Of a stretch of 64,000 nucleotides of DNA, positions 1 through 64,000 are shown in pieces (within the stretch, counting starts at the first letter, position 1; the number at the start of each line of letters is the position of its first letter). The stretch is taken from contig CP084166.1 of the NCBI GenBank assembly GCA_021513695.1, positions 1,088,001 through 1,152,000 of the forward strand. The letters run 5' to 3'. This DNA is from Candidatus Heimdallarchaeum aukensis. Lineage in GTDB: Archaea; Asgardarchaeota; Heimdallarchaeia; Heimdallarchaeales; Heimdallarchaeaceae. Made by a program: the position numbers and the translations under genes. The notes below the pieces were generated by a model, which ran no database searches, was not told the origin of the DNA, and saw only the letters and a list, made by a program, of their open reading frames with translations.

Positions 1-1
1 A

Positions 2-289
2 TTATCAGGAGGAGAACAACAACGTGTCGCTATTGCTCGAGCATTAATCAAAAAACCGAAAATTATTGTTGCGGATGAACCCACAGGAAACTTGGATTTT
101 GTGACTGGCCAAAAAATAGCTGAATTAATGCGTAATTTGAATAAAGAAGAGAAAATAACCTTCATTGTTGTAAGTCATGATCTCAACATTACTCAATATG
201 CTGATAGAGTTTTTCATCTCCGCATGGGTAAAATAGAGAAGATAGAAGAACATCCAGGAACAGTAGTATCTAATAAAGTGGAGGGATAG
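2..289 (+). CDS. ABC transporter ATP-binding protein, C-terminal part (5' end outside window)
   Basis: Translation from nt 2 gives the ABC signature [15 protein letters not shown] and Walker B IIVADEPT, followed by the annotated 65-aa tail. It lies immediately upstream of an FtsX-type permease. Confidence 0.8.
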
Positions 290-292
290 TCA

Positions 293-2776
293 ATGAAAAT
301 CATGACTAAGAAGACACTAAGAGAGATAAAGAACAATAAATTCCGTAGTTTAAGCATCGTACTTATAGTTGCAATAACTTTAGCAATGCTAGTTGGTTTA
401 CGTGCAGCAGAACCAGGTCTTTTTGCTACCTATAATTTAAATATGAGAGAACAACATGTCGCAGATGGAACATTTTCATTTACTCAAATGATTGATGAAT
501 CAAATGTTACAGCAATTTCGAACAATCAAACTTTCCTTCAACAGTCAGACATCTCGGAGATTGAAGGAAGAATATTTTACAGTACTGAATTAATATTCAA
601 TGATGAACCTTTCAAAGCATATGTTATAGGAATAGATTTTCCAAATAAACTAAATGTACTAAATATAGAGGAAAAAGCCGATGATATAACTGATGATAAC
701 ACAATTTTAGATAAAAATAACAGCTGCTTAGTTGAAACAAGATTTGCTGGCCATAAAATCAAATTTCTGGGCCAAAATGTTCCTTTGAACGCTAATCTAA
801 CTGTTAATTTTATGGGGAATGATGTAAATTTAACAGTAAAAGGGATTGCACAAGATAGTTATTACACATATCTTGTTGATGAAATATCTAAAATCCCTCT
901 TCTTGGAAATCTGGCAGTAATATGGGTAAATATTGACACTGTTAGAAATTTGTTAAATGTAAGTGATACAGCAATTAACCAAGTTTTGTTCACAGTAAAA
1001 GACAGATTCAATAAAAATATGATATATAAAGCAGTAGGACATTTAACTAATTACTTTTCAGCAAACAACGTTGAAACAAGTACAATTAAATTTACTATTT
1101 ATGATGAAACTGATGAATATAATATGTTTTTAGGTGATGCAGGGGCAGCTGATAAGGCAGGAACATTTTTTGCAACTTTAGGTTTAATCATATGTGTAGT
1201 AATCATTTCTAATACCGTCTCTAAACTTATATATTCACAAAGAAAAAACATAGGATTATTCCTAGCAATGGGGTCAAAGAAGAGAGAGATAGTTTTTCAC
1301 TATTTAGGAATCGTTATGTTTCTATCAATTATAGGTATTCTTCTAGGAATTCCCCTCGCCTTGTATCTTATAATATCAATGGTTAAAGCTACGACAAAGG
1401 TCTATGGTTTTCATTTAGTAGCTAGAACTATCCCACTTGATGAGTTTATTATTGGTACTACCGTAACTTTTGTTATATGCGCTTTGAGTTCTGTTCTAAG
1501 TTCTTTACCCATTACTAAAACGACACCTAGAGAAGCAATGAGCGTAGCTTTCTCAAGAATCACAATTACTGAAAAGACTTTAATTGAAAAATCTTTAAGT
1601 TGGATTCCTGTTCTGAATTCAATTTTTCTACGTATCCCTCTTCGAGAAGTATTTCTAAAAAAGAGAAAATCTATGATTACTATTCTAGCTCTTACAACTT
1701 CTATGATCTTTCTTATAATCTCTGCTTCTATGACTTATAATACTATTAGTTCAATGGAGAAAAATTTCGATGTTTACAACAATTTCGATGTAAAAGTTAC
1801 TTTAAGCGTACCTGTCCCTACGCAAAAAATATCTACATTCTTTAAACAAAATAGTGATAAACTAGAAAATATAACATATCACGAAATATTCTTGAGCTTT
1901 TACACAAAAATAATAAGAAACGATGAACTACTAACATGGTCTCAATTTGAATGCTATCAAACAAACTCAACTTTACGTAATTACCATGTAGTTAAGGGAG
2001 ATGTTACTGAAAAAGAGGATTTAGGTAACAGTACTATTTTTTTGGGTAAATCGCTAGCTGGAAAATACGACATTAAGATTGGAGACAAGATTAACATTGG
2101 AATCTTAGGAAATTATACAGTAGAGGTAGTAGGATTAGTAGGTGAACTAGTAGATTACTCTGTATTGTGGACAATCGAATCATTTCAAGAAAGTGGAGCA
2201 AATGCGTATTTTGGCATTCCTAACAATTATGTTAATGGAATAACATTTAATGTTAAACCAGGCACAGATCTAAAGATACTAAGAAAGATTTTCGAAGAAA
2301 ATTTCTATATTGACACTTGGACTGATCAGCAAACAGCAAAAAATTCAAGTTTAGCCTTGCTCGAATCATCTTTAGGAATATTAATGGTTTTCTTAGGAAT
2401 TGGACTAGCTATTGGCATAATATTCTCTTTTCAAACTATGTATATGTCATTTATTGACAGGCACCTTGATTTCATCGCATTTAAGGCAATGGGAACAAAA
2501 CTAAAACTTATACGGAGGATAATCTTTATCGAAAATGGTATTTTGAGCCTATTTTCCTTAGTGTTATCTGTACCTATTGGATACATTACATATCGTTGGA
2601 GTATTGATTATATGATGGGAGATACATTCTATGTTCCTTACACCATTCCATTATTTATTTGGCCAATCATTCTCTTCCTTTCACTTTCGTCAATCTATTT
2701 AGCAACATTAAGACTGATGAGAAAAATCAAGAAGATGAAACTTGCTGATGAACTGAGACAAACAGGAGTATCTTAA
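293..2776 (+). CDS. MacB/LolE-like ABC permease (FtsX family, large extracytoplasmic domains)
   Basis: The 827-aa protein has TM helices at the N terminus, the middle and the C terminus flanking long soluble loops. Two FtsX-like 4-TM blocks are present. It sits 4 nt after the ABC ATPase gene. Confidence 0.65.
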   Translation: MKIMTKKTLREIKNNKFRSLSIVLIVAITLAMLVGLRAAEPGLFATYNLNMREQHVADGTFSFTQMIDESNVTAISNNQTFLQQSDISEIEGRIFYSTELIFNDEPFKAYVIGIDFPNKLNVLNIEEKADDITDDNTILDKNNSCLVETRFAGHKIKFLGQNVPLNANLTVNFMGNDVNLTVKGIAQDSYYTYLVDEISKIPLLGNLAVIWVNIDTVRNLLNVSDTAINQVLFTVKDRFNKNMIYKAVGHLTNYFSANNVETSTIKFTIYDETDEYNMFLGDAGAADKAGTFFATLGLIICVVIISNTVSKLIYSQRKNIGLFLAMGSKKREIVFHYLGIVMFLSIIGILLGIPLALYLIISMVKATTKVYGFHLVARTIPLDEFIIGTTVTFVICALSSVLSSLPITKTTPREAMSVAFSRITITEKTLIEKSLSWIPVLNSIFLRIPLREVFLKKRKSMITILALTTSMIFLIISASMTYNTISSMEKNFDVYNNFDVKVTLSVPVPTQKISTFFKQNSDKLENITYHEIFLSFYTKIIRNDELLTWSQFECYQTNSTLRNYHVVKGDVTEKEDLGNSTIFLGKSLAGKYDIKIGDKINIGILGNYTVEVVGLVGELVDYSVLWTIESFQESGANAYFGIPNNYVNGITFNVKPGTDLKILRKIFEENFYIDTWTDQQTAKNSSLALLESSLGILMVFLGIGLAIGIIFSFQTMYMSFIDRHLDFIAFKAMGTKLKLIRRIIFIENGILSLFSLVLSVPIGYITYRWSIDYMMGDTFYVPYTIPLFIWPIILFLSLSSIYLATLRLMRKIKKMKLADELRQTGVS

Positions 2777-2825
2777 TTTCTTTTTCTTTCAAAAATTTTT
2801 TATTCCCTTTACCTTTTTTAAAATT

Positions 2826-3545
2826 ATGACTGAACTTTTATTTCGAGATGATTCATATTTAACTGAATTTAAAGCAAAGATACTTGCCATTGAAGAAAAT
2901 GCAGTGATTTTAGATAAAACAGCTTTTTCTTTTCAAGGAGGAGGACTTAAATCTGATACTGGTGTTATCACAACTTCAGAGGGAGTAGAGTTTGAAGTTA
3001 CAAAAGTTTTATCTCAGAAGGGAAAAATTTTACATTTTCTTAATCCAGCCCCTTCAGAGGATTTAGTGGGAAAGGAAATAACTGGTAAAATTGATTGGGA
3101 GAGAAGATTTAGACAGATGAGGATGCATACATGCCTTCATGCCATCTCTGGTATACTTTACAAAAAATATGGAGTTCATGTCACAGGGGGAGATATTAAA
3201 CCAGAAAAAAGCAGAGTAGATTTTGAAATAGATCATCTTAGAGAAGAACGAGTAAAAGAGATTAAGGAAGCAATAGATAAGATAATAGAAGAAGACCATC
3301 CAATAACTGTATCATATATGAAAAGAGAAGAAGCTATCAAAAATCCTGATCTCATTCGTACAAAAGTTAACCTTATTCCCGAATCTGTAAAAATCCTCCG
3401 AATTGTTGAAATAGAAGGGGTAGACATTCAAGCTGATGGGGGAGTTCATGTTAAAAGCACGAAAGAGATAGGAGAATTTATTCCTCTTAAAGCTGAAAAC
3501 AGAGGTAAAAACCATAAAAGGTTATACTTTACTGTAAAGCCCTAA
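2826..3545 (+). CDS. alaX: AlaX-like tRNA(Ala) editing deacylase (AlaRS editing-domain homologue)
   Basis: It has the HTCLHAISG (HxxxH) zinc motif and a GGVHVKSTKEIGEF block typical of the AlaX/ThrRS second additional domain. Length is about 240 aa. Confidence 0.65.
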   Translation: MTELLFRDDSYLTEFKAKILAIEENAVILDKTAFSFQGGGLKSDTGVITTSEGVEFEVTKVLSQKGKILHFLNPAPSEDLVGKEITGKIDWERRFRQMRMHTCLHAISGILYKKYGVHVTGGDIKPEKSRVDFEIDHLREERVKEIKEAIDKIIEEDHPITVSYMKREEAIKNPDLIRTKVNLIPESVKILRIVEIEGVDIQADGGVHVKSTKEIGEFIPLKAENRGKNHKRLYFTVKP

Positions 3546-3875
3546 ATTACTTTACTTCACTTTTTAAAAAAATTTAGAAGCACAACAATTACTCTGATAT
3601 AACTTGCCTTAATAAATGAATAACTTAATTTTTTTTCCTGATTGGTTCAACTATCTTAAATCCTTAAATATTCGTTAAGAATTTTTCAAGAATTTCATTC
3701 TAAAGTACTTTTTTGAAATCCTTTTTTCAAGATTCAATACACTCAAACAATTTTTTATTAAAAATGCTATATTAAATAACTACATTATAATATAGTTCTA
3801 AAAATTCTAATCCAAACTTAACCAAAACCTTAAAAATGTTTGAAAAAAACCCAACAACAAGAATAAATAGATATT

Positions 3876-4802
3876 GTGATGTACATGAACAAGTCGAAAA
3901 TTTTCGGAACACTCTTAATATTAACAATGGTAGGTTTGAGTTTAACATCCTCTTCATTAAGTAGTCTAGCTTATGATCAACTTGAAGAAGCTAATTCATT
4001 AAGAGCTACAACAGTCATAAAACCTCACGACATCATCAGCCAAGATTATCTCAACGCTTTTTCTTACTCCAGCCAAATTAGGGTTGGAAAACTCATTAAG
4101 TTTAAAGTTACAGAGCTTGAACGAACAGAGAATATTCATGTTCAAGAAGGAGATAAAAAGATAAAGAAAGGAGACAACATTATTATTAGAATCGAAGCTG
4201 ATCCAGATTTGAACCTAAACCACCCAGACCAATGGGCTCTAATTTATGTTAATGACGTTAAAGCTCTTTACACTAGAGAATCCTATCAAATTGCTCGTTT
4301 CTTCCATTACATATTACCAAAAACAGTAAATATCTCGATGGTTGATTTTGCTCAAGATTTAGATGGTTCTATGTTTGGAGATTATCCAATTGGAACAGAA
4401 GTAATCAGTTTCTTTGATTTTGTAAAATATTTCAAAGAAACAGGTGACCCAGACTTCCAAACATGGGAATTCGAAGGAAACACAGCTATTTATGAATATG
4501 ACCAAGTTATAGAAACAGGAAACACCTCACATACAAAATTGATCTACGATATGGATACAAGTTTCTTAAATGAATACTATTACTCTGAAGTTCATACTGT
4601 CAATGGTGAGGTAGTTGCTAGTGCTAACATGACATTAATTAGAACACACGGTTGGGGACTTCCATATAATGTCAGTACTTTAGTTGTGTGGATACCCATT
4701 ATGGTTTTCACATTAGGTATCATCATTGCTATCAGACTAAGAGTTGCACAAAGAATAAAAATCTACTTTGAAGCTAAAAAACTAGCAAAAAGAGAAGAAT
4801 AA
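3876..4802 (+). CDS. secreted/surface protein with C-terminal TM anchor and basic tail
   Basis: It has an N-terminal signal peptide and a C-terminal hydrophobic helix followed by RLRVAQRIK...KKLAKREE. No recognisable enzymatic motif. Confidence 0.5.
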   Translation: MMYMNKSKIFGTLLILTMVGLSLTSSSLSSLAYDQLEEANSLRATTVIKPHDIISQDYLNAFSYSSQIRVGKLIKFKVTELERTENIHVQEGDKKIKKGDNIIIRIEADPDLNLNHPDQWALIYVNDVKALYTRESYQIARFFHYILPKTVNISMVDFAQDLDGSMFGDYPIGTEVISFFDFVKYFKETGDPDFQTWEFEGNTAIYEYDQVIETGNTSHTKLIYDMDTSFLNEYYYSEVHTVNGEVVASANMTLIRTHGWGLPYNVSTLVVWIPIMVFTLGIIIAIRLRVAQRIKIYFEAKKLAKREE

Positions 4803-4926
4803 ACTTTTTATCTTTCTTTTTTATTTCCAGATTATTTTTTTGATTTTTAAGTTAATTTAGAACAAAAATAATTTTTAAATATGCCTTTCTACATCGTATT
4901 ATTTCCCTAAAAAAAGAGGTGAACAA

Positions 4927-6465
4927 ATGCCAAACATGAAAGCTAAACAAATAGATGTTAACGTTGATAATAACATTGTAATAATAAACGAAAAGACTTT
5001 AGATAAAGAGAAAATTAAACACTCTTCATATGTGAAAGTGAGGAATAAAGACAAAGAAGTTTTATGTCAAGTTGTAGCTACATCTTCATTAGTACCTGAA
5101 GGTTATGCAGGTTTAACTAATAGTATTATTGAAACATTAAAAGTAAAAGAAGAAGATGTTGTAAATATTTTTTCTAGAAAAATTCCTCAGTCGATAGAAT
5201 ATGTAAAGAAAAAAAGAATGGGAACAGTCTGGACAGAGAACCAAATTAGGCAGATTGTAAATGACATATGTGCAGGTCAATATACAGATTTAGAAATAGG
5301 AATGTTTACTCTTTCACAATATTTTATTGGATTAACAATGGATGAAATAGCCTCCTTAACAAAAAATATGGCTGAATATGGTACCACATTACAATTTGGT
5401 GAACCAGTATATGATAAACATAGTATAGGAGGGGTTCCAGGAAACAAAGTTAGCTTACTAATTGTTCCTACTGTAGCTGCCGCTGGTCTTCTGATTCCTA
5501 AAACGAGTTCACGAGCTATTACAAGCCCATCTGGAACAGCTGATACTATGGAAGTTTTAGCTGAAGTTAACTTTTCAGCAGATGAGATATTAGAAATTGC
5601 ACCGAAAGTAAGAGGAATGCTTGTTTGGGGTGGTACTTTAGATCTTTCTCCATTGGATGAAATTGTTATACACAGAGTAGAACGACCATTAAGTATAGAT
5701 CCTCACAGTCAAATGCTTGCGAGTATATTTAGTAAAAAAATCTCCACAGGAGTTGACTACTTAGTCTTAGACATGCCTACTGGAGCTGGAACTAAAATGC
5801 CTACAAAAGAAGATGCAATAAACTACGCCCATGAAGCTACAGAACTAGGTAGAAGATTAGGTATCAGAGTCGAAGCAGCATTGAGTTATGGTGATCAACC
5901 TGTAGGAAGAGCTATTGGACCAGCCTTAGAAGCTAAGGAAGCTTTGCTAACATTAGAAGGAAAAGGTTCTAAGAGTGTTCTTGAGAAAAGTATAGAATTA
6001 GCAGGTATATTATTTGAGATGGCAGGTTTAGCTCCTCCAACAAAAGGATCAGAATTAGCTTTTAAATATATCAAGAGCGGTAAAGCTAAAGAAAAGATGG
6101 AAGAAATTATAGGAGTTCAAGGAGGAGATCCGGCTATAAAACCTGAAGACATCCCTGTAGGAAGTAAAACACAAACTATTGAATCTCCCCATGATGGATA
6201 TATAGTCAAGTTATCTAATTCAGCTATAAAGAAAATAGCTTTTACAGCTGGAGCTCCTAGACACAAAGAAGCGGGTGTTTATTTGCATAAAAAAATAGGC
6301 GAATTTGTAAGGAAGGGAGAACCCTTATATACAATTTATGCAAATAGTGAAGGAAGGCTCACAGATGCAGCGAATGTAGGAGCTAATCTTCGTCCATATT
6401 CAATTGAAGGGATGATAATCCAAAGGATTTCTTCTGGACCTAGAAATCAAGATATAAAAGAGTGA
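4927..6465 (+). CDS. deoA: AMP phosphorylase / thymidine phosphorylase family protein (archaeal DeoA type)
   Basis: The 512-aa protein has glycosyltransferase family-3 / pyrimidine-nucleoside phosphorylase blocks (SIGGVPGNKVSLL, TSSRAITSPSGTADT) plus the extra N-terminal domain typical of archaeal AMPpase. A GAGG-like SD (gaggtga) lies 6 nt upstream. Confidence 0.7.
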   Translation: MPNMKAKQIDVNVDNNIVIINEKTLDKEKIKHSSYVKVRNKDKEVLCQVVATSSLVPEGYAGLTNSIIETLKVKEEDVVNIFSRKIPQSIEYVKKKRMGTVWTENQIRQIVNDICAGQYTDLEIGMFTLSQYFIGLTMDEIASLTKNMAEYGTTLQFGEPVYDKHSIGGVPGNKVSLLIVPTVAAAGLLIPKTSSRAITSPSGTADTMEVLAEVNFSADEILEIAPKVRGMLVWGGTLDLSPLDEIVIHRVERPLSIDPHSQMLASIFSKKISTGVDYLVLDMPTGAGTKMPTKEDAINYAHEATELGRRLGIRVEAALSYGDQPVGRAIGPALEAKEALLTLEGKGSKSVLEKSIELAGILFEMAGLAPPTKGSELAFKYIKSGKAKEKMEEIIGVQGGDPAIKPEDIPVGSKTQTIESPHDGYIVKLSNSAIKKIAFTAGAPRHKEAGVYLHKKIGEFVRKGEPLYTIYANSEGRLTDAANVGANLRPYSIEGMIIQRISSGPRNQDIKE

Positions 6466-6466
6466 A

Positions 6467-6961
6467 CTATTTTTTAATTTCTTTCTTTTCTTTTTTTTCA
6501 AACATCATCCTATGCATGTAAAGTGATTGATCTATAAATTTCAGTTCAAAACCCAATTTTTCCCAAAAACCTGCAACAAAAGGAGTGCATGATAAAATGA
6601 CAGTATCACTCTCGATTACTTTTTCTATAAGGAGTTCAACACATTTTTTTCCATAACCTAACCCTCTCTTATCTTCTCTAACTTCAAAAACATAAATAAT
6701 TGGCGAACCATATGTGTAAAAACTCCCATTATTTAAATCACTATCTGGAATAACCGCTGAAACTGCAATCATCTCTTCATTTAAGAAAAAGCCATAAATT
6801 TGAATAGAATCATTAATAGAAAGTTTATAAGAAGTGAAAAAAGGAAAGATCATATCTGAAACATCATCTACTTTTATAAGTACAACGTTAATCTCTTCTC
6901 TTTTAGTAATAATATCCACTTTCTTAACCTCAAATATATAATCTTTCCTCTGTAATTTCAT
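6467..6961 (-). CDS. GNAT family N-acetyltransferase
   Basis: GNAT motif A-like RGLGYGKKCVELL and a C-terminal GFWEKLGFE block. Confidence 0.6.
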   Translation of the reverse strand: MKLQRKDYIFEVKKVDIITKREEINVVLIKVDDVSDMIFPFFTSYKLSINDSIQIYGFFLNEEMIAVSAVIPDSDLNNGSFYTYGSPIIYVFEVREDKRGLGYGKKCVELLIEKVIESDTVILSCTPFVAGFWEKLGFELKFIDQSLYMHRMMFEKKEKKEIKK

Positions 6962-7034
6962 CGTTTACGGCTCCACTTTTTAGTGTAGCTAAAGAGGAAA
7001 AGGTTTTTTACTTAAGAAATTTATTTTTATAAGA

Positions 7035-8228
7035 ATGTCTCCATTTAACTTCGTAGAAGAAGCAATGATTGGAAGATCAGTGTTTAGAAACGAGTCTTCC
7101 TTGTTCCCAGAATATGTTCCTCAAGAGCTTCCCTGTAGAGAAGAAGAAATAAAGCGTTTAGCACAAAATTTCAGAATTTTAATTGAAGATGAAGGTTCTT
7201 TTTCAGTAAATGTTGCAATAGTAGGACAAGCTGGAGTAGGAAAAACAGCATTATGTAAATATACAATGGAAAGAGTAGAAGAGATAGCAAATCAAAGAAA
7301 TAGAGCAGTAAAATTTGTTTATTATAATTGTCACTCATTTAGAAGTAAAACAGCAATATTAAGAAACATCTTGACTGAGCACTTTGGAATTAGGTCCAGA
7401 GGTTTTAGTGACGAAGAAATTTTAGAGATGCTTGTCAAGAGATTATCTAAAGAAGGAATCAGGCTAATTATTGCACTAGATGAGGCAAATATGCTCGATT
7501 CACAAGATATTCTGAGTATATTTCATGCAGGAGAGTATTTCGGTTCAAAACATAGTATGATATCAACGATAATCATTTCTCGTCCTGTAGAATGGTCTTC
7601 ACTCCTCAATGTCCCTCTTTCAGGTCATATTCATGATCAAATGGACATTCAAGGTTATACACGTGAAGAAATTTTGGAAATTCTGAAATACAGAGCAGAG
7701 ATTGCTTTATATGAAACTGCTTATTCAGAAGAAACTTTGCAATTAATTGCAGACATTTCTTCAAGTTCTAGAAATGCACGTCATGGCTTAGAGATTTTGT
7801 ATCGTGCAGGTAAAATAGCAGATAGAAAAAGAGAAAAGTTCATCAAACCAGATTATATACGTGCAGCAAAAGCAGATGTTTATCCTGAATTAAGAAGAGA
7901 TGTTTTCAAAGAGCTAAAAGAACAAGAATTAGTTGCAGCTTTAGGCGTTGGAAGAAGCCTAAGAGTAGAAGGAGTTACAGCAACAACAATTGATGAAGCG
8001 TACGAATATTATATTGTGGCATGCGAAGAATTTAACATCGAAGCTAAAAGCAAGTCAACTTTTAGAAGTTCCATTGAAATATTAAATAAAGTAGGCATCT
8101 TAAGTAAATCAGTTGGGCCTATAGAAACAGGAAAAAGAGGAAGAAGAGCAAAAATCACAACCTATGATATTCCGGTTTCAGTTCTGATTGAAAGAATAGA
8201 AAATATTCTTAAACAGAAAACAATGTAA
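7035..8228 (+). CDS. orc1: Orc1/Cdc6 replication initiator
   Basis: AAA+ Walker A VGQAGVGKTA, Walker B ALDEANML and a sensor region, followed by a C-terminal winged-helix domain. Length is 397 aa, typical for archaeal Orc1/Cdc6. Confidence 0.8.
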   Translation: MSPFNFVEEAMIGRSVFRNESSLFPEYVPQELPCREEEIKRLAQNFRILIEDEGSFSVNVAIVGQAGVGKTALCKYTMERVEEIANQRNRAVKFVYYNCHSFRSKTAILRNILTEHFGIRSRGFSDEEILEMLVKRLSKEGIRLIIALDEANMLDSQDILSIFHAGEYFGSKHSMISTIIISRPVEWSSLLNVPLSGHIHDQMDIQGYTREEILEILKYRAEIALYETAYSEETLQLIADISSSSRNARHGLEILYRAGKIADRKREKFIKPDYIRAAKADVYPELRRDVFKELKEQELVAALGVGRSLRVEGVTATTIDEAYEYYIVACEEFNIEAKSKSTFRSSIEILNKVGILSKSVGPIETGKRGRRAKITTYDIPVSVLIERIENILKQKTM

Positions 8229-8266
8229 AAAAGATCGATGTAAGAAAAAATTTATACCAAATAAAT

Positions 8267-8515
8267 CTATTCAACACAGATCATAGTCATTGAATCTTTA
8301 ACTCCCTCTACAATAACTTTGTTATTTAATACTTGATTCTTCAGTTCATCCATGCTATCAAAGGTAACTTTTACAATTAGGTCATAAATTCCATATACAG
8401 CATGAATTTCGTTTACACCTTTTAACATTGACAATTTTTCACGTACTTCTTCTAATTTTCCTGGTTGAACATTTAATAGTATATATGCTGATTGAGTCAT
8501 AATATCACATCTCAA
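8267..8515 (-). CDS. stand-alone Lrp/AsnC-type RAM (ligand-binding) domain protein
   Basis: The 82-aa protein matches the AsnC C-terminal domain pattern (NVQPGKLEEV...GVNEIHAVYGIYDLIVKV). Confidence 0.6.
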   Translation of the reverse strand: MRCDIMTQSAYILLNVQPGKLEEVREKLSMLKGVNEIHAVYGIYDLIVKVTFDSMDELKNQVLNNKVIVEGVKDSMTMICVE

Positions 8516-8812
8516 ACTTATAAATCAACAAAAAAAAATGAATATAAAAGTTTAAACATCTAGACATGACTTTTTTCTTTTTCTTTTTAACGACATAAAC
8601 TAAATAATTACTAACCATCACCCATTTTACACTGAAAAACAAGGTGTGGAGCATTTAATAGACAAAAAAGATTACCATAGTGCTGTTTAGTAGTTATTCT
8701 TATTAAAAAATAAATTGGATAACAATATTATTCAGATTATATCTTGTTCGTTGAATACAAAATATTTTTATTATTACTTCTATCTAACTCCAAAAAAAGA
8801 AAAAGAAGTTTT

Positions 8813-10117
8813 TTAGGTTGCTATACGTAATTTTGTTTTACAAGTTGGGCAAGTTCCTTTTTGAATAATCCATTGATAGAGATGATTTTTGTGGAAAATA
8901 TTATCACAAGAAGGACAACGAATAGAATTCTTAAGATTATTTATGCTTTGGAAGCAAATACTACATTTAGGTTTCATTTGAGACGTACCAACAATTCTAA
9001 AATCTTTTGGAATCGAAGAAAAGTCCACTCTAATAGCGTTCTCAGGTGCGTATTCTGCTTTTTTATATTTTATAGAAGGATAAGACTCAAAACTTTGATA
9101 CTTCTTATTCTTTCTTTTTCTAAGTACAATTGATACAATTATAACAGAAATAACTAGAAATGGTGGTCCAGCATAAAGCACTATTTTCAGAAATATTACT
9201 AAAATACTCAAAAAAGACAAAAATACATCACTTTCATACCATTTTTTAATTTTGAAACTATAATCTTTTCCAAAATCAATAGGTATAGAAAAAATAGAAC
9301 TTTTTACTTTAACAAAGAATAATCTTACAATGTTCAATTCTGTAGCATGATCATAAAAAAGCATTATTGAAGCAAAAGAAGAGGAGTTCGAGTATGTTTC
9401 ATTAAAACTAATAGAAAACCATTCAGCTTTTTGAATACTTTCAGAAAGCTTTAATGAAGCAGAAATCGACGATACTGGTCCTTGATAGGTTTCAGAAAAA
9501 ATTGCATTATTAGATTGATCACACACCATTATATCCAAATTCGAAATATTTTTTCCATAAAAATTAATGTTTACATATAGTTTTTTTAATTCAGTAAAAT
9601 GGTCTGGAATTCTTTCTAAACTAAAGTATAATCGGTTTGTCTGTGCTAAGTCTATAAAAGAGTTATAAGTCCAGATTATAGGTTCAGTGAGATTCAAGTT
9701 CCATGAAAAAACAATTTCCTGAACAAATTTATTAACAAATTGTAGTATATAAATTCCAGGTTTTAATTCTTCTGTAATTAAAAAGTGCTTTTCTTTGTCT
9801 CTAGCTGTTATTAACCAATTATTTAGATTTTGCATATCTTTTTCATGGATTAATAATATACCAAGTCCAGTGTAATCATCATCTAATATAATTTCTCCCC
9901 ATTCACCAACTATAACTGAAATTTCGAGAGTTGCAGGTTCATCTAAATAGACATAATACTCTGTTTCTGAGAATGTATCATCTAGTTTCAAAGAAAAAGA
10001 TGAAGAATTCGATTCTTTTTTAATATAATCTGTAGTTCTTTCTGAAATAGCATAAGTACAAAAAAAGTAAGAAGAAAAAAGAACTAATAGTACTAGCAAA
10101 GTAATTTTCTTTTTCAT
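8813..10117 (-). CDS. type-I membrane protein with cytoplasmic RING/PHD-like cross-brace zinc finger
   Basis: It has a signal peptide (MKKKITLLVLLVLFSSYFFCTYA), a ~270-aa ectodomain, one long TM segment, then a KR-rich stop-transfer and the motif CSIC-x12-CPSC-x4-HKNH-x10-CPTC. That is eight Zn ligands with RING-like spacing. Its start overlaps the stop of the upstream vWA gene by 4 nt. Confidence 0.6.
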   Translation of the reverse strand: MKKKITLLVLLVLFSSYFFCTYAISERTTDYIKKESNSSSFSLKLDDTFSETEYYVYLDEPATLEISVIVGEWGEIILDDDYTGLGILLIHEKDMQNLNNWLITARDKEKHFLITEELKPGIYILQFVNKFVQEIVFSWNLNLTEPIIWTYNSFIDLAQTNRLYFSLERIPDHFTELKKLYVNINFYGKNISNLDIMVCDQSNNAIFSETYQGPVSSISASLKLSESIQKAEWFSISFNETYSNSSSFASIMLFYDHATELNIVRLFFVKVKSSIFSIPIDFGKDYSFKIKKWYESDVFLSFLSILVIFLKIVLYAGPPFLVISVIIVSIVLRKRKNKKYQSFESYPSIKYKKAEYAPENAIRVDFSSIPKDFRIVGTSQMKPKCSICFQSINNLKNSIRCPSCDNIFHKNHLYQWIIQKGTCPTCKTKLRIAT

Positions 10118-12276
10118 TTTTTAGCTCCATTTTGTTTTAATATTAATGCACTTAAACTTATGAAACTTATTAGTATAACAAGAAATTGGAAGTCTGCTGT
10201 TACACCGTAATAATGTTCAAAAGGTTCATTCTTACTATCAAGGTTGAAAGAAACAAATATCTCACCTTCATGATATGAAGGATAGATTAGAACAAAGCAT
10301 TCGTCCTCTGGTAAAAGTACTTCAACAAATCCAGAAGCGATCTCTGTCCAATTCACGTCGTAAATAATAATTTTCATTTCTACATACTCTGAATCGGCTA
10401 ATATAGTTCTCTGCTCGCTGAGATTTAATCTATTATCGATGTACAGAAGAATTGATTGATTATATGTTAAAGTTATGGTCATATTCTGTTCAAATTCCAA
10501 GTTTATCTTTTCTACATTGTAAATATTAACATCGATTGCAATGTTTGTCCAAATTTTTATCTTGTAGAGAGAAAGAGATGAAAGACTCAAGTTGATGAAA
10601 TCTTGGCCTGTTTTTTCATAAACTATTTCTCCTTTCTTAACATCTAAACAAATAATATTTACTGGAGATTCTGCATCAATGAGCCCAATTGTACTATTTT
10701 CTTTAGCTTCTAGATAGAATATGGTACTTTGGTTTTCATAAAGATGGAATGTGAATCGCTCATTTGGTAAAAGATTCAAGTACTCAACATTTTCTCCTAA
10801 AGGAGCTGTATATATGCCTGTTACAATATCATTACCTAGATAATCTTCGGTGTAAATATAATAACTCAGTAGCTCATCTTCATCATCATATTTTAATGAT
10901 AAAATAAAGGTATCACCAGATTGATTGGTAGCTTGAGCAATAACCCAAGTAAGATTGTCATTATAACGGTAAAAAACTTCAACAAAAGGTACTCGGGAAA
11001 CATCTAAAACCTCAACTATGATATTAACATACTTTTGTTCAGTGTTGAAATCTTCAGTGTAAGAAGCCCAAGCTCTTATTTCAGGTGGTAAATCATCAAC
11101 TAAGACTCGAAAAACTTTTTCAATTGTTTGAGTAGATGAAGTATCACTTTCAATTGTTAAATAGGTAACAGTAAGGAATATTTTAAGAGCTTTCTCAACA
11201 GAGTAAGTCTCGATGAAATATTTAATTATTCTTGGTAGATCAGCAGTTGAAGGAAATTCTTCTGTACCAATTCTGACATAGGTTCCATGAGTAATTTCAG
11301 CACCTAAACTTAATCTTTCAATAGTCAATTCATCTGAACCTTTCGCTGCAACAGTACACAAAATAAACTTTTCTTCAGCTAATTGTTCATACAAGTTTTG
11401 TAAATCTCTTGTAGAAACCTTTATTCCATCATCTCCAGCTTCATCAGTAATTAAGACAATAAGATTAGGAACATCCTCTCTCCAATCCATTTGATACATA
11501 GCCACCCATAAAGCATCACCCCAAGGTTCAATAGAGCCAGAAGCTTTCGTTTTTTTCAATTTTTTAACGATTTGTTGAACATCAGAGGTTAAAGGTGTAA
11601 CTAGTTCTTCAAAAAGGTAAGGATTTTCTTTTTCTCCTCCGAAAAGAACTAGACCTATTCGTAAATCATTTATTGTATCTGAAAGTTCATTCACTACTGA
11701 GATTAAGTCAGAAGTTAAAGCTTCAATTTCATCGTCCATCGAACCAGATTGATCTAAAACAATAACTAAATCCAGAGATTCACTTATAGTTTCATTTGTT
11801 GTTACATTTACTTTATATTCTTTTGAAAGGTAGGTTTCATGTCCATTTAAAGTCCCTACAGTTTCAAAGGCACTGTTACTTTCTTCGCCACCATCACTCA
11901 CTAAAACGCCTAAATCATTCAAAGAGAAGTTTAATTTCACATCATAAGCTGCAGTTTCATTAATATTGGTTATATTGAAGTAAAATGAGAACTGATTTTG
12001 AGATTTTATACTTGGCATCTTATCTTCTCTGTGACTTTCTAAATTAGTATTGAAAGATACCTTAAGTTCAGGTTCATCTCTCTCTTGTGTAGTAGTAATT
12101 AAACTTTTGATTTCGTTTTCTGTATCACCAATATTTTCAATATTTCCATCAATCTTTATCCCGCCCAATATAAATCCAGCTATCAAAAGAAGGATTAATA
12201 CTTTTTTTAACTTACCAGTAATCATATATATCAAGATATCGATATACATACAACTATATAAAAGTTTCTCTTTCAC
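10114..12276 (-). CDS. membrane-anchored von Willebrand factor A (vWA) domain protein
   Basis: It has an N-terminal TM helix and a vWA domain with the MIDAS motif VLDQSGSMDD (DxSxS). The downstream T and D residues expected of the fold are present. A long beta-rich C-terminal region follows. Confidence 0.65.
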   Translation of the reverse strand: MKEKLLYSCMYIDILIYMITGKLKKVLILLLIAGFILGGIKIDGNIENIGDTENEIKSLITTTQERDEPELKVSFNTNLESHREDKMPSIKSQNQFSFYFNITNINETAAYDVKLNFSLNDLGVLVSDGGEESNSAFETVGTLNGHETYLSKEYKVNVTTNETISESLDLVIVLDQSGSMDDEIEALTSDLISVVNELSDTINDLRIGLVLFGGEKENPYLFEELVTPLTSDVQQIVKKLKKTKASGSIEPWGDALWVAMYQMDWREDVPNLIVLITDEAGDDGIKVSTRDLQNLYEQLAEEKFILCTVAAKGSDELTIERLSLGAEITHGTYVRIGTEEFPSTADLPRIIKYFIETYSVEKALKIFLTVTYLTIESDTSSTQTIEKVFRVLVDDLPPEIRAWASYTEDFNTEQKYVNIIVEVLDVSRVPFVEVFYRYNDNLTWVIAQATNQSGDTFILSLKYDDEDELLSYYIYTEDYLGNDIVTGIYTAPLGENVEYLNLLPNERFTFHLYENQSTIFYLEAKENSTIGLIDAESPVNIICLDVKKGEIVYEKTGQDFINLSLSSLSLYKIKIWTNIAIDVNIYNVEKINLEFEQNMTITLTYNQSILLYIDNRLNLSEQRTILADSEYVEMKIIIYDVNWTEIASGFVEVLLPEDECFVLIYPSYHEGEIFVSFNLDSKNEPFEHYYGVTADFQFLVILISFISLSALILKQNGAKK

Positions 12277-12305
12277 AGAGTATAAGAGAAATATATCAAA
12301 ATATC

Positions 12306-12320
12306 GAAATATTTATAACA
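12306..12320 (+). promoter_or_regulatory. putative archaeal TATA box/BRE for a leaderless transcript of the wHTH-ParA operon
   Basis: The sequence atatTTATAAca is centred about 26 nt upstream of the ATG at 12341. No SD is present. Confidence 0.3.
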
Positions 12321-12340
12321 TGTATAAATGATTCTTAAAT

Positions 12341-12694
12341 ATGGAAAAACTACTGAACAGAGTAGTTGAGCTTTTAGAAGAGATCAACACAAAATTGAGT
12401 AGAATAGAAAAAAAATTAGAAGGAGAAGGAGAGATTAATATACCTTCTTCAATTGATTTATTAACAAAAATGACTAAAGCGCAAAGATTGACTTATTTTG
12501 CTGTACAAAAAATCGGAGAAGCGACTTGTTCAGAAGTAGCAGAAGAGACAGGAAGAAGTATGAATTTAGAGTCAAGGTATTTAAGGAGATTATATGAAAT
12601 GGGAGTTTTAGGAAGAAAACGTGTTCCTGTTTCAGATAAAGAAGAAGAATGGAAGGGGACAGAAGTGAAGTATTTCATAAAGGAGGAGAAGTAA
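12341..12694 (+). CDS. small coiled-coil + winged-helix DNA-binding protein
   Basis: N-terminal coiled coil (LEEINTKLSRIEKKLEGEGE), then a MarR/TrmB-like wHTH (LTYFAVQKIGEATCSEVAEETGRSMNLESRYLRRLYEMGVL). Confidence 0.5.
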   Translation: MEKLLNRVVELLEEINTKLSRIEKKLEGEGEINIPSSIDLLTKMTKAQRLTYFAVQKIGEATCSEVAEETGRSMNLESRYLRRLYEMGVLGRKRVPVSDKEEEWKGTEVKYFIKEEK

Positions 12695-13462
12695 ATGAAA
12701 ACAATAAGTGTTCATAGTTATAGAGGAGGAACAGGAAAAACAACTTTTTTGTTAAATATTGCAGGAGAGTTAGTAACAAGAGGAAAAAAAGTTTTAGCTA
12801 TAGACTTTGATTTAAGAGCACCAGCATTTCAATCTTATTTTAAAATTGATAAACTGAACTATTTGAGTGACTACCTGTTAAATAAAAAGCATTTAGAAGA
12901 AGTTATTGTTCAAGCAGAAGAAAGAGGAAATGGAAGAATAGATTTGATTTTTTCATCTATGGAATTTTTAAAGCAACATTCAAAACAAAGAGATAAGCTT
13001 GTGAGAGATGATACAGTTTATCTTTCAAAGTTGTATCAATTGCAAAAAGAAGTAGAAGAGAATTATGATTATTTATTAATAGATACAACCCCAGGTTTCT
13101 TTTATAGATCAATTGATGCAATGATGATATCAGATATTCTCTTGATTGTTTCTACACCAACCATTTCTAATGTTCAAGGATTAGAAGAGTTATGGAGAAA
13201 TGTCTATTCTATGCTTAAAGAAGATGTAAATATGTACTTATTAATTAATATGATAGAAAAAGAGGGAGAAAAAGTAGATAAAGAATTAGTAGAAAAAAGT
13301 ATAGAAGAGCTAAAAAAAATGGGGAAGAAATATTTTGCAAATAAGTTGATAGAAATACCAGATTATGGAGCAATGGGAGAAAGAATACATTCGTTTGAAC
13401 AAGAACCAAATAAAGAATTTCTAAATAAGATATCAGAATTAATAGATTTACTAAATGGATAA
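12695..13462 (+). CDS. ParA/MinD/SIMIBI-family P-loop ATPase
   Basis: Deviant Walker A YRGGTGKTT, a LAIDFD block and DTTPG (Walker B-like). Its start codon is adjacent to the stop of the wHTH gene. Confidence 0.65.
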   Translation: MKTISVHSYRGGTGKTTFLLNIAGELVTRGKKVLAIDFDLRAPAFQSYFKIDKLNYLSDYLLNKKHLEEVIVQAEERGNGRIDLIFSSMEFLKQHSKQRDKLVRDDTVYLSKLYQLQKEVEENYDYLLIDTTPGFFYRSIDAMMISDILLIVSTPTISNVQGLEELWRNVYSMLKEDVNMYLLINMIEKEGEKVDKELVEKSIEELKKMGKKYFANKLIEIPDYGAMGERIHSFEQEPNKEFLNKISELIDLLNG

Positions 13463-13475
13463 TAGAGGGAAATAG

Positions 13476-14840
13476 GTGAAAGGTGAGAAGGAAAAAGTAA
13501 AGGATTTAAAAAAGGTCCAAAGTTATTTGAAAGATTCTAAAAAAAATCTTTTACTTTTAAAAAGAGGAAAGAAGCCAAGAAGAAAGCTTAAGTTTCTCAT
13601 TAAAGATCACCTTTTTTTCACAATTTTATTCTTAGTCCTAATAGTAGGAGCAACAACTATTCCCCTCTTAATTAAAGAGAAGACAGATGATAAAATAGAG
13701 CAACCAGAAGAGAAAAAAGTAAAGGAAACGCTTACTCTTCTATCGACAAATTTCACAGATAGTGAAGGTATTCCTATAAACGAGTTAGGTAATTACACTG
13801 AATCATCTAAATTAATTATCCTCTCCACTCTTTCATTTTCAATGCTATATCTGGCAGGCTTTAACATAACAATTGAGCAGTTATCACTTCAGAAAGACAA
13901 TATTCTTTCAATTCTTAATGATGGTTCCTTTGTTCAGTTTAACAACAATAGTCAAAAACTTTCTATTTTCTATCAATTTTTGGGCTTATATGCTCTAATC
14001 CAGCTTCTATATGCAACAAAAAACACTGAGATCGGCTTTAGTATTGATATCTTATTCAACAGTTTGAACAAACAATTGAGGGAATATTACAATAAAGAAA
14101 ATAGGCTATTTATTGATAAAAACGCTACAGAAGCTTTTTTGGTTGACCAATCTTTAGCTTTGTGGGTTATTGCTATCACAATACTCTACTTTAATGTAGA
14201 ATCAATATTTGAATTTTATTTACCTGATATAATTCAAGATGTGTTATACAGTTTAAATCAAGATTATAGAAACGCAACAACTAATAAAATTGTGAGCTCA
14301 ATAAGCAATAAGACAAAAGAGCCAATACAATTAGAAGTGACTTCCTTTGATTTATTAATCTTAGTAGCAGCATTATCCAGAGTAAACTTGCTATATGATT
14401 ACTTCTTTGATAATGATTTAAGTAGTATAAATTTGTTTGAAAATATTATTAACCAGTATACAGATGAGAAACTGATAGTTTACGAAAAAAGATTTCTTAA
14501 TGGACATCTACTAATAAGAAATCAGTGTTTTTTTACTCTAACATCATACCTTTTACACTTAACAGTTACAGGAAATCAAAGTTTGAATGTTGTAACAACA
14601 AACTATTGGAAAGATAATAAGGGTTTCATTGAGGAAATTAATGCAAATAAGTTTTCAGCAGAAGCAAACTACTATGGATTGATAACTTTAGCTAGCCCAG
14701 AATGGAGTAAAGGAGAATATTTCTATATTCAAGACAATTATAAGGGAAATGCCGTAACCTCTAGAGCAGATGTGTTAACGATATTCGTATCATTAGTGAT
14801 AGTATTCATCATAAATAAGAGAAGAAAAAGAATAAAATAA
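13476..14840 (+). CDS. membrane protein (N-terminal TM, large extracytoplasmic domain, C-terminal TM + KRRKRIK tail)
   Basis: Hydropathy pattern only. It lies 13 nt downstream of the ParA-like gene. Confidence 0.45.
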   Translation: MKGEKEKVKDLKKVQSYLKDSKKNLLLLKRGKKPRRKLKFLIKDHLFFTILFLVLIVGATTIPLLIKEKTDDKIEQPEEKKVKETLTLLSTNFTDSEGIPINELGNYTESSKLIILSTLSFSMLYLAGFNITIEQLSLQKDNILSILNDGSFVQFNNNSQKLSIFYQFLGLYALIQLLYATKNTEIGFSIDILFNSLNKQLREYYNKENRLFIDKNATEAFLVDQSLALWVIAITILYFNVESIFEFYLPDIIQDVLYSLNQDYRNATTNKIVSSISNKTKEPIQLEVTSFDLLILVAALSRVNLLYDYFFDNDLSSINLFENIINQYTDEKLIVYEKRFLNGHLLIRNQCFFTLTSYLLHLTVTGNQSLNVVTTNYWKDNKGFIEEINANKFSAEANYYGLITLASPEWSKGEYFYIQDNYKGNAVTSRADVLTIFVSLVIVFIINKRRKRIK

Positions 14841-14844
14841 CAAT

Positions 14845-15495
14845 TTAATTACCAATTAGCCCTTGAGTAATAGAAAAACTAGTTTCATCTTTAATTTGAT
14901 TGTAAAATTGTTTTAGTATTTTTAATCGTCGTCTCGCAAGCCTTTTGGTGAAACAGAAATGCATTCTTGAAGGAAGAAGAAAAAGTTTATCATCAAAATG
15001 AAGTAACATCTCATCTATATCTCTATTGTGCTCTAAACTGAAAGAAATTACACGAAAAAGGCCGATAGAACCTAAAGCATCCAACATATCTGCATCTTGT
15101 AAGATTTTGCCTTCAATACTCGTAGGCTCTCTACTTTTACTGAAACGGTGTTCAAGAATATTAACACGAACTTCCTCTGCTAAATCAGGAAAACCTCGCT
15201 CAGAAAGAAAGTCAAAAGCTATTTTTGAACCCATTTCAGCATGACACTCTCCTGTTTTAGACTCTTCTGGGCGAGCAACATCATGAAAAAGGGCACTTAA
15301 TAAACAAACATCAAGAAAAACATGGAGCTTGACTCCAATAGAATAACACAAGTCAATAACACGAATAGTATGCTCTAAAGAGTGAGTAGAAGAATCATTG
15401 TCTAATTTAGAAGAAACAAAAGAATATCCTTCTTTAAAGATTTTAAGAAATAAAGAATAGTCTTTAATATACTTGGCTTTGTAATGAGAAATCAT
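14845..15495 (-). CDS. HD-domain metal-dependent phosphohydrolase
   Basis: H...HD motif (HSLEHTIRV ... ALFHDVARPE) with downstream H and D residues. It lies 33 nt downstream of the 545-aa unknown gene on the same strand. Confidence 0.65.
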   Translation of the reverse strand: MISHYKAKYIKDYSLFLKIFKEGYSFVSSKLDNDSSTHSLEHTIRVIDLCYSIGVKLHVFLDVCLLSALFHDVARPEESKTGECHAEMGSKIAFDFLSERGFPDLAEEVRVNILEHRFSKSREPTSIEGKILQDADMLDALGSIGLFRVISFSLEHNRDIDEMLLHFDDKLFLLPSRMHFCFTKRLARRRLKILKQFYNQIKDETSFSITQGLIGN

Positions 15496-15527
15496 TAAAC
15501 AATTAAAAAACCTCAGCTATTAATAAT

Positions 15528-17165
15528 TTATGAATAGGCATTTTCATATTCTTCATTATTTGCAGTTAAGCATGAAATTCGGCTATAAATTTCTTCAAAA
15601 TATGATCGTGAATAAATAGTTTCAGAAATGTTATAGTGGTCTTGAATCACACTTAAAGCTTTGTAATAAATTTCCTGAATCAGAAAAAATATATTAACAT
15701 CAAACATGTTTTTTCCAAATGATTTTGGAATCTTATGTAAACCATGAAGTGGATTAATGCAAAACTCTGTATTGAGCTCTGTTAATCCAGACCAATCACT
15801 GTGACTAATACCAGCTGTTGGACCGTAAAACAAATCATAGTATTTTTTGTCTCCAATGTCTTCAGCCATTTTTCTAATACTAGTTTTATCAGCCCAACTA
15901 CCTGTGAGCTTTATTTTTATTAGATCTGATAAACCTTTTTCTGTTAAAATTCTATCAATTTGCTTAATTTTTTTTTCATATCCTTTTGGTTTATATTCCT
16001 CTAATTTCATTTTTTCATTCTTTTTTTCACCATAACCATATTCTTTAAACTTTGCATATAATTCTTCATCATCTTTTAGTAATAACCACTTTAAAACAAA
16101 ATATGTTTCTAAATGGTTTCTTAGTAGAATATAGCCAATAGATGGTTCTTGGAAAACTAAATAATTGGAAAAAAATTGAAAATTTGACGCTAGTCTAGAA
16201 ATAAGTCCAGCAACGATATCCTCTTTGGATGGATTATATATGTTAATTTTGATTTTTTTCCACATTTGATTGATTTCAAGATCAATACTATCAATCAAAT
16301 AAAGTCGCATTTCGGTAAGTTCATACCAAACTTGATTATATTCTTGAATATTTATCTTTCTCATGGAAGGAATACAAGGAGATAATAGTCCATTTTTCAT
16401 CCAGAATTTTTTTGACCAATTTTGATCAATAAAATTATCTAAAAATATAGCTGATATGCTTCGCGCCGATGATTCAACCAATTTTTTGTCTCCCTGCGGA
16501 TATACCGATAGTGCTTTAATAATCCTCGAACAAGTTTCTTGTTCTAACCCGATTATTTTTCTCTCTTCCATCATTCTCATTAGAACAAGTACTCGCATTA
16601 ATGATGCAAGATCACCATGACTCTCATATAACTCGATAATAAGATTAGAAATAACATCTAAAATCTCATCTTTTTGACTCTCGGAAAATGGTTTTACGTT
16701 AAATAAATAATTAAGAGAATCTTCTTGATAAATATTCATTATATCCTCAAAACGCGTTCTAATAAAAATAGACGCAAAAATGTGTTGAATTTCATTTAAG
16801 AAATCTTTTTGATGCTCTAAAGGAATATTAGAAAATTCGCTTACCAAGCCAAATGAGACAGCATCAGATTGAAGATATTTTTGAATTAATTGAGTAGTCT
16901 TTCTGTAAAGATAAAGAGCTTTATGATGATCATAAGTAGTGAATAAACTAGCTACCCAAAGAAACTCAGGAAGTTGTTTTTTTGACCAATCAACTTCTAT
17001 TATCTTATCCTCTCCTAACAGATATAAGAGGGGGGAAATCAAATGTTTCTTATATCGTTTGTGTTTTAAATACTTATCTTTTTTGTGTTTCATAAAAGAT
17101 ATTATTGAAAAATATAATATAAAATATTCGAAATTTAATTTTTTAATATTAATAAAATAAAGCAT
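15528..17165 (-). CDS. uncharacterised 545-aa protein (no recognisable motif)
   Basis: The ORF is long, with complex composition and no low-complexity bias. The true start may be the internal Met (MKHKKDKY) roughly 25 codons in. Confidence 0.5.
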   Translation of the reverse strand: MLYFINIKKLNFEYFILYFSIISFMKHKKDKYLKHKRYKKHLISPLLYLLGEDKIIEVDWSKKQLPEFLWVASLFTTYDHHKALYLYRKTTQLIQKYLQSDAVSFGLVSEFSNIPLEHQKDFLNEIQHIFASIFIRTRFEDIMNIYQEDSLNYLFNVKPFSESQKDEILDVISNLIIELYESHGDLASLMRVLVLMRMMEERKIIGLEQETCSRIIKALSVYPQGDKKLVESSARSISAIFLDNFIDQNWSKKFWMKNGLLSPCIPSMRKINIQEYNQVWYELTEMRLYLIDSIDLEINQMWKKIKINIYNPSKEDIVAGLISRLASNFQFFSNYLVFQEPSIGYILLRNHLETYFVLKWLLLKDDEELYAKFKEYGYGEKKNEKMKLEEYKPKGYEKKIKQIDRILTEKGLSDLIKIKLTGSWADKTSIRKMAEDIGDKKYYDLFYGPTAGISHSDWSGLTELNTEFCINPLHGLHKIPKSFGKNMFDVNIFFLIQEIYYKALSVIQDHYNISETIYSRSYFEEIYSRISCLTANNEEYENAYS

Positions 17166-17183
17166 AATTTTTATAATAGTTAA

Positions 17184-17576
17184 GTGAATAGTTTAGTTAT
17201 GAACAATAAAAAAATAAACAAGAATCAAGGAGAAAAACAAGAGTCTCAAGCTTTTACCATGTCAATTTTTTCTAGACGCTGGGGACATGAAGATAACTAT
17301 ATTGTATTTATGTGGGAAGAAGGTTGGAAAATATCATCACATAGTGGTATTGTTGAATGTAATAAAAGATTTGAACCAGGATTATATGACATACTTAAAC
17401 ATGACTCGATTAATTACCCTAAAAATCTTCCTCTATATTTCGAATGGTTTTGGGAAGAAGCTCAAGAACAAGGATTAAACCATGAAGAAATTCAAGAAGG
17501 ATTGACAGAACTTACTAACTGGATAAACAGATGTGAAATTTCAACTCCTTCAAAAGGAATATTTGAAAGATTTTAA
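17184..17576 (+). CDS. hypothetical 130-aa protein
   Basis: ORF only (W-rich, acidic). It is divergent from the 545-aa gene. Confidence 0.35.
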   Translation: MNSLVMNNKKINKNQGEKQESQAFTMSIFSRRWGHEDNYIVFMWEEGWKISSHSGIVECNKRFEPGLYDILKHDSINYPKNLPLYFEWFWEEAQEQGLNHEEIQEGLTELTNWINRCEISTPSKGIFERF

Positions 17577-17670
17577 AATTTGCATGTAAAATCAAAGGCT
17601 ATATTAGACAACATAAAATGATGTCTCCATATGATTGCTAAGATTGACACAATATATAAAAAGAATTTTT

Positions 17671-19815
17671 CTAATTTAAATTACCTAAGAATTCTAAAAA
17701 AGCTAAAAATTCAGTATTTTTATTTTTAATTAATTTTATAACTAAATTGAAACATTCTTCAAATGTCATATCTTTCCAGTCGTCTTTTTTGAATTTTGTT
17801 ACTGTCTTTTTAATCATACCTTCTAAATCATTCTCCCAAGAGAAAATATTGTAATTCTTTGCAAAACTAATAATCTCCTTTTTCCTTTCTTGTATATTAG
17901 TTGTTTTTGAAGAAAAAATTTCATCTAAATTTATATTACACCGTTGTTTCAAAATTTTACTAATATAACTATTAGTCAAAGAATTTTTAGGTTTAAGAAA
18001 TGCATCAAAATCACATATTAAAACATACTTAATATCAAAGAAATCTGCTATCGATAAAGCCTTGGAAATATCACCGGTACCATCAATTGAAATAACATCC
18101 CAATTTAAGAAATTCGTGCTTGAAAGATTAAGTTCTTTTTGAATATGATGATTCTCCAGAACAGAGAATAAAGTTGTAACAATTTTATTGTCATATGTTC
18201 CTTCAACAAAAATAACATTGGAAGCAAAAAATATGCTTTTTATGTTAGGATCCAAGAGAAAACGATTATAACGCTCTTCATCTTTAAGTCCTTCAAGAAA
18301 AGATCTTAAATATTTAATCTGACTTCCAGTTTTTGTTTTTAAACATCGAAGAATTGAATATAGAAGTTCATTAGATATCAAATCAGGACTATGAGTGACA
18401 ACTAAATAAGAATGCTCATTATCTTGTTTAATATAATTACCAAGTTTCTTTCTAAAAGAAGGATGAAGAGTTTTACCAGGTTCATCTAATATTATAGTAT
18501 CAGCTTCAAATCCATAAATGGAACATAAAACCATTAAAATCTCATAAGCTCCTCCAGGCGAGCAATTTAATCTAAAAGCTTTATTATTTTGCAAGTCGTG
18601 AAATTGAATATCAGGACGTTTACCTGTTAATACTGCACCTTCATCTAATTTAATAGAATAGGAGTTTTGTTGAGAATAAGAAGAATCAGGTTCAATTAAG
18701 AGAACAGGAGCTTTTTTTTCATGAACCTTTTCGTCAACAAGGACAATGTTAAAATTATATTTTTCTTCAGTCATAGTTTTGAAATGTTCTCTGATACGTT
18801 CAAAAATTTCTTGCTCTTTGGGATTTGAACTCATTTTCTTTTGAAATAGTGCATATTTGATTCTTTCAAGAGTTAGTACATTTGTAATGTTTTCTCTCCA
18901 AGGATAACTAAAACCATTTTCTAATAATCCTCTATCTTCTCTTAAAATAACAACTTTTTGTCTAATGATTTTTGAAATAAAATTGCCAAAATATTTGTAG
19001 TAATTATAAATTTCAATTTTATAACCCATTTTTCGAAGCAAAATTCTAAAATCTGCAGATAAATTATGAAGTTCAGGTAAAAAATCAATATTACTGAAAT
19101 CTAATTCAGATAAATATAAAATTAAGGCTTTTTCAAATATATATTGAAAAAAAATATTTTTTAGAAAATCTTCATTATTTTTAACAAGTTCTTTAATATC
19201 TTCTCCAGGATATAAATCATTAAAGGATTTGACGAAAGAAGTAATATTTCGAAAATCTAGATATTGATTTTTACTTAATGTTAAAATTTCATCTAATTTT
19301 TTCTCTTTGTCAACTAAAATAATTATATTTGTTGAAGGATTACTTAAGTAAATGTTTAAAGATTCATTAAATGAAAGTATTAAAAAATATTTTAATCTCT
19401 CAGGATTGTTGCTTTCAGAACAAAAGCCTATTGTTAAATCAGAAAAAGAATCCTTGAGAAAATTCTCCCAATTGTTAAAGAAAGAATAGATTAATGCTCT
19501 ACCGAATTCTTGATCTGAACTTAAATGCATTGAACAAAAAGATAAGACAAGAAATTTACGTAAAAAAATACGTTCATCTTCACTTAGTTCAAAGGTTAAA
19601 TAAATTTTAGATTGAGTTTTGGTGTCCCAAAAAGGAAAATAAGACCAATCTAAGTTAGAGGTTGCAGAGTTGGATAATATAAAATCAATTATTCTAACAA
19701 GATTAGATTTTCCAGAACCATTCTCGCCAACAATAATAGACTTTTGATTAAGATTTATTTCTTGTTCTTCAGAATAAGAAAGAAAGTTCTTGATATAAAT
19801 CTTCTTAAGAATCAT
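17671..19815 (-). CDS. OLD-family / PARIS-like nuclease: N-terminal ABC-type (AAA_15/21) ATPase fused to C-terminal Toprim domain
   Basis: Walker A IVGENGSGKSNL near the N terminus, Walker B IILDEPG, an H-loop VVTHSPDLI, then a Toprim region with VFVEGTYD (Glu) and LICDFDA (DxD). Length is 714 aa. Confidence 0.7.
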   Translation of the reverse strand: MILKKIYIKNFLSYSEEQEINLNQKSIIVGENGSGKSNLVRIIDFILSNSATSNLDWSYFPFWDTKTQSKIYLTFELSEDERIFLRKFLVLSFCSMHLSSDQEFGRALIYSFFNNWENFLKDSFSDLTIGFCSESNNPERLKYFLILSFNESLNIYLSNPSTNIIILVDKEKKLDEILTLSKNQYLDFRNITSFVKSFNDLYPGEDIKELVKNNEDFLKNIFFQYIFEKALILYLSELDFSNIDFLPELHNLSADFRILLRKMGYKIEIYNYYKYFGNFISKIIRQKVVILREDRGLLENGFSYPWRENITNVLTLERIKYALFQKKMSSNPKEQEIFERIREHFKTMTEEKYNFNIVLVDEKVHEKKAPVLLIEPDSSYSQQNSYSIKLDEGAVLTGKRPDIQFHDLQNNKAFRLNCSPGGAYEILMVLCSIYGFEADTIILDEPGKTLHPSFRKKLGNYIKQDNEHSYLVVTHSPDLISNELLYSILRCLKTKTGSQIKYLRSFLEGLKDEERYNRFLLDPNIKSIFFASNVIFVEGTYDNKIVTTLFSVLENHHIQKELNLSSTNFLNWDVISIDGTGDISKALSIADFFDIKYVLICDFDAFLKPKNSLTNSYISKILKQRCNINLDEIFSSKTTNIQERKKEIISFAKNYNIFSWENDLEGMIKKTVTKFKKDDWKDMTFEECFNLVIKLIKNKNTEFLAFLEFLGNLN

Positions 19816-19961
19816 TGATTAAAAATGAATTTTAACTATAAGTATTTTTCTTTTATAATTAAAGAAAATAGTAAGAAGAAAAAGATTAAACAAAATTTAG
19901 AATAGATAGAAAATTTTAAATGAGAAAATAAAAAGAGAACTGTAGATAGAAACAGCAAATT

Positions 19962-20038
19962 GACCGGGTAGTCTAGCTTGGTACGATACATGCTTGGGGT
20001 GCATGTGATCCTGGGTTCGAATCCCAGCTCGGTCACCA
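19962..20038 (+). tRNA. tRNA-Pro (anticodon GGG), CCA encoded
   Basis: Cloverleaf: acceptor GACCGGG/CTCGGTC, anticodon stem CATGC/GCATG with loop TTGGGGT, T arm CTGGG-TTCGAAT-CCCAG, discriminator A, then CCA. Confidence 0.8.
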
Positions 20039-20385
20039 TGTATTATTCTCCAATTACAGCAAACATAGATGAAATATGCGAAATTTCTTTTTTTCATTGA
20101 ATTATTTGTACTATTTTTTTTACTATAAGATAAATTTACATGTAATTACTTATCTATATTAATGTAGTAAATATTGTTTGTTTAAAATCACATTATTTTA
20201 AGAACTATTATAAAAAATGTTGTAAATGATAATTTATTTTCTTGTTATTGAAAAATAGGAACAAATAAGGATTTCTTCATTAAGTACAAAGTCTTAAATA
20301 TTGAGCAAAATAAACACAAATAATTACACATAGAAAAAACTAAACAATAATGTCAAATTAAGCGTTGATACTCTATAATATGTAA

Positions 20386-20785
20386 TTGTCCCCAAATTTC
20401 CTTGCTTTGTTTGGCATTTGTGTTGGAATGAGTAGTATGAAACTTATCAAGGTATCAATTCTGACCACTTTATTTTCTCTATATCTATTTTTTTCAAGTT
20501 CACAACATTTAGTTTTTGCAGCTAATCTGGAACTTAATTCACAATTGCCGTTATTATGGACTTTTACAACTGACAGTCAATTCTATTCAAGCCCTGCTAT
20601 TGGAGATTTGGATGGAGATAACATATATACGTAAAACAAATCCTTGGAAATGGGATACAGATTGGGATACATTACCAGATGGATATGATATATTTCCCCT
20701 ATTTCCAGATGGATGGATCTATTATGGGATACTTGGTTCAGTTATTGTATTAGTTGTGGTAAAATTATACAAAAAGAAAAGATAA
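20386..20785 (+). pseudogene. possible frameshifted remnant of a surface protein (signal peptide ... FG-GAP-like SSPAIGDLDGDN ... C-terminal TM + KKKR)
   Basis: Two overlapping ORFs in different frames (82 aa and 89 aa). Together they resemble the N and C termini of a much larger anchored protein. The location is right beside a tRNA. Confidence 0.25.
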
Positions 20786-20901
20786 ACTAATAAAACAGAA
20801 TATTGGTCTATATCCTTGTTTGAAATACTAATCTGTTATCTATCATTTTTTTATGCTTGATAAAAAAGTGAATAGAATATCTGAATTCTTTTTTCTTTTT
20901 T

Positions 20902-21444
20902 TTACATTTTTCTTATTATTTCTATTGCTTCTTCTACTTCTTTTACTTTTATTATTTTTTCTCTTTCTTTTTCATCTATTTTTTCTTCTTTTGCTATTTT
21001 TTCGCTCCACCCACCTGATTTTTCTATTAATATTATTTTTTTACCATATTGCCACGCCATTGCTATTTCTGATAATGTCCCTGCTCCTCCTCCTATCCCT
21101 ACCACCACATCTGCGGACAGTACTATTATTTGATTTCTCGCGTAACTCATTCCTGTTGGTATTATGATATCCACGTATTCATTTGCTTGTTCTTTTTTTG
21201 TTGTCGGCAATATTCCTATAGTCATTCCTTCTCTGTATTTTTTTGCCTTTTTTGCTCCTTTACACACTTCTTTCATTATTCCGTCTTTTCCTCCACATAT
21301 TATTCTGCAATTATTTTCTACTAGTTTTTCTCCTAGTTCCTCTGCTATTTTTTTCAGTTCTTCTTTTATTTCTCCCCCTTTGCCTATTACTGCTACTTGC
21401 TTTATTTTATTCACCTTCGTCCCTCCAAATGTTATTATTTTCAA
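20902..21444 (-). CDS. LOG/TIGR00725-family Rossmann-fold protein (SLOG superfamily)
   Basis: IGGGAGTLSEI (PGGxGTxxE-like) motif and an upstream GGKDGIM block. Length is 180 aa. Confidence 0.6.
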   Translation of the reverse strand: MKIITFGGTKVNKIKQVAVIGKGGEIKEELKKIAEELGEKLVENNCRIICGGKDGIMKEVCKGAKKAKKYREGMTIGILPTTKKEQANEYVDIIIPTGMSYARNQIIVLSADVVVGIGGGAGTLSEIAMAWQYGKKIILIEKSGGWSEKIAKEEKIDEKEREKIIKVKEVEEAIEIIRKM

Positions 21445-21500
21445 AAAGTTGTCCTAGTTTTTATGTTTAAGCTTTCTTCTTTTCTTTATTTAATTATTCT

Positions 21501-22403
21501 TTAATTATATCTTTTTGACATTGCTTTCATTAGTTTTGCTTGGAACTTTGTTCTTTTGTTAAAGGGTATATTTAGCTGATATCTTTTTGTAAACAGTTTT
21601 TGCAATTCTCTATGTTCGTTATGGTACATTCCTATTACAAACTTTGCTTGTTCTTCAAGTAATGTTTCATAATTTTCATTTAATATTAAGTCTATATAGT
21701 AATCTAGGAAATATTTTTCTTCTTTTGCTATTTTTTCTACTTTTGACTGCTTATTTTTTACTATTACTTTTTCTTCTCTTGCTTTTTCATGTTTTCCAAA
21801 GAAGTACAATACGTTGTGAACTAGTTGGTTTTGGCATGTTTTATCTGAATACGAAATTAGGGAAAAGTCATAGCTTGCTTCGTATGGTATTGCTTTATCT
21901 ACTAGTGCTGCTAGTTCAATTAGTCCTTTTTCACTTAAATTTGGTTGTAATATTACTTTATCCTGTATCATTGCTGATACAACAATTTCTCTTAGAGTTT
22001 TATCGTCTATTTTTTCATAGATTTTGTTTTTTTCTTTCCTAAAATGCTTTTCTGTGAGAATTTGTGGTTCTTGTTCTATTGAATCAAATAAATCTGAATA
22101 AATTAGAGGAGAAGCATAATAAAATAATGAATTAAAATTATACTCTTCTGACGGAACTATTATATTTTGTGCAAGTGCTTTTGGTCTTCCAAACGGATCT
22201 ACCCCATCACTTCTTACTAGTTTTACTACTATATCTCCTGTGTTTTGCATTGTAAATTTAGAAACGTATTTTATATGCTTTTTTTGCTTGGATGACAATT
22301 CTGGTAGAAAAATAATTGAATTTTCCTTTAATTCTTCTGGAATATTGGCTAACCAGATTTTATATCCATACTTGTCATCTCTCTTAGTTACAACTTGATA
22401 CAT
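21501..22403 (-). CDS. hypothetical 300-aa protein
   Basis: ORF only. Confidence 0.4.
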   Translation of the reverse strand: MYQVVTKRDDKYGYKIWLANIPEELKENSIIFLPELSSKQKKHIKYVSKFTMQNTGDIVVKLVRSDGVDPFGRPKALAQNIIVPSEEYNFNSLFYYASPLIYSDLFDSIEQEPQILTEKHFRKEKNKIYEKIDDKTLREIVVSAMIQDKVILQPNLSEKGLIELAALVDKAIPYEASYDFSLISYSDKTCQNQLVHNVLYFFGKHEKAREEKVIVKNKQSKVEKIAKEEKYFLDYYIDLILNENYETLLEEQAKFVIGMYHNEHRELQKLFTKRYQLNIPFNKRTKFQAKLMKAMSKRYN

Positions 22404-22528
22404 CTACAGTTCATCTTTTTGATTTTCAGTTATTTTGCCTTTATTCAATAAATATCTTTCTCTTGTAAAAATTTTTCCTCTTTCTTTTTGAAAATATTCT
22501 TATAGTTTTTTTAGTTAATTAGTATATC

Positions 22529-23560
22529 TTGAAAAAGAACTATGATTTATCTGAATTATTTTCTGTTATCGACAATCAACTAGTTAACTCTCCTCTCAAA
22601 GCAATTGAACTTTTAGAAGATAATTCAGAGCACTTCGAGGACAATATCCTTTTTTTCTTGCGTTTAGGAGAACTTTATTTCAATCAAAAAAAATATGACA
22701 GTGCTTTACTTTCTTTTTCCCGAGCACTAGAGCTTGAACCAGAGAATGTGGAAGTATTATCACATATCAGTGATGTTTACATCAAGAAAAGAGATTACAC
22801 CCAAGCTGAAGTTGCTCTCCTAAAGGCTATAGAATATGAACCTAAGAACACTCTATTACTAAGTAAACTTGCTAATTTGTATTTTGATATTGGTAAATAT
22901 TACGAGTCTCAACAATTGCTCATTCAAGCAATAGAAGAAGAACCTAAAGCTGAATACTATTCTTTACTTGCTACTATCTATAAGAAAATGGATAATGATA
23001 TTGCTTGTTGGAACACTTTAGTAAAAGCAGAACAATTGTTTCCAGATGATATAAACATACTTAACCAGATTGGAGCTTATTATTTTGATTTGGACAATTT
23101 CTCAAAAGCTTTATCTTATTTTCAACGAGCTCTTTCTTTAGACCCTGAAAACCAGCATTCTCTTTTTCAGTTAGCAAAAACTTTTGAGAAAATGAACGAT
23201 CCTTACAATGCTATTGATATGTATTCAAAAATTGTAGAGATTAATCCTGATCATGCTTTAGCTTATTTTTATTTAGGAAAACTTTATTCTTCTCTTGGCG
23301 ACTTCGCTCAAGCACTTATTTGCTATTCTAAATGTTTAGAACTTGATCCTTCCTTCTCTGATGCTGCTTTAGATTTAGCTTCTATACACTGGGTATCAAA
23401 AGAATATAACAAAGCTTTATCTATTTTGAAAGAAGCATTAAAATTTTCAAAAGACAAGGAGATTTATAAGATGATGAGCAATATTTACGAAGAAACAGGC
23501 AATGAAAATAAAGCTAAATATTATAGAGAACTATCTAGAACAAATAATAACGAGGATTAA
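22529..23560 (+). CDS. TPR-repeat protein
   Basis: Multiple 34-aa repeats with the A/L/Y...NP pattern (e.g. ALSYFQRALSLDPEN, ALICYSKCLELDPS). Confidence 0.65.
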   Translation: MKKNYDLSELFSVIDNQLVNSPLKAIELLEDNSEHFEDNILFFLRLGELYFNQKKYDSALLSFSRALELEPENVEVLSHISDVYIKKRDYTQAEVALLKAIEYEPKNTLLLSKLANLYFDIGKYYESQQLLIQAIEEEPKAEYYSLLATIYKKMDNDIACWNTLVKAEQLFPDDINILNQIGAYYFDLDNFSKALSYFQRALSLDPENQHSLFQLAKTFEKMNDPYNAIDMYSKIVEINPDHALAYFYLGKLYSSLGDFAQALICYSKCLELDPSFSDAALDLASIHWVSKEYNKALSILKEALKFSKDKEIYKMMSNIYEETGNENKAKYYRELSRTNNNED

Positions 23561-23562
23561 GA

Positions 23563-23970
23563 TTGTTACTTCTTCCTATTGTCTCTTTTTCACAAGGACT
23601 AAAAGGTACATATCTTCTTTTCATTAGTCTAGACAAAAAATTAACTATTAACCTAAGTAATAAACAATTTTCCCTCGAAAAAGCTAACTATATTTATGTT
23701 GGGAGTGCTTTTGGCTCTGGAGGACTAAAATCTCGGGTTTCTCGCCATCTTTTAAAAACAAAGAATAAACGCTGGCACATAGATTTTTTGACTAGTTCTG
23801 ATCATTCTGAAGTTGTAGGAGTAGTTTATTTTATTAATCAAAAAATTGAGTGCTATTTAGGTAAGCTTCTTTCTACTTTCTCTTCTTTAGAACCTGTTTT
23901 TGGTTTTGGAAACTCTGATTGTAAAGAAAATTGTGATAGTCATTTATTTAAAATTGTAAAAAAGGAATAA
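23563..23970 (+). CDS. GIY-YIG nuclease-superfamily protein (DUF123-like)
   Basis: GTYLLFI then YIYVGSA ... SRVSRH, which fits GIY-x(10-30)-YIG...R...H. It starts 3 nt after the TPR gene stop. Confidence 0.5.
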   Translation: MLLLPIVSFSQGLKGTYLLFISLDKKLTINLSNKQFSLEKANYIYVGSAFGSGGLKSRVSRHLLKTKNKRWHIDFLTSSDHSEVVGVVYFINQKIECYLGKLLSTFSSLEPVFGFGNSDCKENCDSHLFKIVKKE

Positions 23971-24037
23971 AATGAAGTTTTAATGATACCTTCAAATATC
24001 TTTTTGGGGTAAGATTTAATAAACAAATAATAAAAAT

Positions 24038-24445
24038 ATGTTTATGGCAAGTGCAGTTGTCGAGCAATTACTTAATCTTGCTGTTGAAATAGTTCTATTC
24101 TATGCTGCAGCAGCGATTATAAGCGCTTCAATGTTTTCTAAAAAAGCTAAGAAGTGGAGTTGGGTTAACCTGATCATGGCTATTATTGTAAGCTTAGCTT
24201 GGACTTTTTCAATCAATCTCTTTAACGGGCGAGCCGCCGCAGCGACTTTCGGTATCATACTATTTATTATTTGTTTCTTCTTGTGGACTATTGCTGCTGA
24301 TGTTTCTGATAGACGTGCAGCATATGCAGCTCTCTTATCGCTTCTACTATGGTTCCTTTTCTGTTGGGTTTTAATTATTATCCTCCACTTATTCGAAGTA
24401 CACTTATTTGACAGTATACCTTACTTATTTAGCTATTTCACATAA
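24038..24445 (+). CDS. small 4-TM membrane protein
   Basis: Hydropathy only. Confidence 0.4.
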   Translation: MFMASAVVEQLLNLAVEIVLFYAAAAIISASMFSKKAKKWSWVNLIMAIIVSLAWTFSINLFNGRAAAATFGIILFIICFFLWTIAADVSDRRAAYAALLSLLLWFLFCWVLIIILHLFEVHLFDSIPYLFSYFT

Positions 24446-25859
24446 AGAAATCAACAAATTGGTTAATATCCAAAGAATAATTAATTTTATTCTTTACCTT
24501 TTTTTCTTTCTCATACTTATCAAAAAAAAGAGGAAAACGCTCTTTCACTGTATCAATGAAGTAAATAAGTAATTCTACCAACCTAATATTTAATTCACAC
24601 TCTATTTTGTTAACATCACCTTCAACAGCTTGCTTTTCTTTCCAATCAACACAAGGTCCTCCGCAAATATACCTTATGGGACAAGAAGAACATTCTTGTA
24701 TTAAATCTACAAGTTTCACTACATCGTTTTCAAGATCTTTCATGGACAAATTCTTTTTCCATTCTCCAAGTTTGTATTTTTTGTTTCCAATAAGGCTAGA
24801 ACAAGGATAGATTTCTGAATTTGGGCTTAAACTCAGAGCTGTTTTCCCTGCGGGGCAACGAGTAATCAGTTTTTCTCTTGATAATAGTCTATTCAAATAA
24901 CGTGAGATATAATCAGTAGGGCCGATTTTCTTTAAAAAGGATAGTAGTTCTCCTTCATTTAAGTTGAGTAAATGATCTACTAAATCTTCAACCCTTTCTA
25001 GAAAAGAGTCTAATTTTCTTTTATCCCATGCTCGATAATGATTATTATCTATTCTAAGAAGCCTTAAAGAAACATAGTCAAAATATTCTGAATAATAAGA
25101 ATAGAGAATGAACAAGTCTTCTATGTTAGGATGAACAGGTATAATTAAGTGTTTTACTACATTTTTCTTTACTAGAGACAAATTATCTATTACTCTTCTT
25201 TTTACTTTTTCATTTTCGATATCAAGTGTAACAGTCAAAAAACCATATTTATTTACAAAATCAATAAAACTTTGTTTTGGTGAAAAAAAGTTAGTGGAAG
25301 GGAGGAAATAGTAAATGGGAAAAGAGTATTTATTTTTAATCTGTTCAATAAACAGAACCATTTCATTAAAATATTCAAAGTTAAGCGTAATTTCACTTGT
25401 ATAGAAAAAGCTTATTCCTAGCGCTGTTTCTGATTTAGCTTTCCTTTTTAAATCTGCAAAATGTATAATTATTTCTTTAGCTCTTTCTACATCTAACTTT
25501 TCGTTCTCTTTTTTTCTCTCATTTCTTGCATAACAAAACCAACAATTTAAATTACATTCATTTGAAGGATTAATTACCAAATGGTCAAAAGTAACAATTT
25601 CTTTATCGAAACTTGCTCTTTCTTTCTCAGTTTCTACAATAAATTTTCTTTTCTTTAACAATCCCATTTGTGTTAGGATATTTTGATACTCTTTTTCTGA
25701 ATAATACTCCTTTAAGTCCTTTAAAGACAAAAATCTTTTCTTTTCAGAACATAACTCTGAATTACTAATTCTCCAAAAAAATCTAGTTTCAGGAGTATAA
25801 AGATAGGATTTACCATTATAAGAAAAAATCAAGATGTTAGTATTTTCTAGATTTAGCAT
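24438..25859 (-). CDS. radical SAM / SPASM-domain peptide-modifying enzyme with N-terminal RRE-like extension
   Basis: CNLNCWFCY (Cx3Cx2C) after a ~95-aa N-terminal extension. The C-terminal auxiliary cluster cysteines (CPAGKT...YPCSS...CSSCPIRYICGGPC) are typical of SPASM/twitch domains. Confidence 0.7.
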   Translation of the reverse strand: MLNLENTNILIFSYNGKSYLYTPETRFFWRISNSELCSEKKRFLSLKDLKEYYSEKEYQNILTQMGLLKKRKFIVETEKERASFDKEIVTFDHLVINPSNECNLNCWFCYARNERKKENEKLDVERAKEIIIHFADLKRKAKSETALGISFFYTSEITLNFEYFNEMVLFIEQIKNKYSFPIYYFLPSTNFFSPKQSFIDFVNKYGFLTVTLDIENEKVKRRVIDNLSLVKKNVVKHLIIPVHPNIEDLFILYSYYSEYFDYVSLRLLRIDNNHYRAWDKRKLDSFLERVEDLVDHLLNLNEGELLSFLKKIGPTDYISRYLNRLLSREKLITRCPAGKTALSLSPNSEIYPCSSLIGNKKYKLGEWKKNLSMKDLENDVVKLVDLIQECSSCPIRYICGGPCVDWKEKQAVEGDVNKIECELNIRLVELLIYFIDTVKERFPLFFDKYEKEKKVKNKINYSLDINQFVDFFM

Positions 25860-26059
25860 ACAGATCCTGTCTCTTCATAGTCAGCTTCTTCATCATCACT
25901 TTCTTCATCTTGCATAAAGAAAGCTACTTTATCTAACGCAGAATTTTTATCTATAAATTTGCCCAACCTTTTATTCTTTTTAGTATCATAAACCACCCAC
26001 CACCCATCGCTTTCATCTCTGTAAATTTCAAAATCCCCACACTTTTCCCTTTCTGACAT
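25853..26059 (-). CDS. 68-aa acidic peptide translationally coupled to the rSAM/SPASM gene (candidate precursor or DUF1508-like)
   Basis: Its stop overlaps the rSAM start by 7 nt. The C-terminal stretch is DEESDDEEADYEETGSVC. The N-terminal half (FEIYRDESDGWWVVY) resembles a YegP/DUF1508 repeat. Confidence 0.4.
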   Translation of the reverse strand: MSEREKCGDFEIYRDESDGWWVVYDTKKNKRLGKFIDKNSALDKVAFFMQDEESDDEEADYEETGSVC

Positions 26060-26250
26060 ATAGCAAAGTTCAGTTCAATATTTTAAAAATTTTTAGATAA
26101 CTAGCTTCTTATACTTACGAATAATTTTTATTAATTAAAACAAAGAATAGTAATAACAGATATTATTTAACTACTGTTAAGTAATTTAATTAAGATAAAA
26201 ATCAACTATATTTAGAAATTATCAGATAGTGTAATAAGGAGTAAATAAGA

Positions 26251-27762
26251 TTGACCAATGAGGAAATAGAGCAATTAAATCAAGTTAATTTGTTAATATA
26301 TCAAAATAAAGATTTTTTTTCTTCAGATATTTTTCCTACAGAAATCATAGAAGATTCAAAACGTAAAGAGATTAAAAAAGACATAAAGGAATTATTAAAT
26401 GTTGATTTCTTTACTAAAAGTGAGATTTACCCTCTTGTTAGTTATTTCAAGGGGTGGAACTATTCAACTAAAACTTTTTCTACCGAGAATCTTTTTGCGA
26501 TAAGAAAAAATAATGAATCATCTAGTTTGGTTAATATAACACTAATTAAAGAAGAGGTTAATTTAATTAAGTCTCTTCAAGAGATCGGTTTTATTCTTGA
26601 TACACTTGATGGTATTTATAATAAAATCGTCCTATTACAATCTCAGCTCTCAACAATGGAAAGAAGTAAAGAAGAAGAACCTTATTTAGAATTAGAAAAA
26701 AAACTCGACCTCCTTGGAAAATACTATCATTGGATGCTTTCTGAAGAGAAGTCTTTGTCTACTAAAGAAAAAGAAAACATAGTCCAAAAAACAATGTTAA
26801 CAACTGTTCTTTTACTTAGATTAAAAATTCGTTCAGATAGACTTCAATGTTTAGGTGCTTGTAATAAAACTTTCTCAAAAGAAGAATATGCTTCAAAGGA
26901 AGATTGTGACTGTAAAGGTGAAATTGTTTCTGCCCCACCATATTTTGAAATAACTGATATTTCATTTGTTTATCCTGAACAATATAGCGACATAATTCAA
27001 GAAGAAAGGGAATCTTCACCTAAAGGGATTATCGAAAAAGTCAATCGGGCGACTTTTCCTTATCCTCTATTATTATTATTGAACCAAATTAATCATTCAT
27101 ACTTCAGTAAAAATCTAATATTTCCAAAGTATAGTCTTTGGGAATATACAAGTACAAGAGACATAACAAAAATCAATTTTGACTTCTTATCGATAACAGA
27201 TACTGAAGCTTTCTTAGTAGCTTATGTTAGTGATTCAAGATTTTATCATGAAAATTTAGAATCCTCGGTAATAATTCCTGTTCTCTCAAGAAAAATAACA
27301 AGTAATCTTAAAGAAGGATATAGTTGGCATTCTACTATAGAAAATACTCAAATAAATCATTGGAAGATTACACCGTTCATTCCTCTCTCTGATATTAGAA
27401 AATACATGAAGTTAGAAGACATTCGATTAATAAAAGTTGAAGAAAAAACAGAAGAAGTTTTAGATAAAATAACTCAAGAAGAGGAAATACCACTTTCCCA
27501 AAGTCAATTAGAAGAAAAAGAAGATAATAAAGAGAAAATAGTTGAATTTCAAGAGGAGAGCATAACAAGGCCTTTAGAAAAAAAAGTTGTTTATGGATCT
27601 AGAATTAATGTTATAAAAAGAGAAGAAGAAAAAGAAGAAATAGAAATTCCACAGTTTGAAAGACCTATTGGAGAACAAGAAACTACAAAGCTGGAAGAAC
27701 AAGAAACTACAAAGCTGGAAGAACAAGAAGAACAAAAAGAGGAGGAAGAGAACAATGAGTAA
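26251..27762 (+). CDS. hypothetical coiled-coil protein with KE-rich C-terminal tandem repeat (TTG start in ORF track)
   Basis: ORF only. The C terminus is EQETTKLEEQETTKLEEQEEQKEEEE. The stop overlaps the next gene's ATG (ATGAGTAA). Confidence 0.45.
   Translation: MTNEEIEQLNQVNLLIYQNKDFFSSDIFPTEIIEDSKRKEIKKDIKELLNVDFFTKSEIYPLVSYFKGWNYSTKTFSTENLFAIRKNNESSSLVNITLIKEEVNLIKSLQEIGFILDTLDGIYNKIVLLQSQLSTMERSKEEEPYLELEKKLDLLGKYYHWMLSEEKSLSTKEKENIVQKTMLTTVLLLRLKIRSDRLQCLGACNKTFSKEEYASKEDCDCKGEIVSAPPYFEITDISFVYPEQYSDIIQEERESSPKGIIEKVNRATFPYPLLLLLNQINHSYFSKNLIFPKYSLWEYTSTRDITKINFDFLSITDTEAFLVAYVSDSRFYHENLESSVIIPVLSRKITSNLKEGYSWHSTIENTQINHWKITPFIPLSDIRKYMKLEDIRLIKVEEKTEEVLDKITQEEEIPLSQSQLEEKEDNKEKIVEFQEESITRPLEKKVVYGSRINVIKREEEKEEIEIPQFERPIGEQETTKLEEQETTKLEEQEEQKEEEENNE
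27673..27735 (+). repeat. 24-bp tandem direct repeat (gaacaagaaactacaaagctggaa x2 plus a partial third) inside the CDS
   Basis: Read directly. It encodes EQETTKLE twice. Confidence 0.7.
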
Positions 27763-29038
27763 AATATTTCAACTAACAAGTCATTTGAAATACGTTCCCA
27801 AAGACACTATTGATTTGATTAGTGAGTTTGATCAATTATTCTCATCGTTTAAATCTCAAATAAAGAAATTTATCTTAACTCAACCTACTTTTCTTCAAGA
27901 GATTAGAAATCAAATTAAATCAGAGATAGGATTCCTTTCTCCTCAGCAAAAGAATATGGCTTTAGCTTTATATGGTATTATTATCACAGAAGATATTCTA
28001 AAGGAATATTCTCCTTCTCAATACGTAAATGATATTTCTTTTCTCCTAGAAGCTACAGAAAAGAAGAACAAATGCACAGATGACGAATTTATTGGAATTG
28101 TTACAACCTACATCAATTGCTTAAAAGTAGCTCAAACATCTACTAATGCCGTTATCAACAGTTTCATTGAATTAAAAGGTGTTGGAATTGATGATGAAAT
28201 AATAACTGGAATATTAATCAGAAGATACTATTACTATATTTTTACTGAGATTAATGAAATGTTTGAGATTGCAGAGTTTCCTATTGATATAAGATGGATT
28301 ACAGCTTTGCTTGCTTATTCATTAGAAACAGCTGTTCAAAAAACAAAACAGCAGGATGATTCGAAATCCATTTCTGGGATTTATCGTAAGATATTAAACA
28401 AGTATCCCCCTTGTGATGGTTCAAAATATATTTTTGATTTGATTTATGAATTTGTAATCAAAGAGTACTATGACATATTAGATAGAACCTTCAAACAGAG
28501 AGCAGAACTAAAGAAAATTGAAAGAGGGCTTTTAAAGAAAGAAGACTCTTCTAAGGAAGTAAAAGAAGCATCCAAAGAAGAAGCGAAAAGAAAAACAGAA
28601 CATCTCATTACAGTTATTGAAAAGGCTATTTCTGAAACTTTGAAATTTAACAGGGATTTTGACGAAAGAAAGCGTAAAAATTTGGAAGCAAATATTGAAA
28701 CATCATTAAAAAGGCTAGCTTTTGACGAATTTGGTGTTCAAGATATAGCTGATGAGGAAAAATACATGACCTATCTGTTAGAAAGTTGGTTCAAGTTATT
28801 TTTAGAATGGCCTCAAATGGTTATTCCTATTATAAACTTGACTGCTTACTCACGATTCCTAAATGATCCTGTAAATTATATTAAAAAGCACAAAGATGAA
28901 ATTGAAAGGCAACTTCAATTTAAAATAAGAAGACAAATAGGAGGGGAAAGAATGACACCCAAGAATTTATCTGAAGCTTTTTCAAAACTACTTTATGAAA
29001 TTCTTAACAATTCTTCTGTTAGAACACTTACAATTTAA
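27755..29038 (+). CDS. hypothetical 427-aa protein (start revised to the ATG preceded by ggaggaagag)
   Basis: The ORF track begins at 27656, but those 33 codons are read-through of the upstream gene's repeat region. A GGAGG SD sits 6 nt before ATG 27755. Confidence 0.45.
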   Translation: MSKIFQLTSHLKYVPKDTIDLISEFDQLFSSFKSQIKKFILTQPTFLQEIRNQIKSEIGFLSPQQKNMALALYGIIITEDILKEYSPSQYVNDISFLLEATEKKNKCTDDEFIGIVTTYINCLKVAQTSTNAVINSFIELKGVGIDDEIITGILIRRYYYYIFTEINEMFEIAEFPIDIRWITALLAYSLETAVQKTKQQDDSKSISGIYRKILNKYPPCDGSKYIFDLIYEFVIKEYYDILDRTFKQRAELKKIERGLLKKEDSSKEVKEASKEEAKRKTEHLITVIEKAISETLKFNRDFDERKRKNLEANIETSLKRLAFDEFGVQDIADEEKYMTYLLESWFKLFLEWPQMVIPIINLTAYSRFLNDPVNYIKKHKDEIERQLQFKIRRQIGGERMTPKNLSEAFSKLLYEILNNSSVRTLTI

Positions 29039-29040
29039 AA

Positions 29041-30147
29041 TTATATTTTTTCTTTAGATATAGCTAATTTTTCAATTTTTTCTTGGATTACATTAACACC
29101 TATTCCATTTTCTTTAGGAACCCCTAACTCTCCGTTATTGTCTAGTTTGAAGATAGGATCAATTATGTATTCTGTAAAGTATCTTTCACTTTCACTTATA
29201 TCATTTGGTAAGGTGAAATTTTTCATACTCGCTACTGCAACATTCTTTGCTCTACCAATCCCTGTTTCTAACATCCCTCCAACCCATAGAGGTACTTTGA
29301 ATTCTTCTGCCAATCTATGAATTTCTAAAGTTTCAGTTATTCCTCCCACTCGTGAAGGTTTAATATTGATTATTCTTGTTGCATCCATTTCTAAAGCATG
29401 TTTAGCATCATCAAAACTTTTTATTGACTCGTCTAGACATATGGGGGTAGATATCATTTTTTGTAATTTTGAATGCTCTATTATATCCTTATAATGTAAA
29501 GGCTGTTCGATCATCATTAAATCATATTTATCCAATTTTTTGAATATTTCAGCATCTTTCAAACTATAAGCTGCATTAGCATCTACCATCAAACCTAAAT
29601 CTGGAAAATGATCTCTTATTTGTTTTATTATCTCTACATCCCAACCAGGTTCTATTTTGATTTTTACACGTTTGTATTTTTTTTCAATTGCATATTCTAT
29701 TTTTTGAAGTAAAACTGCGAAATCATTTTCAATCCCTAAGCTAATTCCAGAAGGAATTTTGTTTTTCGTTCCTCCTAGAAGCTCTGAAAGAGATTTACCT
29801 TTTATCGTACCATATAAATCCCACAAAGCATCTTCTACACAAGCTTTTGCCATTGGGTTTCCACGTATTTTAGAAACAATAGAAGTAAAATCTTTTGGAT
29901 GCTCAATTTCTTTTTCTTTTTTCAACCATGGGCCAATGAATTTCTTAATAATGTATGTAACTGAATTATTTGTTTCTGGGGAATACCAAGGTCCTGTATC
30001 AGTTACACTTTCTCCCCACCCACATAGGTCTCCAGATTGAAGTTTAGTTAAGACAATTTCTCTTGTTTTTTGAACGCCAAAACTTGTTCTAAAAGGTCTT
30101 TTCAAGTTCATAATTATTTTATAAATAGTTACAGAGTCTATTTTCAT
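29041..30147 (-). CDS. enolase-superfamily enzyme (o-succinylbenzoate synthase / N-acylamino-acid racemase-like)
   Basis: Mandelate racemase/MLE-family blocks (KIKIEPGWDVE, LMVDANAAYS, IEQPL) with metal-ligand D/E/D spacing. Length is 368 aa. Confidence 0.65.
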   Translation of the reverse strand: MKIDSVTIYKIIMNLKRPFRTSFGVQKTREIVLTKLQSGDLCGWGESVTDTGPWYSPETNNSVTYIIKKFIGPWLKKEKEIEHPKDFTSIVSKIRGNPMAKACVEDALWDLYGTIKGKSLSELLGGTKNKIPSGISLGIENDFAVLLQKIEYAIEKKYKRVKIKIEPGWDVEIIKQIRDHFPDLGLMVDANAAYSLKDAEIFKKLDKYDLMMIEQPLHYKDIIEHSKLQKMISTPICLDESIKSFDDAKHALEMDATRIINIKPSRVGGITETLEIHRLAEEFKVPLWVGGMLETGIGRAKNVAVASMKNFTLPNDISESERYFTEYIIDPIFKLDNNGELGVPKENGIGVNVIQEKIEKLAISKEKI

Positions 30148-30277
30148 TTCAAGATAACACTCTATCTTGTTTTATAACAATTACGTATATTTTTTGCAAA
30201 CAACTCTTTTAAGTGTCGATAAAAAGTATAGACAGTTCTTGAAAATGTCGAAAAAAATATCGACATTTCTCTAAAAA

Positions 30278-31120
30278 TTAAAGTTCAAAATTTTTTTGCA
30301 GGACATAATAAGACTCTATTTCCTCTGGATTCTTTATTACATAGAGATCCACGATTGTATAATTCTTCTTCAAGTAATGTTGGAAAACTTTTCTTGTCTT
30401 CATTCTCCATTCTATTGCTAAAGAGTTATTTTCTTTCTTTATTTCATTAATGTTCGGGGGTATTCTTACAAATAGTAAATCTTTGCTAGCATTTAGTTTC
30501 AAATCCTTAGGGTGTAAAAATTTGTCTTTTTTTTCAGCAGATAAGACTAAATTTACAGATTTTAATGAGCTAGAATAATCATCAAATTTACTTTGAAGTC
30601 TATCTTCCACTCTTCTGCTTTCTATATACCAGTTTACATAGAATCTATCTGTCGGTAATCCTATGTTCTCTGCATCATGCATTTCTCCCCAGTAATTCTC
30701 CTTGTAAGTGTTACATACCGCCCCTAACTTGTGAAGATTTAGAAAAGCGTTCTTGCTTTGTAGAGGATCAAAAGTCCAATTAATTAGTTTAAACCCTTTT
30801 TTTATAGCCCATTTTCTCTGCTCTAGCTTTAACTTAAAACCTAAGCCTAGATTCTGATAATCTTTTTTAACTGCGTTATGGTGTGAGTAAATGAAAAACC
30901 CATATTCTGAAAGATTTCCAATCCATCCCCACACATAACCTATAAGTTCATCCTTTTTATATGCACCAATGAGAACAGCGCCACTCCTTTTAGTTGCTTT
31001 AAATAATCTCCTTGGAACTAATTCTAGATCAGGCATACCCCAAGCTTCTCTCTCAATAGCTTCTATTTCACTGAAACTTTTTTCATCTTCTATCTCTTTG
31101 AAAATGATTTCACTAGACAT
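30278..31120 (-). CDS. GNAT-fold acyltransferase-like protein
   Basis: HHNAVKKDYQNLGLGFKLK (motif A-like) in a 280-aa protein, upstream of the enolase-superfamily gene on the same strand. Confidence 0.4.
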   Translation of the reverse strand: MSSEIIFKEIEDEKSFSEIEAIEREAWGMPDLELVPRRLFKATKRSGAVLIGAYKKDELIGYVWGWIGNLSEYGFFIYSHHNAVKKDYQNLGLGFKLKLEQRKWAIKKGFKLINWTFDPLQSKNAFLNLHKLGAVCNTYKENYWGEMHDAENIGLPTDRFYVNWYIESRRVEDRLQSKFDDYSSSLKSVNLVLSAEKKDKFLHPKDLKLNASKDLLFVRIPPNINEIKKENNSLAIEWRMKTRKVFQHYLKKNYTIVDLYVIKNPEEIESYYVLQKNFEL

Positions 31121-31298
31121 AAAATCAAATTAAAAATAATAAAAGAAGATATAAACGTTTACGATGGTTTACTTTTTCTGAAATACGAAATCATAGGAAA
31201 AAGTGAAAAAAGAAGAGAAGAAAGAAAAAAAAGAGGAAGGAGAAGAGGAGAGGAGAGGGAAAATGAGGGTTTTATATAGGGGAAAAAAGTAAGAAGAA

Positions 31299-32559
31299 AT
31301 GAAAGAAAAAATGAGTAGAAAGGTGTGGCGAACTGAGGAAATATGGGTGAAGGATTCGATCACTCTAAAACAGTTGGCACACAAGGTAAAAAACTTGTAT
31401 AATCAAGCAAATTATATTATTAAGTATCAGTTAAGAAAAAGTAAATATTTCACAAAAGAGTTTGAACTGATGAATATTTTAAGGTATCACCCGACTTACA
31501 CAGCTTTACCTGGTCATACGGCACAACGGACGATAAAGTTTCTATGTTTAGCGTGGAAAGGGTATTTTAGGTCTTTAGAAGAATGGAAAAAGGAACCAGA
31601 AAAGTTTAACGGTAAACCCTGTCCTCCAAGATATAAGAAGAAAGAAGGACTTGCTATAATCTATTTTACTAACTCTCAAGTGAAAATTAAAGAAGAAAAA
31701 GAACAAGAAAAAGAAAAATTTTTTATCTCTTTCCCTAAACGTGTAGGACTAAAGATAGTTACAAGACTGTCTCCTTCAACGAAAGTGAAGTTTGCCCGTC
31801 TCATACCTATGGGGACGAAGTTTAAATTAGAGATAGTTTACGAGAAAGAGGTAGAAGAACAAAAAAAAACGACATGCAGAAAGAGTTCTAGCTCTTGATC
31901 TGGGAGTGAATAATTTAGTCGCAGGTTTAACCACTATTCCAGGTGAAAAAGGTTTTCTGATAAATGGTAGACCCATTAAAGCTGTTAACCAGTGGTTTAA
32001 TAAACGTAGGGCAAAGTTACAGTCAATCTATGACAAGCAAGGATTAACCACCTGGGGAAGAAAAATGTTTCAACTCCAGTTAGAACGAATGTGTAAAATC
32101 ACCAACTATTTCCATAAAGCAAGTAGAAAAATAGTAGACTATTGTTCAGAAAAAAACATTGATACGATAGTTATAGGTTACAACCCCCGATGGAAACAAG
32201 AAGTGATTATGGGTAAAAAGAATAATCAAACCTTTGTTTTTATACCCTTCAAATCGCTAATTGACAAAATCACTTACAAAGCAGAAGAAAAAGGAATAAA
32301 AGTTCTTCCTACCGAAGAGTCCTACACCTCTGTCTACAGTTTCTTGGATAATGAAGAGATAGCTTTCCACCTCCATTATGCTGGTAAAAGAATCCATCGT
32401 GGACTATTTATCAGTACCAGAGGATTAAAAATTAATGCTGATATCAACTCTGCAGGTAATATCGGTCGCAAAGTATTCCCCACGTTATTCTCTGTTATGT
32501 CTAACTACGGGATAGTCTGGGGTGCAGTGGTTCACCCCGTCCGTTGGAAAATAAGTTAG
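31299..32559 (+). pseudogene. tnpB: tnpB (RuvC-like RNA-guided nuclease family), frameshifted in an A9 run near 31860
   Basis: Split across two ORFs (199 aa and 217 aa). RuvC-I ALDLGVNNL is visible in copy 2, and the RuvC-I region is at the frameshift in copy 1. RuvC-II is EESYTS and RuvC-III is NADINSAGNI. No CxxC...CxxC zinc finger lies between RuvC-II and RuvC-III. Confidence 0.6.
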
Positions 32560-32639
32560 TTAGTTGAGTTAGTTAGTCCAGCTCTTACGCTGTTCTTTCT
32601 TTCTCTTTATTTTTCGACCGACTAAACTTACTCTTTCTT

Positions 32640-32660
32640 CCGATTTTTAATCAAAATCGG
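32640..32660 (+). repeat. IS right-end subterminal hairpin CCGATTTT-TAATC-AAAATCGG
   Basis: Perfect 8-bp inverted repeat. The same hairpin is at 42803..42823 in copy 2. Confidence 0.6.
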
Positions 32661-32687
32661 AATTTGGGAAAAGGTAAACCATAAGGA

Positions 32688-33677
32688 TTAAGGTATAAGT
32701 CCCCAGAAAAAGGCTTCCAAAAGTTTTGTTTTGAACTCTTTAGTTGTAGAGTAACAGGAAGAGAAGAAAGCTACATTATCGAGTATATCTTGCAAATTGC
32801 TGAAAAATGCACCATATTCTACACTTAGCTTTTCAATATCGACGTTATAACGAATCAATACACCTATTTTCTTCAAGTTCTTTTTCTTAAGCAATGAATC
32901 CTTGAGTGATTGATATTTCTCTTTCATGATGTCTAGCATCAACAAGAGAACTTCTTGTTCATTAGCAATATCGCTATCAATCTCTTCTAAAGGAATAATT
33001 GAAAACTGGAAAGTTTTAGTTTTTATTATTCCTACCTCATCTTCAAATTTAACAAAGGTAAAAGGTAATGTTAAGAGCAAAGAGGCGAATGAGTTCTTTA
33101 TCTTTTCAACTTCTTTCTTTGAGTAAAGTAGAGCTATTTTTTTAACTTTAGTTTTAAATAATCCTTTACTAATAAGTTCTTTTAGTTCTTGAGTAAGAAG
33201 ATTTGCTTGTGAAACACTTAACAACTCTCTTACAATCCTTTCATATTCGTTAACAATACTTGTCAATAGTTTTTCATCTACTTGATCAATAGATTTAATG
33301 TTATGAAACTTATAAATGAGCAATTTAGCAAACTCTTCTCTAAAATCATCTATTTTGCTTACTATTTCAGGAACAAGACACAATAACAATCCTATGGTTT
33401 TCTTTTTCATTCTTTTATCTTGCATCGTAGGATCGTCAACTAGGAAAGAAAACGCATATTGAACAAATCCTTCAGAGAAGGCAAAAGGGAATGGTCCATA
33501 CAGTTCAGAAGATATTTCATCAATGTCAACTACACCTTGAAAAACAAGTGAATAGGTCATAGCTCCAGAGAACTCAAACTTATCTATTATCTCTTCTTCA
33601 AATTGAGTCTCTTCAGATGTTACCATTTGAGTTAATGCTGGACCTATATCTTCAAGTTTAAACAATGCTATAAGCAT
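32688..33677 (-). CDS. hypothetical 329-aa protein
   Basis: ORF only. Confidence 0.4.
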   Translation of the reverse strand: MLIALFKLEDIGPALTQMVTSEETQFEEEIIDKFEFSGAMTYSLVFQGVVDIDEISSELYGPFPFAFSEGFVQYAFSFLVDDPTMQDKRMKKKTIGLLLCLVPEIVSKIDDFREEFAKLLIYKFHNIKSIDQVDEKLLTSIVNEYERIVRELLSVSQANLLTQELKELISKGLFKTKVKKIALLYSKKEVEKIKNSFASLLLTLPFTFVKFEDEVGIIKTKTFQFSIIPLEEIDSDIANEQEVLLLMLDIMKEKYQSLKDSLLKKKNLKKIGVLIRYNVDIEKLSVEYGAFFSNLQDILDNVAFFSSCYSTTKEFKTKLLEAFFWGLIP

Positions 33678-34045
33678 AATTATAACTATTTAAAAAAGAA
33701 TATTAAAACTTTACATATGCTTGACCTGTCTGTTTACTCAATAGACCTAGGTTACACTTTTGGGCACTAGAGAAACACAGAGGTGATTCATAAGTTTTTT
33801 TCCAGGAGTAGGGAGGTTAAGAGACTAGTGAAGGAGACTAAAATTGTAGTAAGAGCGGTAGAAGGAGAGGTCGGGGGAGCAGTAGGTTAGTCCTAGTCTT
33901 TTCGCTCACGGATGATCATTTACCCTCGTAACCCACTTTCTATTTGTTTGTTACCAACGTAGGTAGAGTAAATAGTTCAAAGAAATAAGGCTTTTATTAA
34001 ATAGAGAATCTTTTAGACTATTCTCTATGTAAAAAAAAAAGAAAA

Positions 34046-36817
34046 TTAATTCTTTTTTCTCTTTAGGACTGCTAAGCTAAAGAATGAAAGAATAGTAATA
34101 GTAATAAGAGGATGAAAACTTAAAATCATTGTATTATCATTCGAGGTCGTATTTTCATCTTGGGATTCAACAACTTCAAAAGAATAATAGTTTCCATTAT
34201 TATCTGCAATGGCTTCATTTGGATTAGCAGCAATGTCTACAGCTTTGATATAATATTCTACATAATCTCCAGCGTCTAGAGGACTTAACGTTTTAGTATA
34301 GAGATATCCATCGGAAGAACTCATTGATTTAGCATCCCAAGCTCCACCATTAATTCTTATATAGAGTGTAACTGAAGCGATACCAACATTATCTGTAACC
34401 TCTGCAGAAATTTTTACATAATCTTGAGATGTTGGATTTGAAGGGCTATGAAATACATTTTGGATTGTAGGTTTTTGAGTATCTGGTTCTAATACGGTAA
34501 AAGAGTAATATAGACCATCGTTGTCGTAGGTAATTGTGTTGGAATTTTCTGAATTATCAGCACAAGTAATATAATAATCTATTTTCTCATTTGCTAAAAA
34601 TGATCCTATGTTTTTTGTAAATTTGTTCTGAATTTGAGAATCCACTTCCATTTGTGCTTCATTCCAGGCTGAACCATCAACCCGATAGTACAAAGTAACT
34701 GAAGCTATTCCTGAAGCATCTTCTAAATAAGCTAGAATAGTAACATTTTGACCTTCAAAAGGATCAGCTGGACTATGAGTTATTTCTACAAGCTCAGGAG
34801 GAGTAGAATCTGGTAAAAGTTCAAAGATAGATAGACCAAAAGTTTTCGAACCTACATATACCATTGAATTATTTACAAAAATTGTATCACATTGAGCATA
34901 TCCACCATATTCCCAACCTAAGGAATTGGAACTAGCAATCTTTTCAAGATTTGAAGGGTCAACAGTGACATTAAAGACTTCTAAACCATATCTGAAAGAA
35001 GTTACATAGAGTAGGCCATTTTTATAATAGAAATTAGACGGATAATAATCTGTAAATTCTTTTAGCTTCATTATACTAGTTATATTTGATATATCAAACA
35101 CTTTGAATGATGACCCACATGCAAGATAAAGGTAGTTTCCAACTATTTTAAAGTTAAGAGTATTCTCATTATCGGAGAAATATGATAACACTTGAGGATT
35201 ATATAAATCAGAAACGTTTACGAAAACTAATTCATTGTAATCGTAATACCTGCTTCCAAGAACAACTATATCCCCATATTTATCTATGTCAGTTAAAATC
35301 GCAGAAGATACGCTTATTGAAGAGATTTCGTATGGGGTAGTTGGTTCTGTCATGTTAACAATAAGCAGTTTACCATCTTCGTCAGATACTAAGAATCCAA
35401 TGCCATTTTCAACTACGATATCTTTAATTCTTTTGTGTGTTCCTACAAATTGTCCTATTTTATTTGGACTAAGAGGGTCTGTGATATTCAAAATATCTAT
35501 TCCATCCCAAGATTTTGCAATATAGGCTCTATCATCCTCAACCTCTAGTGCAAAAATCTCTCGATACATACCTTCATTAGTTAAGTATTGAGAAATTATT
35601 TTTGGAGATGAGGGATTTATAACATCAATAAATGTGATATCACCTTCTCCATTTGCGACAACAACATTTGATTTATAAGTAGAAATATCAGTAATCCAAC
35701 CCCATTGGGTAGTAATATCTAAGAGCTCTGGATTGTATATATCGGTAACATTAACTGTTATCAATCCTCCTCCCCCTCCAGCGATGTATGCAAATTGTTG
35801 ATTATATACAATAAGGTCATTAATTCTATTGTATTTAACATTACAACTTGAAATTAAAGTAGGATTCGAAAGAACAGATACATTAAACAATCTCATATCC
35901 ATGTAAGTACAAGTAACATAAAGAATCTGATTTTCAAGGTAAAGCCCCGTCATTCCTGCATAAGGTTCAGAATACTCTCCGATCTTTACGGGATTAGATG
36001 GATTTGTACAATCTAGAATAATGAGATGATCTTGTCTGTCTGCAATATATACGATATCATTATCCGCAATGACATCACAAGCATAACAATTATAAGTTGC
36101 TAATAAAGCTGGTGATGAGGGATTTGAGACATCAAAAATTTTCACGCCTAAATTTTGATCCGCGGCAAATATAGTTGAACCTTCACCTGTGATACTTTGA
36201 GGAAATTCAAAATTACTTGTCATTGCAAGAAATTCAGGATATTGGGGATCAGAAATATCATAAACACAAAGACCTTTGTTAACATCAGTTATATATGCAT
36301 ATGAATCATTTAGATATATAGAAGTGGGTCTTTGTAAACTCGATTCAGAAGCAATGAGTTGTGGATTAGCTAAATCAGTTGACATATCTAGTACAATCAA
36401 TCCCTTTCCATCAACAACTAAGTAAGCATAAGGATAGTCAATCTTTACATCTAAGACACGACCATCAAAATCTAATTCATTAGAGATCGTAGGGTGAATT
36501 TCATTTTCAATATTGAAAATAGTTAATCCCCTTGCATCATTAGCAGCATAGATGTAGTTTCCATATTGTTCAATTGAAATTGTTGTACCTTTGTAATAAG
36601 TAGATAAGTGATTTAGTTCCCGTTTAGGTGCATTTTTTTGTTTTTCAATGTCTTGAAGTTTTATCGTTGTTTTATCTTGTTCCATGCTTGCTCCATCCGT
36701 CAATTTAACTAATTTGGAAGTTTCATCCAACAAATTATTATTTAAATTAGATCCAATAACAAAAATGAAGCTTAAAGCAATTAATTTATAGATTTGGTTC
36801 TTTTTTATAGTTTTCAT
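34046..36817 (-). CDS. large surface protein with LVIVD beta-propeller repeats, Ig-like C-terminal domains and a C-terminal TM anchor
   Basis: It has a signal peptide and repeated motifs YAYLVVDGKGLIVLDMS..NP, YAYITDVNKGLCVYDISDPQYP and GVKIFDVSNPSSP (LVIVD/PF08309-like). The C-terminal helix is followed by a KRKKN tail. Confidence 0.65.
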   Translation of the reverse strand: MKTIKKNQIYKLIALSFIFVIGSNLNNNLLDETSKLVKLTDGASMEQDKTTIKLQDIEKQKNAPKRELNHLSTYYKGTTISIEQYGNYIYAANDARGLTIFNIENEIHPTISNELDFDGRVLDVKIDYPYAYLVVDGKGLIVLDMSTDLANPQLIASESSLQRPTSIYLNDSYAYITDVNKGLCVYDISDPQYPEFLAMTSNFEFPQSITGEGSTIFAADQNLGVKIFDVSNPSSPALLATYNCYACDVIADNDIVYIADRQDHLIILDCTNPSNPVKIGEYSEPYAGMTGLYLENQILYVTCTYMDMRLFNVSVLSNPTLISSCNVKYNRINDLIVYNQQFAYIAGGGGGLITVNVTDIYNPELLDITTQWGWITDISTYKSNVVVANGEGDITFIDVINPSSPKIISQYLTNEGMYREIFALEVEDDRAYIAKSWDGIDILNITDPLSPNKIGQFVGTHKRIKDIVVENGIGFLVSDEDGKLLIVNMTEPTTPYEISSISVSSAILTDIDKYGDIVVLGSRYYDYNELVFVNVSDLYNPQVLSYFSDNENTLNFKIVGNYLYLACGSSFKVFDISNITSIMKLKEFTDYYPSNFYYKNGLLYVTSFRYGLEVFNVTVDPSNLEKIASSNSLGWEYGGYAQCDTIFVNNSMVYVGSKTFGLSIFELLPDSTPPELVEITHSPADPFEGQNVTILAYLEDASGIASVTLYYRVDGSAWNEAQMEVDSQIQNKFTKNIGSFLANEKIDYYITCADNSENSNTITYDNDGLYYSFTVLEPDTQKPTIQNVFHSPSNPTSQDYVKISAEVTDNVGIASVTLYIRINGGAWDAKSMSSSDGYLYTKTLSPLDAGDYVEYYIKAVDIAANPNEAIADNNGNYYSFEVVESQDENTTSNDNTMILSFHPLITITILSFFSLAVLKRKKN

Positions 36818-37006
36818 TTATAAAGCACCATTCGTGTACTATTCTATGTTAAATAAATTAGATTATAAAAATATTATGGAAAACTAAATAGTTAAAATGT
36901 TCTATATTTTTTTCTTCATTTGAATATGTTATTATTTTCTTCCACATGTTTCTGTTGGTTAAAATTGCCTTTATAAAAAAGAAAATGAGTGAATATTTAT
37001 CATAAA

Positions 37007-38029
37007 CTATTTTTTCTTTTTCATCAAAATCCATGAAGTCAATGAAAGTAGTATTAGAGAGAAAATAGCACCAATGAACGGAAATGAAGCACTCTCTGCT
37101 AAATTTTCTGGATTTTGAAGTGCATAAATATCATATTCAATTAATGAAATATATGAAGTTAATCCAAAAGCTGGTAACAATGGTGACAAAGAAGCAATTT
37201 TCGCTCCTGTTTCGCTCACAATCTGACTTATTACATTTGCATCAAATTGTGGTTGAACAACAATAGTTTTCACATTTTCTTCTTTCATCTCATTTATTAC
37301 ATTCTGTATATGCTCGGGACTGGGCTCTGTTTCATGTTGTTCTTCAATTATTGCAACTCTTTCAATACCTAAAAGATCAAAAAGATACATAAAAGAGGGG
37401 TGATGTACAACAACTTTCATTCCTTCAACTTCAGGTCTGTATTCATCATTTATTCTTTTTATTAAGTCATCAAGATCATACAGATAGTTATCTCTATTAG
37501 AGAGGTATTTTTCTTCATTTTCAGGGTCTAAGGAAATAATTGTTGTAGTAATATTTTTCACAAAACTTTTTGCATATATTGGACTCATCCATACATGAGG
37601 ATTAAGAAAACTCTCATCTGCTGCAGGATCCTCTCTCATTATACTCTCATTAGCCAATGTAATAACTACCAAATTAGGATTATCTTCTAATATTGAATCC
37701 ATAGCTGAAGAAAGCCAAGATTCTAGTCCTTCTATCCCTAAACGTATGAGAACATCTGCTTCTGAAAGCAATTCTCGTTCTTGAGTAGTCATTTCATATG
37801 TATGAGGATCTTCAAGACCAGAAACAATAGAGATAGGAGTGAACAAACCTTTCCCAATTTCATAAGCCCAATTTTGTACTATACCTATAGTTGTAACGAC
37901 GTTTAAAGTGTCATTAGGGTCAAATTCTTGTTTTTGCAGTGCTAAAGCGAGATTCCTCTCAGTATTAAGATTTGCGAACATTAACGCTGTGAAGAATAAG
38001 AGAAAAGCCATCATTCTTTTTTTATTCAT
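37007..38029 (-). CDS. metal ABC transporter substrate-binding protein (ZnuA/TroA family), membrane-anchored
   Basis: Cluster-9 SBP blocks (VVTTIGIVQNWAYEIG, DPHTYEMT, NPHVWMSP) and a C-terminal TM helix + KKKK tail. It is divergent from the DtxR-permease-ATPase operon. Confidence 0.7.
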   Translation of the reverse strand: MNKKRMMAFLLFFTALMFANLNTERNLALALQKQEFDPNDTLNVVTTIGIVQNWAYEIGKGLFTPISIVSGLEDPHTYEMTTQERELLSEADVLIRLGIEGLESWLSSAMDSILEDNPNLVVITLANESIMREDPAADESFLNPHVWMSPIYAKSFVKNITTTIISLDPENEEKYLSNRDNYLYDLDDLIKRINDEYRPEVEGMKVVVHHPSFMYLFDLLGIERVAIIEEQHETEPSPEHIQNVINEMKEENVKTIVVQPQFDANVISQIVSETGAKIASLSPLLPAFGLTSYISLIEYDIYALQNPENLAESASFPFIGAIFSLILLSLTSWILMKKKK

Positions 38030-38117
38030 TTGTTTTACCTCCGATTTACGACTCTTCGTAAATATTTCAATAAAACAAAATTTATAAACTTTACTTTATT
38101 TCAATTTATTAGAAAAG

Positions 38118-38573
38118 GTGAAAAGCTTGATCTTAGAAGATGATCAACAGATAGATATTTCTATCAATGAAAAAATAATTCTAGATTTTCTCTATCGCTG
38201 GATTCGTCCTATTCGCGTAGGAGACCTGAAAGATTATTTGAATGTTAAACATTCTACACTTAATTCACAGCTTCAAAATTTAGAAGAAAAACAACTGATT
38301 AGATGGAAAAGATATGGTAGTGTAGAACTTACAGAAAAGGGAAAGAAGTATTCATCTCATTTAACTCGTCATCACAGGATTTTAGAACTATTTCTTGTTG
38401 AAACTCTTTCCATTTCTATATCTGAAGCACATGAGATTAGTACAGAGATAACTCCTGTGGCTAGTTGTAAGTTTATTCAACACATAGTCCAACGATTTGG
38501 TGAACAAGAAAAATGTCCTTGTGGGAATGAAATCCCCAAGATTGAGGGTAAATGTTCAATTGGAGGGGTCTAA
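38118..38573 (+). CDS. DtxR/MntR-family metal-dependent transcriptional repressor
   Basis: wHTH then HLTRHHRILELFLVETL, the dimerisation/metal-site helix typical of DtxR. Confidence 0.65.
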   Translation: MKSLILEDDQQIDISINEKIILDFLYRWIRPIRVGDLKDYLNVKHSTLNSQLQNLEEKQLIRWKRYGSVELTEKGKKYSSHLTRHHRILELFLVETLSISISEAHEISTEITPVASCKFIQHIVQRFGEQEKCPCGNEIPKIEGKCSIGGV

Positions 38574-39596
38574 ATGGGTTCGTTTCTAGATTTTTTCTAT
38601 GCATTAGCAAATTATAGTTGGATGCAAAGGGCCTTTTATACTGCTTTGATAGTAGGAATTGTTGGTGGAATTATTGGAGTTTTTATTTTGTTGAAGGGAA
38701 TGGTATTTCTAGGTCAAGCAATTGCTCATACGGCTTTTGCTGGTGCAGCTCTTGCTATTTTATTAGGGATAGAACCTTTATACATAATAATTATTTTTGG
38801 AGTTATTGCTGCATTGGGTGTAGGGTACGTTAATGAGAAGAAAATTATGAAGGAAGATATAATCATCGGTGTAATTTTCACTTTTTTCATGGCATTAGCT
38901 ATAATATTCATCACTCTAAATAAGCAATATAGTACTGATGTCAATGCTATTTTGTTTGGAAACATCTTATTGGTTTCAAAGCTTAATTTTGTCGTCTTAA
39001 TTATAACTTTAGGAATAGTTGGGGTGTTGATTCTTGGATTAAAGAAAGAGTATTATCTTATAACATTCAATTCTGATATAGCTACAGTTTCTGGAATACC
39101 TGTAAAATTATTAGAATATCTTTTACTTATATTACTTGCATTAACAATAGATGTATCTCTTAAAGCTATTGGAGCGATTTTAGTTTTTGCCATGATTGTT
39201 ACTCCAGCTGCAGCAGCTTATCAATGGACTTTCAAGATTAACAAAATGCTACTGCTATCGTCATTGATCGGAGTGATTTCTAGCATAGGAGGGTTGTTCC
39301 TTTCCTATCTCTTAAATCTGTCAAGTGGTGCAACTATAGTAAGCTTATCTACCTTGATTTTTCTCTTTTCTTTCATAATGTCACCAAAACGTATCAAAAC
39401 AGGTTTTACTACAGCTGAATGTAAATTCTGTAGACATGTGATTAATGGAGAAAGTTACTGTTTAGATGAACCAGAGTGTAGAGCTTTAGATATTCCTCAT
39501 TACCATGATGATAAGGGAATAATTATTTTGAAAAAGGACATTAAACCTCTCTCCACTCCAACAAAACATAAACATGACAAAGAGGAGGAGAAATAG
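38574..39596 (+). CDS. metal ABC transporter permease (ZnuB/TroC, ABC-3 family) with Cys/His-rich C-terminal tail
   Basis: An 8-9 TM ABC-3 pattern (QAIAHTAFAGAALA). The tail is CKFCRHVINGESYCLDEPEC...HYHDD...KHKHD. Confidence 0.7.
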   Translation: MGSFLDFFYALANYSWMQRAFYTALIVGIVGGIIGVFILLKGMVFLGQAIAHTAFAGAALAILLGIEPLYIIIIFGVIAALGVGYVNEKKIMKEDIIIGVIFTFFMALAIIFITLNKQYSTDVNAILFGNILLVSKLNFVVLIITLGIVGVLILGLKKEYYLITFNSDIATVSGIPVKLLEYLLLILLALTIDVSLKAIGAILVFAMIVTPAAAAYQWTFKINKMLLLSSLIGVISSIGGLFLSYLLNLSSGATIVSLSTLIFLFSFIMSPKRIKTGFTTAECKFCRHVINGESYCLDEPECRALDIPHYHDDKGIIILKKDIKPLSTPTKHKHDKEEEK

Positions 39597-40367
39597 ATGC
39601 AGCTCAAACAAGAATCTAATAACTTAACTTCAAATAGAGATCACTCAGATGTAATTGTATGTCTCAAAGATGTTTCTGTTGCTTATGGGAAGAACATAGC
39701 TTTATACAAAATTAACTTAGATATAGAAAAAGGAGAATTTATTGGAATTGTTGGCCCTAATGGAAGCGGGAAAACTACCTTACTCAAAACTGTTCTTGGG
39801 TTAATTAAACCTATTCAAGGAAATATACGCCTTTTCAATCAAAACATAGATGGAAAGATACCCAGAGAGATTAAGAATAAAATAAGCTATATTCCTCAAT
39901 TTACACCCTTTGATAAGAACTTTCCTGCTTTAGTTGAAGATGTTGTTATGATGGGAAGATATAACAAAATAGGTATGTTCAGGGTTCCTTCTAAAGAAGA
40001 TAGAGAGAGAGTAAAACACGCTTTAGAGCTTGTAAAAATGGATAACATGGCACATAGACCTATAGGACATTTAAGTGGAGGTCAACAACAGAAGGTAATG
40101 ATTGCACAAGCTCTTGCTACTTCTCCATCCATACTCCTACTTGATGAACCAACATCAGCATTGGACTTTAAAATGACTAAAAACGTGATGGACATACTTA
40201 CCCAACTTAATAAGACATATGGAATTACAATAGTAACAATTCACCATAATTTAAGAATAATTAAAGAATATACAAAACGAGTAATAGCAATCAACAAAAC
40301 TCTTGTTTATGATGGATCACCCAATGACTCCCAATTTGATGAGATAATTGATGAAATGTACATCTAA
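39597..40367 (+). CDS. metal ABC transporter ATP-binding protein (ZnuC/TroB-like)
   Basis: Walker A GPNGSGKTT, signature LSGGQQQKV, Walker B LLLDEPTSALD and an H-loop IHHN. Confidence 0.85.
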   Translation: MQLKQESNNLTSNRDHSDVIVCLKDVSVAYGKNIALYKINLDIEKGEFIGIVGPNGSGKTTLLKTVLGLIKPIQGNIRLFNQNIDGKIPREIKNKISYIPQFTPFDKNFPALVEDVVMMGRYNKIGMFRVPSKEDRERVKHALELVKMDNMAHRPIGHLSGGQQQKVMIAQALATSPSILLLDEPTSALDFKMTKNVMDILTQLNKTYGITIVTIHHNLRIIKEYTKRVIAINKTLVYDGSPNDSQFDEIIDEMYI

Positions 40368-40572
40368 CCTTTTTTTATTTTATTTTTTTCAAAAATATTT
40401 ATATTCCACCTTCTAATAGTTATCAAATCAGTAAAATATATGCAAAAAATGATTGCAATGGATAGTGGATTTGTTGCTTTATTAGTTATTATCGTCATTA
40501 GTGGATCATTGTTAATTTATGATCTATTTAAATTCGTAATTACAATAAAAAAAGAGATCGCGAGAAGAAAAA

Positions 40573-41349
40573 ATGTCCCAGAAAAAAACTGAATTCCTTG
40601 AACCTGTTTTATCTAATGATTTAATAGTCACATTAAACGCTGCAATTGGTGAGCGAATGCTAATTTTAGCAGGCAGCTGTACAGCTTTTTTTGATGGAAG
40701 AATAAAGTCTACTTTAGAATTAGGAGAGAGGATATTAATAATTAAAAAAGACCTATCCATATTAATGCATGGAGTTTCAGGGGTAAAACCTTTAAATTGG
40801 CAAAAGCCAAATCAAGGGCCAATTTCATTTCTAAAAGAGAAAAATGAATTAGTTATGTACACAAAAAGGAAAAAAACAGAAGAAGAGTTATGGATTAGAT
40901 TTCGTTCTATTGATTTTGTTATTTTATGGTCAGGTAGCGATTTTTCTTCTTTAGAGATTTATGGGGATGAATCTGACCTTGTTCAATATCTCGTAAAACA
41001 TCCCTCAATAATTGAAAAGGATTTGCAAATTCTTTCTACAGAATACCCAACTGATGTAGGATTTGTTGACATTAAAGCTCTTGATAGCAAGAAAAGACTG
41101 ATTATTATTGAAGTAAAAAAACGTAACGCTACACCTTCAGATGCTTTTCAGTTAAAAAGATATAAGGACTATTTTGAAAATATCGAAAATAAAAAAATTA
41201 GAGCTATACTTGTTGCTCCTTCTTTCCCTGACAAAGTAAAAAAATATTTAGAGATAAATAACTTAGAATTTCAAGAAGTAGATTGGAAAAACATCTTTCC
41301 CACTATTTCTAGAGAAAAAAATATGAAAATTGATGATTTCTTTTTCTGA
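40573..41349 (+). CDS. nucS: NucS/EndoMS mismatch-specific endonuclease (RecB-like nuclease C-terminal domain)
   Basis: The 258-aa protein's C-terminal GFVDIKALDSKKRLIIIEVKKRNAT...FQLKRY matches the NucS D...E.K and QxxxY motifs. Its last codons and stop lie inside the left end of IS copy 2. Confidence 0.6.
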   Translation: MSQKKTEFLEPVLSNDLIVTLNAAIGERMLILAGSCTAFFDGRIKSTLELGERILIIKKDLSILMHGVSGVKPLNWQKPNQGPISFLKEKNELVMYTKRKKTEEELWIRFRSIDFVILWSGSDFSSLEIYGDESDLVQYLVKHPSIIEKDLQILSTEYPTDVGFVDIKALDSKKRLIIIEVKKRNATPSDAFQLKRYKDYFENIENKKIRAILVAPSFPDKVKKYLEINNLEFQEVDWKNIFPTISREKNMKIDDFFF

Positions 41350-42844
41350 AATTATGAAGTTATAGAAAAAGTTGAAAAAAGAAGAAAGAAAGGGAGAGGA
41401 AAGAAAGCGGAGGAGAGAGGAAAGGAGGGAAAATGAGGAGTTTAAATAGTGAAAAAAAGTAAAAATGAATGAATGAGAAAATGAGGAAAAAGGTGTGGCG
41501 AACTGAGGAAATATGGGGGAAAGAATCGATCACTCTAAAGCAGTTGGCACACCAGGTAAAAAACTTGTATAATCAAGCAAATTACATTATTAAGTATCAG
41601 TTAAGAAAAAGTAAATATTTCACGAGAGAGTTCGAACTGATGAATATTTTAAGGTATCACCCGACCTACACAGCACTACCTGGTCATACGGCACAACAGA
41701 CGATAAAGTTTCTATGTTTAGCGTGGAAAGGGTATTTTAGGTCTTTAGAAGAATGCAAAAAAGAACCAGAAAAGTTTAATGGTAAACCCCGTCCTCCAAA
41801 ATAGAAGAAGAAAGATGGACTTGCTATAATCTATTTTACTAACTCTCAAGTGAAAATTAAAGAAGAAAAAGAGCAAGAAAAAGAAAAATTTTTTATCTCT
41901 TTCCCTAAACGTGTAGGACTAAAGATAGTTACAAGACTGTGTCCTTCAACGAAAGTGAAGTTTGCCCGTCTTATACCTATGGGAACGAAATTTAAATTAG
42001 AGATAGTTTACGAGAAAGAGATAGAAGAACGAAAAAAACGACATGCAGAAAGAGTTCTAGCTCTTGATCTGGGAGTGAATAACCTTGTAGGCGGGTTAAC
42101 CACTATTCCTGGTGAAAAAGGTTTTCTGATAAATGGTAGACCCATTAAAGCTGTTAATCAGTGGTTTAATAAACGTAGGGCAAAATTACAGTCAATCTAT
42201 GACAAGCAAGGATTAAACACCTGGGGAAGAAAAATGCTTACTCTCCAGTTAGAACGAATGTGTAAAATAGCTGACTATTTCCATAAAGCAAGTAGGAAGA
42301 TAATAGACTACTGTTTAGAAAAAAACATTGATACGATAGTTATAGGTTACAACCCCAGATGGAAACAGAAAGTGAATATGGGAAAGAAAAATAACCAAAC
42401 CTTTGTTTTTATCCCCTTTAAATCCCTCATTGATAAAATCACTTACAAAGCAGAAGAAAAAGGGATAAAAGTTATTCCTACCGAAGAGTCCTACACCTCT
42501 GTCTGCAGTTTCTTAGATAATGAAGAGATAGCTTTTCACCCCCATTATGCTGGCAAAAGAACTCACCGTGGACTGTTCATCAGTACCAGAGGATTAAAAA
42601 TTAATGCTGATATCAACTCTGCAGGTAATATCGGTCGCAAAGTATTCCCCACGTTATTCTCTGTTATGTTTAACTACGGGATAGTCTGGGCTGCAGTGGT
42701 TCACCCCGTCCGTTGGAAAATAAGTTAGCAAGTTAAGTTAGTCCAGCTCTTATGCTGTTCTTTCTCTTTCTTTTTTTCCACCGACTAAACTTCCTCCTCC
42801 TTCCGATTTTTAATCTAAATCGGAATTTAGGAAAAAGTAAACCA
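41338..42844 (+). mobile_element. TnpB-only IS200/IS605-like element, copy 2
   Basis: Paralogous to 31172..32682. It has the same purine-rich left end and the right-end hairpin at 42803..42823. Confidence 0.65.
41469..42728 (+). pseudogene. tnpB: tnpB copy 2, interrupted by an in-frame TAG (PPK* instead of PPRYKKK) near 41802
   Basis: ORFs of 111 aa and 292 aa. RuvC-I LDLGVNNL, RuvC-II EESYTS and RuvC-III NADINSAGNI are intact, with no zinc finger. A 3-nt deletion plus substitution creates a stop relative to copy 1. Confidence 0.6.
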
Positions 42845-42860
42845 TGATTTTTTTTAAGAA

Positions 42861-43172
42861 TCATTCTGTTATACATTCTGCTTCAGGAATAATTATCCAA
42901 GCAATAACATATGCTATAAATAATGATGTCCCACTAGCAAAAAAAAGCAATATTGCCAGCAATCTAACCAATGAAACATCCATATTAGAATAGATCGCAA
43001 GTCCAGAACACACTCCGCCTAGTACTTTATTGTTAGCACATCTAAATAATTTATTTGATTGAGGGTAATAAGTCGAAGATGGAACGGTTTGCTCTTCTTC
43101 AAATTGGCGCCCACATTTTTGACAAAACAATGACCCCGGGGGGTTATCTGTACCACATTGTTCACAAATCAC
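42861..43172 (-). CDS. zinc-ribbon + PspC-domain membrane protein
   Basis: N-terminal CEQCG...CQKCG ribbon, then a PspC motif (NKVLGGVCSGLA-Y-N-DV-LVRLLAILL) and a TM helix. Confidence 0.6.
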   Translation of the reverse strand: MICEQCGTDNPPGSLFCQKCGRQFEEEQTVPSSTYYPQSNKLFRCANNKVLGGVCSGLAIYSNMDVSLVRLLAILLFFASGTSLFIAYVIAWIIIPEAECITE

Positions 43173-43377
43173 ACAATCACCACTATCTAATGAATTTCTA
43201 GAGATATAAATCTATTCAAATAAAACAGGATAAATTCTTTTCAAACTTAAAATTAAGCATTTTTTAGCTAGTATATGAAATTGAAATTAATTATTTTTGT
43301 AGCAAGTTTTTGCTTATTATTATAAGCCTCTAATTAACAAATAGTAAAATTTTAAATAAAAGTGATAATTCTGTCAT

Positions 43378-44394
43378 TTGATGTCTGATATTCCTTTTAT
43401 TATTATTAACCCCCAAGCTCGTTCTGGTAAAATAGGTAAAAAACTTGAAGAGATAAAGAAAAAGTTCAAACAATATCTTGGGGAATTTGAGTATGAGTTA
43501 ACACAAGGTCCTTTAGATGAAATAAGAATAGCAACAGAAGCTATAGAAAAAGGATTTAAGAAAATACTTGTTTGTGGCGGAGATGGTACAGCAACAAACA
43601 CTGGAGATGCAATCATAAATTCAGGAAATAAAGATGTGGTTCTAGGTTTAATAAGTGCAGGAAGCATGTGTGACTGGCATAAAACCCATTCAATTCCCTT
43701 TAATATGGATGAAAGTTTACAAATTATCGCAGAAGGACATTACGAATCTTTTCCTGCTATGAAATGCATAGGAGACAAAACTTACTACTCTTTTGACATG
43801 GCTGATGGTGGTTTCACTGGCGCAGCAGCTGCAGCAGCACATCATGAAGTGAAATGGATCAAGAATGGAGACATAAAATACTTATGGTTAGCTCTTAAAT
43901 ATGTTCTAGTATCAAAAAACACTAAAGCCAAAATTACTATTGACGACAGAGAACCAATAGAAATAAATGATTTCACAAATCTTATCGTTGCCTTTGGAGA
44001 TGAAATTGTAGGATTTAAAGTTCTTCCTGGAAATGACTATTTCTCAAGAGTTAACAAAGATTTAGGTGTTTTTGTTCTTCACAAACTCAAAGGGTTTAGA
44101 AGAATTATTATGCTAATTAGGGCATTAAGCGCAAAGCATGTAGGTAAAAAAGGTGTTTGGTTAACAAGAGGAAGAAAAGTAGTCATAGAAACCGAGAGAC
44201 CTATTCCCTGGGAAGCAGAAGGAGAGATATTTAACGAAAAATCTCACACAGTAACAATTGAATATGTAGAAGATGCTCTGAAACTATTCGTTCCAAAGAA
44301 CAGAACTTACAATGATAAAATAGACGAAAATATCTACAATGAGCCTTTTGAAAATTCATTCAAAAAAAGAAAAGTAGAAATTTATAAAAAATAA
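43378..44394 (+). CDS. DAGK_cat-family lipid kinase (YegS/BmrU-like)
   Basis: It begins IIINPQARSGK and has the VCGGDGT catalytic motif. Length is 338 aa. Confidence 0.6.
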   Translation: MMSDIPFIIINPQARSGKIGKKLEEIKKKFKQYLGEFEYELTQGPLDEIRIATEAIEKGFKKILVCGGDGTATNTGDAIINSGNKDVVLGLISAGSMCDWHKTHSIPFNMDESLQIIAEGHYESFPAMKCIGDKTYYSFDMADGGFTGAAAAAAHHEVKWIKNGDIKYLWLALKYVLVSKNTKAKITIDDREPIEINDFTNLIVAFGDEIVGFKVLPGNDYFSRVNKDLGVFVLHKLKGFRRIIMLIRALSAKHVGKKGVWLTRGRKVVIETERPIPWEAEGEIFNEKSHTVTIEYVEDALKLFVPKNRTYNDKIDENIYNEPFENSFKKRKVEIYKK

Positions 44395-44396
44395 TT

Positions 44397-46352
44397 CTAC
44401 TTTTTATTTTCTAACTTTTTTGACCAAGTATCTTTTAATGTAATTATTCTGTTGAAAACTAAATTGTCTTTTGTCGTATCATTATCAATAATGAAATAGC
44501 CCAGTCTTTCGAATTGATATCTTGACCCGATTTCTGCTTTTGCGAGGAATGATTCAACAAAACCCTTGACGATTCTTAATGAATCAGGGTTTATGTAATC
44601 AGTGAAATCTTTTCCTTCCTCTACATCTAAAGGATTTTCTTTCATGAATAATCTATCATATAACCTTATTTCAGCTGGAATAGCATTCTTCTCAGATATC
44701 CAATGGATACTTACTTTTACTTCTGGGTCGTCTTTAGTAGAATTTGATTTTGAATCTGGGTCATAAGAACAGTGTAACTCTTTGATTTTGCCTGTTTTTT
44801 CATCTTTTATTACTTTCTCACATTTTATTGTATAGCTGTATTTTAACTTAACTTTTCGTCCAGGTGCGAGTCTGTAGAAATCTTCAGGAGGTTCTTCTTC
44901 AAAGTCGCTATTATCGATATAGATTACTTTACTGAAAGTTATCGTTCTTTTACCCATTTCTTTGTTTCGAGTATGGTTATCAACTTCGATTTTTTCTTCT
45001 TTATCTTCTGGATAATTAGTTATTATAACTTTTAAGGGTTCAATTACACTCATAACTCTTGGACATCGTTCTTCTAGATCTTCTCTTATGTAATGTTCTA
45101 AAATTGATAAATCAACTATTCTTTCTCTTTTGGATACACCTATACCATCGGTGAACTTCTTTATTGCTTCAGGAGTAACTCCTCGTCTTCTGAAGGCAGC
45201 TATCGTAGGCATACGGGGGTCATCCCAACCATCAACATATCCTTCATTTACTAAGCGTAGCAATTTTCTTTTACTCATCACAGTATAAGAAAGATTTAAT
45301 CTGGCAAACTCTATTTGCTGTGGATGAAAGATTGGATTACCTTCTTCATCTTCTAATTGATCAAGAAACCAATCGTACAATTCTCTATGTACCTCAAATT
45401 CCAAGGTACAAATAGAATGAGTTATTCCTTCAATAGAGTCTTCTAAACCATGAGCCCAATCATATAATGGATATATACACCATTTATCCCCAGTGTTATG
45501 GTGAGTTTTATGTAATATTCTGTAAATTATAGGATCCCTCATTAAGAGGTTAGGGTGTGACATATCAATTTTAGCTCGTAAGACTTTTTCTCCATCAGCG
45601 AACTCTCCGTTCTTCATTCTTTCAAATAAATCGAGATTTTCTTCTATGCTTCTATTTCTATATGGGCTCTCTTTTCCTGGTTCTGTTACTGTCCCTCTTA
45701 ATTTCCTTATTTCCTCAACACTCAAATCGTCAACATACGCTTTCCCTTTTTTAATTAGTTGAACTGCATACCCATATAATTGGTCAAAATAATCAGAAGC
45801 AAAGAAGAGTCTATCTTCCCAATCAGCTCCTAGCCATTTAACATCCTCAATAATTGATTTCACGTATTCTTCCTCTTCAGTAATAGGATTAGTGTCATCA
45901 AACCTGAGGTTGAATTTACCATTATACTCTTTTGCTATCCCATAATTGAGGTTAACAGAAACAGCATGTCCAATATGTAGGTACCCATTTGGTTCTGGAG
46001 GAAAACGAGTATGAACTCTTCCATTATATTTACCCGTTTTCATATCTTCGTTTATTATTTTACGGATGAAATCAACTTCTTTTGTCTCTTTTACTTCTTC
46101 TTTTTCTTCCGAAAGTAGCTCAGGGTATTTGCGTTGAATAAGTTGCTTAGTTTCATCTAGAGGTTGTGCATTGAGTTTTTCTATCATTTTATGTGCAATT
46201 TCCTTCAATTCTTTTGCACGACCTCGAAACTCTGGATGGTTTGACATTAATTTACCCATCACAGCGCTAAGTTTCGCGTTGCCAAATTCTAGAATATTCT
46301 CTAGTACATATTTTTCAATGATGTCTTCTTCGGAATTCATTGTGACATACAT
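44397..46352 (-). CDS. glnS: glutaminyl-tRNA synthetase (class I, GlnRS-type) with ~100-aa N-terminal extension
   Basis: [44 protein letters not shown] is nearly identical in pattern to the bacterial/eukaryotic GlnRS HIGH region. A KMSKR motif (VMSKRK) is also present. Length is 651 aa. Confidence 0.7.
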
Positions 46353-46513
46353 TAAATTTTCATCAAATTAAAATCTTTAGTCTTTAGTTAAAAGAGAGTT
46401 AAACATAAAGGTGTTTAAATTACTTTTTCCTCCTTAGGAAGTTTTGACTTAGATATCACTATTTTGCAAAAAAAAGAATGAATTATTACAAGTTAAACAA
46501 GAAACACTTCGTA

Positions 46514-47713
46514 CTACCCTATTAGTGGTTGAGGAGCATGAGTTAATTGTTTTACTTTTGATTGTTCAATCGCATAAGTATTTTCTGAACCCAAAGTCAT
46601 CCTATTTGGAAAGATCAATTTGGGTTCAACTGCGAGAACATTTCCTTCTTGAATCACATAGTCAGACCTTTTAATTATAACTGGCAAATCATTTAACTCT
46701 AAACCAACTCCATGAGCAAGAAAGGGTATTTGTCCTCCTAACATCATTGTTTTATCTAATCCTAGTTCTTTAGCGAATTCATAGGACGCCATATAAATTT
46801 CAGAAACTTTCTTTCCTACTTTTAATAACTCTGCTACCTTTTTCTCACACAGCCAAGACTGATAGTATAATTCTTTGATAGAATCAGATGGATTACCAAA
46901 AACATAGCATCTTGTTTCATCAGCAATGTAGCCTTTATAGGTTGCAGAAATGTCAACGAGCACTATTTCATCTTGTTTTATCTTTTTCTTACTAGGTCCC
47001 CAAGGATTTGATTGATGTAGCCCTGGGCCAGCAGTTGCAGTTAATGTATAGCTAGAAATACCTGTGTTAATTCCTGATAGAACAATTCCATTTCCACCTG
47101 CTTCTGTATAAAAATCTCTGCTTCGTACTGAAGCTTGAGCTCCATTTTTCCTCATTTCGGCATATAATAATCCACTTGCTTCTATCTCTGTCATCCCAGG
47201 TTTTATTATTTCTAGGACTTTTGAATGAACTTCATCTAAAATTTTAGCAGCTTTAGCAATCTGATTGATTTCATTTTTAGACTTTGATGCACGTAATTCT
47301 CGTAATACTCTACCAATAGATGTAGTCTTTTTCTCAGGAAATAGTTTTGCTAATTTTTGAAATAGATCATAGGGTAAAACATCTCCTTCCAGACCGATTA
47401 ATCCTTCTTTTCCAAGCTCAAACTCTTTTTTTTCTAAATGGTTAATTATCTCATTTGTTCTTCGAATTGGGACAATATTCTCGATAATTGTTTCTTCTTT
47501 TATTCTATCTAGCACCCTTCTAGCAAAAAGTATACTCTCTCCTTCTTGGGGAATGAATAACAGACAGGATTGTCCTGTTCCTGAATAATAATAGAGATCT
47601 GACTTATATTGAATGATAGAAAAGTCAATATCTAGTTCAGCCAATTTTTTTTGCAAACGTTGAATCCTTTCTTCAAACTCTTCTTTTGGAATATCATCTT
47701 TTTCTAAAATCAT
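46514..47713 (-). CDS. M24-family metallopeptidase (Xaa-Pro aminopeptidase/prolidase-like)
   Basis: N-terminal creatinase-like domain plus a C-terminal pita-bread domain (DISATYKGYIADETRCY, HGVGLELND). Confidence 0.65.
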   Translation of the reverse strand: MILEKDDIPKEEFEERIQRLQKKLAELDIDFSIIQYKSDLYYYSGTGQSCLLFIPQEGESILFARRVLDRIKEETIIENIVPIRRTNEIINHLEKKEFELGKEGLIGLEGDVLPYDLFQKLAKLFPEKKTTSIGRVLRELRASKSKNEINQIAKAAKILDEVHSKVLEIIKPGMTEIEASGLLYAEMRKNGAQASVRSRDFYTEAGGNGIVLSGINTGISSYTLTATAGPGLHQSNPWGPSKKKIKQDEIVLVDISATYKGYIADETRCYVFGNPSDSIKELYYQSWLCEKKVAELLKVGKKVSEIYMASYEFAKELGLDKTMMLGGQIPFLAHGVGLELNDLPVIIKRSDYVIQEGNVLAVEPKLIFPNRMTLGSENTYAIEQSKVKQLTHAPQPLIG

Positions 47714-47765
47714 TAAGTTTCAAAAAAAAATGTATGTTAAAATACTTTCGAAAGGTATTTTGTTC

Positions 47766-48425
47766 TTAAACTATCTTTACCCATCTGGGTTCATACTCAT
47801 ATTTTGCAAATTTCACTCTTATTAGCTGAGTTGGACCTTTTTCTAGGTCATCTTCTCTTCTTGTTTCAACCATCATATCGGCAATACTATGAAGAGAACG
47901 CTCTATTTGCTCATCCATTACGCCTTTGTCCAATACTAGTAAAGCACATTGGTTTCTAAGTCTAATTCTAGCTGCAACAGTTTGGATAAAATTAATCACT
48001 TGCATGGGATCATTATAGAGCATTAATAGAGAAAATTGATCAAAAACTATTCTTAACTTATCACTCTGTTGAGAACGCTCGTTAATACTTACAGAAATTG
48101 ACAACAGATCATTTGCTTTCTCAACAATTATGGTATTAGGCGTTTTCTCTTTGGGTAGGGCCCTAAATGAAAAAACATCAATAAAATTTAATCTTCCTTT
48201 CTCTATATGTTCGTCTATGTTATCTATACGCTTTTTTAGAATATTGAGTGTATCAAGAGCAGAGTTAGCATATAATACTAAAAGAACAGAATCACCATTA
48301 TTCAATCCATCTTCTATGAATCTGTACATCATTTCTCTTTTAGACGTACCAGATTCTCCTGTCATTAAAATGAGTGAGGAATCTATGGATCGTGTTAAGA
48401 TATCTATTCTTGTTTTAACTGACAT
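47766..48425 (-). CDS. KaiC/RadA-like RecA-superfamily ATPase with degenerate P-loop
   Basis: GESGTSKREM (Walker A-like, lacking the usual GKT) and DGLNNGDSVLLV blocks. Length is 219 aa. Confidence 0.45.
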   Translation of the reverse strand: MSVKTRIDILTRSIDSSLILMTGESGTSKREMMYRFIEDGLNNGDSVLLVLYANSALDTLNILKKRIDNIDEHIEKGRLNFIDVFSFRALPKEKTPNTIIVEKANDLLSISVSINERSQQSDKLRIVFDQFSLLMLYNDPMQVINFIQTVAARIRLRNQCALLVLDKGVMDEQIERSLHSIADMMVETRREDDLEKGPTQLIRVKFAKYEYEPRWVKIV

Positions 48426-48442
48426 ACATACTAACCCTCTAT

Positions 48443-49177
48443 TTATTTGCTCATAGCTTTATAAGCTTCTTGACAGAATGTTAATGCTTCTGAAATGAGA
48501 TTACTTTTATCTACGTTTTGAGAACCTAAACGTAGTTTGAAACAAGTATGTACTACTTCAGAAGGTAAGTTATCAGCATACTTTTCTTTGATAAGGTCTT
48601 GAACATTGCTTCTATAGAATTCTGTTTCACCATTATAATACATAAAAGCACAAGCGCAGCCTAAAACAGCATCTACAGTCATATAAATTGCTTGATATTC
48701 ATCTTCTGGAGGATATAACACTAGATCTTTCATTTGGTTATAAAATTCTGTTCCCATTGCTCTTGCTGATTCTTTTATTGCATCTTCAGTAACCTTTAAA
48801 GCTGAAAATGGGTTTTTTCCAATCAGTTCTCTTCCTTTTTGGGCTAAAAGGATTTGAGTAGCAGGTAACGATGAAATTGAAGAAGCTTCTAAAACTTTAA
48901 CATCAATTAATGAAGCAAATAATGGGTCTTCCAAATATTTAGTAATTATTTTACCCAATTTACTAATTGTTTTTTCCCACTTATTTTTTGTTGCAAATTT
49001 TTCATCAATTATTACTAAAAAGTCACAGTCGGATTCTCCTGCGATGTGTACGTTGTCAACTACACTTCCAACTAGAAGAAGACTTTTTACTTCTTTCTCA
49101 AGTTGCTCTTTTATATCCTTAGAAAACTCATCGATCAAACTTTGATATTCATCTCTTGTAAAGCCCATTTCTTTCAC
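48443..49177 (-). CDS. Pol-beta-type nucleotidyltransferase-domain protein
   Basis: LLLVGSVVDNVHIAGESDCDFLVIID fits GS-x(9-13)-DxD. Confidence 0.5.
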   Translation of the reverse strand: MKEMGFTRDEYQSLIDEFSKDIKEQLEKEVKSLLLVGSVVDNVHIAGESDCDFLVIIDEKFATKNKWEKTISKLGKIITKYLEDPLFASLIDVKVLEASSISSLPATQILLAQKGRELIGKNPFSALKVTEDAIKESARAMGTEFYNQMKDLVLYPPEDEYQAIYMTVDAVLGCACAFMYYNGETEFYRSNVQDLIKEKYADNLPSEVVHTCFKLRLGSQNVDKSNLISEALTFCQEAYKAMSK

Positions 49178-49418
49178 CTTTTTATTTATGCGAACATGTT
49201 TTTATATACTATAAATAATTTACTGATTATAATAATTTTTTCTGTTTTACCGTAAAAATAGAGAAAAAAAGTATAATGACGAAGGAATAATAGGCAAAAA
49301 CAGTTTTTTCTCAATACTGGAAGCAAAAAACAAATAACCCCCACAATTTAGCATATCATATTAGGGAAAACGCTTAATTATATTATGATAAAATTAATTA
49401 ATATACAGCTTTTTCTAT

Positions 49419-52346
49419 GTGATTACTATGGGCAAAAAGAAGAAGTCTATTCAAATCAACCAAGAGATTATTTATGGACACACGCTTACCCCAGACGAAG
49501 TTGCTCTTAAATTAGGGACAGATCTTAAATTTGGGTTAAAAGAAAAAGATATCGAAAAAAGGCAAGATATGTTTGGAAAAAATGTTATTCCTCCTGTTAA
49601 AGGAAACATTTGGGATGTTTACTTAGCTCCTCTTTTTAATTGGTTGATTAATATTTACTTAATCGTTGCCGCAATTTTAGCCATTTTAGCAATTTGGGTT
49701 CCTGGTCAATGGTCCCAGATAGGTTTTTGGATGATTATTATATTATTTAATGTTGCATTCACCATTTTTCAGCAAGTTAGAGCACAGTTTAAGCTTGATG
49801 CTTTACACAAGTTAACAGCTCCTACCTCTGTTGTAATTAGAGATGCTATTCCTGATACCGTAGAAGCTGCAGAACTTGTCCCTGGGGACTTAATAGAACT
49901 AGATCAAGGAGATAGGGTACCTGCAGATGCTAGAATAATTCAAGCAAATAATTGTTTAGTTAATGAATCAGCACTAACTGGCGAATCTATTGCTGTTGAA
50001 AAAACAAACAACACAAAAATTACTTTACCTATGGATACACCTATCGGTCAAAGAAGCAATATGCTTTTTACTGGTACATATATAGAGAGTGGGAGAGCTG
50101 TAGCTGTTGTAACCAATACTGGTATATTCACTGAACTTGGAAAACTATCAAAAGAGCTTGAGAATATAAGTACAAACGAGATTCCAATTAGAGCTAAGGT
50201 TAATAGATTAGCAATGTGGTTAGGAATAGCTGTAGTTTCATATTTGATTATCTCTGTTATTTACAAAGTCATTTATCATCTAAAAAGAGGAACGTTAGAA
50301 AACATTGATATCTTTCTTCAAGATATCGTTTCTTCTCTTACAACTTCAATGGCAATAATGCCAATTACCATCCCTCTTCTAACTACACTTATTTTAATTA
50401 CAGGAGTTCTCTCAATGGCTAAAAAAAGAGTAATCATAAGAAATTTGTCAGCAGTGGAGACTCTTGGTAGAAGTTCTGTTTTATGCACTGACAAAACGGG
50501 AACTATTACAGCTAATCAGATGACTATTCAGAGGATTTGGGATACATCTTTATTTTATGGTGTTTCGGGTTCAGGCTATAGTATTCAAGGAGCAATTTTC
50601 CCAATTGGCGAAGAGAAAGAAGTAAAAATCGAAGAATATATGATTCCAGATTATTCAAGACCTTTTACAAAAGGTTCTCCTCTACAAGATATTCTAATTG
50701 GAGGTTTCTTAAATAATAATGCTCACTTAGTTGTTGAAGAAGTGTTTGAACCTTTTCATCAAACTTCTTGGAAAACAACAGGAGATCCTACTGATGGAGC
50801 TTTTCTTGCATTATTCAACAAGTCAGGATTAAGAGAAGAGGAAGTTAAAAAGGAATTCGGTTTTCTTAAGGAATTCAATTTTGATTCCACAATTAAAAGG
50901 ATGAGTAAACTTTACGAAATAGAAGAAGGTTATATTCTATTCTGTAAAGGTGCAACAGAAACTATCTTACCCTTATGTAATAGTATAGGTTCATCTTCAG
51001 GCTCTACTCCTTTGACTGAAGAAAAAAGGAAAGAGATTATAGAAAATGTTAACTACTTTGCATCTCAAGGTTATAGGGTAATTTCACTAGCTTTACGGAT
51101 TTTGCCCAAAGGAGAGCTAATTCCTGATGAAAGAGAAGAAGTAGAAAAAGATCTGGTTTACAATGGTTTTGTTGCCATGCTTGACCCTCCCAGATATGGT
51201 GTTAAAGAAGCAGTGGAAGAATGTTATAATGCTCAGATAACTCCAATTATGATCACTGGTGATTCTCTCTTAACTGCTAAAGCAATAGGTAAAGAAGTAG
51301 GAATAATAAAAGAGGGACAATTGGCAGTAGAAGGAAATAAAATTTCAGAACTATCAGATGAAGAATTCTTTAACACAAGAATTTTTGCTAGAGTTTCTCC
51401 TCAACATAAACAGGAGATTGTTGCAAAGTACCAGAGTAAAGATAAAATCGTTAGTATGACAGGAGATGGAGTAAACGATGCTTTAGCTTTGACTAATGCA
51501 GATGTAGGAATATGTATGGGCATTGCAGGAACAGATGTGGCTAAACAAGCTTCTGATGTTGTTATTGCAGACGATAGTTTTACAAGTACGGTTTTAGGAA
51601 TAAGAGAAGGAAGAGGGTTATTCGAAAAAATAAGAGTAATGATCTTTTTCTACATTTCATTAAATGTCGCCGAAGCTCTAGTTTACTTTACTAGTTCGTT
51701 TATCCCTGGCTTTCATTTATTAAATGACTATCAAAGAGTAATTATTTTTTCAACTGCCCACGCTATTCCCCCTCTTGCTTTCATAGTTGATTCGATAGCA
51801 AGCGATATCATGAATTATCCACCAAAAGATAACGAAGATATATTCAACAAAAGATATGTCATTGCGTTAGCTTCTCTGGCTACTACACTTGCTCTATCCT
51901 CTGGATTAATTTATATCTTGGCTTATACTGGAATTATTCCTGTATTCTCTTTTAATCAAGCAATACCTCTGGCTGAAGATACCCTAAACGCTGCGCAATC
52001 TTGGGAACAAGCAAAAGCTAGAACCATGTTTGTAATGGTTTTAGTTATTAGCGAAAGTTTAGTTGTTTTATCTCTACGAAGATTCAACAAGAGTTTAATA
52101 AAATCATTAAAAGAAGATTGGAAAAACATAGTTATGATTTTAGTCTTTGTAGTTCCTATCGGTCATATTTTAACTATGTACATCTTACCTTTCCAGAATT
52201 TCCTTAAAAACGCCATTGGGTTCAACTTAGAATATCTTCCTTTGTCAATTATAGATTGGTTAATTTTGATACCGGCTATTCTTTTTCCAATAATTGCTCT
52301 AGAGACAACAAAATGGCTAGTTAGAAAAAGGAAAAAATATTTCTGA
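49419..52346 (+). CDS. P-type cation-transporting ATPase (type II, Ca2+/Mg2+-like)
   Basis: Motifs TGES, CTDKTGTIT (phosphorylation site), MITGD and GDGVNDALAL, with 10 TM segments. Length is 975 aa. Confidence 0.85.
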   Translation: MITMGKKKKSIQINQEIIYGHTLTPDEVALKLGTDLKFGLKEKDIEKRQDMFGKNVIPPVKGNIWDVYLAPLFNWLINIYLIVAAILAILAIWVPGQWSQIGFWMIIILFNVAFTIFQQVRAQFKLDALHKLTAPTSVVIRDAIPDTVEAAELVPGDLIELDQGDRVPADARIIQANNCLVNESALTGESIAVEKTNNTKITLPMDTPIGQRSNMLFTGTYIESGRAVAVVTNTGIFTELGKLSKELENISTNEIPIRAKVNRLAMWLGIAVVSYLIISVIYKVIYHLKRGTLENIDIFLQDIVSSLTTSMAIMPITIPLLTTLILITGVLSMAKKRVIIRNLSAVETLGRSSVLCTDKTGTITANQMTIQRIWDTSLFYGVSGSGYSIQGAIFPIGEEKEVKIEEYMIPDYSRPFTKGSPLQDILIGGFLNNNAHLVVEEVFEPFHQTSWKTTGDPTDGAFLALFNKSGLREEEVKKEFGFLKEFNFDSTIKRMSKLYEIEEGYILFCKGATETILPLCNSIGSSSGSTPLTEEKRKEIIENVNYFASQGYRVISLALRILPKGELIPDEREEVEKDLVYNGFVAMLDPPRYGVKEAVEECYNAQITPIMITGDSLLTAKAIGKEVGIIKEGQLAVEGNKISELSDEEFFNTRIFARVSPQHKQEIVAKYQSKDKIVSMTGDGVNDALALTNADVGICMGIAGTDVAKQASDVVIADDSFTSTVLGIREGRGLFEKIRVMIFFYISLNVAEALVYFTSSFIPGFHLLNDYQRVIIFSTAHAIPPLAFIVDSIASDIMNYPPKDNEDIFNKRYVIALASLATTLALSSGLIYILAYTGIIPVFSFNQAIPLAEDTLNAAQSWEQAKARTMFVMVLVISESLVVLSLRRFNKSLIKSLKEDWKNIVMILVFVVPIGHILTMYILPFQNFLKNAIGFNLEYLPLSIIDWLILIPAILFPIIALETTKWLVRKRKKYF

Positions 52347-52413
52347 AAACCATTTAAATTCATTTTTTCTTTTTTTCTGCGTAAATGTTATTAAGGGAGA
52401 AGTTGAAAAACGA

Positions 52414-52794
52414 ATGAAAATGATTGGAGTAAATTATCATATTAAAATGATAATACCTAATAAAGGAGAAATAAATGCAGAATTAATAAGAATCAAAGCT
52501 CCTCAGTTAACTGAGCAGTTGGTTAGAATACTTCCCTTGAACACAAGAGCCATCAGGAGAGAAAATATTTTCTTAATTCCTATAAACCAGACTTTTGGTA
52601 TTGAAAAACCAATGAAAAAAGTAAAGAAGGGAGATCTAGTTTATGACCCAAAATCTCAAGCAATATTAGTTATTTTGGAAGATTCAGAACTAGACTTCAG
52701 AGTAGCACAAATAGGAATAGTTGTTAAAAACCTTGATTTAATTCAAGAGATAAAAACAACCGTGGGAGTAAGAATTGAAAGCCTTAGCCAATAA
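52414..52794 (+). CDS. hypothetical 126-aa protein
   Basis: ORF only. Confidence 0.35.
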   Translation: MKMIGVNYHIKMIIPNKGEINAELIRIKAPQLTEQLVRILPLNTRAIRRENIFLIPINQTFGIEKPMKKVKKGDLVYDPKSQAILVILEDSELDFRVAQIGIVVKNLDLIQEIKTTVGVRIESLSQ

Positions 52795-52830
52795 TAAATT
52801 AGATTGACCTTGTAATCAAATTTTATTTGC

Positions 52831-53031
52831 TTATTTTTCATCTTCAACTATAATTCTTTGAAGAAAAATGTTACACTCCTTACAAACTAAAAAATCAAAA
52901 GTTTCTTTTTCTTTATAGTAAATTTGGAAATGCATTGGTTTGTTACATTTTCCGCACTTTACTTCTGTCTCTTGCTCTTCAATTAGAATCAATTCATTTA
53001 CATCCACTCTCGGAGAAACATATTTCTGCAT
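52831..53031 (-). CDS. small zinc-ribbon protein
   Basis: CGKCNKPMHF ... CKECN, two CxxC knuckles in 66 aa. Confidence 0.35.
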   Translation of the reverse strand: MQKYVSPRVDVNELILIEEQETEVKCGKCNKPMHFQIYYKEKETFDFLVCKECNIFLQRIIVEDEK

Positions 53032-53152
53032 TAGACAACAACCCTTAGATTCTCAATGAAAAAATGTATATTTATTAATAAAGCTTTTTAAACAAAATAT
53101 AGTAAAAATGGATTCTAAAAGAATCCTTTAGTTTGCTTTGATTTTTAGTTGT

Positions 53153-53440
53153 TTAGCTTCTTCGGAGTGTAATGTCGATAGTACTTACAGTCTTTACTCC
53201 AGTGTCAGTTTCTATCTCTTCAGAGCCTATTTTGATGTCATCAATTTTGATTTGTTCAGCTAGGAATTTGCGAGTACTAATTTCTGCTACATCTACAGCT
53301 TTGCTTATTGAACGACCACGAGCTTTGAGAATACATTCATCAGCTCCTTTGTTAAAGATAGTCACTACCACTAGACAGTAAGACATTGTTCCTTTTCTAC
53401 CGATGTAAATTACTTGTTGATCTTGTTGTTCTTCAGACAT
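53153..53440 (-). CDS. albA: Alba (Sso10b) chromatin/RNA-binding protein
   Basis: VIYIGRKGTMSYCLVVVTIFNKGADECILKARGRSISKAVDVAEI is a close match to the Alba consensus (KARGRAISKAVD). Length is 95 aa. Confidence 0.85.
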   Translation of the reverse strand: MSEEQQDQQVIYIGRKGTMSYCLVVVTIFNKGADECILKARGRSISKAVDVAEISTRKFLAEQIKIDDIKIGSEEIETDTGVKTVSTIDITLRRS

Positions 53441-53541
53441 GTTTATCCATCCTCGTTAATTGGTTTTAATGATTTTTTCAAATTGATATTTATAAAGTTT
53501 ATTAACTGGTAAACATTGAGACTAAAGAGAAAAAAAAATAC

Positions 53542-54153
53542 TTAAGGCTTATATCTATCAAATAAGAAAAAGTGCAGTTTTCCTTTCATTTTTGTGGCTA
53601 AAACAAAGTTTTTTCTTACTGTGGTTGCAAGCCGTCCAGCTCTAACTAATTCAATTGGATTAATAGAGCCTTCTTTCTTTATAATTTGAACAAGATAAGG
53701 AGAGTGTTCTAATCCTGGGCCTTTAGTATAAACAGCAAAGTCAGTACCAAACTTCAATCCAGGTTTAACAACATAACCTTTTTCTCTTAAATGGTTGTAA
53801 ACCTCCATTTTCTGGTCAAAATTGATGTGATTTTCGCGACATCGTTTAAGAAACTGCTCTTTATCCAAAAGATTACCCTCTTCATCAAAGATCTCAATTA
53901 TCTTCTTTTCTTGGAGATAAAAAGCTTCAAAGTAAGACAACTCTAAAGGGTCTCTAAATTCATCACCGATATTAGGCTTTCTGACACCTATGGGCTTACC
54001 ATAAAAACCATTATTGTATAGCCAAGTTCCTTTTTCTAAGTCCCATACGACTACTCGGTTGCCAATAAATTGAGCTTTAATTAGTTCATTCATTCTTGTT
54101 ACTAGTGATATAACCATTTTTATTTTTATGTTTTTTAGTGAAAAAAACCACAA
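53542..54153 (-). CDS. endA: tRNA-splicing endonuclease EndA
   Basis: The C-terminal catalytic domain has LREKGYVVKPGLKFGTDFAVYTKGPG..HSPYLV and a basic RLATTVRK region. The true start may be the internal Met (MVISLV...). Confidence 0.7.
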   Translation of the reverse strand: MWFFSLKNIKIKMVISLVTRMNELIKAQFIGNRVVVWDLEKGTWLYNNGFYGKPIGVRKPNIGDEFRDPLELSYFEAFYLQEKKIIEIFDEEGNLLDKEQFLKRCRENHINFDQKMEVYNHLREKGYVVKPGLKFGTDFAVYTKGPGLEHSPYLVQIIKKEGSINPIELVRAGRLATTVRKNFVLATKMKGKLHFFLFDRYKP

Positions 54154-54188
54154 AAAATAAAGATAATGACGATTTTATTTAATTATAG

Positions 54189-55382
54189 ATGACCAATACT
54201 AACGATTTTCCCTTATCTATTGAGAAATATGTCCAACAATGCATTTACTGTGGATATTGTTCTGTATGCCCAACATATAAAGAAATAGGTTGGGAGAGTA
54301 ATCATCCCCGAGGAATTCTTAAACAGATTGAAAAATACATCAATGAGGATACAAGTAGAGAAGAACAAAAAACTTTGTTTCAAGCAGTTTTTGATTGTAC
54401 TTTGTGTGGAGCGTGTCAAAATATTTGTTTGTCTGACATCCCGATCATAGATATTTGGATACAGATGAGAAAAGAAGCATTTGATAAAGGTCTTTGGAAA
54501 CAAGAATTAGTTCAAGTAACAGAATTTGTTAAAACAACCCATAATATATATGGATTAGAACCAGAGGACAGATTAAAATGGACAGAATATGTGAATATTA
54601 ACCTTAATCGAAGAGTGAAAAAGAATAAACCAGTCCTATTCTTTTTTGGTTGCCAAGCTTCTTATTCAGGAAAAATGATGAAAATAGCAGAAAGTGCAGT
54701 AAAAGTCCTTCGTAAAGCAAAAGTCGATTTCACAGTACTAGGAGAAGATGAATGGTGTTGTGGTTCACCCATATTCCTGGGAGGAGGATTTGATCTAGGA
54801 AAATCTTTAGCGAAACACAATCTAGAAGAAATAAAAAAACTAGGTATAAAGACACTTGTAACTGCATGTTCAGGATGTTATAGAACTTTCAAAAACGTTT
54901 ATCCAAATATCTTAGGTGAAGAATGGAACATAGAAGTACTTCATTTCTCAGAACTTATTTCCAAATTGATAAAAGAAGGGAAAATAGAGTTTAAAAAGGA
55001 ATTATCAGAAAAAATTACTTACAAAGACCCATGTGAGTTAGTAAGGCATACTGGAGTAATTCAAGCTCCAAGAGATGTAATTTTAAACATCAAAAACGTT
55101 CGCTATGAAGAGTTAATCTCCAATAAAGAAAATGCACTTTGTTGTGGGGGAGGAGGTTTACTAAAAATCAATAATCGTCCTTTAGTTGAGCAAGTAAATG
55201 ATAGATTAATGGACGAAATTGCTTATTCTGAAGCAGATATTGTGGTAAACAATTGCCCTCTTTGTCTAGACACAATTAGCCTAGGTGTGAAGAAGAAAAA
55301 CCTGAATGTAGAAGTCATAGATATGACAGAACTTGTAGCGCGAGCTATGGGAATAAAGGAGAAGGAGGAGGATAAGGATTAA
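54189..55382 (+). CDS. HdrD/GlcF/LutA-like iron-sulfur oxidoreductase (2x[4Fe-4S] + two CCG domains)
   Basis: CIYCGYCSVCP and CTLCGACQNIC ferredoxin motifs, followed by cysteine-rich CCG domains (CCGSP, CCGGGG). Confidence 0.7.
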   Translation: MTNTNDFPLSIEKYVQQCIYCGYCSVCPTYKEIGWESNHPRGILKQIEKYINEDTSREEQKTLFQAVFDCTLCGACQNICLSDIPIIDIWIQMRKEAFDKGLWKQELVQVTEFVKTTHNIYGLEPEDRLKWTEYVNINLNRRVKKNKPVLFFFGCQASYSGKMMKIAESAVKVLRKAKVDFTVLGEDEWCCGSPIFLGGGFDLGKSLAKHNLEEIKKLGIKTLVTACSGCYRTFKNVYPNILGEEWNIEVLHFSELISKLIKEGKIEFKKELSEKITYKDPCELVRHTGVIQAPRDVILNIKNVRYEELISNKENALCCGGGGLLKINNRPLVEQVNDRLMDEIAYSEADIVVNNCPLCLDTISLGVKKKNLNVEVIDMTELVARAMGIKEKEEDKD

Positions 55383-55539
55383 AGACAATGAAAGAGCGCA
55401 ATTTAGAAGATTCTTTAAAAAGAGATTCGAAGAAGGAGAACATATTTTAGAACTTTATACAAGAGATTTTGCTAAAGTTCCAAATTTAGTAAAAAAACTA
55501 GTTATTGCTAAACCAGAAGCAGTAATATTAGTAGAAACA

Positions 55540-56781
55540 GTGGAAGACATTAAGAAAGCATTTGAGATAGCAAATAAAACAAAAATACCTCTTATCCCTC
55601 GCGCAGGAGCTACTTCAGGACATGGAGGAACACTAGTTTATAAAAAAGGAATAATAGTCGATCTAACAAAACTTAACAGGATAATAGATATAGAGTTGAT
55701 GGATCAATCAGTAACAGTAGAACCAGCAGTAACTTTCCACGACCTAGAAAAAGCTCTAACAATGCAAAGTTTAGCTCTTTGCTCCTATCCATCAAGTATC
55801 TACTCAGGAACAATAGGAGGGTGGATAGCACAAGGAGGAGAAGGTATAGGGAGTTTGAAATATGGAAGCATTATAGACCTATTACTGGGTTTAGAAGTAG
55901 TTTTACCCAATGGAAGTGTAAAATACTACACTGAGAAAGAAGATTTTGAAATGTTTGTAGGAGCACAAGGAACAACGGGAATAATAACAAAAATAAAAAT
56001 GAAGTTTAGATTTGATATACCTCTAAAACATATAGCTTTTACATTTGATAACTTCACAGACATGCTAAAAGGGTTATCAAGATGTAGAGAAGTAGAACCA
56101 TTTTCAGTTTGGTTCCTAAATAAACATAAAGTAGATTACCTAAATAAAACACTAGGATATATCTTACCTTCACGTCATCTAGTAATTGTTTCAAAAGAGA
56201 TAAGCTATGATGAAGAAGAAAAAGAGTTCAGAGAAAAAATATACAAGATAGTAAGAGAAGAAAAAGGACAGCTAATTTCAGATTATTATATTCAAGGAAT
56301 TTGGAAAGCAAGATTCAAAATCTTTTCAATATTAAAAGAAATGGACAACTATATTTTGGGAGAAGTAAGCATACCCTTAGATTACGGAGCAGCGTATATA
56401 GAGAATCTACCAAAGAAAATAGATAGAAAAATATTGATAGAAGGAACAATGGTCTCTTTTTCCACTGTATCAATAATCTTGAATTTGGTGCTAAAAACAG
56501 ACCAATCAAAAATTAAACAATATAAAAAATTCTTGAAAGTCTATAAATGGATACTAAAAGCAATAAAAATAGGTGGATTCCCCTCAGCAACAGGGTTGTG
56601 GTTCGGAGGATATTACCACACTATTTATGGAAAAGAAAGAGAAGAGAAATTATTGAAATTTAAGAAAGAAGTAGATAAAAACAATATTTGCAATCCGGAT
56701 AAAGTATGGTCGCCTAAAGTAAAACAATTACCCTTAATCTCTTTGAAAACAGCGATAAAAATTATTGGTGGATTATTTTGA
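55540..56781 (+). CDS. FAD-linked oxidase (GlcD / D-lactate dehydrogenase-like); true N terminus is upstream in this frame from ~55357 with an apparent frameshift
   Basis: FAD-binding type-4 motif IPLIPRAGATSGHGG. The conserved PEAVILVETVEDIK start of the FAD domain lies upstream of the GTG at 55540, with no in-frame ATG. The ATG at 55388 is in another frame. Confidence 0.6.
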   Translation: MEDIKKAFEIANKTKIPLIPRAGATSGHGGTLVYKKGIIVDLTKLNRIIDIELMDQSVTVEPAVTFHDLEKALTMQSLALCSYPSSIYSGTIGGWIAQGGEGIGSLKYGSIIDLLLGLEVVLPNGSVKYYTEKEDFEMFVGAQGTTGIITKIKMKFRFDIPLKHIAFTFDNFTDMLKGLSRCREVEPFSVWFLNKHKVDYLNKTLGYILPSRHLVIVSKEISYDEEEKEFREKIYKIVREEKGQLISDYYIQGIWKARFKIFSILKEMDNYILGEVSIPLDYGAAYIENLPKKIDRKILIEGTMVSFSTVSIILNLVLKTDQSKIKQYKKFLKVYKWILKAIKIGGFPSATGLWFGGYYHTIYGKEREEKLLKFKKEVDKNNICNPDKVWSPKVKQLPLISLKTAIKIIGGLF

Positions 56782-57212
56782 AAATAAAGGAATACTTTTT
56801 TCCTGAAGATTTACTGTATGATATAAGTAAACCAGGACACATTTGGATAAGGAAAATAGAAGAAAATAAAATAGAGATAGGAATAGACGATTATGCAGCT
56901 AAACGTGCAGGAGAAATAGAGTTTATTAGAACAATGAAAGTTGGAAAACAAATTACAAAAGGGGGAACAATAGGAACATACGAAACAGGAAAATGGATAG
57001 GACAAATAAAAAGTCCAGTATCAGGAAAAATAGTAGAGAAAAATGAACTACTAAAAAAGCAACCAGAGTTGGTAAATAAAGCACCCTATAGTGCATGGAT
57101 AGTGAGAATAGAAGGAGCAAAAATAGAAGAAGAACTAAAAGAAAATGAGTTGATAGTAGAAGCAGGAGAAAAACTGAAAGAGCACATATTATTTAGAATC
57201 TCAAAAGAATAA
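56778..57212 (+). CDS. GcvH-like lipoyl-domain protein (glycine-cleavage H-protein family)
   Basis: GIDDYAAKRAGEIEFI ... GTYETGKWIGQIKSPVSGKIVEKNELL ... PELVNKAPYSAWIV fits the GcvH pattern, including the lipoyl-Lys position. It overlaps the FAD-oxidase stop by 4 nt. Confidence 0.6.
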   Translation: MKIKEYFFPEDLLYDISKPGHIWIRKIEENKIEIGIDDYAAKRAGEIEFIRTMKVGKQITKGGTIGTYETGKWIGQIKSPVSGKIVEKNELLKKQPELVNKAPYSAWIVRIEGAKIEEELKENELIVEAGEKLKEHILFRISKE

Positions 57213-57245
57213 AGAAAAAAAAAGAAAATTCCTGGAAAAGAACAA

Positions 57246-58067
57246 TTAAAGTAAAATTCCTAAAAGGAAGAAAAGAATAATTATTAAACCAAGAACTAAA
57301 CAAACAAAAGCAAAACTGTATTTTTTAGCAACACGAAGAAGTAATTCAATGGTTAAGAAGCCAATTATAGCTGTAACCAAAATAGCTAAACTTATCTCCC
57401 ACCATTTGAAGAGAAGAACAGGTTCGTGAGTGATAAGTGACCAAGATAAGTTGAGTGTAAAACCTCCAAGAACAGCAGGAATGCTCATAATAAAACTGCC
57501 TTTAAGAGCTTCCTCTTTATCCACACCAAGAAAAAGCAACCCACCAACAGTGGTACCAGAACGACTGATACCAGGAATAATAGTAAAACCCTGCAATAAA
57601 CCAACAATAAGCATACGTTTCTTACTCAGTTCAGCGATAGTAACACCTTCTTTCTCAACCTTACGTGAAAAATAAAGAACAAAAGCTGTAACTAAAAGAG
57701 CAAGACCAATAATTAAGGTAATGTACTCGCCAAAAACAGGATTCTCACCTAAATAGGATAATAAAAGATAACAAGGAATACCAGTGATAGCTGTACCAAA
57801 AGTAGTAACTAAAATAAACCAACGCCATTGAACAACCTCAGGAGAACGAACGCGAAAATCAATAAAAAAGAAAAGCTCCTTGTAATATTTTAAAACAACA
57901 GCAATAAGAGTACCTAAATGAAGCCACAAAGAAAGAGAAATAGCTTCTTGAGAACCAATATGCAAAAAAGAAACAAGTAAAGTAACAGATTGACCTTCAG
58001 AACTGACAGGTAACCACTCCAATAAACCTTGAAGGACAGCAAAAAGAAGTAAAAACCAGAAGAGCAT
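57246..58067 (-). CDS. uppP: undecaprenyl-diphosphate phosphatase (UppP/BacA)
   Basis: N-terminal QGLLEWLPVSSEGQ and the IIPGISRSGTT signature, with 8 TM segments. Confidence 0.8.
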   Translation of the reverse strand: MLFWFLLLFAVLQGLLEWLPVSSEGQSVTLLVSFLHIGSQEAISLSLWLHLGTLIAVVLKYYKELFFFIDFRVRSPEVVQWRWFILVTTFGTAITGIPCYLLLSYLGENPVFGEYITLIIGLALLVTAFVLYFSRKVEKEGVTIAELSKKRMLIVGLLQGFTIIPGISRSGTTVGGLLFLGVDKEEALKGSFIMSIPAVLGGFTLNLSWSLITHEPVLLFKWWEISLAILVTAIIGFLTIELLLRVAKKYSFAFVCLVLGLIIILFFLLGILL

Positions 58068-58208
58068 GAGGTAAAAAAAAGAGAGACAGATAAAAATATA
58101 TCTATTAAATAAGAAAAGATGAAAAAGGAAAATAGCAAAATATAATAAAAAAAAGTAATCATTTAGTACAAAAAAAGAAAAAGTCTAGAATGAAAAAAAA
58201 GGGAGGGG

Positions 58209-59114
58209 TTAAAAAACAAAGCTAGGCAGGAGAGAAATAATAAATAAAAGAGTAAATATCATGTGCAACTGTGCAGTGTGAACATCGATAATAGAAAAAA
58301 TCTTTTCATTTTCATTTTTAAGAGCAATGATGTTCTTTAACGCAAGTGGAAAAGTCAAAAAAGTCAAAAGAGACCAATAATCAACTATGTCCAACAACAA
58401 ATAAACAAAAACAAGAATAAAAGGTAAGACAACTAATAAAACATACTCAAAGAAAGCAAAGCGTTTACCAAATAAAATAGAGAGAGATTTCATACCAAAA
58501 CCAGCATCGATTTCAAGATCACGGTAGTTATTGCCCTGTAGAACAGCCAAAATAAGCAAAGCTTGAGGAAGAGATAAGAAGAGAGATAACCAAGAAAAGA
58601 AACCTGATTGAACAATAAAAGTACCAAGAGTTATGCCAATACCAAAAGTAAAAAATATAGCAAACTCACCAAGACCACGATATTTTAACTCAAAAGGAGC
58701 TAAACCATAGAAAAAAGCAAGAATAACACCTAACAAACCTAAATATAAAACCCAAAAAATCCTGGTAAGATAGAAAATATACAAACCAACAAAAATACCA
58801 ACTAAAAAAGAAAAAAATCCAACCCAAAAAACATGTTTTGGAATAAGTAAACCCCTAACAAGAATCCTACCTTGGGTGTGAATATTAGAAACATCAATGC
58901 CTTTCTTGAAATCAACATATTCGGAAACAAGATTAGCACCTAAATGTAAAAGAAAAATACCAATGAAAGTTAAAAAAGCAAGAAACCAATTAATGTAACT
59001 AATTTCGTACCAGGAAATAATAAGACCAAGTGTAACAGTAAATAAACTAAGAGTAAAAGAAAAAGGACGAGAAACAATAAACCATAATTTAAATCTGGAA
59101 AGAAAAGTTAACAT
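58209..59114 (-). CDS. UbiA-family prenyltransferase
   Basis: A 9-TM protein with Asp-rich motifs (NLVSEYVDFKKGID and NNYRDLEIDAGFG). Confidence 0.6.
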   Translation of the reverse strand: MLTFLSRFKLWFIVSRPFSFTLSLFTVTLGLIISWYEISYINWFLAFLTFIGIFLLHLGANLVSEYVDFKKGIDVSNIHTQGRILVRGLLIPKHVFWVGFFSFLVGIFVGLYIFYLTRIFWVLYLGLLGVILAFFYGLAPFELKYRGLGEFAIFFTFGIGITLGTFIVQSGFFSWLSLFLSLPQALLILAVLQGNNYRDLEIDAGFGMKSLSILFGKRFAFFEYVLLVVLPFILVFVYLLLDIVDYWSLLTFLTFPLALKNIIALKNENEKIFSIIDVHTAQLHMIFTLLFIISLLPSFVF

Positions 59115-59496
59115 CTGAAATCACAACTAAAAAAAAACATTTGACCGATTAAAAAAAGATTGTTGTTAAAATAAAAAAAGGAAATGATATAGGAAGAAGA
59201 AGAGTAGAAAAGAAGGAAAATTAAAAGGAAATAATAAATAAATACAAAACAAACTGTGAAAAAAAAAGAGCAAAAAGGAAAACAAACCAATGAAACGATA
59301 GAAATACATAAGAATTTTAGCCCAGGAAGCTTCAGGAAAAATCTTTTCTACGCATTAAGAGATTAAAATCAATTTTAATCCTACCAAATCGATGAGAAAT
59401 AATAGGATATAAGAATTCTACAAAAATATAAGTAAAAAGGATAAGAATAGAAAAACCTAGACAAAGCAAATAGATTAAACTCTTAAGAAAACAGAT

Positions 59497-59571
59497 TGGT
59501 AGTCCCCAGGAGATTTGAACTCCTGCCCCCGGATCCAGAGTCCGGGATCCTTGCCACTAGACTAGGGGACT
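59497..59571 (-). tRNA. tRNA-Gln (anticodon CUG)
   Basis: The reverse complement folds as AGTCCCC/GGGGACT acceptor, CCGGA-CTCTGGA-TCCGG anticodon arm and AGGAG-TTCAAAT-CTCCT T arm, followed by ACCA. Confidence 0.8.
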
Positions 59572-59606
59572 CTAAATTACAAGCGGTAACAAAGGATTGG
59601 AAAAGA

Positions 59607-59681
59607 TGGTAGTCCCCAGGAGATTCGAACTCCTGCCACCGGATTCAAAGTCCGGAATCCTTGCCGCTAGACTAGGGGACT
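59607..59681 (-). tRNA. tRNA-Gln (anticodon UUG)
   Basis: Same scaffold as the neighbouring tRNA, with anticodon loop CTTTGAA and T loop TTCGAAT. It lies 35 nt from the first tRNA-Gln. Confidence 0.8.
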
Positions 59682-59868
59682 TTTTATCTTAACTATTAGT
59701 CTTCTGTCGATTCTTTTTTTTAATTGTGTTTTAAACTTTTCTTTATCTACTATGCTTTATAAACTATTAAATTTTTTTGATTTTTTTCGACTTTTTTCTT
59801 TTTTTCTTTCTCTCATTCTTTTTCCTTATCAAAAAATAAATAAGAGTAAACTTACATTTTATATTATT

Positions 59869-61266
59869 ATGCTTATAAAAACTGGTATTAATGAGCTTGA
59901 CCAGATGATTGATGGTGGTTTACGTACCCATTATTGTTATTCTATCAAGGGTTCTGCTGGTGCTGGTAAGACTGTTTTATCTATTTTTCTTGCTTGGGGT
60001 GCTCTCAATCAGGACATCCCTGTTGTTTTTATTAGTACTGAGATTGAACCTGATCGTATTATTCATTATTTTCACTCTTTTGGTCTTCCTGTTGAGGACT
60101 ACATTGACCGAGGGTTATTAGTCATTGATAAGATGTCTTTGAAGTCTTCTGGTGAGGAGATTATCCAGACTAACAGTTTTGATTTATCAGGTATTATTTT
60201 ACGTGTTACTAAGAAGATTGAGCGTATTCGAGCTAAGTTGGTTATTTTTGATTCTCTTTCTGCTTTTATTGCTGACTTTGAGTATAAAGACACTGCCCGT
60301 AGTAAGTATATTGATTTTATTAAGCGCATTACTAGTTTAGATACTTCTTTAATTATTACTATTGAGTGTGACCCTATTACTAGCAGTTCTCAGATTGACT
60401 ATTTAGTTGACGGTGTTATTGCTTTAAAGACCGAATTAATCAACAATCAGCTAATCAAGAAGATTTCTGTTCCTAAATTAAGAGAAGCCAAGCCTTTAGT
60501 TTATGAAAACCGTTATACTATTACTCAGAAAGGTTTTAGGATTTTCAAATCTGAGAGCGAGCCTTTGTTTACCGTTGATCGTTCTACTGGTATTAAGGTT
60601 TTGGACAATCTTTTAGGTGGAGGTATTGCTCGAGGTTCTGTTGTTTTAGTTGAGATCAATGGTGAGATTAATTATTTTCCTTTCTTCTTGACTCTTCTTT
60701 ACAATTATTTAACTCTAAACCATGGTGTTATCATTCATTCCAATGTTCAGATGAATGTTAATCGTATTTTGGAGGAGTTTGAGCGAGGTCAGTGTGACAT
60801 TTCTGACTACTTACGTGATGGTAATATTGTCTTTTTGGATAAGTACAATCGTTCTGTCACTGCTGTTGAAGCTAAAGAGATTCGTGATATGATTAACTTA
60901 GATGACATGTTAGCTATTACTGTTGAGATGATGCAGGCTTTTGGTTCTGACACTGAAGTTGTTGTTTTTGGTGATCTTACTGATGATGTTAACATTTTGA
61001 ATGAGCGTGATTTCTTAAAATTGTTTGCTCTTCAGTCTTACAACATTAAGGAGCATAATGCTATTTCCTTTTCTTTTATCAATTACAATGCTGTTGACAA
61101 AAAAATTCTCGCTCGTTTACGTACCACCTCTGATGTTATCATTCGTTTATCGCGTGAAAATTATTCTAACTACATTGAATGTTTGAAGAGCACTACTGGT
61201 GCTACATTTCTTGCTAAGAATATTGAATTTAAAAAAAGTTATCCTATGATTGAAATTGTTGAGTGA
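59869..61266 (+). CDS. KaiC-family double RecA-domain ATPase
   Basis: First domain is GINELDQMIDGGL ... IKGSAGAGKTVLS. Second domain is GIKVLDNLLGGGIARGSVVLVEINGE. The ORF track starts at 59752, but the first 39 codons are a hydrophobic low-complexity stretch. Confidence 0.65.
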   Translation: MLIKTGINELDQMIDGGLRTHYCYSIKGSAGAGKTVLSIFLAWGALNQDIPVVFISTEIEPDRIIHYFHSFGLPVEDYIDRGLLVIDKMSLKSSGEEIIQTNSFDLSGIILRVTKKIERIRAKLVIFDSLSAFIADFEYKDTARSKYIDFIKRITSLDTSLIITIECDPITSSSQIDYLVDGVIALKTELINNQLIKKISVPKLREAKPLVYENRYTITQKGFRIFKSESEPLFTVDRSTGIKVLDNLLGGGIARGSVVLVEINGEINYFPFFLTLLYNYLTLNHGVIIHSNVQMNVNRILEEFERGQCDISDYLRDGNIVFLDKYNRSVTAVEAKEIRDMINLDDMLAITVEMMQAFGSDTEVVVFGDLTDDVNILNERDFLKLFALQSYNIKEHNAISFSFINYNAVDKKILARLRTTSDVIIRLSRENYSNYIECLKSTTGATFLAKNIEFKKSYPMIEIVE

Positions 61267-61275
61267 GGAAGTATT

Positions 61276-61524
61276 ATGCACAAGATTTTATACTTCAAGA
61301 GCAAAACTTGTAACTGGTGTCCTTTTGTCGAATCGATTTTAAAGAAGATTGTTTCTGAAAAATCTACTTTAGAGTTAGAAGTTATTGATATTGAAGAAAA
61401 TTATGAAATCGCTGAAAAGTATAATATTATCGCTGTTCCTACTATTATTCTTCCTAACTCTACTAAAATTGTTGGTGCTACCGATGAAACTTTTCTACGC
61501 CAGCAGTTATCATTTTTTTTGTGA
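61276..61524 (+). CDS. small thioredoxin/glutaredoxin-fold protein (CNWC active site)
   Basis: An 82-aa protein with KTCNWCPF CxxC and a cis-Pro region AVPTIIL. Confidence 0.55.
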   Translation: MHKILYFKSKTCNWCPFVESILKKIVSEKSTLELEVIDIEENYEIAEKYNIIAVPTIILPNSTKIVGATDETFLRQQLSFFL

Positions 61525-61641
61525 TTGGTGAGAACTGCTTTCTTTTTGTTCTTTTTTTTGGTAAATTGTTTTTTTCGTTCTTTAATTCTACTTTCATCTC
61601 TATAAGAAAACTCTTTAAATTCTTTTCTTTTTTGTAAATTA

Positions 61642-63373
61642 ATGACTTGGTCCTTAAATGATTCAAAGCTTATCTATGGTGTTGATCAAAACGATCTTTA
61701 TTTTTTAGATATTAATGATCAAGGTGAACTTTTACTTAAGCTTAAGGATCAATCTATTTCTTTTAATGAAATCATCAATCTTGTTAAGTCTCAGTTTAAC
61801 TCTTCTTCTCTCTCTTCTGTTCCTTCATTTACTCTTCGCATTCCTCAATTAATAACTGAACAAATTTCCAAACTTAACACTTGTTTCCAGTCTGCTATTC
61901 ATCAATATCAATATTCTGGCAATTTTCAAGGCATCTATCCTATTAAAGTTAATTCTTTGAGTTATGTTCTTGAAACTATTAAAGCGAACAGTCCTTCCTA
62001 TGCTTTTGAAGCTGGAACTGTTAATGAATTAGATGTTTTGCTTTCTCTTCTTCGTGATGATAAAACTCGTATGATAATGTGTAACGGTGTTAAAGATTCA
62101 GACTATATAGATAAGATTAGAGGAGCTCTTAACGATGGTTATTCTATTGTTATTAGTTTGGAGTCATGCTCTGAGTCTACTACCATTCTTGATTTAATAG
62201 ACCATGATTTACTTAAACTTGCTTTGAGAATCAAACCCTATCCCACTGTTAAATCTCATTGGGGAAGTTCTTCTGGTCGCGATTCTAAATTTGGTTTATC
62301 TATTCATGAATTTAAGCGCATTATTAATTTGTTAGAAAAAAGAGGAGTAAAGGATAAAGTTATTGCTATTCACGCTCATCCTGGTTCTCAGATTATTGAT
62401 ATTGATGGTTTAAGGTTCTTTGTTCTGTATCTTTCAAACAGGTATTTAGAACTTAAGCGTCTTGGTTTCACCAACCTTAACAATATAGACTTTGGTGGAG
62501 GTATACCTATTAATTATGATAATAGGTTACCCTCTGACATTTTAGATAATTATGTTAAAACGCTTGTATTAACTCTAAAAGAGACTATCACCGATTCTGA
62601 CGTTCAACCTAATATTTGGATTGAAGCAGGAAGGTTTCTTACTGCTCCCTCTTCCTTAATTATTGTTGAAACTATTGCTCTTTACTCTATTTTCCCCTCT
62701 GAAGAGAGTTTAAATGACCATAAGGCTATGATTAGCTCAATGCTTGAAAAAATCACTCATCCTTCTTCGATACTTAATTTATTTTCTCATTGGACTGAAT
62801 TACAATCTCCTACAATCGACTCAAATGTTAACGAAATCTTGAAGACTGAAATTTTGATGAAACACTTAAAATTAGCTATCAGAGAAAAAATGATGAATTT
62901 TGATGATGAGCAAAAGTTCAACAGGATTTTTGATTTAGATTTGGATGAGATATTCTATGAGATTTATTCCCCTGAACATATCTTAATCGGTAATTTCAGT
63001 GTTTTCAATACTATTATTGATTGGTTACTTGTTGGTCAATATTTTCCTATTCTTCCTATAGACAATCTTGATCATCAACCTGTTTCTTTAGCTAGATTGG
63101 TGGATAAAACATGTGATTCTGATGGTGAGATATCTATTTACCATCCTGTCTTTAATGAAGAAAAGATTTTGTATACCAAGGATGGTTTTCCATTAACAGT
63201 CAAAGACAAGAAATTTAATCTCATGGGCTTTCCTATTGGTTGTTTGCCTACTAATTTCCCATATTATTTAGTTATTGCTTTAACAGGTGCCTACCAAGAT
63301 AACATTAAGATGCATCACAATCTAATTGAGCCATTAAGTAGTATTATTATCAAGCATGAGAATGGGCAGTGGA
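61642..63373 (+). CDS. speA: biosynthetic arginine decarboxylase (SpeA, PLP fold-III), 3' end replaced by or fused to duplicated KaiC sequence
   Basis: Not in the ORF track because there is no stop before the window end. Translation gives MTWSLNDSKLIYGVDQNDLYFLDINDQGELLL ... YQYSGNFQGIYPIKVNSLSYVLETIK...YAFEAGTVNELDVLLSL ... IDFGGGIPINYD ... ALTGAYQDNIKMHHNLIEP, matching SpeA blocks. The reading frame continues in frame into the repeat at 63374. Confidence 0.6.
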
Positions 63374-64000
63374 CTATTACTAGCAGTTCTCAGATTGACT
63401 ATTTAGTTGACGGTGTTATTGCTTTAAAGACCGAATTAATCAACAATCAGCTAATCAAGAAGATTTCTGTTCCTAAATTAAGAGAAGCCAAGCCTTTAGT
63501 TTATGAAAACCGTTATACTATTACTCAGAAAGGTTTTAGGATTTTCAAATCTGAGAGCGAGCCTTTGTTTACCGTTGATCGTTCTACTGGTATTAAGGTT
63601 TTGGACAATCTTTTAGGTGGAGGTATTGCTCGAGGTTCTGTTGTTTTAGTTGAGATCAATGGTGAGATTAATTATTTTCCTTTCTTCTTGACTCTTCTTT
63701 ACAATTATTTAACTCTAAACCATGGTGTTATCATTCATTCCAATGTTCAGATGAATGTTAATCGTATTTTGGAGGAGTTTGAGCGAGGTCAGTGTGACAT
63801 TTCTGACTACTTACGTGATGGTAATATTGTCTTTTTGGATAAGTACAATCGTTCTGTCACTGCTGTTGAAGCTAAAGAGATTCGTGATATGATTAACTTA
63901 GATGACATGTTAGCTATTACTGTTGAGATGATGCAGGCTTTTGGTTCTGACACTGAAGTTGTTGTTTTTGGTGATCTTACTGATGATGTTAACATTTTGA
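63374..64000 (+). repeat. exact direct duplicate of 60374..61000 (internal KaiC-like gene segment), offset exactly 3000 bp, truncated by window end
   Basis: Base-for-base identity over 627 bp. The antisense ORFs 60807..60995 and 63807..63995 are identical. Confidence 0.9.

What the first reader, a model, noticed from the sequence alone, without database searches (positions are those of the whole stretch)
8813..12276. Operon pairing a membrane-anchored vWA (MIDAS) protein with a type-I membrane protein carrying a cytoplasmic RING/PHD-like cross-brace zinc finger (PA-TM-RING-like topology)
The two genes overlap by 4 nt (ATGA). The downstream protein has signal peptide, ~270-aa ectodomain, TM and KR stop-transfer, then CSIC-x12-CPSC-x4-HKNH-x10-CPTC. 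That is eight Zn ligands spaced like a RING or PHD cross-brace. This overall topology is that of eukaryotic transmembrane RING E3 ligases (PA-TM-RING/Goliath family). In an archaeon this suggests either a eukaryote-like ubiquitin-ligase module or a novel Zn-finger signalling anchor. The partner vWA protein (VLDQSGSMDD MIDAS) is also membrane-anchored with a large extracytoplasmic part.
Basis: partly seen in the sequence, partly recalled or inferred. Interest (0 to 1): 0.65.

Follow-up and report, generated by a model that had tools for sequence, protein, structure and literature searches.

The report
Membrane-anchored RING ligase with vWA partner
In a Heimdall-group Asgard archaeon, a surface protein with a metal-dependent adhesion (vWA) domain is co-transcribed with a single-pass membrane protein whose cytoplasmic tail is a genuine RING finger. 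The pair looks like an archaeal counterpart of eukaryotic receptor-type ubiquitin ligases, but its activity is untested.

Summary
The window is from Ca. Heimdallarchaeum aukensis. Two minus-strand genes overlap by ATGA.

- The upstream protein has a signal peptide, a vWA domain with a complete conserved MIDAS, and a C-terminal TM anchor.
- The downstream protein has a signal peptide, two beta-jelly-roll ectodomains, one TM helix, a basic stop-transfer, a 45-aa linker and a C-terminal finger: CxxC-x12-CxxC-x4-HxxH-x10-CxxC.

The finger is a RING, not a PHD finger or a double zinc ribbon.
- It passes the Pfam zf-RING_2 cut-off.
- A family profile hits Arkadia, RNF165 and RNF13 (E down to 4e-11).
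- An AlphaFold model (pLDDT 92) superposes on RNF165 at 1.5 A.
- All eight ligands and the E2-contact residues (Ile387, Trp416, Pro424, Lys427) are conserved in 23 orthologues.

The pair is tightly linked in about 22 Heimdallarchaeota species genomes. It always lies beside a divergent wHTH–ParA-like–membrane-protein operon, with two conserved 14-nt boxes between them.

The ectodomain is not a PA domain, so the protein is an architectural analogue of PA-TM-RING ligases, not a member. No ubiquitin-system gene lies in the window. E2s and ubiquitin are documented for Heimdall AB_125, which carries the pair. NCBI already labels the protein "E3 ubiquitin protein ligase".

Verdict: new variant of a known kind, moderately interesting.

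The parts
10114..12276 (-). vWA720 gene. The ORF is as listed, but the probable true start is the ATG at 12225 (703 aa). It encodes a type-I surface protein: signal peptide, N-terminal beta region, vWA/MIDAS domain, about 350 aa of uncharacterised beta-rich region, a C-terminal TM and a short basic tail.
11296..11772 (-). vWA domain (residues 169-327 of the 720-aa ORF). The MIDAS residues D175-x-S177-x-S179 (11740-11754), T243 and D278 are conserved in at least 95% of 23 orthologues. The 'DQSGSMxDE' motif resembles the integrin-beta MIDAS/ADMIDAS motif.
   Evidence: Pfam VWA E 5e-11; conservation; Integrin_beta below threshold in 9 of 17 members; integrin beta-6 alignment
10138..10194 (-). C-terminal TM anchor of vWA720, followed by the tail KQNGAKK. 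Orthologues have KRKKR, RKKQRK and similar tails.
8813..10117 (-). RING434 gene, encoding a type-I membrane protein with a cytoplasmic C-terminal RING finger. It overlaps the vWA stop codon by ATGA.
10046..10117 (-). Signal peptide of RING434 (residues 1 to about 24).
   Evidence: hydropathy; conserved in orthologues
9314..10006 (-). Ectodomain made of two beta-jelly-roll domains (residues 38-142 and 147-268). The fold resembles PPC/collagen-binding, GOLD and CBM domains. It matches no Pfam family and is not a PA domain.
9116..9229 (-). Single TM helix (residues 297-334), ending in the RKRKNKK stop-transfer.
8969..9115 (-). Cytoplasmic linker (residues 335-383). It is disordered in the model but carries a conserved short motif: PSxKY, then invariant Y356-x-P358, F366 and Y/F373.
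8822..8968 (-). RING finger (residues 384-432) of C4H2C2 type. The inferred site-1 ligands are C385, C388, H409 and H412. The inferred site-2 ligands are C401, C404, C423 and C426. The E2-contact residues I387, W416, P424 and K427 are conserved.
8792..8807 (-). T-rich run (TTCTTTTTCTTTTTTT) just after the RING434 stop codon. It is a plausible archaeal oligo-T terminator ending the two-gene operon.
   Evidence: read directly from the sequence; inference
12228..12241 (-). Box 2, CGATATCTTGATAT, at -16 to -3 of the vWA ATG. It is conserved at that place in about 20 genomes and is a candidate operator.
12293..12306 (-). Box 1, CGATATTTTGATAT, 35-48 nt upstream of the divergent wHTH117 start. It is conserved in about 20 genomes.
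12255..12263 (-). Conserved TATA-like element (TTTTATATA) between the two boxes, about 30-38 nt upstream of the vWA ATG.
   Evidence: alignment A7; inference
12341..14840 (+). Divergent three-gene operon that always neighbours the pair. It holds wHTH117 (12341-12694), a ParA/MinD-like ATPase (12695-13462) and TM454 (13476-14840), a membrane protein with a TM at each end. It may belong to the same system.

Best explanation
vWA720 and RING434 form a two-gene operon in Heimdallarchaeaceae that encodes a cell-surface receptor pair with a ubiquitin-ligase output.

Shown here
- Both proteins are type-I membrane proteins.
- vWA720 displays a complete MIDAS site outside the cell.
- RING434 displays two beta-jelly-roll domains outside the cell and a true RING cross-brace finger inside, with the residues RING E3s use to hold and activate E2~Ub.

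Inferred
- The two ectodomains work together, as a complex or on a common extracellular ligand bound through the MIDAS metal.
- The cytoplasmic RING recruits an Asgard E2~ubiquitin.
- It ubiquitylates lysines on nearby cytoplasmic tails: its own linker, the basic tail of vWA720, or other membrane proteins.
- This marks them for turnover or for ESCRT-type sorting, as eukaryotic receptor-like TM RING ligases do (RNF13/GRAIL, RNF43/ZNRF3, MARCH).
- The operon is probably controlled through two conserved boxes in the shared intergenic region, most simply by the divergently encoded wHTH protein.
For: RING identity
- Pfam zf-RING_2 scores 29.1 bits against a cut-off of 27.3, covering model positions 2-44 of 44. 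The finger alone scores 34.5 bits.
- A family profile against PDB sequences finds Arkadia at 3.9e-11, then RNF165, RNF24, EL5, RNF4, listerin, gp78, ZNRF3, RNF13 and HRD1.
- The AF2 model of residues 370-434 has pLDDT 92.3.
- All top-50 Foldseek hits are RING or U-box domains. RNF165 5d0i_B superposes at 1.5 A over 51 columns, TM 0.80.

Conservation
- All eight ligands are invariant in 23 of 23 orthologues.
- I387 is Ile in 22 and Val in 1. W416 and P424 are invariant. K427 is Lys in 20, Arg in 2 and Asn in 1.
- These four align with the Ile, Trp, Pro and Arg of Arkadia's CTIC...QWL...CPICR.
- The RING is 62% identical between the window and the other family members (the close relative H. endolithica set aside), against 24-26% for the ectodomain.

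Topology
- Hydropathy.
- The AF2 model shows a single TM helix at 297-340.
- Signal peptide, TM and basic cluster are conserved in orthologues.

vWA
- Pfam VWA E 5e-11.
- MIDAS D-x-S-x-S...T...D is conserved in at least 95% of orthologues.

Linkage
- The pair is adjacent on the same strand in about 22 species-level Heimdallarchaeota genomes, including loci where RING identity to the window is only 24-32%.
- In most loci the gap is 5 nt or less, or the genes overlap.
- The conserved promoter-region boxes stay with the vWA gene even where a 4.8-kb insertion separates it from wHTH (L021).

Ubiquitin system
- AB_125 carries the pair (L017).
- It encodes two E2-like proteins with putative catalytic Cys, and most Asgard genomes other than Thorarchaeota are reported to encode large parts of the ubiquitin-ESCRT system (PMC9192718).
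- An Asgard E1/E2/RING-E3 cascade has been reconstituted in vitro (bioRxiv 10.1101/2023.07.25.550441).
Against: - No biochemical data exist for this family.
- No Ub, E1, E2 or JAB gene lies in the 64-kb window. I could not scan the rest of the H. aukensis genome.
- The finger is atypical. Ligand 4 is Cys with a C-x2-C knuckle, and the spacing between ligands 4 and 5 is 4 instead of 2-3 (alignment).
- The same variant behind TM helices occurs in a Thorarchaeota protein (P0047). That lineage is reported to lack true ubiquitin (PMC9192718).
- A physical link between the two ectodomains is not shown. hhalign finds no shared domain, and synteny of the whole neighbourhood is conserved, so adjacency alone could reflect vertical inheritance.
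- Ca. H. endolithica has lost vWA720 and keeps only a truncated RING ORF, so the system is dispensable.
Confidence: 0.55

Rival explanations
1. The RING fold is real but does not act with ubiquitin. It serves as a zinc-stabilised docking module that ties the surface proteins to a cytoplasmic partner, for example the neighbouring ParA/MinD-like ATPase, the cytoskeleton or ESCRT proteins.
For: - The same finger variant is found in Thorarchaeota, which are reported to lack true ubiquitin.
- No ubiquitin-system gene is nearby.
- A ParA-like ATPase operon always lies next to the pair and appears to share its regulatory region.
Against: The four positions RING E3s use to contact and activate E2~Ub (Ile in CxIC, the helix Trp, the CPxC Pro and the basic residue after the last Cys) are conserved across the family. 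A pure docking role would not require that.
Confidence: 0.25
2. The finger is an E3 for a different ubiquitin-like modifier, such as a SAMP/Urm1-type or other Ubl with its own E2-like enzyme, rather than for canonical Asgard ubiquitin.
For: - The finger has atypical C4H2C2 ligands and spacing.
- It occurs in Asgard lineages with different ubiquitin-system content.
Against: - The closest profile and fold matches are all ubiquitin RING-H2 E3s that use UbcH5-type E2s.
- To my knowledge, archaeal SAMP/Urm1 conjugation needs no RING E3.
Confidence: 0.1
3. The finger is a PHD-like or FYVE-like reader that binds a peptide or lipid head-group at the membrane, not an E3.
For: - The ligand spacing C-x2-C-x12-C-x2-C-x4-H-x2-(C/H)-x10-C-x2-C also fits the PHD pattern.
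- There are weak Pfam PHD and C1 hits (E 0.04-0.005 on the isolated finger).
Against: - The PHD score is far below threshold, while zf-RING_2 is above it.
- The profile hits a PHD finger (WSTF) only at 1.2e-3, against 4e-11 for RING E3s.
- All top-50 structural neighbours are RING or U-box domains.
Confidence: 0.04
4. The eight ligands form two independent zinc ribbons (a double zinc ribbon), so there is no cross-brace.
For: Weak Pfam hits to DZR, Zn_ribbon_6 and Zn_ribbon_4/5 (E 1e-3 to 0.9). Some related Asgard proteins carry an extra DZR-like CxxC pair before the RING (P0021 and P0033).
Against: - All of those hits are below threshold.
- The high-confidence model has the beta-beta-alpha RING layout, with the central helix after H409/H412.
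- It superposes on RING domains at 1.1-2 A.
Confidence: 0.02

Closest known systems
RING-H2 E3 ubiquitin ligases (Pfam zf-RING_2), e.g. Arkadia/RNF111, RNF165/ARK2C, RNF38, EL5
   Same: - Eight Zn ligands, with a full-length profile match above the Pfam cut-off.
- The predicted beta-beta-alpha cross-brace fold superposes at 1.5 A.
- The Ile (CxIC), the Trp in the central helix, the CPxC Pro and the basic residue after the last Cys are all conserved.
   Different: - The ligand set is C4H2C2, not C3H2C3.
- The canonical His-4 position holds Ile, Val or Asn. An extra Cys three residues upstream of canonical Cys-3 forms a CPSC knuckle.
- The spacing between ligands 4 and 5 is 4. From my own knowledge, this spacing resembles the C4C4 RING of CNOT4.
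- The host is an archaeon.
PA-TM-RING ligases (RNF13, RNF167, GRAIL/RNF128, Goliath)
   Same: - The same order of parts: signal peptide, luminal or extracellular domain, one TM, basic stop-transfer, cytoplasmic RING.
- The RNF13 RING is among both the sequence and the fold matches.
   Different: - The ectodomain is two beta-jelly rolls, not a PA domain.
- The RING lies at the extreme C-terminus.
- The gene has an operon partner.
- This is an analogue, not a member.
Asgard archaeal soluble RING E3s of the E1/E2/E3 ubiquitin cascade (Helarchaeia operon; Caldiarchaeum cascade)
   Same: An archaeal RING finger in a lineage with ubiquitin, E1 and E2. Activity of such RINGs has been shown in vitro (bioRxiv 10.1101/2023.07.25.550441).
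   Different: - Those are small cytosolic proteins encoded inside Ub/ESCRT clusters.
- This one is a 434-aa type-I membrane protein, encoded with a vWA surface protein and far from any ubiquitin gene.
Integrin beta I-like / BatA-type membrane vWA proteins
   Same: - Extracellular vWA with a complete MIDAS, and a 'D-x-S-x-S-M-x-D-[DE]' motif as in integrin beta.
- A TM anchor.
- Weak hits to Integrin_beta, vWA_SIBA-E and BatA.
   Different: - Scores are below the family thresholds.
- There are no PSI, hybrid or EGF domains and no alpha-subunit partner.
- The C-terminal 350 aa match no known family.
Eukaryotic RING + vWA combinations (plant WAV3-type RING-vWA ligases; TFIIH Ssl1/p44). Recalled from memory, not tested.
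   Same: A RING finger functionally combined with a vWA domain.
   Different: In those proteins both domains sit in one cytosolic or nuclear polypeptide. Here they are on two proteins and on opposite sides of the membrane.

Membership tests
RING finger (zf-RING_2 / RING-H2-like E3) | Profile match above the curated threshold over the whole domain | tested here: met
   PF13639 scores 29.1 bits against a cut-off of 27.3, covering positions 2-44 of 44. The isolated finger scores 34.5 bits, E 2.5e-8. The precomputed Pfam label of the database protein is also PF13639.
RING finger (zf-RING_2 / RING-H2-like E3) | Eight Cys/His ligands with cross-brace spacing, conserved in relatives | tested here: met
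   C385, C388, C401, C404, H409, H412, C423 and C426 are invariant in 23 of 23 orthologues and in 42 wider relatives. The variant is C4H2C2, with a spacing of 4 between ligands 4 and 5.
RING finger (zf-RING_2 / RING-H2-like E3) | Beta-beta-alpha cross-brace fold | tested here: met
   AF2 pLDDT 92.3. The Foldseek top 50 are all RING or U-box domains. RNF165 superposes at 1.5 A with TM 0.80, and TRIM37 at 1.2 A. This is a prediction only.
RING finger (zf-RING_2 / RING-H2-like E3) | E2-binding and E2~Ub-activating residues (Ile in CxIC, helix Trp, CPxC Pro, basic linchpin) | tested here: met
   I387 is Ile in 22 and Val in 1. W416 and P424 are invariant in 23. K427 is Lys in 20, Arg in 2 and Asn in 1. 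They align with the Ile, Trp, Pro and Arg of Arkadia.
RING finger (zf-RING_2 / RING-H2-like E3) | Binds two Zn ions, binds an E2 and stimulates ubiquitin transfer | not testable with these tools
   This needs biochemistry.
RING finger (zf-RING_2 / RING-H2-like E3) | Ubiquitin, E1 and E2 encoded in the same genome | tested here: inconclusive
   None are in the 64-kb window. Two E2-like proteins with putative catalytic Cys are reported for AB_125 (PMC9192718), which carries the pair (L017).
PA-TM-RING ligases | Protease-associated (PA) domain in the ectodomain | tested here: not met
   There is no Pfam PA hit. The model shows two all-beta jelly rolls. The best fold matches are collagen-binding/PPC, GOLD, CBM and Vip3 domains.
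PA-TM-RING ligases | Signal peptide, single TM, then cytoplasmic RING | tested here: met
PHD finger | C4HC3 ligand pattern and a PHD profile match | tested here: not met
   Ligand 6 is His. Pfam PHD scores E 0.039 and 14.4 bits against a cut-off of 24. The WSTF PHD finger scores only 1.2e-3, against 4e-11 for RING E3s.
Double zinc ribbon (DZR) / Prok-RING_1 | Profile match above threshold | tested here: not met
   On the isolated finger, DZR scores 19.6 bits against 27.3 and Prok-RING_1 scores 20.4 bits against 29.1.
vWA domain with MIDAS | vWA profile match, plus D-x-S-x-S, Thr and Asp metal ligands | tested here: met
   PF00092 scores 43.5 bits against 23.8, and all 17 members match. D175, S177, S179, T243 and D278 are at least 95% conserved.
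Integrin beta I domain | Integrin_beta profile above threshold; PSI, hybrid and EGF domains; an alpha-subunit partner | tested here: not met
   PF00362 scores 21.9 bits against 24.8. Nine of 17 members match at E<0.01. No other integrin domains were found and there is no PDB sequence match outside the vWA domain.

The most novel reading that the evidence does not exclude
The pair is an archaeal prototype of eukaryotic receptor-type transmembrane RING ligases. An integrin-beta-like MIDAS adhesin senses an extracellular ligand or a cell contact. Its co-receptor answers by ubiquitylating membrane-protein tails, which the Asgard UEV/ESCRT machinery then sorts. If so, ubiquitin-dependent down-regulation of surface proteins predates eukaryotes.
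Probability: 0.2. Interest if true: 0.8.

Novelty: new variant of a known kind. Interest (0 to 1): 0.52.

Why it matters
Asgard archaea are known to encode ubiquitin, E1, E2, soluble RING E3s and ESCRT. What these systems act on is largely unknown.

A conserved, membrane-anchored, receptor-like RING ligase gives a concrete candidate for coupling the cell surface to ubiquitylation in the closest archaeal relatives of eukaryotes. It also offers a natural candidate substrate and partner, the co-encoded vWA protein.

The hypothesis can be tested with recombinant proteins. If it holds, the logic of eukaryotic TM RING ligases (RNF13/GRAIL, RNF43/ZNRF3, MARCH) existed before the endomembrane system.

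If the finger proves not to be an E3, it still defines a widespread Asgard C4H2C2 RING variant attached to membranes.

Tried and rejected
- **Shared domain between the two ectodomains.** BLASTP and hhalign of family alignments found nothing (probabilities 1% or less).
- **PA domain, PHD, DZR and Prok-RING membership.** Not met.
- **Anti-phage defence system.** PADLOC has no hit for vWA720, RING434, wHTH117 or TM454. The ParA-like ATPase gives only weak, generic ATPase hits.
- **NCBIfam names.** None were useful for the RING, TM454 or wHTH proteins.
- **vWA720 against PDB sequences.** The single sequence gave no hit. The profile gave only marginal vWA hits.
- **Bacterial-type promoter and terminator scan.** Uninformative, as expected for an archaeon.
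- **Ubiquitin-system genes in the window.**
  - Pfam scans of 39 ORFs (10 in the operon region, 29 further ones) found none. The precomputed Pfam labels for the neighbouring genes show none either.
- **Genome paper.** The Heimdallarchaeum genome paper and its supplements do not mention ubiquitin.
- **Calls that failed or fell short.**
  - The search for related loci with the 18-sequence alignment failed for lack of a conserved stretch and was repeated with full-length members only.
  - The profile search of the 5.8-billion-protein set returned few family members, probably because RING-word candidates saturated the prefilter.
  - The afdb50 fold library was unavailable, so I could not look for eukaryotic proteins with the same ectodomain.

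Full report
**1. What is there**

The window has about 30% G+C. The downstream protein is 100% identical to a protein of Candidatus Heimdallarchaeum aukensis, which NCBI names "E3 ubiquitin protein ligase". So the organism is an Asgard archaeon of the Heimdall group.

Two minus-strand ORFs occupy 8813-10117 (434 aa, here RING434) and 10114-12276 (720 aa, here vWA720). They overlap by the four bases ATGA.
- the MIDAS string VLDQSGSMDD;
- the N-terminal hydrophobic signals of both proteins;
- the C-terminal TM of vWA720;
- the TM followed by RKRKNKK in RING434;
- the finger C385-x2-C388-x12-C401-x2-C404-x4-H409-x2-H412-x10-C423-x2-C426.

The vWA gene more probably starts at the ATG at 12225 (MITGKLKK). 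Orthologues start at the equivalent place, and a conserved DNA box lies just upstream of it.

**2. The finger is a RING**

*Sequence evidence*
- Pfam zf-RING_2 matches from model position 2 to 44 of 44, at 29.1 bits for the whole protein (cut-off 27.3). The last 55 residues alone score 34.5 bits, E 2.5e-8.
- PHD, DZR, Prok-RING_1, C1 and the zinc-ribbon models all stay below their cut-offs.
- A profile of 28 relatives searched against all PDB sequences returns RING-H2 ubiquitin ligases almost exclusively: Arkadia 3.9e-11, then RNF165/ARK2C, RNF24, EL5, RNF4, listerin, gp78, RLIM, RNF38, ZNRF3, RNF13 and HRD1. The best PHD finger (WSTF) scores 1.2e-3.

*Ligand assignment*
- In the HMMER alignment, canonical Cys-3 falls on C404. 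The canonical His-4 position is Asn here and Ile or Val in relatives. H409 and H412 take the places of ligands 5 and 6.
- The family therefore uses the CPSC knuckle (C401, C404) as ligands 3 and 4, giving a C4H2C2 RING with a spacing of 4 between ligands 4 and 5.
- From my own knowledge, this spacing resembles the C4C4 RING of CNOT4.

*Predicted structure*
- An AlphaFold2 model of residues 370-434, built with 42 aligned relatives, has mean pLDDT 92.3. It shows the RING layout: a beta-hairpin followed by the central helix at 410-420.
- Foldseek against the PDB gives only RING and U-box domains in the top 50. RNF165 5d0i_B superposes at 1.5 A over 51 columns (TM 0.80), TRIM37 at 1.2 A and the Prp19 U-box at 1.1 A.
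- HRD1, gp78 and the PA-TM-RING ligase RNF13 are also in that list. E-values are modest because the domain is short.
- I could not read the model's coordinates, so ligand pairing was not measured directly.

**3. Conservation**

- An exhaustive HMMER scan of 1.84 billion representative proteins found about 20 full-length relatives at 24-32% identity.
- A scan of GTDB species genomes found 23 loci, all in Heimdallarchaeota MAGs, including the classical AB_125.
- In 23 full-length sequences all eight ligands are invariant.
- Also invariant are Q390, I392, R400, P402, S403, D405, K410, L413, W416 and P424.
- I387 is Ile in 22 and Val in 1. K427 is Lys in 20, Arg in 2 and Asn in 1.
- I387, W416, P424 and K427 align with the Ile of CxIC, the helix Trp, the CPxC Pro and the basic residue after the last Cys of Arkadia. 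From established RING-E3 structural work, these are the E2-contact and E2~Ub "linchpin" positions.
- Between the window protein and the other family members (the close relative H. endolithica set aside), the RING is 62% identical. The two ectodomains are 24-26% identical. Selection is therefore much stronger on the cytoplasmic finger.

**4. Topology and ectodomain**

- The full-length AlphaFold2 model (mean pLDDT 70) shows these parts:
  - an N-terminal signal helix;
  - two all-beta domains, at 38-142 (pLDDT about 90) and 147-268;
  - one continuous TM helix, 297-340;
  - a disordered linker;
  - the RING.
- Orthologues keep the signal peptide, often a Pro-rich stalk, one TM of 21-25 residues and a basic cluster. 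All five N-x-S/T sequons of RING434 lie in its predicted ectodomain. The 14 in vWA720 all lie between its signal peptide and its C-terminal TM.
- It is not a PA domain, and no Pfam or NCBIfam family covers it.

**5. The partner, vWA720**

- vWA720 has a Pfam VWA domain (E 5e-11, residues 169-327). A complete MIDAS (D175, S177, S179, T243, D278) is conserved in at least 95% of 23 orthologues.
- Its motif LDQSGSM-x-DE resembles the integrin-beta MIDAS/ADMIDAS string. Nine of 17 members hit Pfam Integrin_beta, but below threshold.
- The 350 residues after the vWA domain match nothing.
- All orthologues have a signal peptide. At the extreme C-terminus they have a TM followed by 4-7 mostly basic residues, preceded by a conserved H-Y-Y motif.

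**6. Linkage and context**

*The pair*
- In every locus with enough flank, the vWA gene sits immediately upstream of the RING gene on the same strand.
- In most loci the gap is 5 nt or less, or the genes overlap.
- A T-rich run follows the RING stop codon.

*The neighbourhood*
- The wider order is also constant: TM454 <- ParA-like <- wHTH | vWA -> RING -> AsnC-type, then Orc1/Cdc6 and further genes. Adjacency alone therefore cannot be separated from vertical inheritance.

*Points that speak for a functional unit*
- The translational coupling of the pair.
- Two conserved 14-nt boxes (YGATATNTTGATAY) and a TATA-like element in the divergent intergenic region. They are kept at the same relative positions in about 20 genomes whose proteins are only 30-38% identical. 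They are the only perfect copies in the 64-kb window.
- Box 2 lies between the TATA-like element and the vWA start codon, where archaeal repressors commonly bind. This is an inference.
- In L021 a 4.8-kb insertion separates wHTH from vWA, yet the box stays with vWA.

*A loss*
- In Ca. H. endolithica a deletion of about 5.3 kb runs from TM454 codon ~392 to RING codon ~14.
- It removed vWA, wHTH and ParA. The RING ORF is left without its signal peptide or promoter.
- The system is therefore dispensable, and that remnant is probably decaying.

**7. Ubiquitin system**

- No ubiquitin, E1, E2 or JAB gene lies in the window. I could not scan the rest of this genome.
- The literature reports that most Asgard genomes except Thorarchaeota encode ubiquitin-ESCRT components (PMC9192718).
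- The same paper reports that AB_125 encodes two E2-like proteins with putative catalytic cysteines. AB_125 carries this gene pair (locus L017).
- An Asgard E1/E2/RING-E3 cascade works in vitro (bioRxiv 10.1101/2023.07.25.550441).
- One caveat applies. The same C4H2C2 finger behind TM helices occurs in proteins labelled Lokiarchaeia, Freyarchaeota, Heimdallarchaeota and Thorarchaeota. Thorarchaeota are the lineage said to lack true ubiquitin.

**8. Explanation and rivals**

*Best-supported reading (confidence about 0.55)*
- The operon encodes a surface receptor pair whose output is a membrane-tethered RING E3.
- Shown: the domain identities, the topology, the conservation of catalytically relevant RING residues, and the gene coupling.
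- Inferred: that the ectodomains cooperate, that the RING recruits an Asgard E2~Ub, and that targets are nearby cytoplasmic tails destined for turnover or ESCRT sorting.

*Rivals*
- A RING used only as a docking module: 0.25.
- An E3 for another ubiquitin-like modifier: 0.1.
- A PHD/FYVE-like reader: 0.04.
- Two separate zinc ribbons: 0.02.

**9. Comparison with what is known, and novelty**

- The protein works like eukaryotic receptor-type TM RING ligases. It is not a PA-TM-RING member, because that family's defining PA domain was tested for and is absent.
- It is a member of the RING superfamily, though an atypical C4H2C2 variant.
- RING E3s in Asgard archaea are known, and NCBI's pipeline already labels this protein an E3 ligase.
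- In the searchable literature I found no description of a membrane-anchored Asgard RING family, or of its pairing with a MIDAS surface protein.
- I rate it a new variant of a known kind, with moderate interest. It gives the Asgard ubiquitin field a testable membrane-linked E3 with an obvious candidate partner.

Noticed in passing
window 12228-12241 and 12293-12306 (minus strand); the same relative positions in L005-L027: Two copies of a 14-nt box, YGATATNTTGATAY, lie in the divergent intergenic region between vWA720 and wHTH117, with a TATA-like element between them. They are conserved in about 20 genomes whose proteins are only 30-38% identical, and they are the only perfect copies in the window. 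They are a likely operator, perhaps for wHTH117. A role at the nearby replication origin is not excluded.
   Followed up: partly
window 12341-14840 (+): A conserved three-gene operon always lies divergent to the vWA-RING pair and about 4 kb from Orc1/Cdc6. It encodes a 117-aa winged-helix-like protein, a ParA/MinD-like ATPase with a deviant Walker A (YRGGTGKT; best NCBIfam match is the 'KGGVGR-motif variant AAA ATPase', below its cut-off), and a 454-aa protein with a TM at each end and no known family. It could be part of the same surface system or a SegAB-like segregation module.
   Followed up: partly
L002 9796-10030 / L007 (Ca. H. endolithica CP084167.1): A deletion of about 5.3 kb joins the 3' end of the TM454 homologue to codon ~14 of the RING gene. 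It removes vWA, wHTH and ParA and leaves a 403-aa RING ORF without a signal peptide. The remnant is probably a decaying gene.
   Followed up: yes
window 8969-9115 (RING434 residues 335-383): The cytoplasmic linker is predicted to be disordered, yet it carries a conserved short motif: PSxKY, then invariant Y356-x-P358, F366 and Y/F373. Its partner is unknown, and any link to UEV, ESCRT or E2 docking is speculative.
   Followed up: no
proteins P0021, P0028, P0030, P0033, P0047, P0050: The same RING variant (CxxC-x11-13-CPxC-x4-HxxH-x10-CPxC) sits behind TM helices in many other Asgard proteins. Some have signal peptides and large ectodomains, for example a partial sequence of 1864 aa from a Lokiarchaeia Ig-repeat protein. 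Named examples come from Loki, Thor, Frey and Heimdall lineages. Membrane-anchored RINGs therefore seem widespread in Asgard archaea.
   Followed up: partly
window 10138-10215 (vWA720 C-terminus) and orthologues: All vWA720 orthologues end with a conserved H-Y-Y(-x-G) motif, a TM helix and a 4-7 residue basic tail at the extreme C-terminus. This three-part layout resembles archaeosortase/exosortase-type sorting signals. I did not test whether it is only a stop-transfer anchor.
   Followed up: no
window 15528-19815 (-), tRNA-Pro at 19962-20038: A DUF5677 protein (PADLOC DitA, E 2e-31) and an OLD/GajA-like ATPase-TOPRIM protein lie next to a tRNA-Pro gene. This is a small defence islet. The corresponding place in H. 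endolithica holds a DDE transposase instead.
   Followed up: partly
window 31906-32559 (+) and 41850-42728 (+): Two TnpB-like ORFs carry OrfB_IS605 and Cas12f-like TNB domains. The first is short (217 aa) and probably truncated.
   Followed up: no
window 34046-36817 (-) and 37007-40367: A 923-aa LVIVD-repeat protein with a bacterial Ig-like domain lies next to a ZnuA/ABC-3/ABC-ATPase metal-uptake cluster that includes an iron-dependent-repressor-type regulator.
   Followed up: no
window 42861-43172 (-): A small protein combines an N-terminal zinc ribbon with a PspC domain.
   Followed up: no

What the first reader, a model, noticed from the sequence alone, without database searches (positions are those of the whole stretch)
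14845..17165. Uncharacterised 545-aa protein co-transcribed with an HD phosphohydrolase, next to the OLD-like gene: candidate novel two-gene defence or signalling module
The 545-aa ORF has no motif I can place (no P-loop, no helicase motifs, no nuclease signature). It is followed 33 nt later on the same strand by a compact HD-domain hydrolase. It is divergent from a 130-aa orphan and adjacent to the OLD-family gene and tRNA-Pro. HD nucleases or phosphodiesterases paired with a large unknown sensor-like protein are a recurring theme in newly discovered defence systems. Together with the OLD-like gene this forms a ~5-kb island of non-housekeeping genes (14845-19815).
Basis: inference. Interest (0 to 1): 0.65.

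Follow-up and report, generated by a model that had tools for sequence, protein, structure and literature searches.

The report
Lone Aditi-like gene beside core HD gene
The large "unknown" protein is a distant relative of DitA, one half of the known but unexplained Aditi anti-phage system. It sits with an OLD nuclease in a 4.4-kb strain-specific insert, and the HD hydrolase next to it is an ordinary conserved gene, not its partner.

Summary
The two-gene-module reading does not hold.

The window comes from the Asgard archaeon Ca. Heimdallarchaeum aukensis. The HD gene (14845-15495) is a core gene. H. endolithica has an 87%-identical ortholog at the same syntenic place, next to the same tRNA-Pro, with no 545-aa gene. 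More distant Heimdallarchaeaceae keep HD behind a Metallophos gene in a housekeeping context.

The 545-aa ORF probably starts at M25 (521 aa, 15528-17093). It is not an orphan:
- Pfam DUF5677: 59 bits.
- PADLOC DitA model: E=2.3e-31, nearly full length. I read DitA as Aditi, Millman 2022.
- 851 family clusters in an exhaustive search; the closest relative is only 30% identical.

None of the loci examined has an HD neighbour or any conserved partner. No neighbour tested matched DitB. Some neighbours are defence or mobile-element genes: Avs2 (5 loci), type IIG restriction-modification, integrases and tRNAs.

The DitA-like gene, a 130-aa integron-cassette-like gene and the OLD nuclease form one 4,363-bp block (15525-19887) that H. 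endolithica lacks.

A confident AlphaFold model (pLDDT 90) is all-alpha and has no solved relative. Invariant C240, C445, H450, H453, H431 and R325 suggest a metal site.

Verdict: a new, divergent, solitary member of a known uncharacterised family in a small defence islet. Interest is modest.

The parts
15528..17093 (-). DitA-like (DUF5677) protein, 521 aa from the probable start M25. The maximal ORF runs to 17165 (545 aa).
   Evidence: ORF. NCBI's 521-aa annotation. Pfam DUF5677 6.5e-16. PADLOC DitA 2.3e-31 over model positions 4-480 of 486. 851 related clusters. AF2 model with pLDDT 89.8, all-alpha.
17184..17576 (+). 130-aa accessory gene of the 'integron cassette protein' family, divergent from the DitA-like gene.
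   Evidence: Pfam PF21648 1.8e-11. PDB 3FY6 2.9e-7. No PADLOC hit. Absent from all 70 family loci. Unrelated to the 138-aa gene of H. endolithica.
17671..19815 (-). OLD-family ATPase-Toprim nuclease (714 aa) with no adjacent helicase gene.
   Evidence: Pfam AAA_15 4e-13 and OLD-like_TOPRIM 1.9e-9. PADLOC Old 2.6e-28 and GajA 1.2e-24.
15525..19887 (.). 4,363-bp block present in H. aukensis and absent from H. endolithica. It holds the three genes above. In H. endolithica about 32 nt of the 143-nt tRNA-Pro/HD spacer occupy its place.
   Evidence: blastn synteny blocks 14624-15524 and 19888-20060 flank the gap. Border alignments. No integrase, no convincing flanking repeats, no attC-like hairpins.
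14845..15495 (-). HD phosphohydrolase (216 aa). It is a conserved core gene that flanks the island and is not part of it.
   Evidence: 87%-identical syntenic ortholog in H. endolithica and 43-54%-identical orthologs in Heimdallarchaeaceae. Pfam HD. Weak YedJ-like PRK10119 match.
15496..15527 (-). 32-nt spacer between the DitA-like stop codon and the HD start codon. On the coding strand it holds an ATTAATAG TATA-like box, conserved with H. endolithica about 25-35 nt upstream of the ATG, and a T6 run.
   Evidence: Sequence. Alignment with H. endolithica. The promoter and terminator roles are inference.
19962..20038 (+). tRNA-Pro(GGG), the conserved flank on the other side of the island.
   Evidence: ARAGORN, Rfam. 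The same tRNA lies next to HD in H. endolithica.

Best explanation
The two genes are neighbours by accident of insertion. They are not a module.

**Shown**
- The HD gene is a lineage-conserved housekeeping-type phosphohydrolase.
- It retains a TATA-like box that is conserved with the sister species.
- Immediately upstream of that box, H. aukensis carries a 4.36-kb species-specific block between HD and tRNA-Pro. The block encodes a solitary DitA-like/DUF5677 protein, a small integron-cassette-like protein and an OLD-family nuclease.
- The DitA-like protein belongs to a large, patchily distributed accessory family found in archaea and bacteria. The family usually occurs as a single gene in variable, often tRNA-adjacent contexts rich in defence and mobile-element genes.

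**Inferred**
- The block is a small anti-virus/anti-mobile-element islet.
- The DitA-like protein acts on its own, or at most loosely alongside OLD, as an immune protein.
- It is an all-alpha, two-domain protein.
- Its invariant residues C240, C445, H450, H453 and H431, together with R325, K358, R407, W226 and W231, most likely form a Zn-type metal centre and a binding or catalytic pocket. That pocket would recognise or process a viral or nucleic-acid ligand.
For: **Identity of the genome and gene**
-.

**HD is a core gene**
- An 87%-identical ortholog exists, plus about 24 Heimdallarchaeaceae orthologs.
- The gene order FtsX, tRNA_SAD, Cdc6, zf-RING, HD, tRNA-Pro, SLOG, TPR, radical SAM is shared with H. 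endolithica.
- The blastn breakpoints lie at 15524/15525 and 19887/19888.
- The Metallophos-HD pairing occurs in housekeeping surroundings in the two more distant HD orthologues whose loci I fetched.

**Family membership of the DitA-like protein**
-. All 60 aligned members carry DUF5677 and nothing else.

**No conserved partner**
-.

**Defence and mobile-element neighbours**
- Avs2 lies directly upstream on the same strand in 5 Pseudomonas loci.
- Type IIG restriction-modification or DrmMI-like genes occur in L015 and L020; a type II methyltransferase-like gene in L065.
- BrnT/A and HicB occur in L001.
- Integrase fragments and ORFans surround the closest homologues.
- A tRNA gene lies within 1.5 kb in 10 of 60 loci.

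**Aditi is a validated system of two proteins with no known domains**
- bioRxiv 10.1101/2022.05.11.491447.

**Conserved residues**
- Over 135 representatives: W231, R325 and H431 at 100%; W226, F230, C240, C445, H450 and H453 at 99%.

**Structure**
- The model is confident (pLDDT 89.8, pTM 0.84).
Against: **Against a defence role or an independent action**
- No DitB-like partner was found. The canonical Aditi system has two genes, and whether DitA works alone is untested.
- A DUF5677 ORF tested in E. faecalis was not among the genes that gave phage resistance (10.1101/2025.10.07.681051).
- The window protein has Ala at the 97%-conserved Ser427, so it could be impaired.

**Limits of the inference**
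- The defence role rests on homology to one validated system and on guilt by association.
- The metal site is inferred from conservation only. I could not inspect the model coordinates.
- The 32-nt spacer does not exclude read-through transcription into HD.
- The island has no integrase or clear att repeats. A deletion in H. endolithica rather than an insertion in H. aukensis cannot be excluded from two genomes.
Confidence: 0.6

Rival explanations
1. The 545-aa protein is a sensor and the HD protein is its co-transcribed effector, forming a novel two-gene defence or signalling module.
For: - The two genes share a strand and have only a 32-nt spacer.
- HD domains are effectors in several known defence systems (general knowledge).
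- The insertion placed the DitA-like gene directly upstream of HD, so read-through is physically possible.
Against: - HD has a syntenic 87%-identical ortholog without the 545-aa gene.
- In the two more distant HD orthologues whose loci I fetched, HD follows a Metallophos gene in a housekeeping context.
- 0 of 70 family loci have such an HD neighbour.
- HD has no PADLOC hit.
- The insertion border leaves a conserved TATA-like box in front of HD, and a T6 run follows the upstream stop codon.
Confidence: 0.04
2. The whole 4.36-kb block is one functional system. The OLD nuclease would be the effector, and the DitA-like protein and/or the 130-aa protein its sensor or regulator, giving a new OLD class.
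For: - The three genes are present or absent as one block relative to H. endolithica.
- Known OLD classes 2-4 pair OLD with partner genes (PMC10568477, title seen; general knowledge).
- One Pseudomonas locus (L019) has an OLD-like ORF 2.7 kb downstream of its DitA-like gene, and L067 has a weak one.
Against: - The gene orientation is -, +, -, so this is not an operon.
- An OLD-like neighbour occurs in only 2 of 70 loci, and the 130-aa family in none.
- L019 also contains Avs2, so co-location there looks like ordinary defence-island clustering.
Confidence: 0.12
3. The DitA-like/DUF5677 protein is not an immune protein. It would be a cargo or maintenance gene of integrated mobile elements, for example a regulator or an addiction or exclusion factor. 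Its neighbourhood pattern would simply reflect life in variable regions.
For: - A DUF5677 ORF gave no phage resistance in the one screen found.
- Many neighbours are plain housekeeping genes such as ribonucleotide reductase (RNR), IlvD and GARS.
- The closest homologues sit among ORFans and integrase fragments.
- No nuclease, NTPase or other effector motif is present.
Against: - There is full-length homology to DitA of the experimentally validated Aditi system.
- Avs2 recurs in tight same-strand adjacency in five loci, and restriction-modification genes recur as neighbours.
- There are no hits in 50,697 phage genomes and only one weak plasmid hit. That argues against typical phage or plasmid cargo.
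Confidence: 0.22

Closest known systems
Aditi anti-phage system (DitA + DitB; Millman et al. 2022, bioRxiv 10.1101/2022.05.11.491447)
   Same: - There is full-length homology to the PADLOC DitA model (E=2.3e-31, model positions 4-480 of 486).
- A Thermoplasmatota relative scores 5.2e-39 against the same model.
- Like Aditi, the protein has no recognisable enzymatic domain and no solved structural relative.
   Different: - No DitB-type partner is present. The three flanking proteins and 20 same-strand neighbours of relatives gave no DitB hit.
- The host is an Asgard archaeon. A 2024 survey reported complete Aditi only in Euryarchaeota among archaea (10.1101/2024.10.26.620412).
- The score is modest (107 bits), so this is a distant relative.
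- The link from the model name 'DitA' to Aditi rests on Millman's naming scheme. Nsn = Menshen is confirmed in PMC12065111. Dit = Aditi comes from my own knowledge.
Pfam DUF5677 (PF18928) family
   Same: The match is above the gathering threshold (59.3 against 27.1 bits), covering residues 292-440 of the 521-aa protein. NCBI already names the protein 'DUF5677 domain-containing protein'.
   Different: The Pfam domain covers only the C-terminal third. The family found here is conserved over about 480 residues, including an N-terminal helical domain with its own invariant residues P42, W46, R211, W226, W231 and C240.
OLD-family nucleases / Gabija GajA (the neighbouring gene)
   Same: The neighbour has the ABC-ATPase plus Toprim architecture. 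It shares the same indel block.
   Different: This is a different protein from the finding's ORF. No GajB-like helicase lies next to it. The association of OLD with DitA-like genes is not conserved: 2 of 70 loci.
YedJ-like stand-alone HD phosphohydrolases (NCBIfam PRK10119)
   Same: The HD gene has a single HD domain, is about 216 aa long, and gives a weak match to PRK10119 (6.8e-16) over most of its length.
   Different: The score (58 bits) is far below the equivalog cutoff (286 bits). It is therefore only a general HD-superfamily relative, and its substrate is unknown.

Membership tests
Aditi system (DitA+DitB) | A DitA homologue | tested here: met
   PADLOC PDLC03826 DitA, E=2.3e-31, 107 bits, protein residues 30-519 against model positions 4-480 of 486.
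Aditi system (DitA+DitB) | An adjacent DitB homologue (two-gene operon) | tested here: not met
   HD, the 130-aa protein and OLD gave no DitB hit at E<=0.1. The island has no room for another gene. Caveat: I never saw any protein hit a DitB model, so there is no positive control.
Aditi system (DitA+DitB) | Protection against viruses when expressed | not testable with these tools
   This needs experiments. The only related datum found is negative, for one DUF5677 ORF in E. faecalis.
Pfam DUF5677 | Score above the Pfam gathering threshold | tested here: met
   59.3 bits against 27.1. All 60 aligned relatives also match.
   0 of 70 family loci have a comparable HD neighbour. HD orthologues occur without the DitA-like gene in H. 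endolithica and other Heimdallarchaeaceae.
   The HD gene lies inside a synteny block of 86% nucleotide identity (14624-15524). Only the upstream gene lies in the indel.
Defence island / variable hotspot | Presence/absence polymorphism between close relatives, flanked by core genes, and containing a recognised defence gene | tested here: met
   15525-19887 is absent from H. endolithica. It is flanked by core HD and tRNA-Pro and contains an OLD-family nuclease.
Integron cassette array | attC-like hairpin recombination sites between cassettes and an IntI integrase | tested here: not met
   The island spacers fold no better than shuffled sequence (z -0.14 and +0.10 for the 130-aa/OLD spacer, -0.38 for the divergent promoter region; z -1.8 and -2.5 for the OLD/tRNA spacer, but only short A/T stems, nothing attC-like). 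No integrase lies in the island.
OLD family nuclease (neighbouring gene) | N-terminal ABC-type ATPase plus C-terminal Toprim domain | tested here: met
   AAA_15, SMC_N and AAA_21 at the N-terminus; OLD-like_TOPRIM at residues 529-604.

The most novel reading that the evidence does not exclude
Solo DitA-like/DUF5677 proteins would be a self-sufficient, widespread single-gene immune family, with at least 851 clusters at 50% identity across bacteria and archaea. They would be built around a previously undescribed all-alpha fold with a Cys2His2(+His) metal centre. DitB would be an optional accessory. The Heimdallarchaeum copy would then be the first Asgard example, possibly cooperating with the co-inserted OLD nuclease.
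Probability: 0.25. Interest if true: 0.5.

Novelty: new member of a known kind. Interest (0 to 1): 0.3.

Why it matters
- **It removes a false lead.** The HD pairing is accidental.
- **It places an Asgard 'hypothetical' protein in a family.** The protein belongs to the family of DitA, a component of Aditi, one of the few validated anti-phage systems that still has no domain assignment or mechanism.
- **It offers two points for anyone working on Aditi.**
  - In the 70 loci sampled, relatives of DitA are almost always solitary. This raises the question of whether DitA is the core functional unit.
  - The family has a sharply conserved Cys/His/Arg/Trp constellation that gives direct mutagenesis targets.
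- **It documents a hotspot.** The tRNA-Pro/HD interval is a variable hotspot in Heimdallarchaeum, which is relevant to how the closest archaeal relatives of eukaryotes acquire immune genes.

None of this is very surprising to a specialist.

Tried and rejected
- **Single-sequence AlphaFold model:** useless (pLDDT 34). It was replaced by the alignment-based model.
- **Word-index protein search:** it found only the protein itself. With a 60-sequence profile it found only one more. The exhaustive HMMER search was needed.
- **The search for related loci:** A 5-sequence sub-alignment worked, but it biases the loci toward the CxNPLHRFH subfamily.
- **afdb50 fold library:** unavailable.
- **Fold and sequence searches against known structures:** these gave only generic helix bundles or nothing.
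  - Foldseek against PDB: E>0.8.
  - Foldseek against BFVD: E>0.2.
  - Profile search against PDB sequences: best E 0.034.
- **Literature searches for 'DitA':** they returned nothing relevant. The Nsn = Menshen hit then pointed to Millman's naming scheme and to Aditi.
- **att-type direct repeats at the island borders:** only short AT-rich matches of the kind expected by chance.
- **Integron attC hairpins:** none.
- **Homology between the 130-aa gene and the 138-aa gene at the H. endolithica locus:** none.
- **DitB search among 20 same-strand neighbours of relatives:** negative.
- **Phage and plasmid collections:** no phage hit and one weak plasmid hit.
Full report

The ORFs are real and at the stated coordinates:
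- a 545-aa ORF at 15528-17165 (-);
- a 216-aa ORF at 14845-15495 (-), with a 32-nt spacer between them;
- a divergent 130-aa ORF at 17184-17576 (+);
- a 714-aa ORF at 17671-19815 (-).

tRNA-Pro(GGG) lies at 19962-20038 (+). The 216-aa protein carries a Pfam HD domain (2.3e-14). The 714-aa protein has the ABC-ATPase plus OLD-like Toprim architecture and matches PADLOC Old (2.6e-28) and GajA (1.2e-24).

The window comes from the closed genome of Ca. Heimdallarchaeum aukensis, an Asgard archaeon. There the large ORF is annotated as a 521-aa 'DUF5677 domain-containing protein' starting at M25. Homologues align from that point onward. I therefore take 15528-17093 as the gene. That leaves about 90 nt of AT-rich divergent promoter space before the 130-aa gene.

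**2. The large protein is not unplaceable.**

- It matches Pfam DUF5677 (6.5e-16, 59.3 bits against a cutoff of 27.1) over its C-terminal third.
- It matches the PADLOC model 'DitA' (PDLC03826) at E=2.3e-31 over model positions 4-480 of 486. That is homology along the whole length.
- PADLOC gene names follow Millman et al. 2022. I confirmed that Nsn = Menshen (PMC12065111). Dit = Aditi comes from my own knowledge of that scheme.
[quoted passage not shown] HHpred' (bioRxiv 10.1101/2022.05.11.491447).
- An exhaustive HMMER search of 1.84 billion cluster representatives found 851 related clusters at E<=1e-3 and 472 at E<=1e-10. Most are 480-540 aa long and align end to end. The best is only 30% identical.
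- The word-index search found no closer relative anywhere. The Heimdallarchaeum protein is therefore a lone, divergent member of a large family.
- All 60 aligned members carry DUF5677 and no other Pfam domain.

**3. The HD gene is a core gene, not a partner.**

- The HD protein has an 87%-identical ortholog in the sister species H. endolithica. It also has about two dozen orthologs at 43-54% identity in Heimdallarchaeaceae.
- In H. endolithica the HD gene sits in the same gene order: FtsX, tRNA_SAD, glycosyl transferase, Cdc6, zf-RING, HD, tRNA-Pro, SLOG, TPR, radical SAM. There is no DitA-like gene there.
- blastn of the window against that locus gives collinear blocks at 160-8567, 8779-10004, 14624-15524 (HD, 86% identity), 19888-20060 (tRNA-Pro, 88%) and 20623-26996.
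- The interval 15525-19887 (4,363 bp) holds exactly the DitA-like gene, the 130-aa gene and the OLD gene. In H. endolithica about 32 nt of a 143-nt tRNA-Pro/HD spacer take its place.
- In the two more distant HD orthologues whose loci I fetched, HD lies 2-9 nt behind a Metallophos phosphoesterase gene, near SAM synthetase, FKBP and tRNA/rRNA methyltransferases. That is a housekeeping setting.
- The left border of the indel falls just upstream of an ATTAATAG element. The element is conserved in both species, roughly 25-35 nt before the HD ATG, where an archaeal TATA box for a leaderless mRNA would sit. A T6 run follows the DitA-like stop codon.
- I infer that HD keeps its own promoter. Read-through cannot be excluded from sequence alone.

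**4. Neighbourhoods of the family.**

I retrieved 70 loci encoding relatives. They come from Thermoplasmatota, Methanoregula, a haloarchaeon, Streptomyces, Pseudomonas, Bradyrhizobium and other Alphaproteobacteria, Chloroflexota, Saccharibacteria, Zixibacteria and others. This is a patchy, horizontal-transfer-like distribution.

What I did not find:
- phmmer with the window's HD protein found no neighbouring HD. There was one weak hit 5 kb away in L055.
- The 130-aa protein found nothing.
- The OLD protein found two loci, L019 and a weak hit in L067.
- Clustering of the three genes on each side of the target gene, by BLASTP and by phmmer, found no partner family present in more than five loci.
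- Of 96 immediate neighbours, no Pfam family occurs more than twice.
- Twenty same-strand, closely spaced neighbours gave no DitB hit. I never saw a DitB model hit anything, so this negative result lacks a positive control.

What does recur is defence and mobile-element genes:
- Avs2 lies directly upstream on the same strand in five Pseudomonas loci.
- Type IIG restriction-modification or DrmMI-like enzymes occur in L015 and L020; a type II methyltransferase-like gene in L065.
- HNH, SAVED, BrnA, resolvases, an integrase and a phage capsid gene also appear.
- BrnT/BrnA and HicB occur in L001.
- Integrase fragments and ORFans surround the two closest homologues examined.
- A tRNA gene lies within 1.5 kb of the DitA-like gene in 10 of 60 loci, and within 600 nt in 6. 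By my rough estimate from typical tRNA density, this is several-fold more than expected. It echoes the tRNA-Pro-adjacent position in the window.
- The family is absent from 50,697 phage genomes and nearly absent from plasmids.

**5. Structure and conserved residues.**

- With a 60-sequence alignment, AlphaFold2 gives a confident model (pLDDT 89.8, pTM 0.84). It is almost entirely alpha-helical, with a small N-terminal hairpin and two short strands near the C-terminal motif.
- Foldseek against the PDB and BFVD gives nothing significant.
- Sequence and profile searches of PDB sequences give nothing.
- Conservation over 135 representatives that are at most 50% identical to each other:
  - 100%: W231, R325, H431.
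  - 99%: W226, F230, C240, C445, H450, H453.
  - 95-97%: P42, W46, R211, G355, K358, R407, S427.
- The motif is C445-x-N-P-L-H450-x-x-H453.
- One Cys from the N-terminal domain, plus Cys-His-His and a further His from the C-terminal domain, is the pattern expected of a Zn-type metal centre at a domain interface. This is inference. I could not examine coordinates.
- The window protein keeps all of these residues except Ser427, which is Ala.

**6. Most likely explanation.**

A small accessory block (DitA-like, a 130-aa integron-cassette-like protein and an OLD nuclease) lies between a core HD gene and tRNA-Pro. In H. endolithica the same tRNA-Pro carries a different insertion on its other side: an IS with a DDE transposase plus small ORFs. 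The tRNA-Pro neighbourhood is therefore a variable hotspot.

- The block has no integrase, no convincing flanking repeats and no attC-like hairpins. The mechanism of gain or loss is unknown, and so is its direction.
- I propose that the DitA-like protein is a stand-alone anti-virus/anti-mobile-element protein that acts through the conserved metal/Arg/Trp pocket.
- My confidence is about 0.85 for the evolutionary and structural picture, about 0.45 for a defence role, and about 0.15 for the specific metal-pocket mechanism.
- Evidence against a defence role: DitB is missing, there is no effector motif, and the one DUF5677 ORF tested in E. faecalis was not among the protective genes (10.1101/2025.10.07.681051).

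**7. Comparison with what is known, and novelty.**

- The protein is a member of Pfam DUF5677 (test met).
- It is a homologue of Aditi DitA (test met).
- The locus is not an Aditi system (DitB test not met).
- It is not an HD-effector module (co-occurrence test not met).
- A 2024 survey found complete Aditi only in Euryarchaeota among archaea. An Asgard DitA-like gene is therefore a small extension of the known range.
- I rate it a new, divergent member of a known but uncharacterised kind.
- The more interesting by-product is that most sampled relatives of DitA are solitary and share a sharply conserved Cys/His/Arg constellation. This gives a concrete handle on the unexplained Aditi mechanism.
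- Interest: 0.3.

Noticed in passing
window 10005-14623: A second H. aukensis-specific insertion relative to H. endolithica. It holds four genes: a 720-aa VWA-domain protein (10114-12276) whose gene overlaps the upstream zf-RING gene (8813-10117) by 4 nt; a small wHTH-like protein (12341-12694); a ParA/MinD-like ATPase (12695-13462); and a 454-aa ORFan (13476-14840). It may be a partition-type mobile module or a VWA-RING signalling pair.
   Followed up: partly
L072 7577-9711 (H. endolithica CP084167.1): On the 3' side of the same tRNA-Pro, H. endolithica carries about 2 kb that H. aukensis lacks. It holds a DDE_Tnp_1 transposase plus 176-, 138- and 46-aa ORFs. The tRNA-Pro neighbourhood therefore varies on both sides between the sister species.
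   Followed up: partly
window 17184-17576: The 130-aa 'orphan' belongs to the 'integron cassette protein' family (PF21648; PDB 3FY6, E=2.9e-7). It occurs here in an Asgard archaeon without any attC-like hairpin or integron integrase nearby.
   Followed up: partly
L016, L019, L022, L025, L028 (Pseudomonas spp.), about 3100-9550: In five Pseudomonas genomes an Avs2 STAND NTPase lies directly upstream of the DitA-like gene on the same strand. The gaps range from 116 nt down to an 89-nt overlap in my crude ORF calls. This could be a recurrent Avs2/DitA-like pairing. All five are from one genus, so it may be a single inherited island.
   Followed up: partly
L075-L078 (Heimdallarchaeaceae): The HD orthologue lies immediately (2-9 nt) downstream of a Metallophos phosphoesterase gene next to SAM synthetase. 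This suggests an ancestral Metallophos-HD operon that has been broken up in the two Heimdallarchaeum species.
   Followed up: no
window 20902-21444: A SLOG-domain protein of the LDcluster4 family (6.7e-43) lies next to the island. It is conserved in both species and is therefore part of the core flank, not the island.
   Followed up: no
window 15813-15815 (residue 427 of the 521-aa protein): The window protein has Ala where 97% of 135 family representatives have Ser, in the P-x-S-x-x-x-H-G-x-W motif. It also differs at four other well-conserved positions: P126S, D284N, I332F and L359N. This may indicate relaxed or altered function.
   Followed up: no

What the first reader, a model, noticed from the sequence alone, without database searches (positions are those of the whole stretch)
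17671..19815. tRNA-adjacent OLD-family / fused-PARIS-like ABC-ATPase-Toprim gene: probable stand-alone anti-phage nuclease
The 714-aa protein has the full motif set of an AAA_15/AAA_21 ABC-type ATPase (IVGENGSGKSNL, ILDEPG, VVTHSPDLI), and then a Toprim fold (VEG...CDFDA). This is the architecture of P2 Old (class 1 OLD), Gabija GajA and single-polypeptide AriA-AriB (PARIS) fusions. The gene sits 146 bp from tRNA-Pro, a classic integration and defence hot-spot, inside an otherwise housekeeping region. No UvrD-like GajB partner is present, so a class-1 OLD or fused PARIS is the better fit. Such systems are barely described in archaea.
Basis: partly seen in the sequence, partly recalled or inferred. 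Interest (0 to 1): 0.7.

Follow-up and report, generated by a model that had tools for sequence, protein, structure and literature searches.

The report
Stand-alone OLD nuclease in Heimdallarchaeum
This is an intact single-gene OLD-family ATPase-nuclease, probably antiviral, carried in a small three-gene block that a sister Asgard archaeon lacks; it is a divergent member of a known defence family, not a new kind of system.

Summary

It is an OLD-family protein, an ABC ATPase fused to a Toprim nuclease, and all catalytic residues are conserved. Its nearest references are the PADLOC "Old" model and the Class 1 Thermus scotoductus OLD structure. There is no AriB-type Toprim, so it is not a fused PARIS. 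There is no UvrD-like or reverse-transcriptase neighbour, so it is not Gabija or a retron effector.

It belongs to a long-ATPase subfamily: Walker A to Walker B is 408 aa, against 242-262 in characterised Class 1 proteins. Members occur in Heimdallarchaeota, Thermoplasmata and a few eukaryotes. An August 2026 preprint already reports an Asgard-eukaryote link for OLD-like proteins.

The window matches Candidatus Heimdallarchaeum, probably Ca. H. aukensis. In the sister species Ca. H. endolithica PR6, tRNA-Pro directly abuts the HD gene. The 4.36-kb block 15525-19887 (DUF5677/DitA-like gene, 130-aa gene, OLD) is absent there and has unusually low GC. So the gene is accessory, not a core Cran1-like gene.

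The block lies on the tRNA's 5' side and has no integrase or att repeat. A defence role is inferred, not shown.

The parts
17671..19815 (-). OLD-family gene, 714 aa: N-terminal ABC ATPase (about residues 1-500, with a long insertion) and C-terminal Toprim nuclease (about residues 525-714).
19705..19728 (-). Walker A / P-loop G30-ENGSGK36-S37.
   Evidence: G30, G35 and K36 are invariant in the 15-sequence alignment that includes eukaryotic members. Coordinates verified.
18928..18939 (-). E293-D-R295-G296. R295 is the likely Q-loop equivalent; many Class 1 OLDs have Arg at this position according to PMC7049728.
   Evidence: R295 is invariant in alignment A4. Literature. The assignment to the Q-loop is an inference.
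18541..18555 (-). G421-GAYE425, a signature-like motif about 20 residues upstream of Walker B.
   Evidence: Invariant in the core clade. Its position relative to Walker B is read directly from the sequence.
18463..18489 (-). Walker B L443-D444-E445-P-G, followed by D-loop His451.
   Evidence: E445 is invariant; D444 and H451 are at least 90% conserved. This stretch aligns with the TsOLD Walker B and D-loop region.
18391..18393 (-). H-loop His475, within VVTHSPDLI.
   Evidence: At least 90% conserved. Aligns with TsOLD 'STHSP'.
18190..18204 (-). Toprim E538-G-T-Y-D542. E538 is a metal A ligand and D542 a metal B ligand, with the same ExxxD spacing as TsOLD E377/D381.
   Evidence: E538 and G539 are invariant. 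HMM alignment to 6p74; residue roles from PMC7049728.
18004..18012 (-). Toprim DxD motif D602-F-D604, the remaining metal A ligands. Corresponds to TsOLD D431/D433.
   Evidence: D602 is invariant and D604 at least 90% conserved. Alignment.
17821..17841 (-). S659-W-E661-N-D663-L-E665, holding the second half of the metal B site. It corresponds to S478-x-E480 in TsOLD and D541-x-E543 in P2 Old. E665 is the invariant residue.
   Evidence: The region is covered by the PADLOC Old model match. Which of the two x-E pairs binds the metal was not resolved.
19962..20038 (+). tRNA-Pro(GGG). Its 5' end faces the OLD gene.
15525..19887 (.). 4.36-kb accessory block of three genes, absent from Ca. H. endolithica PR6, with GC 0.267.
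   Evidence: blastn against L010; junction alignments; GC in the lowest 1.3% of equal-sized windows.
15528..17165 (-). 545-aa DUF5677 protein that matches the PADLOC DitA model over its full length. It is an orphan: no DitB was found. It is a second candidate defence gene in the block.
   Evidence: Pfam 6.5e-16; PADLOC DitA 2.3e-31.
17184..17576 (+). 130-aa protein of Pfam PF21648 ('integron cassette protein', M1E1E6-like). It is convergent with the OLD gene.
   Evidence: Pfam 1.8e-11.
14845..15495 (-). HD-domain gene, the conserved flank. In PR6 it sits about 120 bp from tRNA-Pro.

Best explanation
The gene encodes a stand-alone OLD-family enzyme: an SMC/Rad50-like ABC ATPase head fused to a two-metal Toprim nuclease. 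It is one of three cargo genes in a 4.36-kb accessory block beside tRNA-Pro in a Heimdallarchaeum genome.

The most likely function is single-gene antiviral or anti-mobile-element defence of the Class 1 OLD type. By analogy with TsOLD, the protein would dimerise through the insertion in its ATPase. By analogy with P2 Old and Vc OLD, ATP binding and hydrolysis (K36, R295, D444/E445, H451, H475) would license the Toprim site. That site comprises metal A ligands E538/D602/D604 and metal B ligands D542 plus the SWENDLE acidic residues. It would cut nucleic acid: either DNA, by nicking or 5'-3' degradation as in TsOLD and Vc OLD, or tRNA anticodon stems as in P2 Old. The result would be blocked viral replication or an aborted infection.

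Shown here: domain make-up, fold, conservation of every catalytic residue, absence of any partner gene, and accessory status relative to a sister species. Inferred: enzymatic activity, oligomeric state, the trigger, the substrate and the defence role itself.
For: Family: Pfam AAA_15 at 4e-13, SMC_N, AAA_21, and OLD-like_TOPRIM at 1.9e-9, all above cut-off. PADLOC Old at 2.6e-28 is the best model. The nuclease half alone hits Old at 1.7e-13, ahead of GajA at 1.2e-6.

Catalytic residues are invariant across 15 sequences, including eukaryotic members.

Stand-alone status: upstream is the tRNA and downstream is a convergent gene. The contexts of eight relatives show no recurring partner.

Accessory status: the block is absent from PR6 while its flanks are about 85% identical. 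The OLD gene's GC of 0.257 is well below the mean of the window's 43 large ORFs (z = -2.4), and the block's GC is in the lowest 1.3% of equal-sized windows. The closest homolog in 5.8 billion proteins is only 47% identical.

Defence-like company: the block also carries a DitA-like DUF5677 gene. The Heimdallarchaeota LC_2 relative sits between a TIR-domain gene and a transposase. Wu et al. 2022 describe defence systems acting as mobile cargo at tRNA genes in these two genomes.

Class 1 OLDs with demonstrated defence activity: P2 Old (PMC12445682) and Vc OLD (PMC12392090).
Against: No experiment shows a defence role for any archaeal OLD. The one archaeal OLD studied, Cran1, acts in the cell cycle and not in defence.

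At 714 aa, with about 150 extra residues in the ATPase, the protein is well outside the size of characterised Class 1 enzymes, so their mechanism may not transfer.

No close homolog was found on viral contigs. There is no integrase, att repeat or target-site duplication that would explain how the block moved. With only two complete genomes, a deletion in PR6 cannot be told apart from an insertion here.

The region around residues 180-310 and 366-390 of the model has low confidence.
Confidence: 0.6

Rival explanations
1. Cellular, non-defence role like Cran1 (Class 5 OLD): a chromatin- or replication-associated ATPase-nickase acting in cell-cycle progression or DNA repair.
Against: The gene is absent from the sister species PR6 at an otherwise syntenic locus. 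No ortholog closer than 47% identity exists in the protein collection. Its GC is atypical. Its distribution is patchy, across Heimdallarchaeota, Thermoplasmata and scattered eukaryotes, with a different context in each case. This is the opposite of the vertical inheritance that defines Cran1's clade. No motif match was found in the Cran1 dataset.
Confidence: 0.12
2. The three co-inserted genes (OLD, the 130-aa PF21648 protein and the DUF5677/DitA-like protein) form one multi-gene defence system and are not independent cargo.
For: All three are present in the window and absent together from PR6, as one 4.36-kb block. DitA normally works with a partner gene in the two-gene Aditi system (from my own knowledge of Millman et al. 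2022, not verified in the library), and no DitB is detectable here.
Against: The genes are not co-oriented: OLD and the 130-aa gene converge, and the 130-aa gene and DUF5677 diverge. None of the eight homolog contexts contains a DUF5677 or PF21648 gene.
Confidence: 0.1
3. An orphan Gabija GajA (Class 2 OLD) that has lost GajB or works with a distant GajB.
For: GajA structures are the top Foldseek hits at 1.5e-13. Many PADLOC GajA models hit, down to 1.2e-24.
Against: Neither the window nor any of the relatives' contexts has a UvrD/PcrA/Rep-like gene next to the OLD gene. The Old model outscores GajA, clearly so on the nuclease half (48 against 25 bits). In the PDB profile search, TsOLD is best and GajA is absent from the 60 rows shown.
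Confidence: 0.04
4. A single-polypeptide PARIS (AriA-AriB fusion) that senses viral anti-restriction proteins and cleaves tRNA.
For: AriA models give weak hits of about 1e-10 on the ATPase half. The fused AriAB model matches residues 1-86. The AriA structure gives 3.7e-9 in the profile search.
Against: The nuclease half gives no AriB hit in PADLOC, and Pfam reports no DUF4435. It matches OLD-like_TOPRIM and the Old model instead. The AriA-level similarity is no better than that to many generic ABC ATPases such as mad3, HEC-01A and PtuA.
Confidence: 0.02

Closest known systems
Class 1 OLD nucleases (P2 Old, Thermus scotoductus OLD 6P74, Vibrio cholerae Vc OLD)
   Same: A single polypeptide of ABC ATPase plus Toprim. 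A single isolated gene without a helicase or reverse-transcriptase partner. Best PADLOC model (Old) and best PDB sequence match (TsOLD). The same ExxxD...DxD...(S/D)xE metal-ligand layout, and a short C-terminal tail of about 50 aa after the last acidic motif.
   Different: It is 714 aa, against about 525-590 aa. Walker A to Walker B is 408 aa, against 242 (TsOLD) and 262 (P2). A conserved GGAYE signature-like motif is present, where Class 1 signatures are described as degenerate. The host is an Asgard archaeon. No activity data exist.
Gabija GajA (Class 2 OLD)
   Same: Same fold (top Foldseek hits) and similar overall length range.
   Different: No GajB/UvrD-like neighbour in the window or in any relative examined. 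Weaker sequence match than to Old and TsOLD.
Cran1 / Class 5 OLD of Sulfolobales
   Same: An archaeal OLD-family ATPase-nickase with the same domain order.
   Different: Cran1 is vertically inherited, conserved across its order and essential. This gene is absent from the sister species, patchily distributed and compositionally atypical.
Eukaryotic OLD-like proteins, 'Cluster 1' of Promethearchaeota plus Metazoa (bioRxiv 10.64898/2026.08.18.745644)
   Same: The profile of this clade retrieves proteins from a nemertean, a jakobid and an amoebozoan. The nemertean protein shares the C-terminal WxxDLE...W...FL module. The preprint's alignment includes a Ca. H. aukensis OLD.
   Different: I could not verify that the preprint's sequence is this gene. 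My NJ tree gives no support for the deep nodes. The eukaryotic proteins carry further large insertions.
PARIS AriA/AriB (Class 4 OLD)
   Same: An ABC ATPase plus Toprim logic, with possible tRNA targeting.
   Different: PARIS is split into two genes and uses a DUF4435-type Toprim. Neither feature is found here.

Membership tests
OLD family (ABC ATPase + Toprim nucleases) | N-terminal ABC-type ATPase with Walker A, Walker B and H-loop | tested here: met
   Pfam AAA_15, SMC_N and AAA_21 above cut-off. K36, D444/E445, H451 and H475 are conserved.
OLD family (ABC ATPase + Toprim nucleases) | C-terminal Toprim domain with a conserved Glu and a DxD motif, plus metal B acidic residues | tested here: met
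   PF20469 at 1.9e-9. E538/D542, D602/D604 and E665 are conserved and align to the TsOLD ligands.
OLD family (ABC ATPase + Toprim nucleases) | Fold similarity to solved OLD structures over both domains | tested here: met
OLD family (ABC ATPase + Toprim nucleases) | ATP hydrolysis and metal-dependent nuclease activity | not testable with these tools
   Requires purified protein.
Class 1 OLD | Isolated single gene, with no UvrD/PcrA/Rep-like helicase immediately downstream | tested here: met
   Downstream is a convergent 130-aa PF21648 gene and upstream is tRNA-Pro. The same holds for eight relatives.
Class 1 OLD | Closest in sequence to Class 1 reference proteins | tested here: met
   PADLOC Old is best for the full length and for the nuclease half. 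TsOLD is the best PDB match by profile at 4.2e-23. No maximum-likelihood tree with reference classes was made.
Class 1 OLD | Size: on average about 50 aa shorter than Class 2 (TsOLD 525 aa), with a compact ATPase | tested here: not met
   714 aa. Walker A to Walker B is 408 aa, against 242 (TsOLD) and 262 (P2).
Class 1 OLD | Lacks the Toprim Insert 3 helix and the C-terminal helical domain of Class 2 | tested here: inconclusive
   Only 49 residues follow E665, too few for a Class 2-type helical domain. The 55 residues between DxD and SWE contain predicted helices of modest confidence.
Class 1 OLD | Protects against viruses as a single gene | not testable with these tools
   Needs infection assays.
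Class 2 OLD / Gabija | GajB (UvrD-like helicase) gene adjacent to the OLD gene | tested here: not met
   None of the neighbours scanned with Pfam between 12.7 and 22.4 kb has a helicase domain, and none appears in the relatives' contexts.
Class 3 OLD / retron I-B | Adjacent reverse transcriptase and msr/msd ncRNA | tested here: not met
   No reverse-transcriptase domain in the neighbours. Rfam finds only tRNAs in the window.
Class 4 OLD / PARIS | AriB-type (DUF4435) Toprim, normally encoded by a separate gene | tested here: not met
   No AriB or DUF4435 hit on the nuclease half.
Class 5 OLD / Cran1 | Vertically inherited and conserved across the host lineage (a core gene) | tested here: not met
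   Absent from the syntenic locus of the sister species PR6. The nearest homolog is 47% identical and sits in an unrelated context.
tRNA-integrated genomic island | Integrase gene, direct repeat of the tRNA 3' end, and location at the tRNA 3' side | tested here: not met
   The block is on the 5' side of tRNA-Pro. No tRNA-derived repeat, target-site duplication or integrase was found.
tRNA-integrated genomic island | Presence/absence polymorphism between close relatives | tested here: met
   Window 15525-19887 is absent in PR6. Two further differences flank the tRNA. A third arrangement appears in L045.
Aditi system (for the neighbouring gene 15528-17165) | DitA together with DitB | tested here: not met
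   The DitA model hits at 2.3e-31 over its full length. No DitB hit was found in the 130-aa or HD proteins. That DitA belongs to Aditi is from my own knowledge.

The most novel reading that the evidence does not exclude
The window protein belongs to an uncharacterised 'long-ATPase' OLD subfamily. Members are about 730 aa, carry about 150 extra residues between Walker A and the Q-loop, and have an SMC-like head. This subfamily would be the archaeal source of the OLD-like immune genes scattered through eukaryotes (jakobid, amoebozoan, nemertean and the metazoan 'Cluster 1'). On this reading, a Heimdallarchaeal defence nuclease family was passed to early eukaryotes, and the extra insertion gives it a sensing or oligomerisation mode different from Class 1-4 OLDs.
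Probability: 0.15. Interest if true: 0.7.

Novelty: new member of a known kind. Interest (0 to 1): 0.38.

Why it matters
No archaeal OLD nuclease has been shown to act in defence, and the only one studied, Cran1, does something else. This gene is a clean test case. It is intact, it is a single gene, and it is demonstrably accessory between two closed Heimdallarchaeum genomes. It also belongs to a subfamily with Asgard and eukaryotic members. Testing it would show whether stand-alone OLD defence operates in the archaeal lineage closest to eukaryotes, and what the enlarged ATPase insertion does. The family assignment itself is ordinary, and the Asgard-eukaryote connection has already been proposed in a preprint.

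Tried and rejected
1. Fused PARIS. Rejected: no AriB or DUF4435 signal.

2. Gabija. Rejected: no GajB in the window or in any relative's context examined.

3. Retron effector. Rejected: no reverse transcriptase or ncRNA.

4. Classical tRNA-integrated island. No att repeat, integrase or target-site duplication, and the block is on the wrong side of the tRNA.

5. Viral carriage. The IMG/VR scan returned only generic P-loop matches.

6. Placement among the Cran1 paper's clades U1-U11. The dataset sequences are cut at 400 aa. Neither this clade's motifs nor the named relatives occur there, so no clade label could be assigned.

7. My own NJ tree of 145 sequences. Deep nodes have bootstrap support below 20%, so they are not usable for class placement.

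8. The third homolog search, with a broader profile. It retrieved no additional subfamily members because candidate selection was swamped by generic ABC ATPases.

9. The metagenome scan with the tRNA-Pro pattern. It gave a single 1.1-kb contig with an inverted tRNA segment. It is informative about plasticity at the site, but it is possibly chimeric and not a clean empty site.

10. The literature on DitA and Aditi was not in the library. DUF5677 is enriched near defence-associated recombinases, but the ORF tested was not protective.

11. A first regex for motif spacing was faulty and was redone.
Full report
**Observation**

The ORF 17671-19815 (minus strand, 714 aa) is real, and its ATG start agrees with homologs from residue 1. 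tRNA-Pro(GGG) lies at 19962-20038 on the plus strand, so the gap is exactly 146 bp. The quoted motifs are all present and were mapped to coordinates. An open frame of this length has a chance probability of about 4e-23 in this AT-rich sequence.

**What the protein is**

- Pfam gives AAA_15, SMC_N, AAA_21 and OLD-like_TOPRIM, all above their curated cut-offs.
- In PADLOC the best model is Old (2.6e-28), followed by many GajA models, the retron I-B ATPase-Toprim model and weak AriA hits.
- When the two halves are scanned separately, the nuclease half (residues 501-714) hits only Old (1.7e-13) and weaker GajA models, with no AriB. The ATPase half hits a long list of generic ABC-type defence ATPases at similar levels.
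- A 15-sequence profile searched against PDB sequences gives the Class 1 Thermus scotoductus OLD (6P74) as the clear best hit at 4.2e-23. Retron-Eco8 OLD follows at 1.6e-12 and AriA at 3.7e-9.
- An AlphaFold2 model (pLDDT 71, pTM 0.73) finds GajA, TsOLD and Eco8 OLD first in Foldseek.

**Catalytic residues**

I used the residues defined experimentally for TsOLD and P2 Old in PMC7049728. The HMM alignment places E538/D542 on TsOLD E377/D381, with the same ExxxD spacing, and D602/D604 on D431/D433. The motif S659-W-E661-N-D663-L-E665 corresponds to the (S/D)-x-E metal B motif. I could not decide which of its two x-E pairs binds the metal.

Across 15 sequences that include eukaryotic members, the invariant columns are essentially the catalytic ones: G30, G35, K36, R295, E445, E538, G539, D602 and E665. 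D444, H451, H475 and D604 are at least 90% conserved. The protein therefore looks enzymatically competent in both domains.

**How it differs from characterised OLDs**

The distance from the Walker A lysine to the Walker B aspartate is 408 aa. It is 242 in TsOLD and 262 in P2 Old, and 226-321 in the ordinary OLDs of my set.

This long ATPase is shared by the relatives found in the exhaustive HMMER scan. In 78 parsed sequences the median spacing is 407 aa, and 97% are at least 350 aa. That scan found 105 cluster representatives at E <= 1e-30.

The word-indexed search had suggested near-isolation, with only four homologs at 47-28% identity. The exhaustive search corrected that impression. None of the named relatives, and none of this clade's motifs, occurs in the dataset behind the Cran1 paper's Classes 1-5 and clades U1-U11. 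Those sequences are cut at 400 aa, however.

**Organism and locus**

A neighbouring SLOG protein is 95% identical to one in the complete genome of Candidatus Heimdallarchaeum endolithica PR6. About 10.6 kb to the right of the tRNA aligns with PR6 at 85% nucleotide identity. Wu et al. 2022 report 88% ANI and 90% AAI between PR6 and Ca. H. aukensis PM71. The window is therefore most likely Ca. H. aukensis, although I could not verify this directly. The same contig occurs in three metagenome samples.

In PR6, tRNA-Pro is followed after about 120 bp by the HD-domain gene that corresponds to window 14845-15495. The window segment 15525-19887 is missing there as a block. That segment holds the DUF5677/DitA-like gene, a 130-aa PF21648 'integron cassette' protein and the OLD gene.

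The OLD gene's GC of 0.257 is well below the mean of the window's 43 large ORFs (z = -2.4), and the block's GC of 0.267 falls in the lowest 1.3% of equal-sized windows.

The junctions show no target-site duplication, terminal repeat, tRNA-derived repeat or integrase. The surroundings are also plastic:

- Window 10005-14623 is absent from PR6.
- The sequence immediately 3' of the tRNA differs: about 0.6 kb of gene remnants in the window, against 2 kb with two ORFs in PR6.
- A short metagenome contig (L045) has the tRNA inverted so that its 3' end abuts an HD gene 96% identical to the window's. This contig may be chimeric.

**Partners and context of relatives**

None of the eight relatives whose contigs I could read has a UvrD-like, reverse-transcriptase, DUF5677 or PF21648 neighbour, and none sits next to a tRNA. 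The contexts are unrelated to one another. One Heimdallarchaeota relative lies between a TIR-domain gene and a DDE transposase. No close homolog lies on IMG/VR viral contigs.

**Interpretation**

The gene is a stand-alone OLD-family ATPase-nuclease, Class 1-like both by the operational definition (a single gene) and by its nearest references. It belongs to a distinct long-ATPase subfamily, so I do not file it as a typical Class 1 member, because the size criterion is not met.

Its accessory status, odd composition, patchy distribution and defence-like company make antiviral or anti-mobile-element defence the most likely role (confidence about 0.6). It would act by ATP-licensed two-metal cleavage of DNA, as in TsOLD and Vc OLD, or of tRNA, as in P2 Old.

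The main rival is a Cran1-like cellular role. It is disfavoured because the defining feature of that class, vertical conservation, is contradicted by the comparison with PR6. The fused-PARIS, Gabija and retron readings each fail a defining feature.

**Novelty**

The family is well known. Archaeal, including Asgard, OLDs have been catalogued. An August 2026 preprint reports eukaryotic OLD-like proteins whose 'Cluster 1' joins Promethearchaeota with metazoans, including ribbon worms, and uses a Ca. H. aukensis OLD in its alignment.

My searches independently recovered relatives from a nemertean, a jakobid, an amoebozoan and a further EukProt transcriptome. My tree, however, gives no support for the deep branching.

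The new elements here are modest. One is the base-resolution demonstration that the gene is accessory cargo between two closed Heimdallarchaeum genomes. The other is the recognition that a long ATPase insertion defines a sizeable uncharacterised subfamily.

Noticed in passing
window 10005-14623: A second block is absent from PR6. It holds a 720-aa VWA protein, a 117-aa ORF, a ParA/MinD-like ATPase (12695-13462) and a 454-aa membrane protein. In PR6 the HD gene directly abuts the RING-finger gene. Wu et al. 2022 note that Heimdallarchaeum 'aloposons' carry a four-gene module that includes a MinD/ParA-like ATPase and integrate at tRNAs, so this may be a remnant of such an element.
   Followed up: partly
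window 20039-20900: About 860 bp immediately 3' of tRNA-Pro is AT-rich and mostly non-coding. Two overlapping short ORFs (20386-20634 and 20516-20785) look like a frameshifted remnant: a signal peptide, an FG-GAP-like 'SSPAIGDLDGDN' stretch, then a C-terminal membrane anchor. At this position PR6 instead has 2 kb with 314-aa and 118-aa ORFs that have no PADLOC hit (a Pfam scan of them failed on a coordinate error and was not redone).
   Followed up: partly
L045 (Ga0190359_1092867) 1-1100: A third arrangement of the locus. tRNA-Pro plus its 5' flank is 100% identical to PR6, and that identity stops exactly at the CCA end. After 78 bp comes an HD gene 96% identical to the window's, in the same direction, so the tRNA segment is inverted relative to both genomes. 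This is either real recombination at the tRNA 3' end or a chimeric contig.
   Followed up: partly
proteins P0038, P0083, P0152, P0007 (relatives of window 17671-19815): The profile of this clade retrieves eukaryotic proteins: Andalucia godoyi ANDGO_04949, Echinamoeba exundans transcripts, a further EukProt transcript, and Tubulanus polymorphus LOC141902825 on a 27.8-Mb scaffold. The nemertean protein shares the C-terminal 'W..DLE...W...FL' module and has a roughly 370-aa insertion in its Toprim domain.
   Followed up: partly
L039 8001-10208 (Heimdallarchaeota LC_2, OLS26852.1): This OLD-subfamily member is annotated in GenBank as 'Chromosome partition protein Smc', which is very probably a mis-annotation. 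It sits between a TIR-domain/pentapeptide protein and a DDE transposase.
   Followed up: no
window 15528-17165: A 545-aa DUF5677 protein matches the PADLOC DitA (Aditi) model over its full length at 2.3e-31, but no DitB-like partner is detectable. An orphan DitA homolog in an Asgard archaeon may be a defence gene in its own right.
   Followed up: partly
window 20902-21444: A SLOG cluster-4 (LDcluster4) protein gives weak hits to the SLOG parts of ThsA, ShosA and PsyrA defence models. It is 95% conserved in PR6 and so is probably a core gene.
   Followed up: partly
window 59497-59681: Two tandem tRNA-Gln genes (CTG and TTG anticodons) lie 36 bp apart on the minus strand.
   Followed up: no
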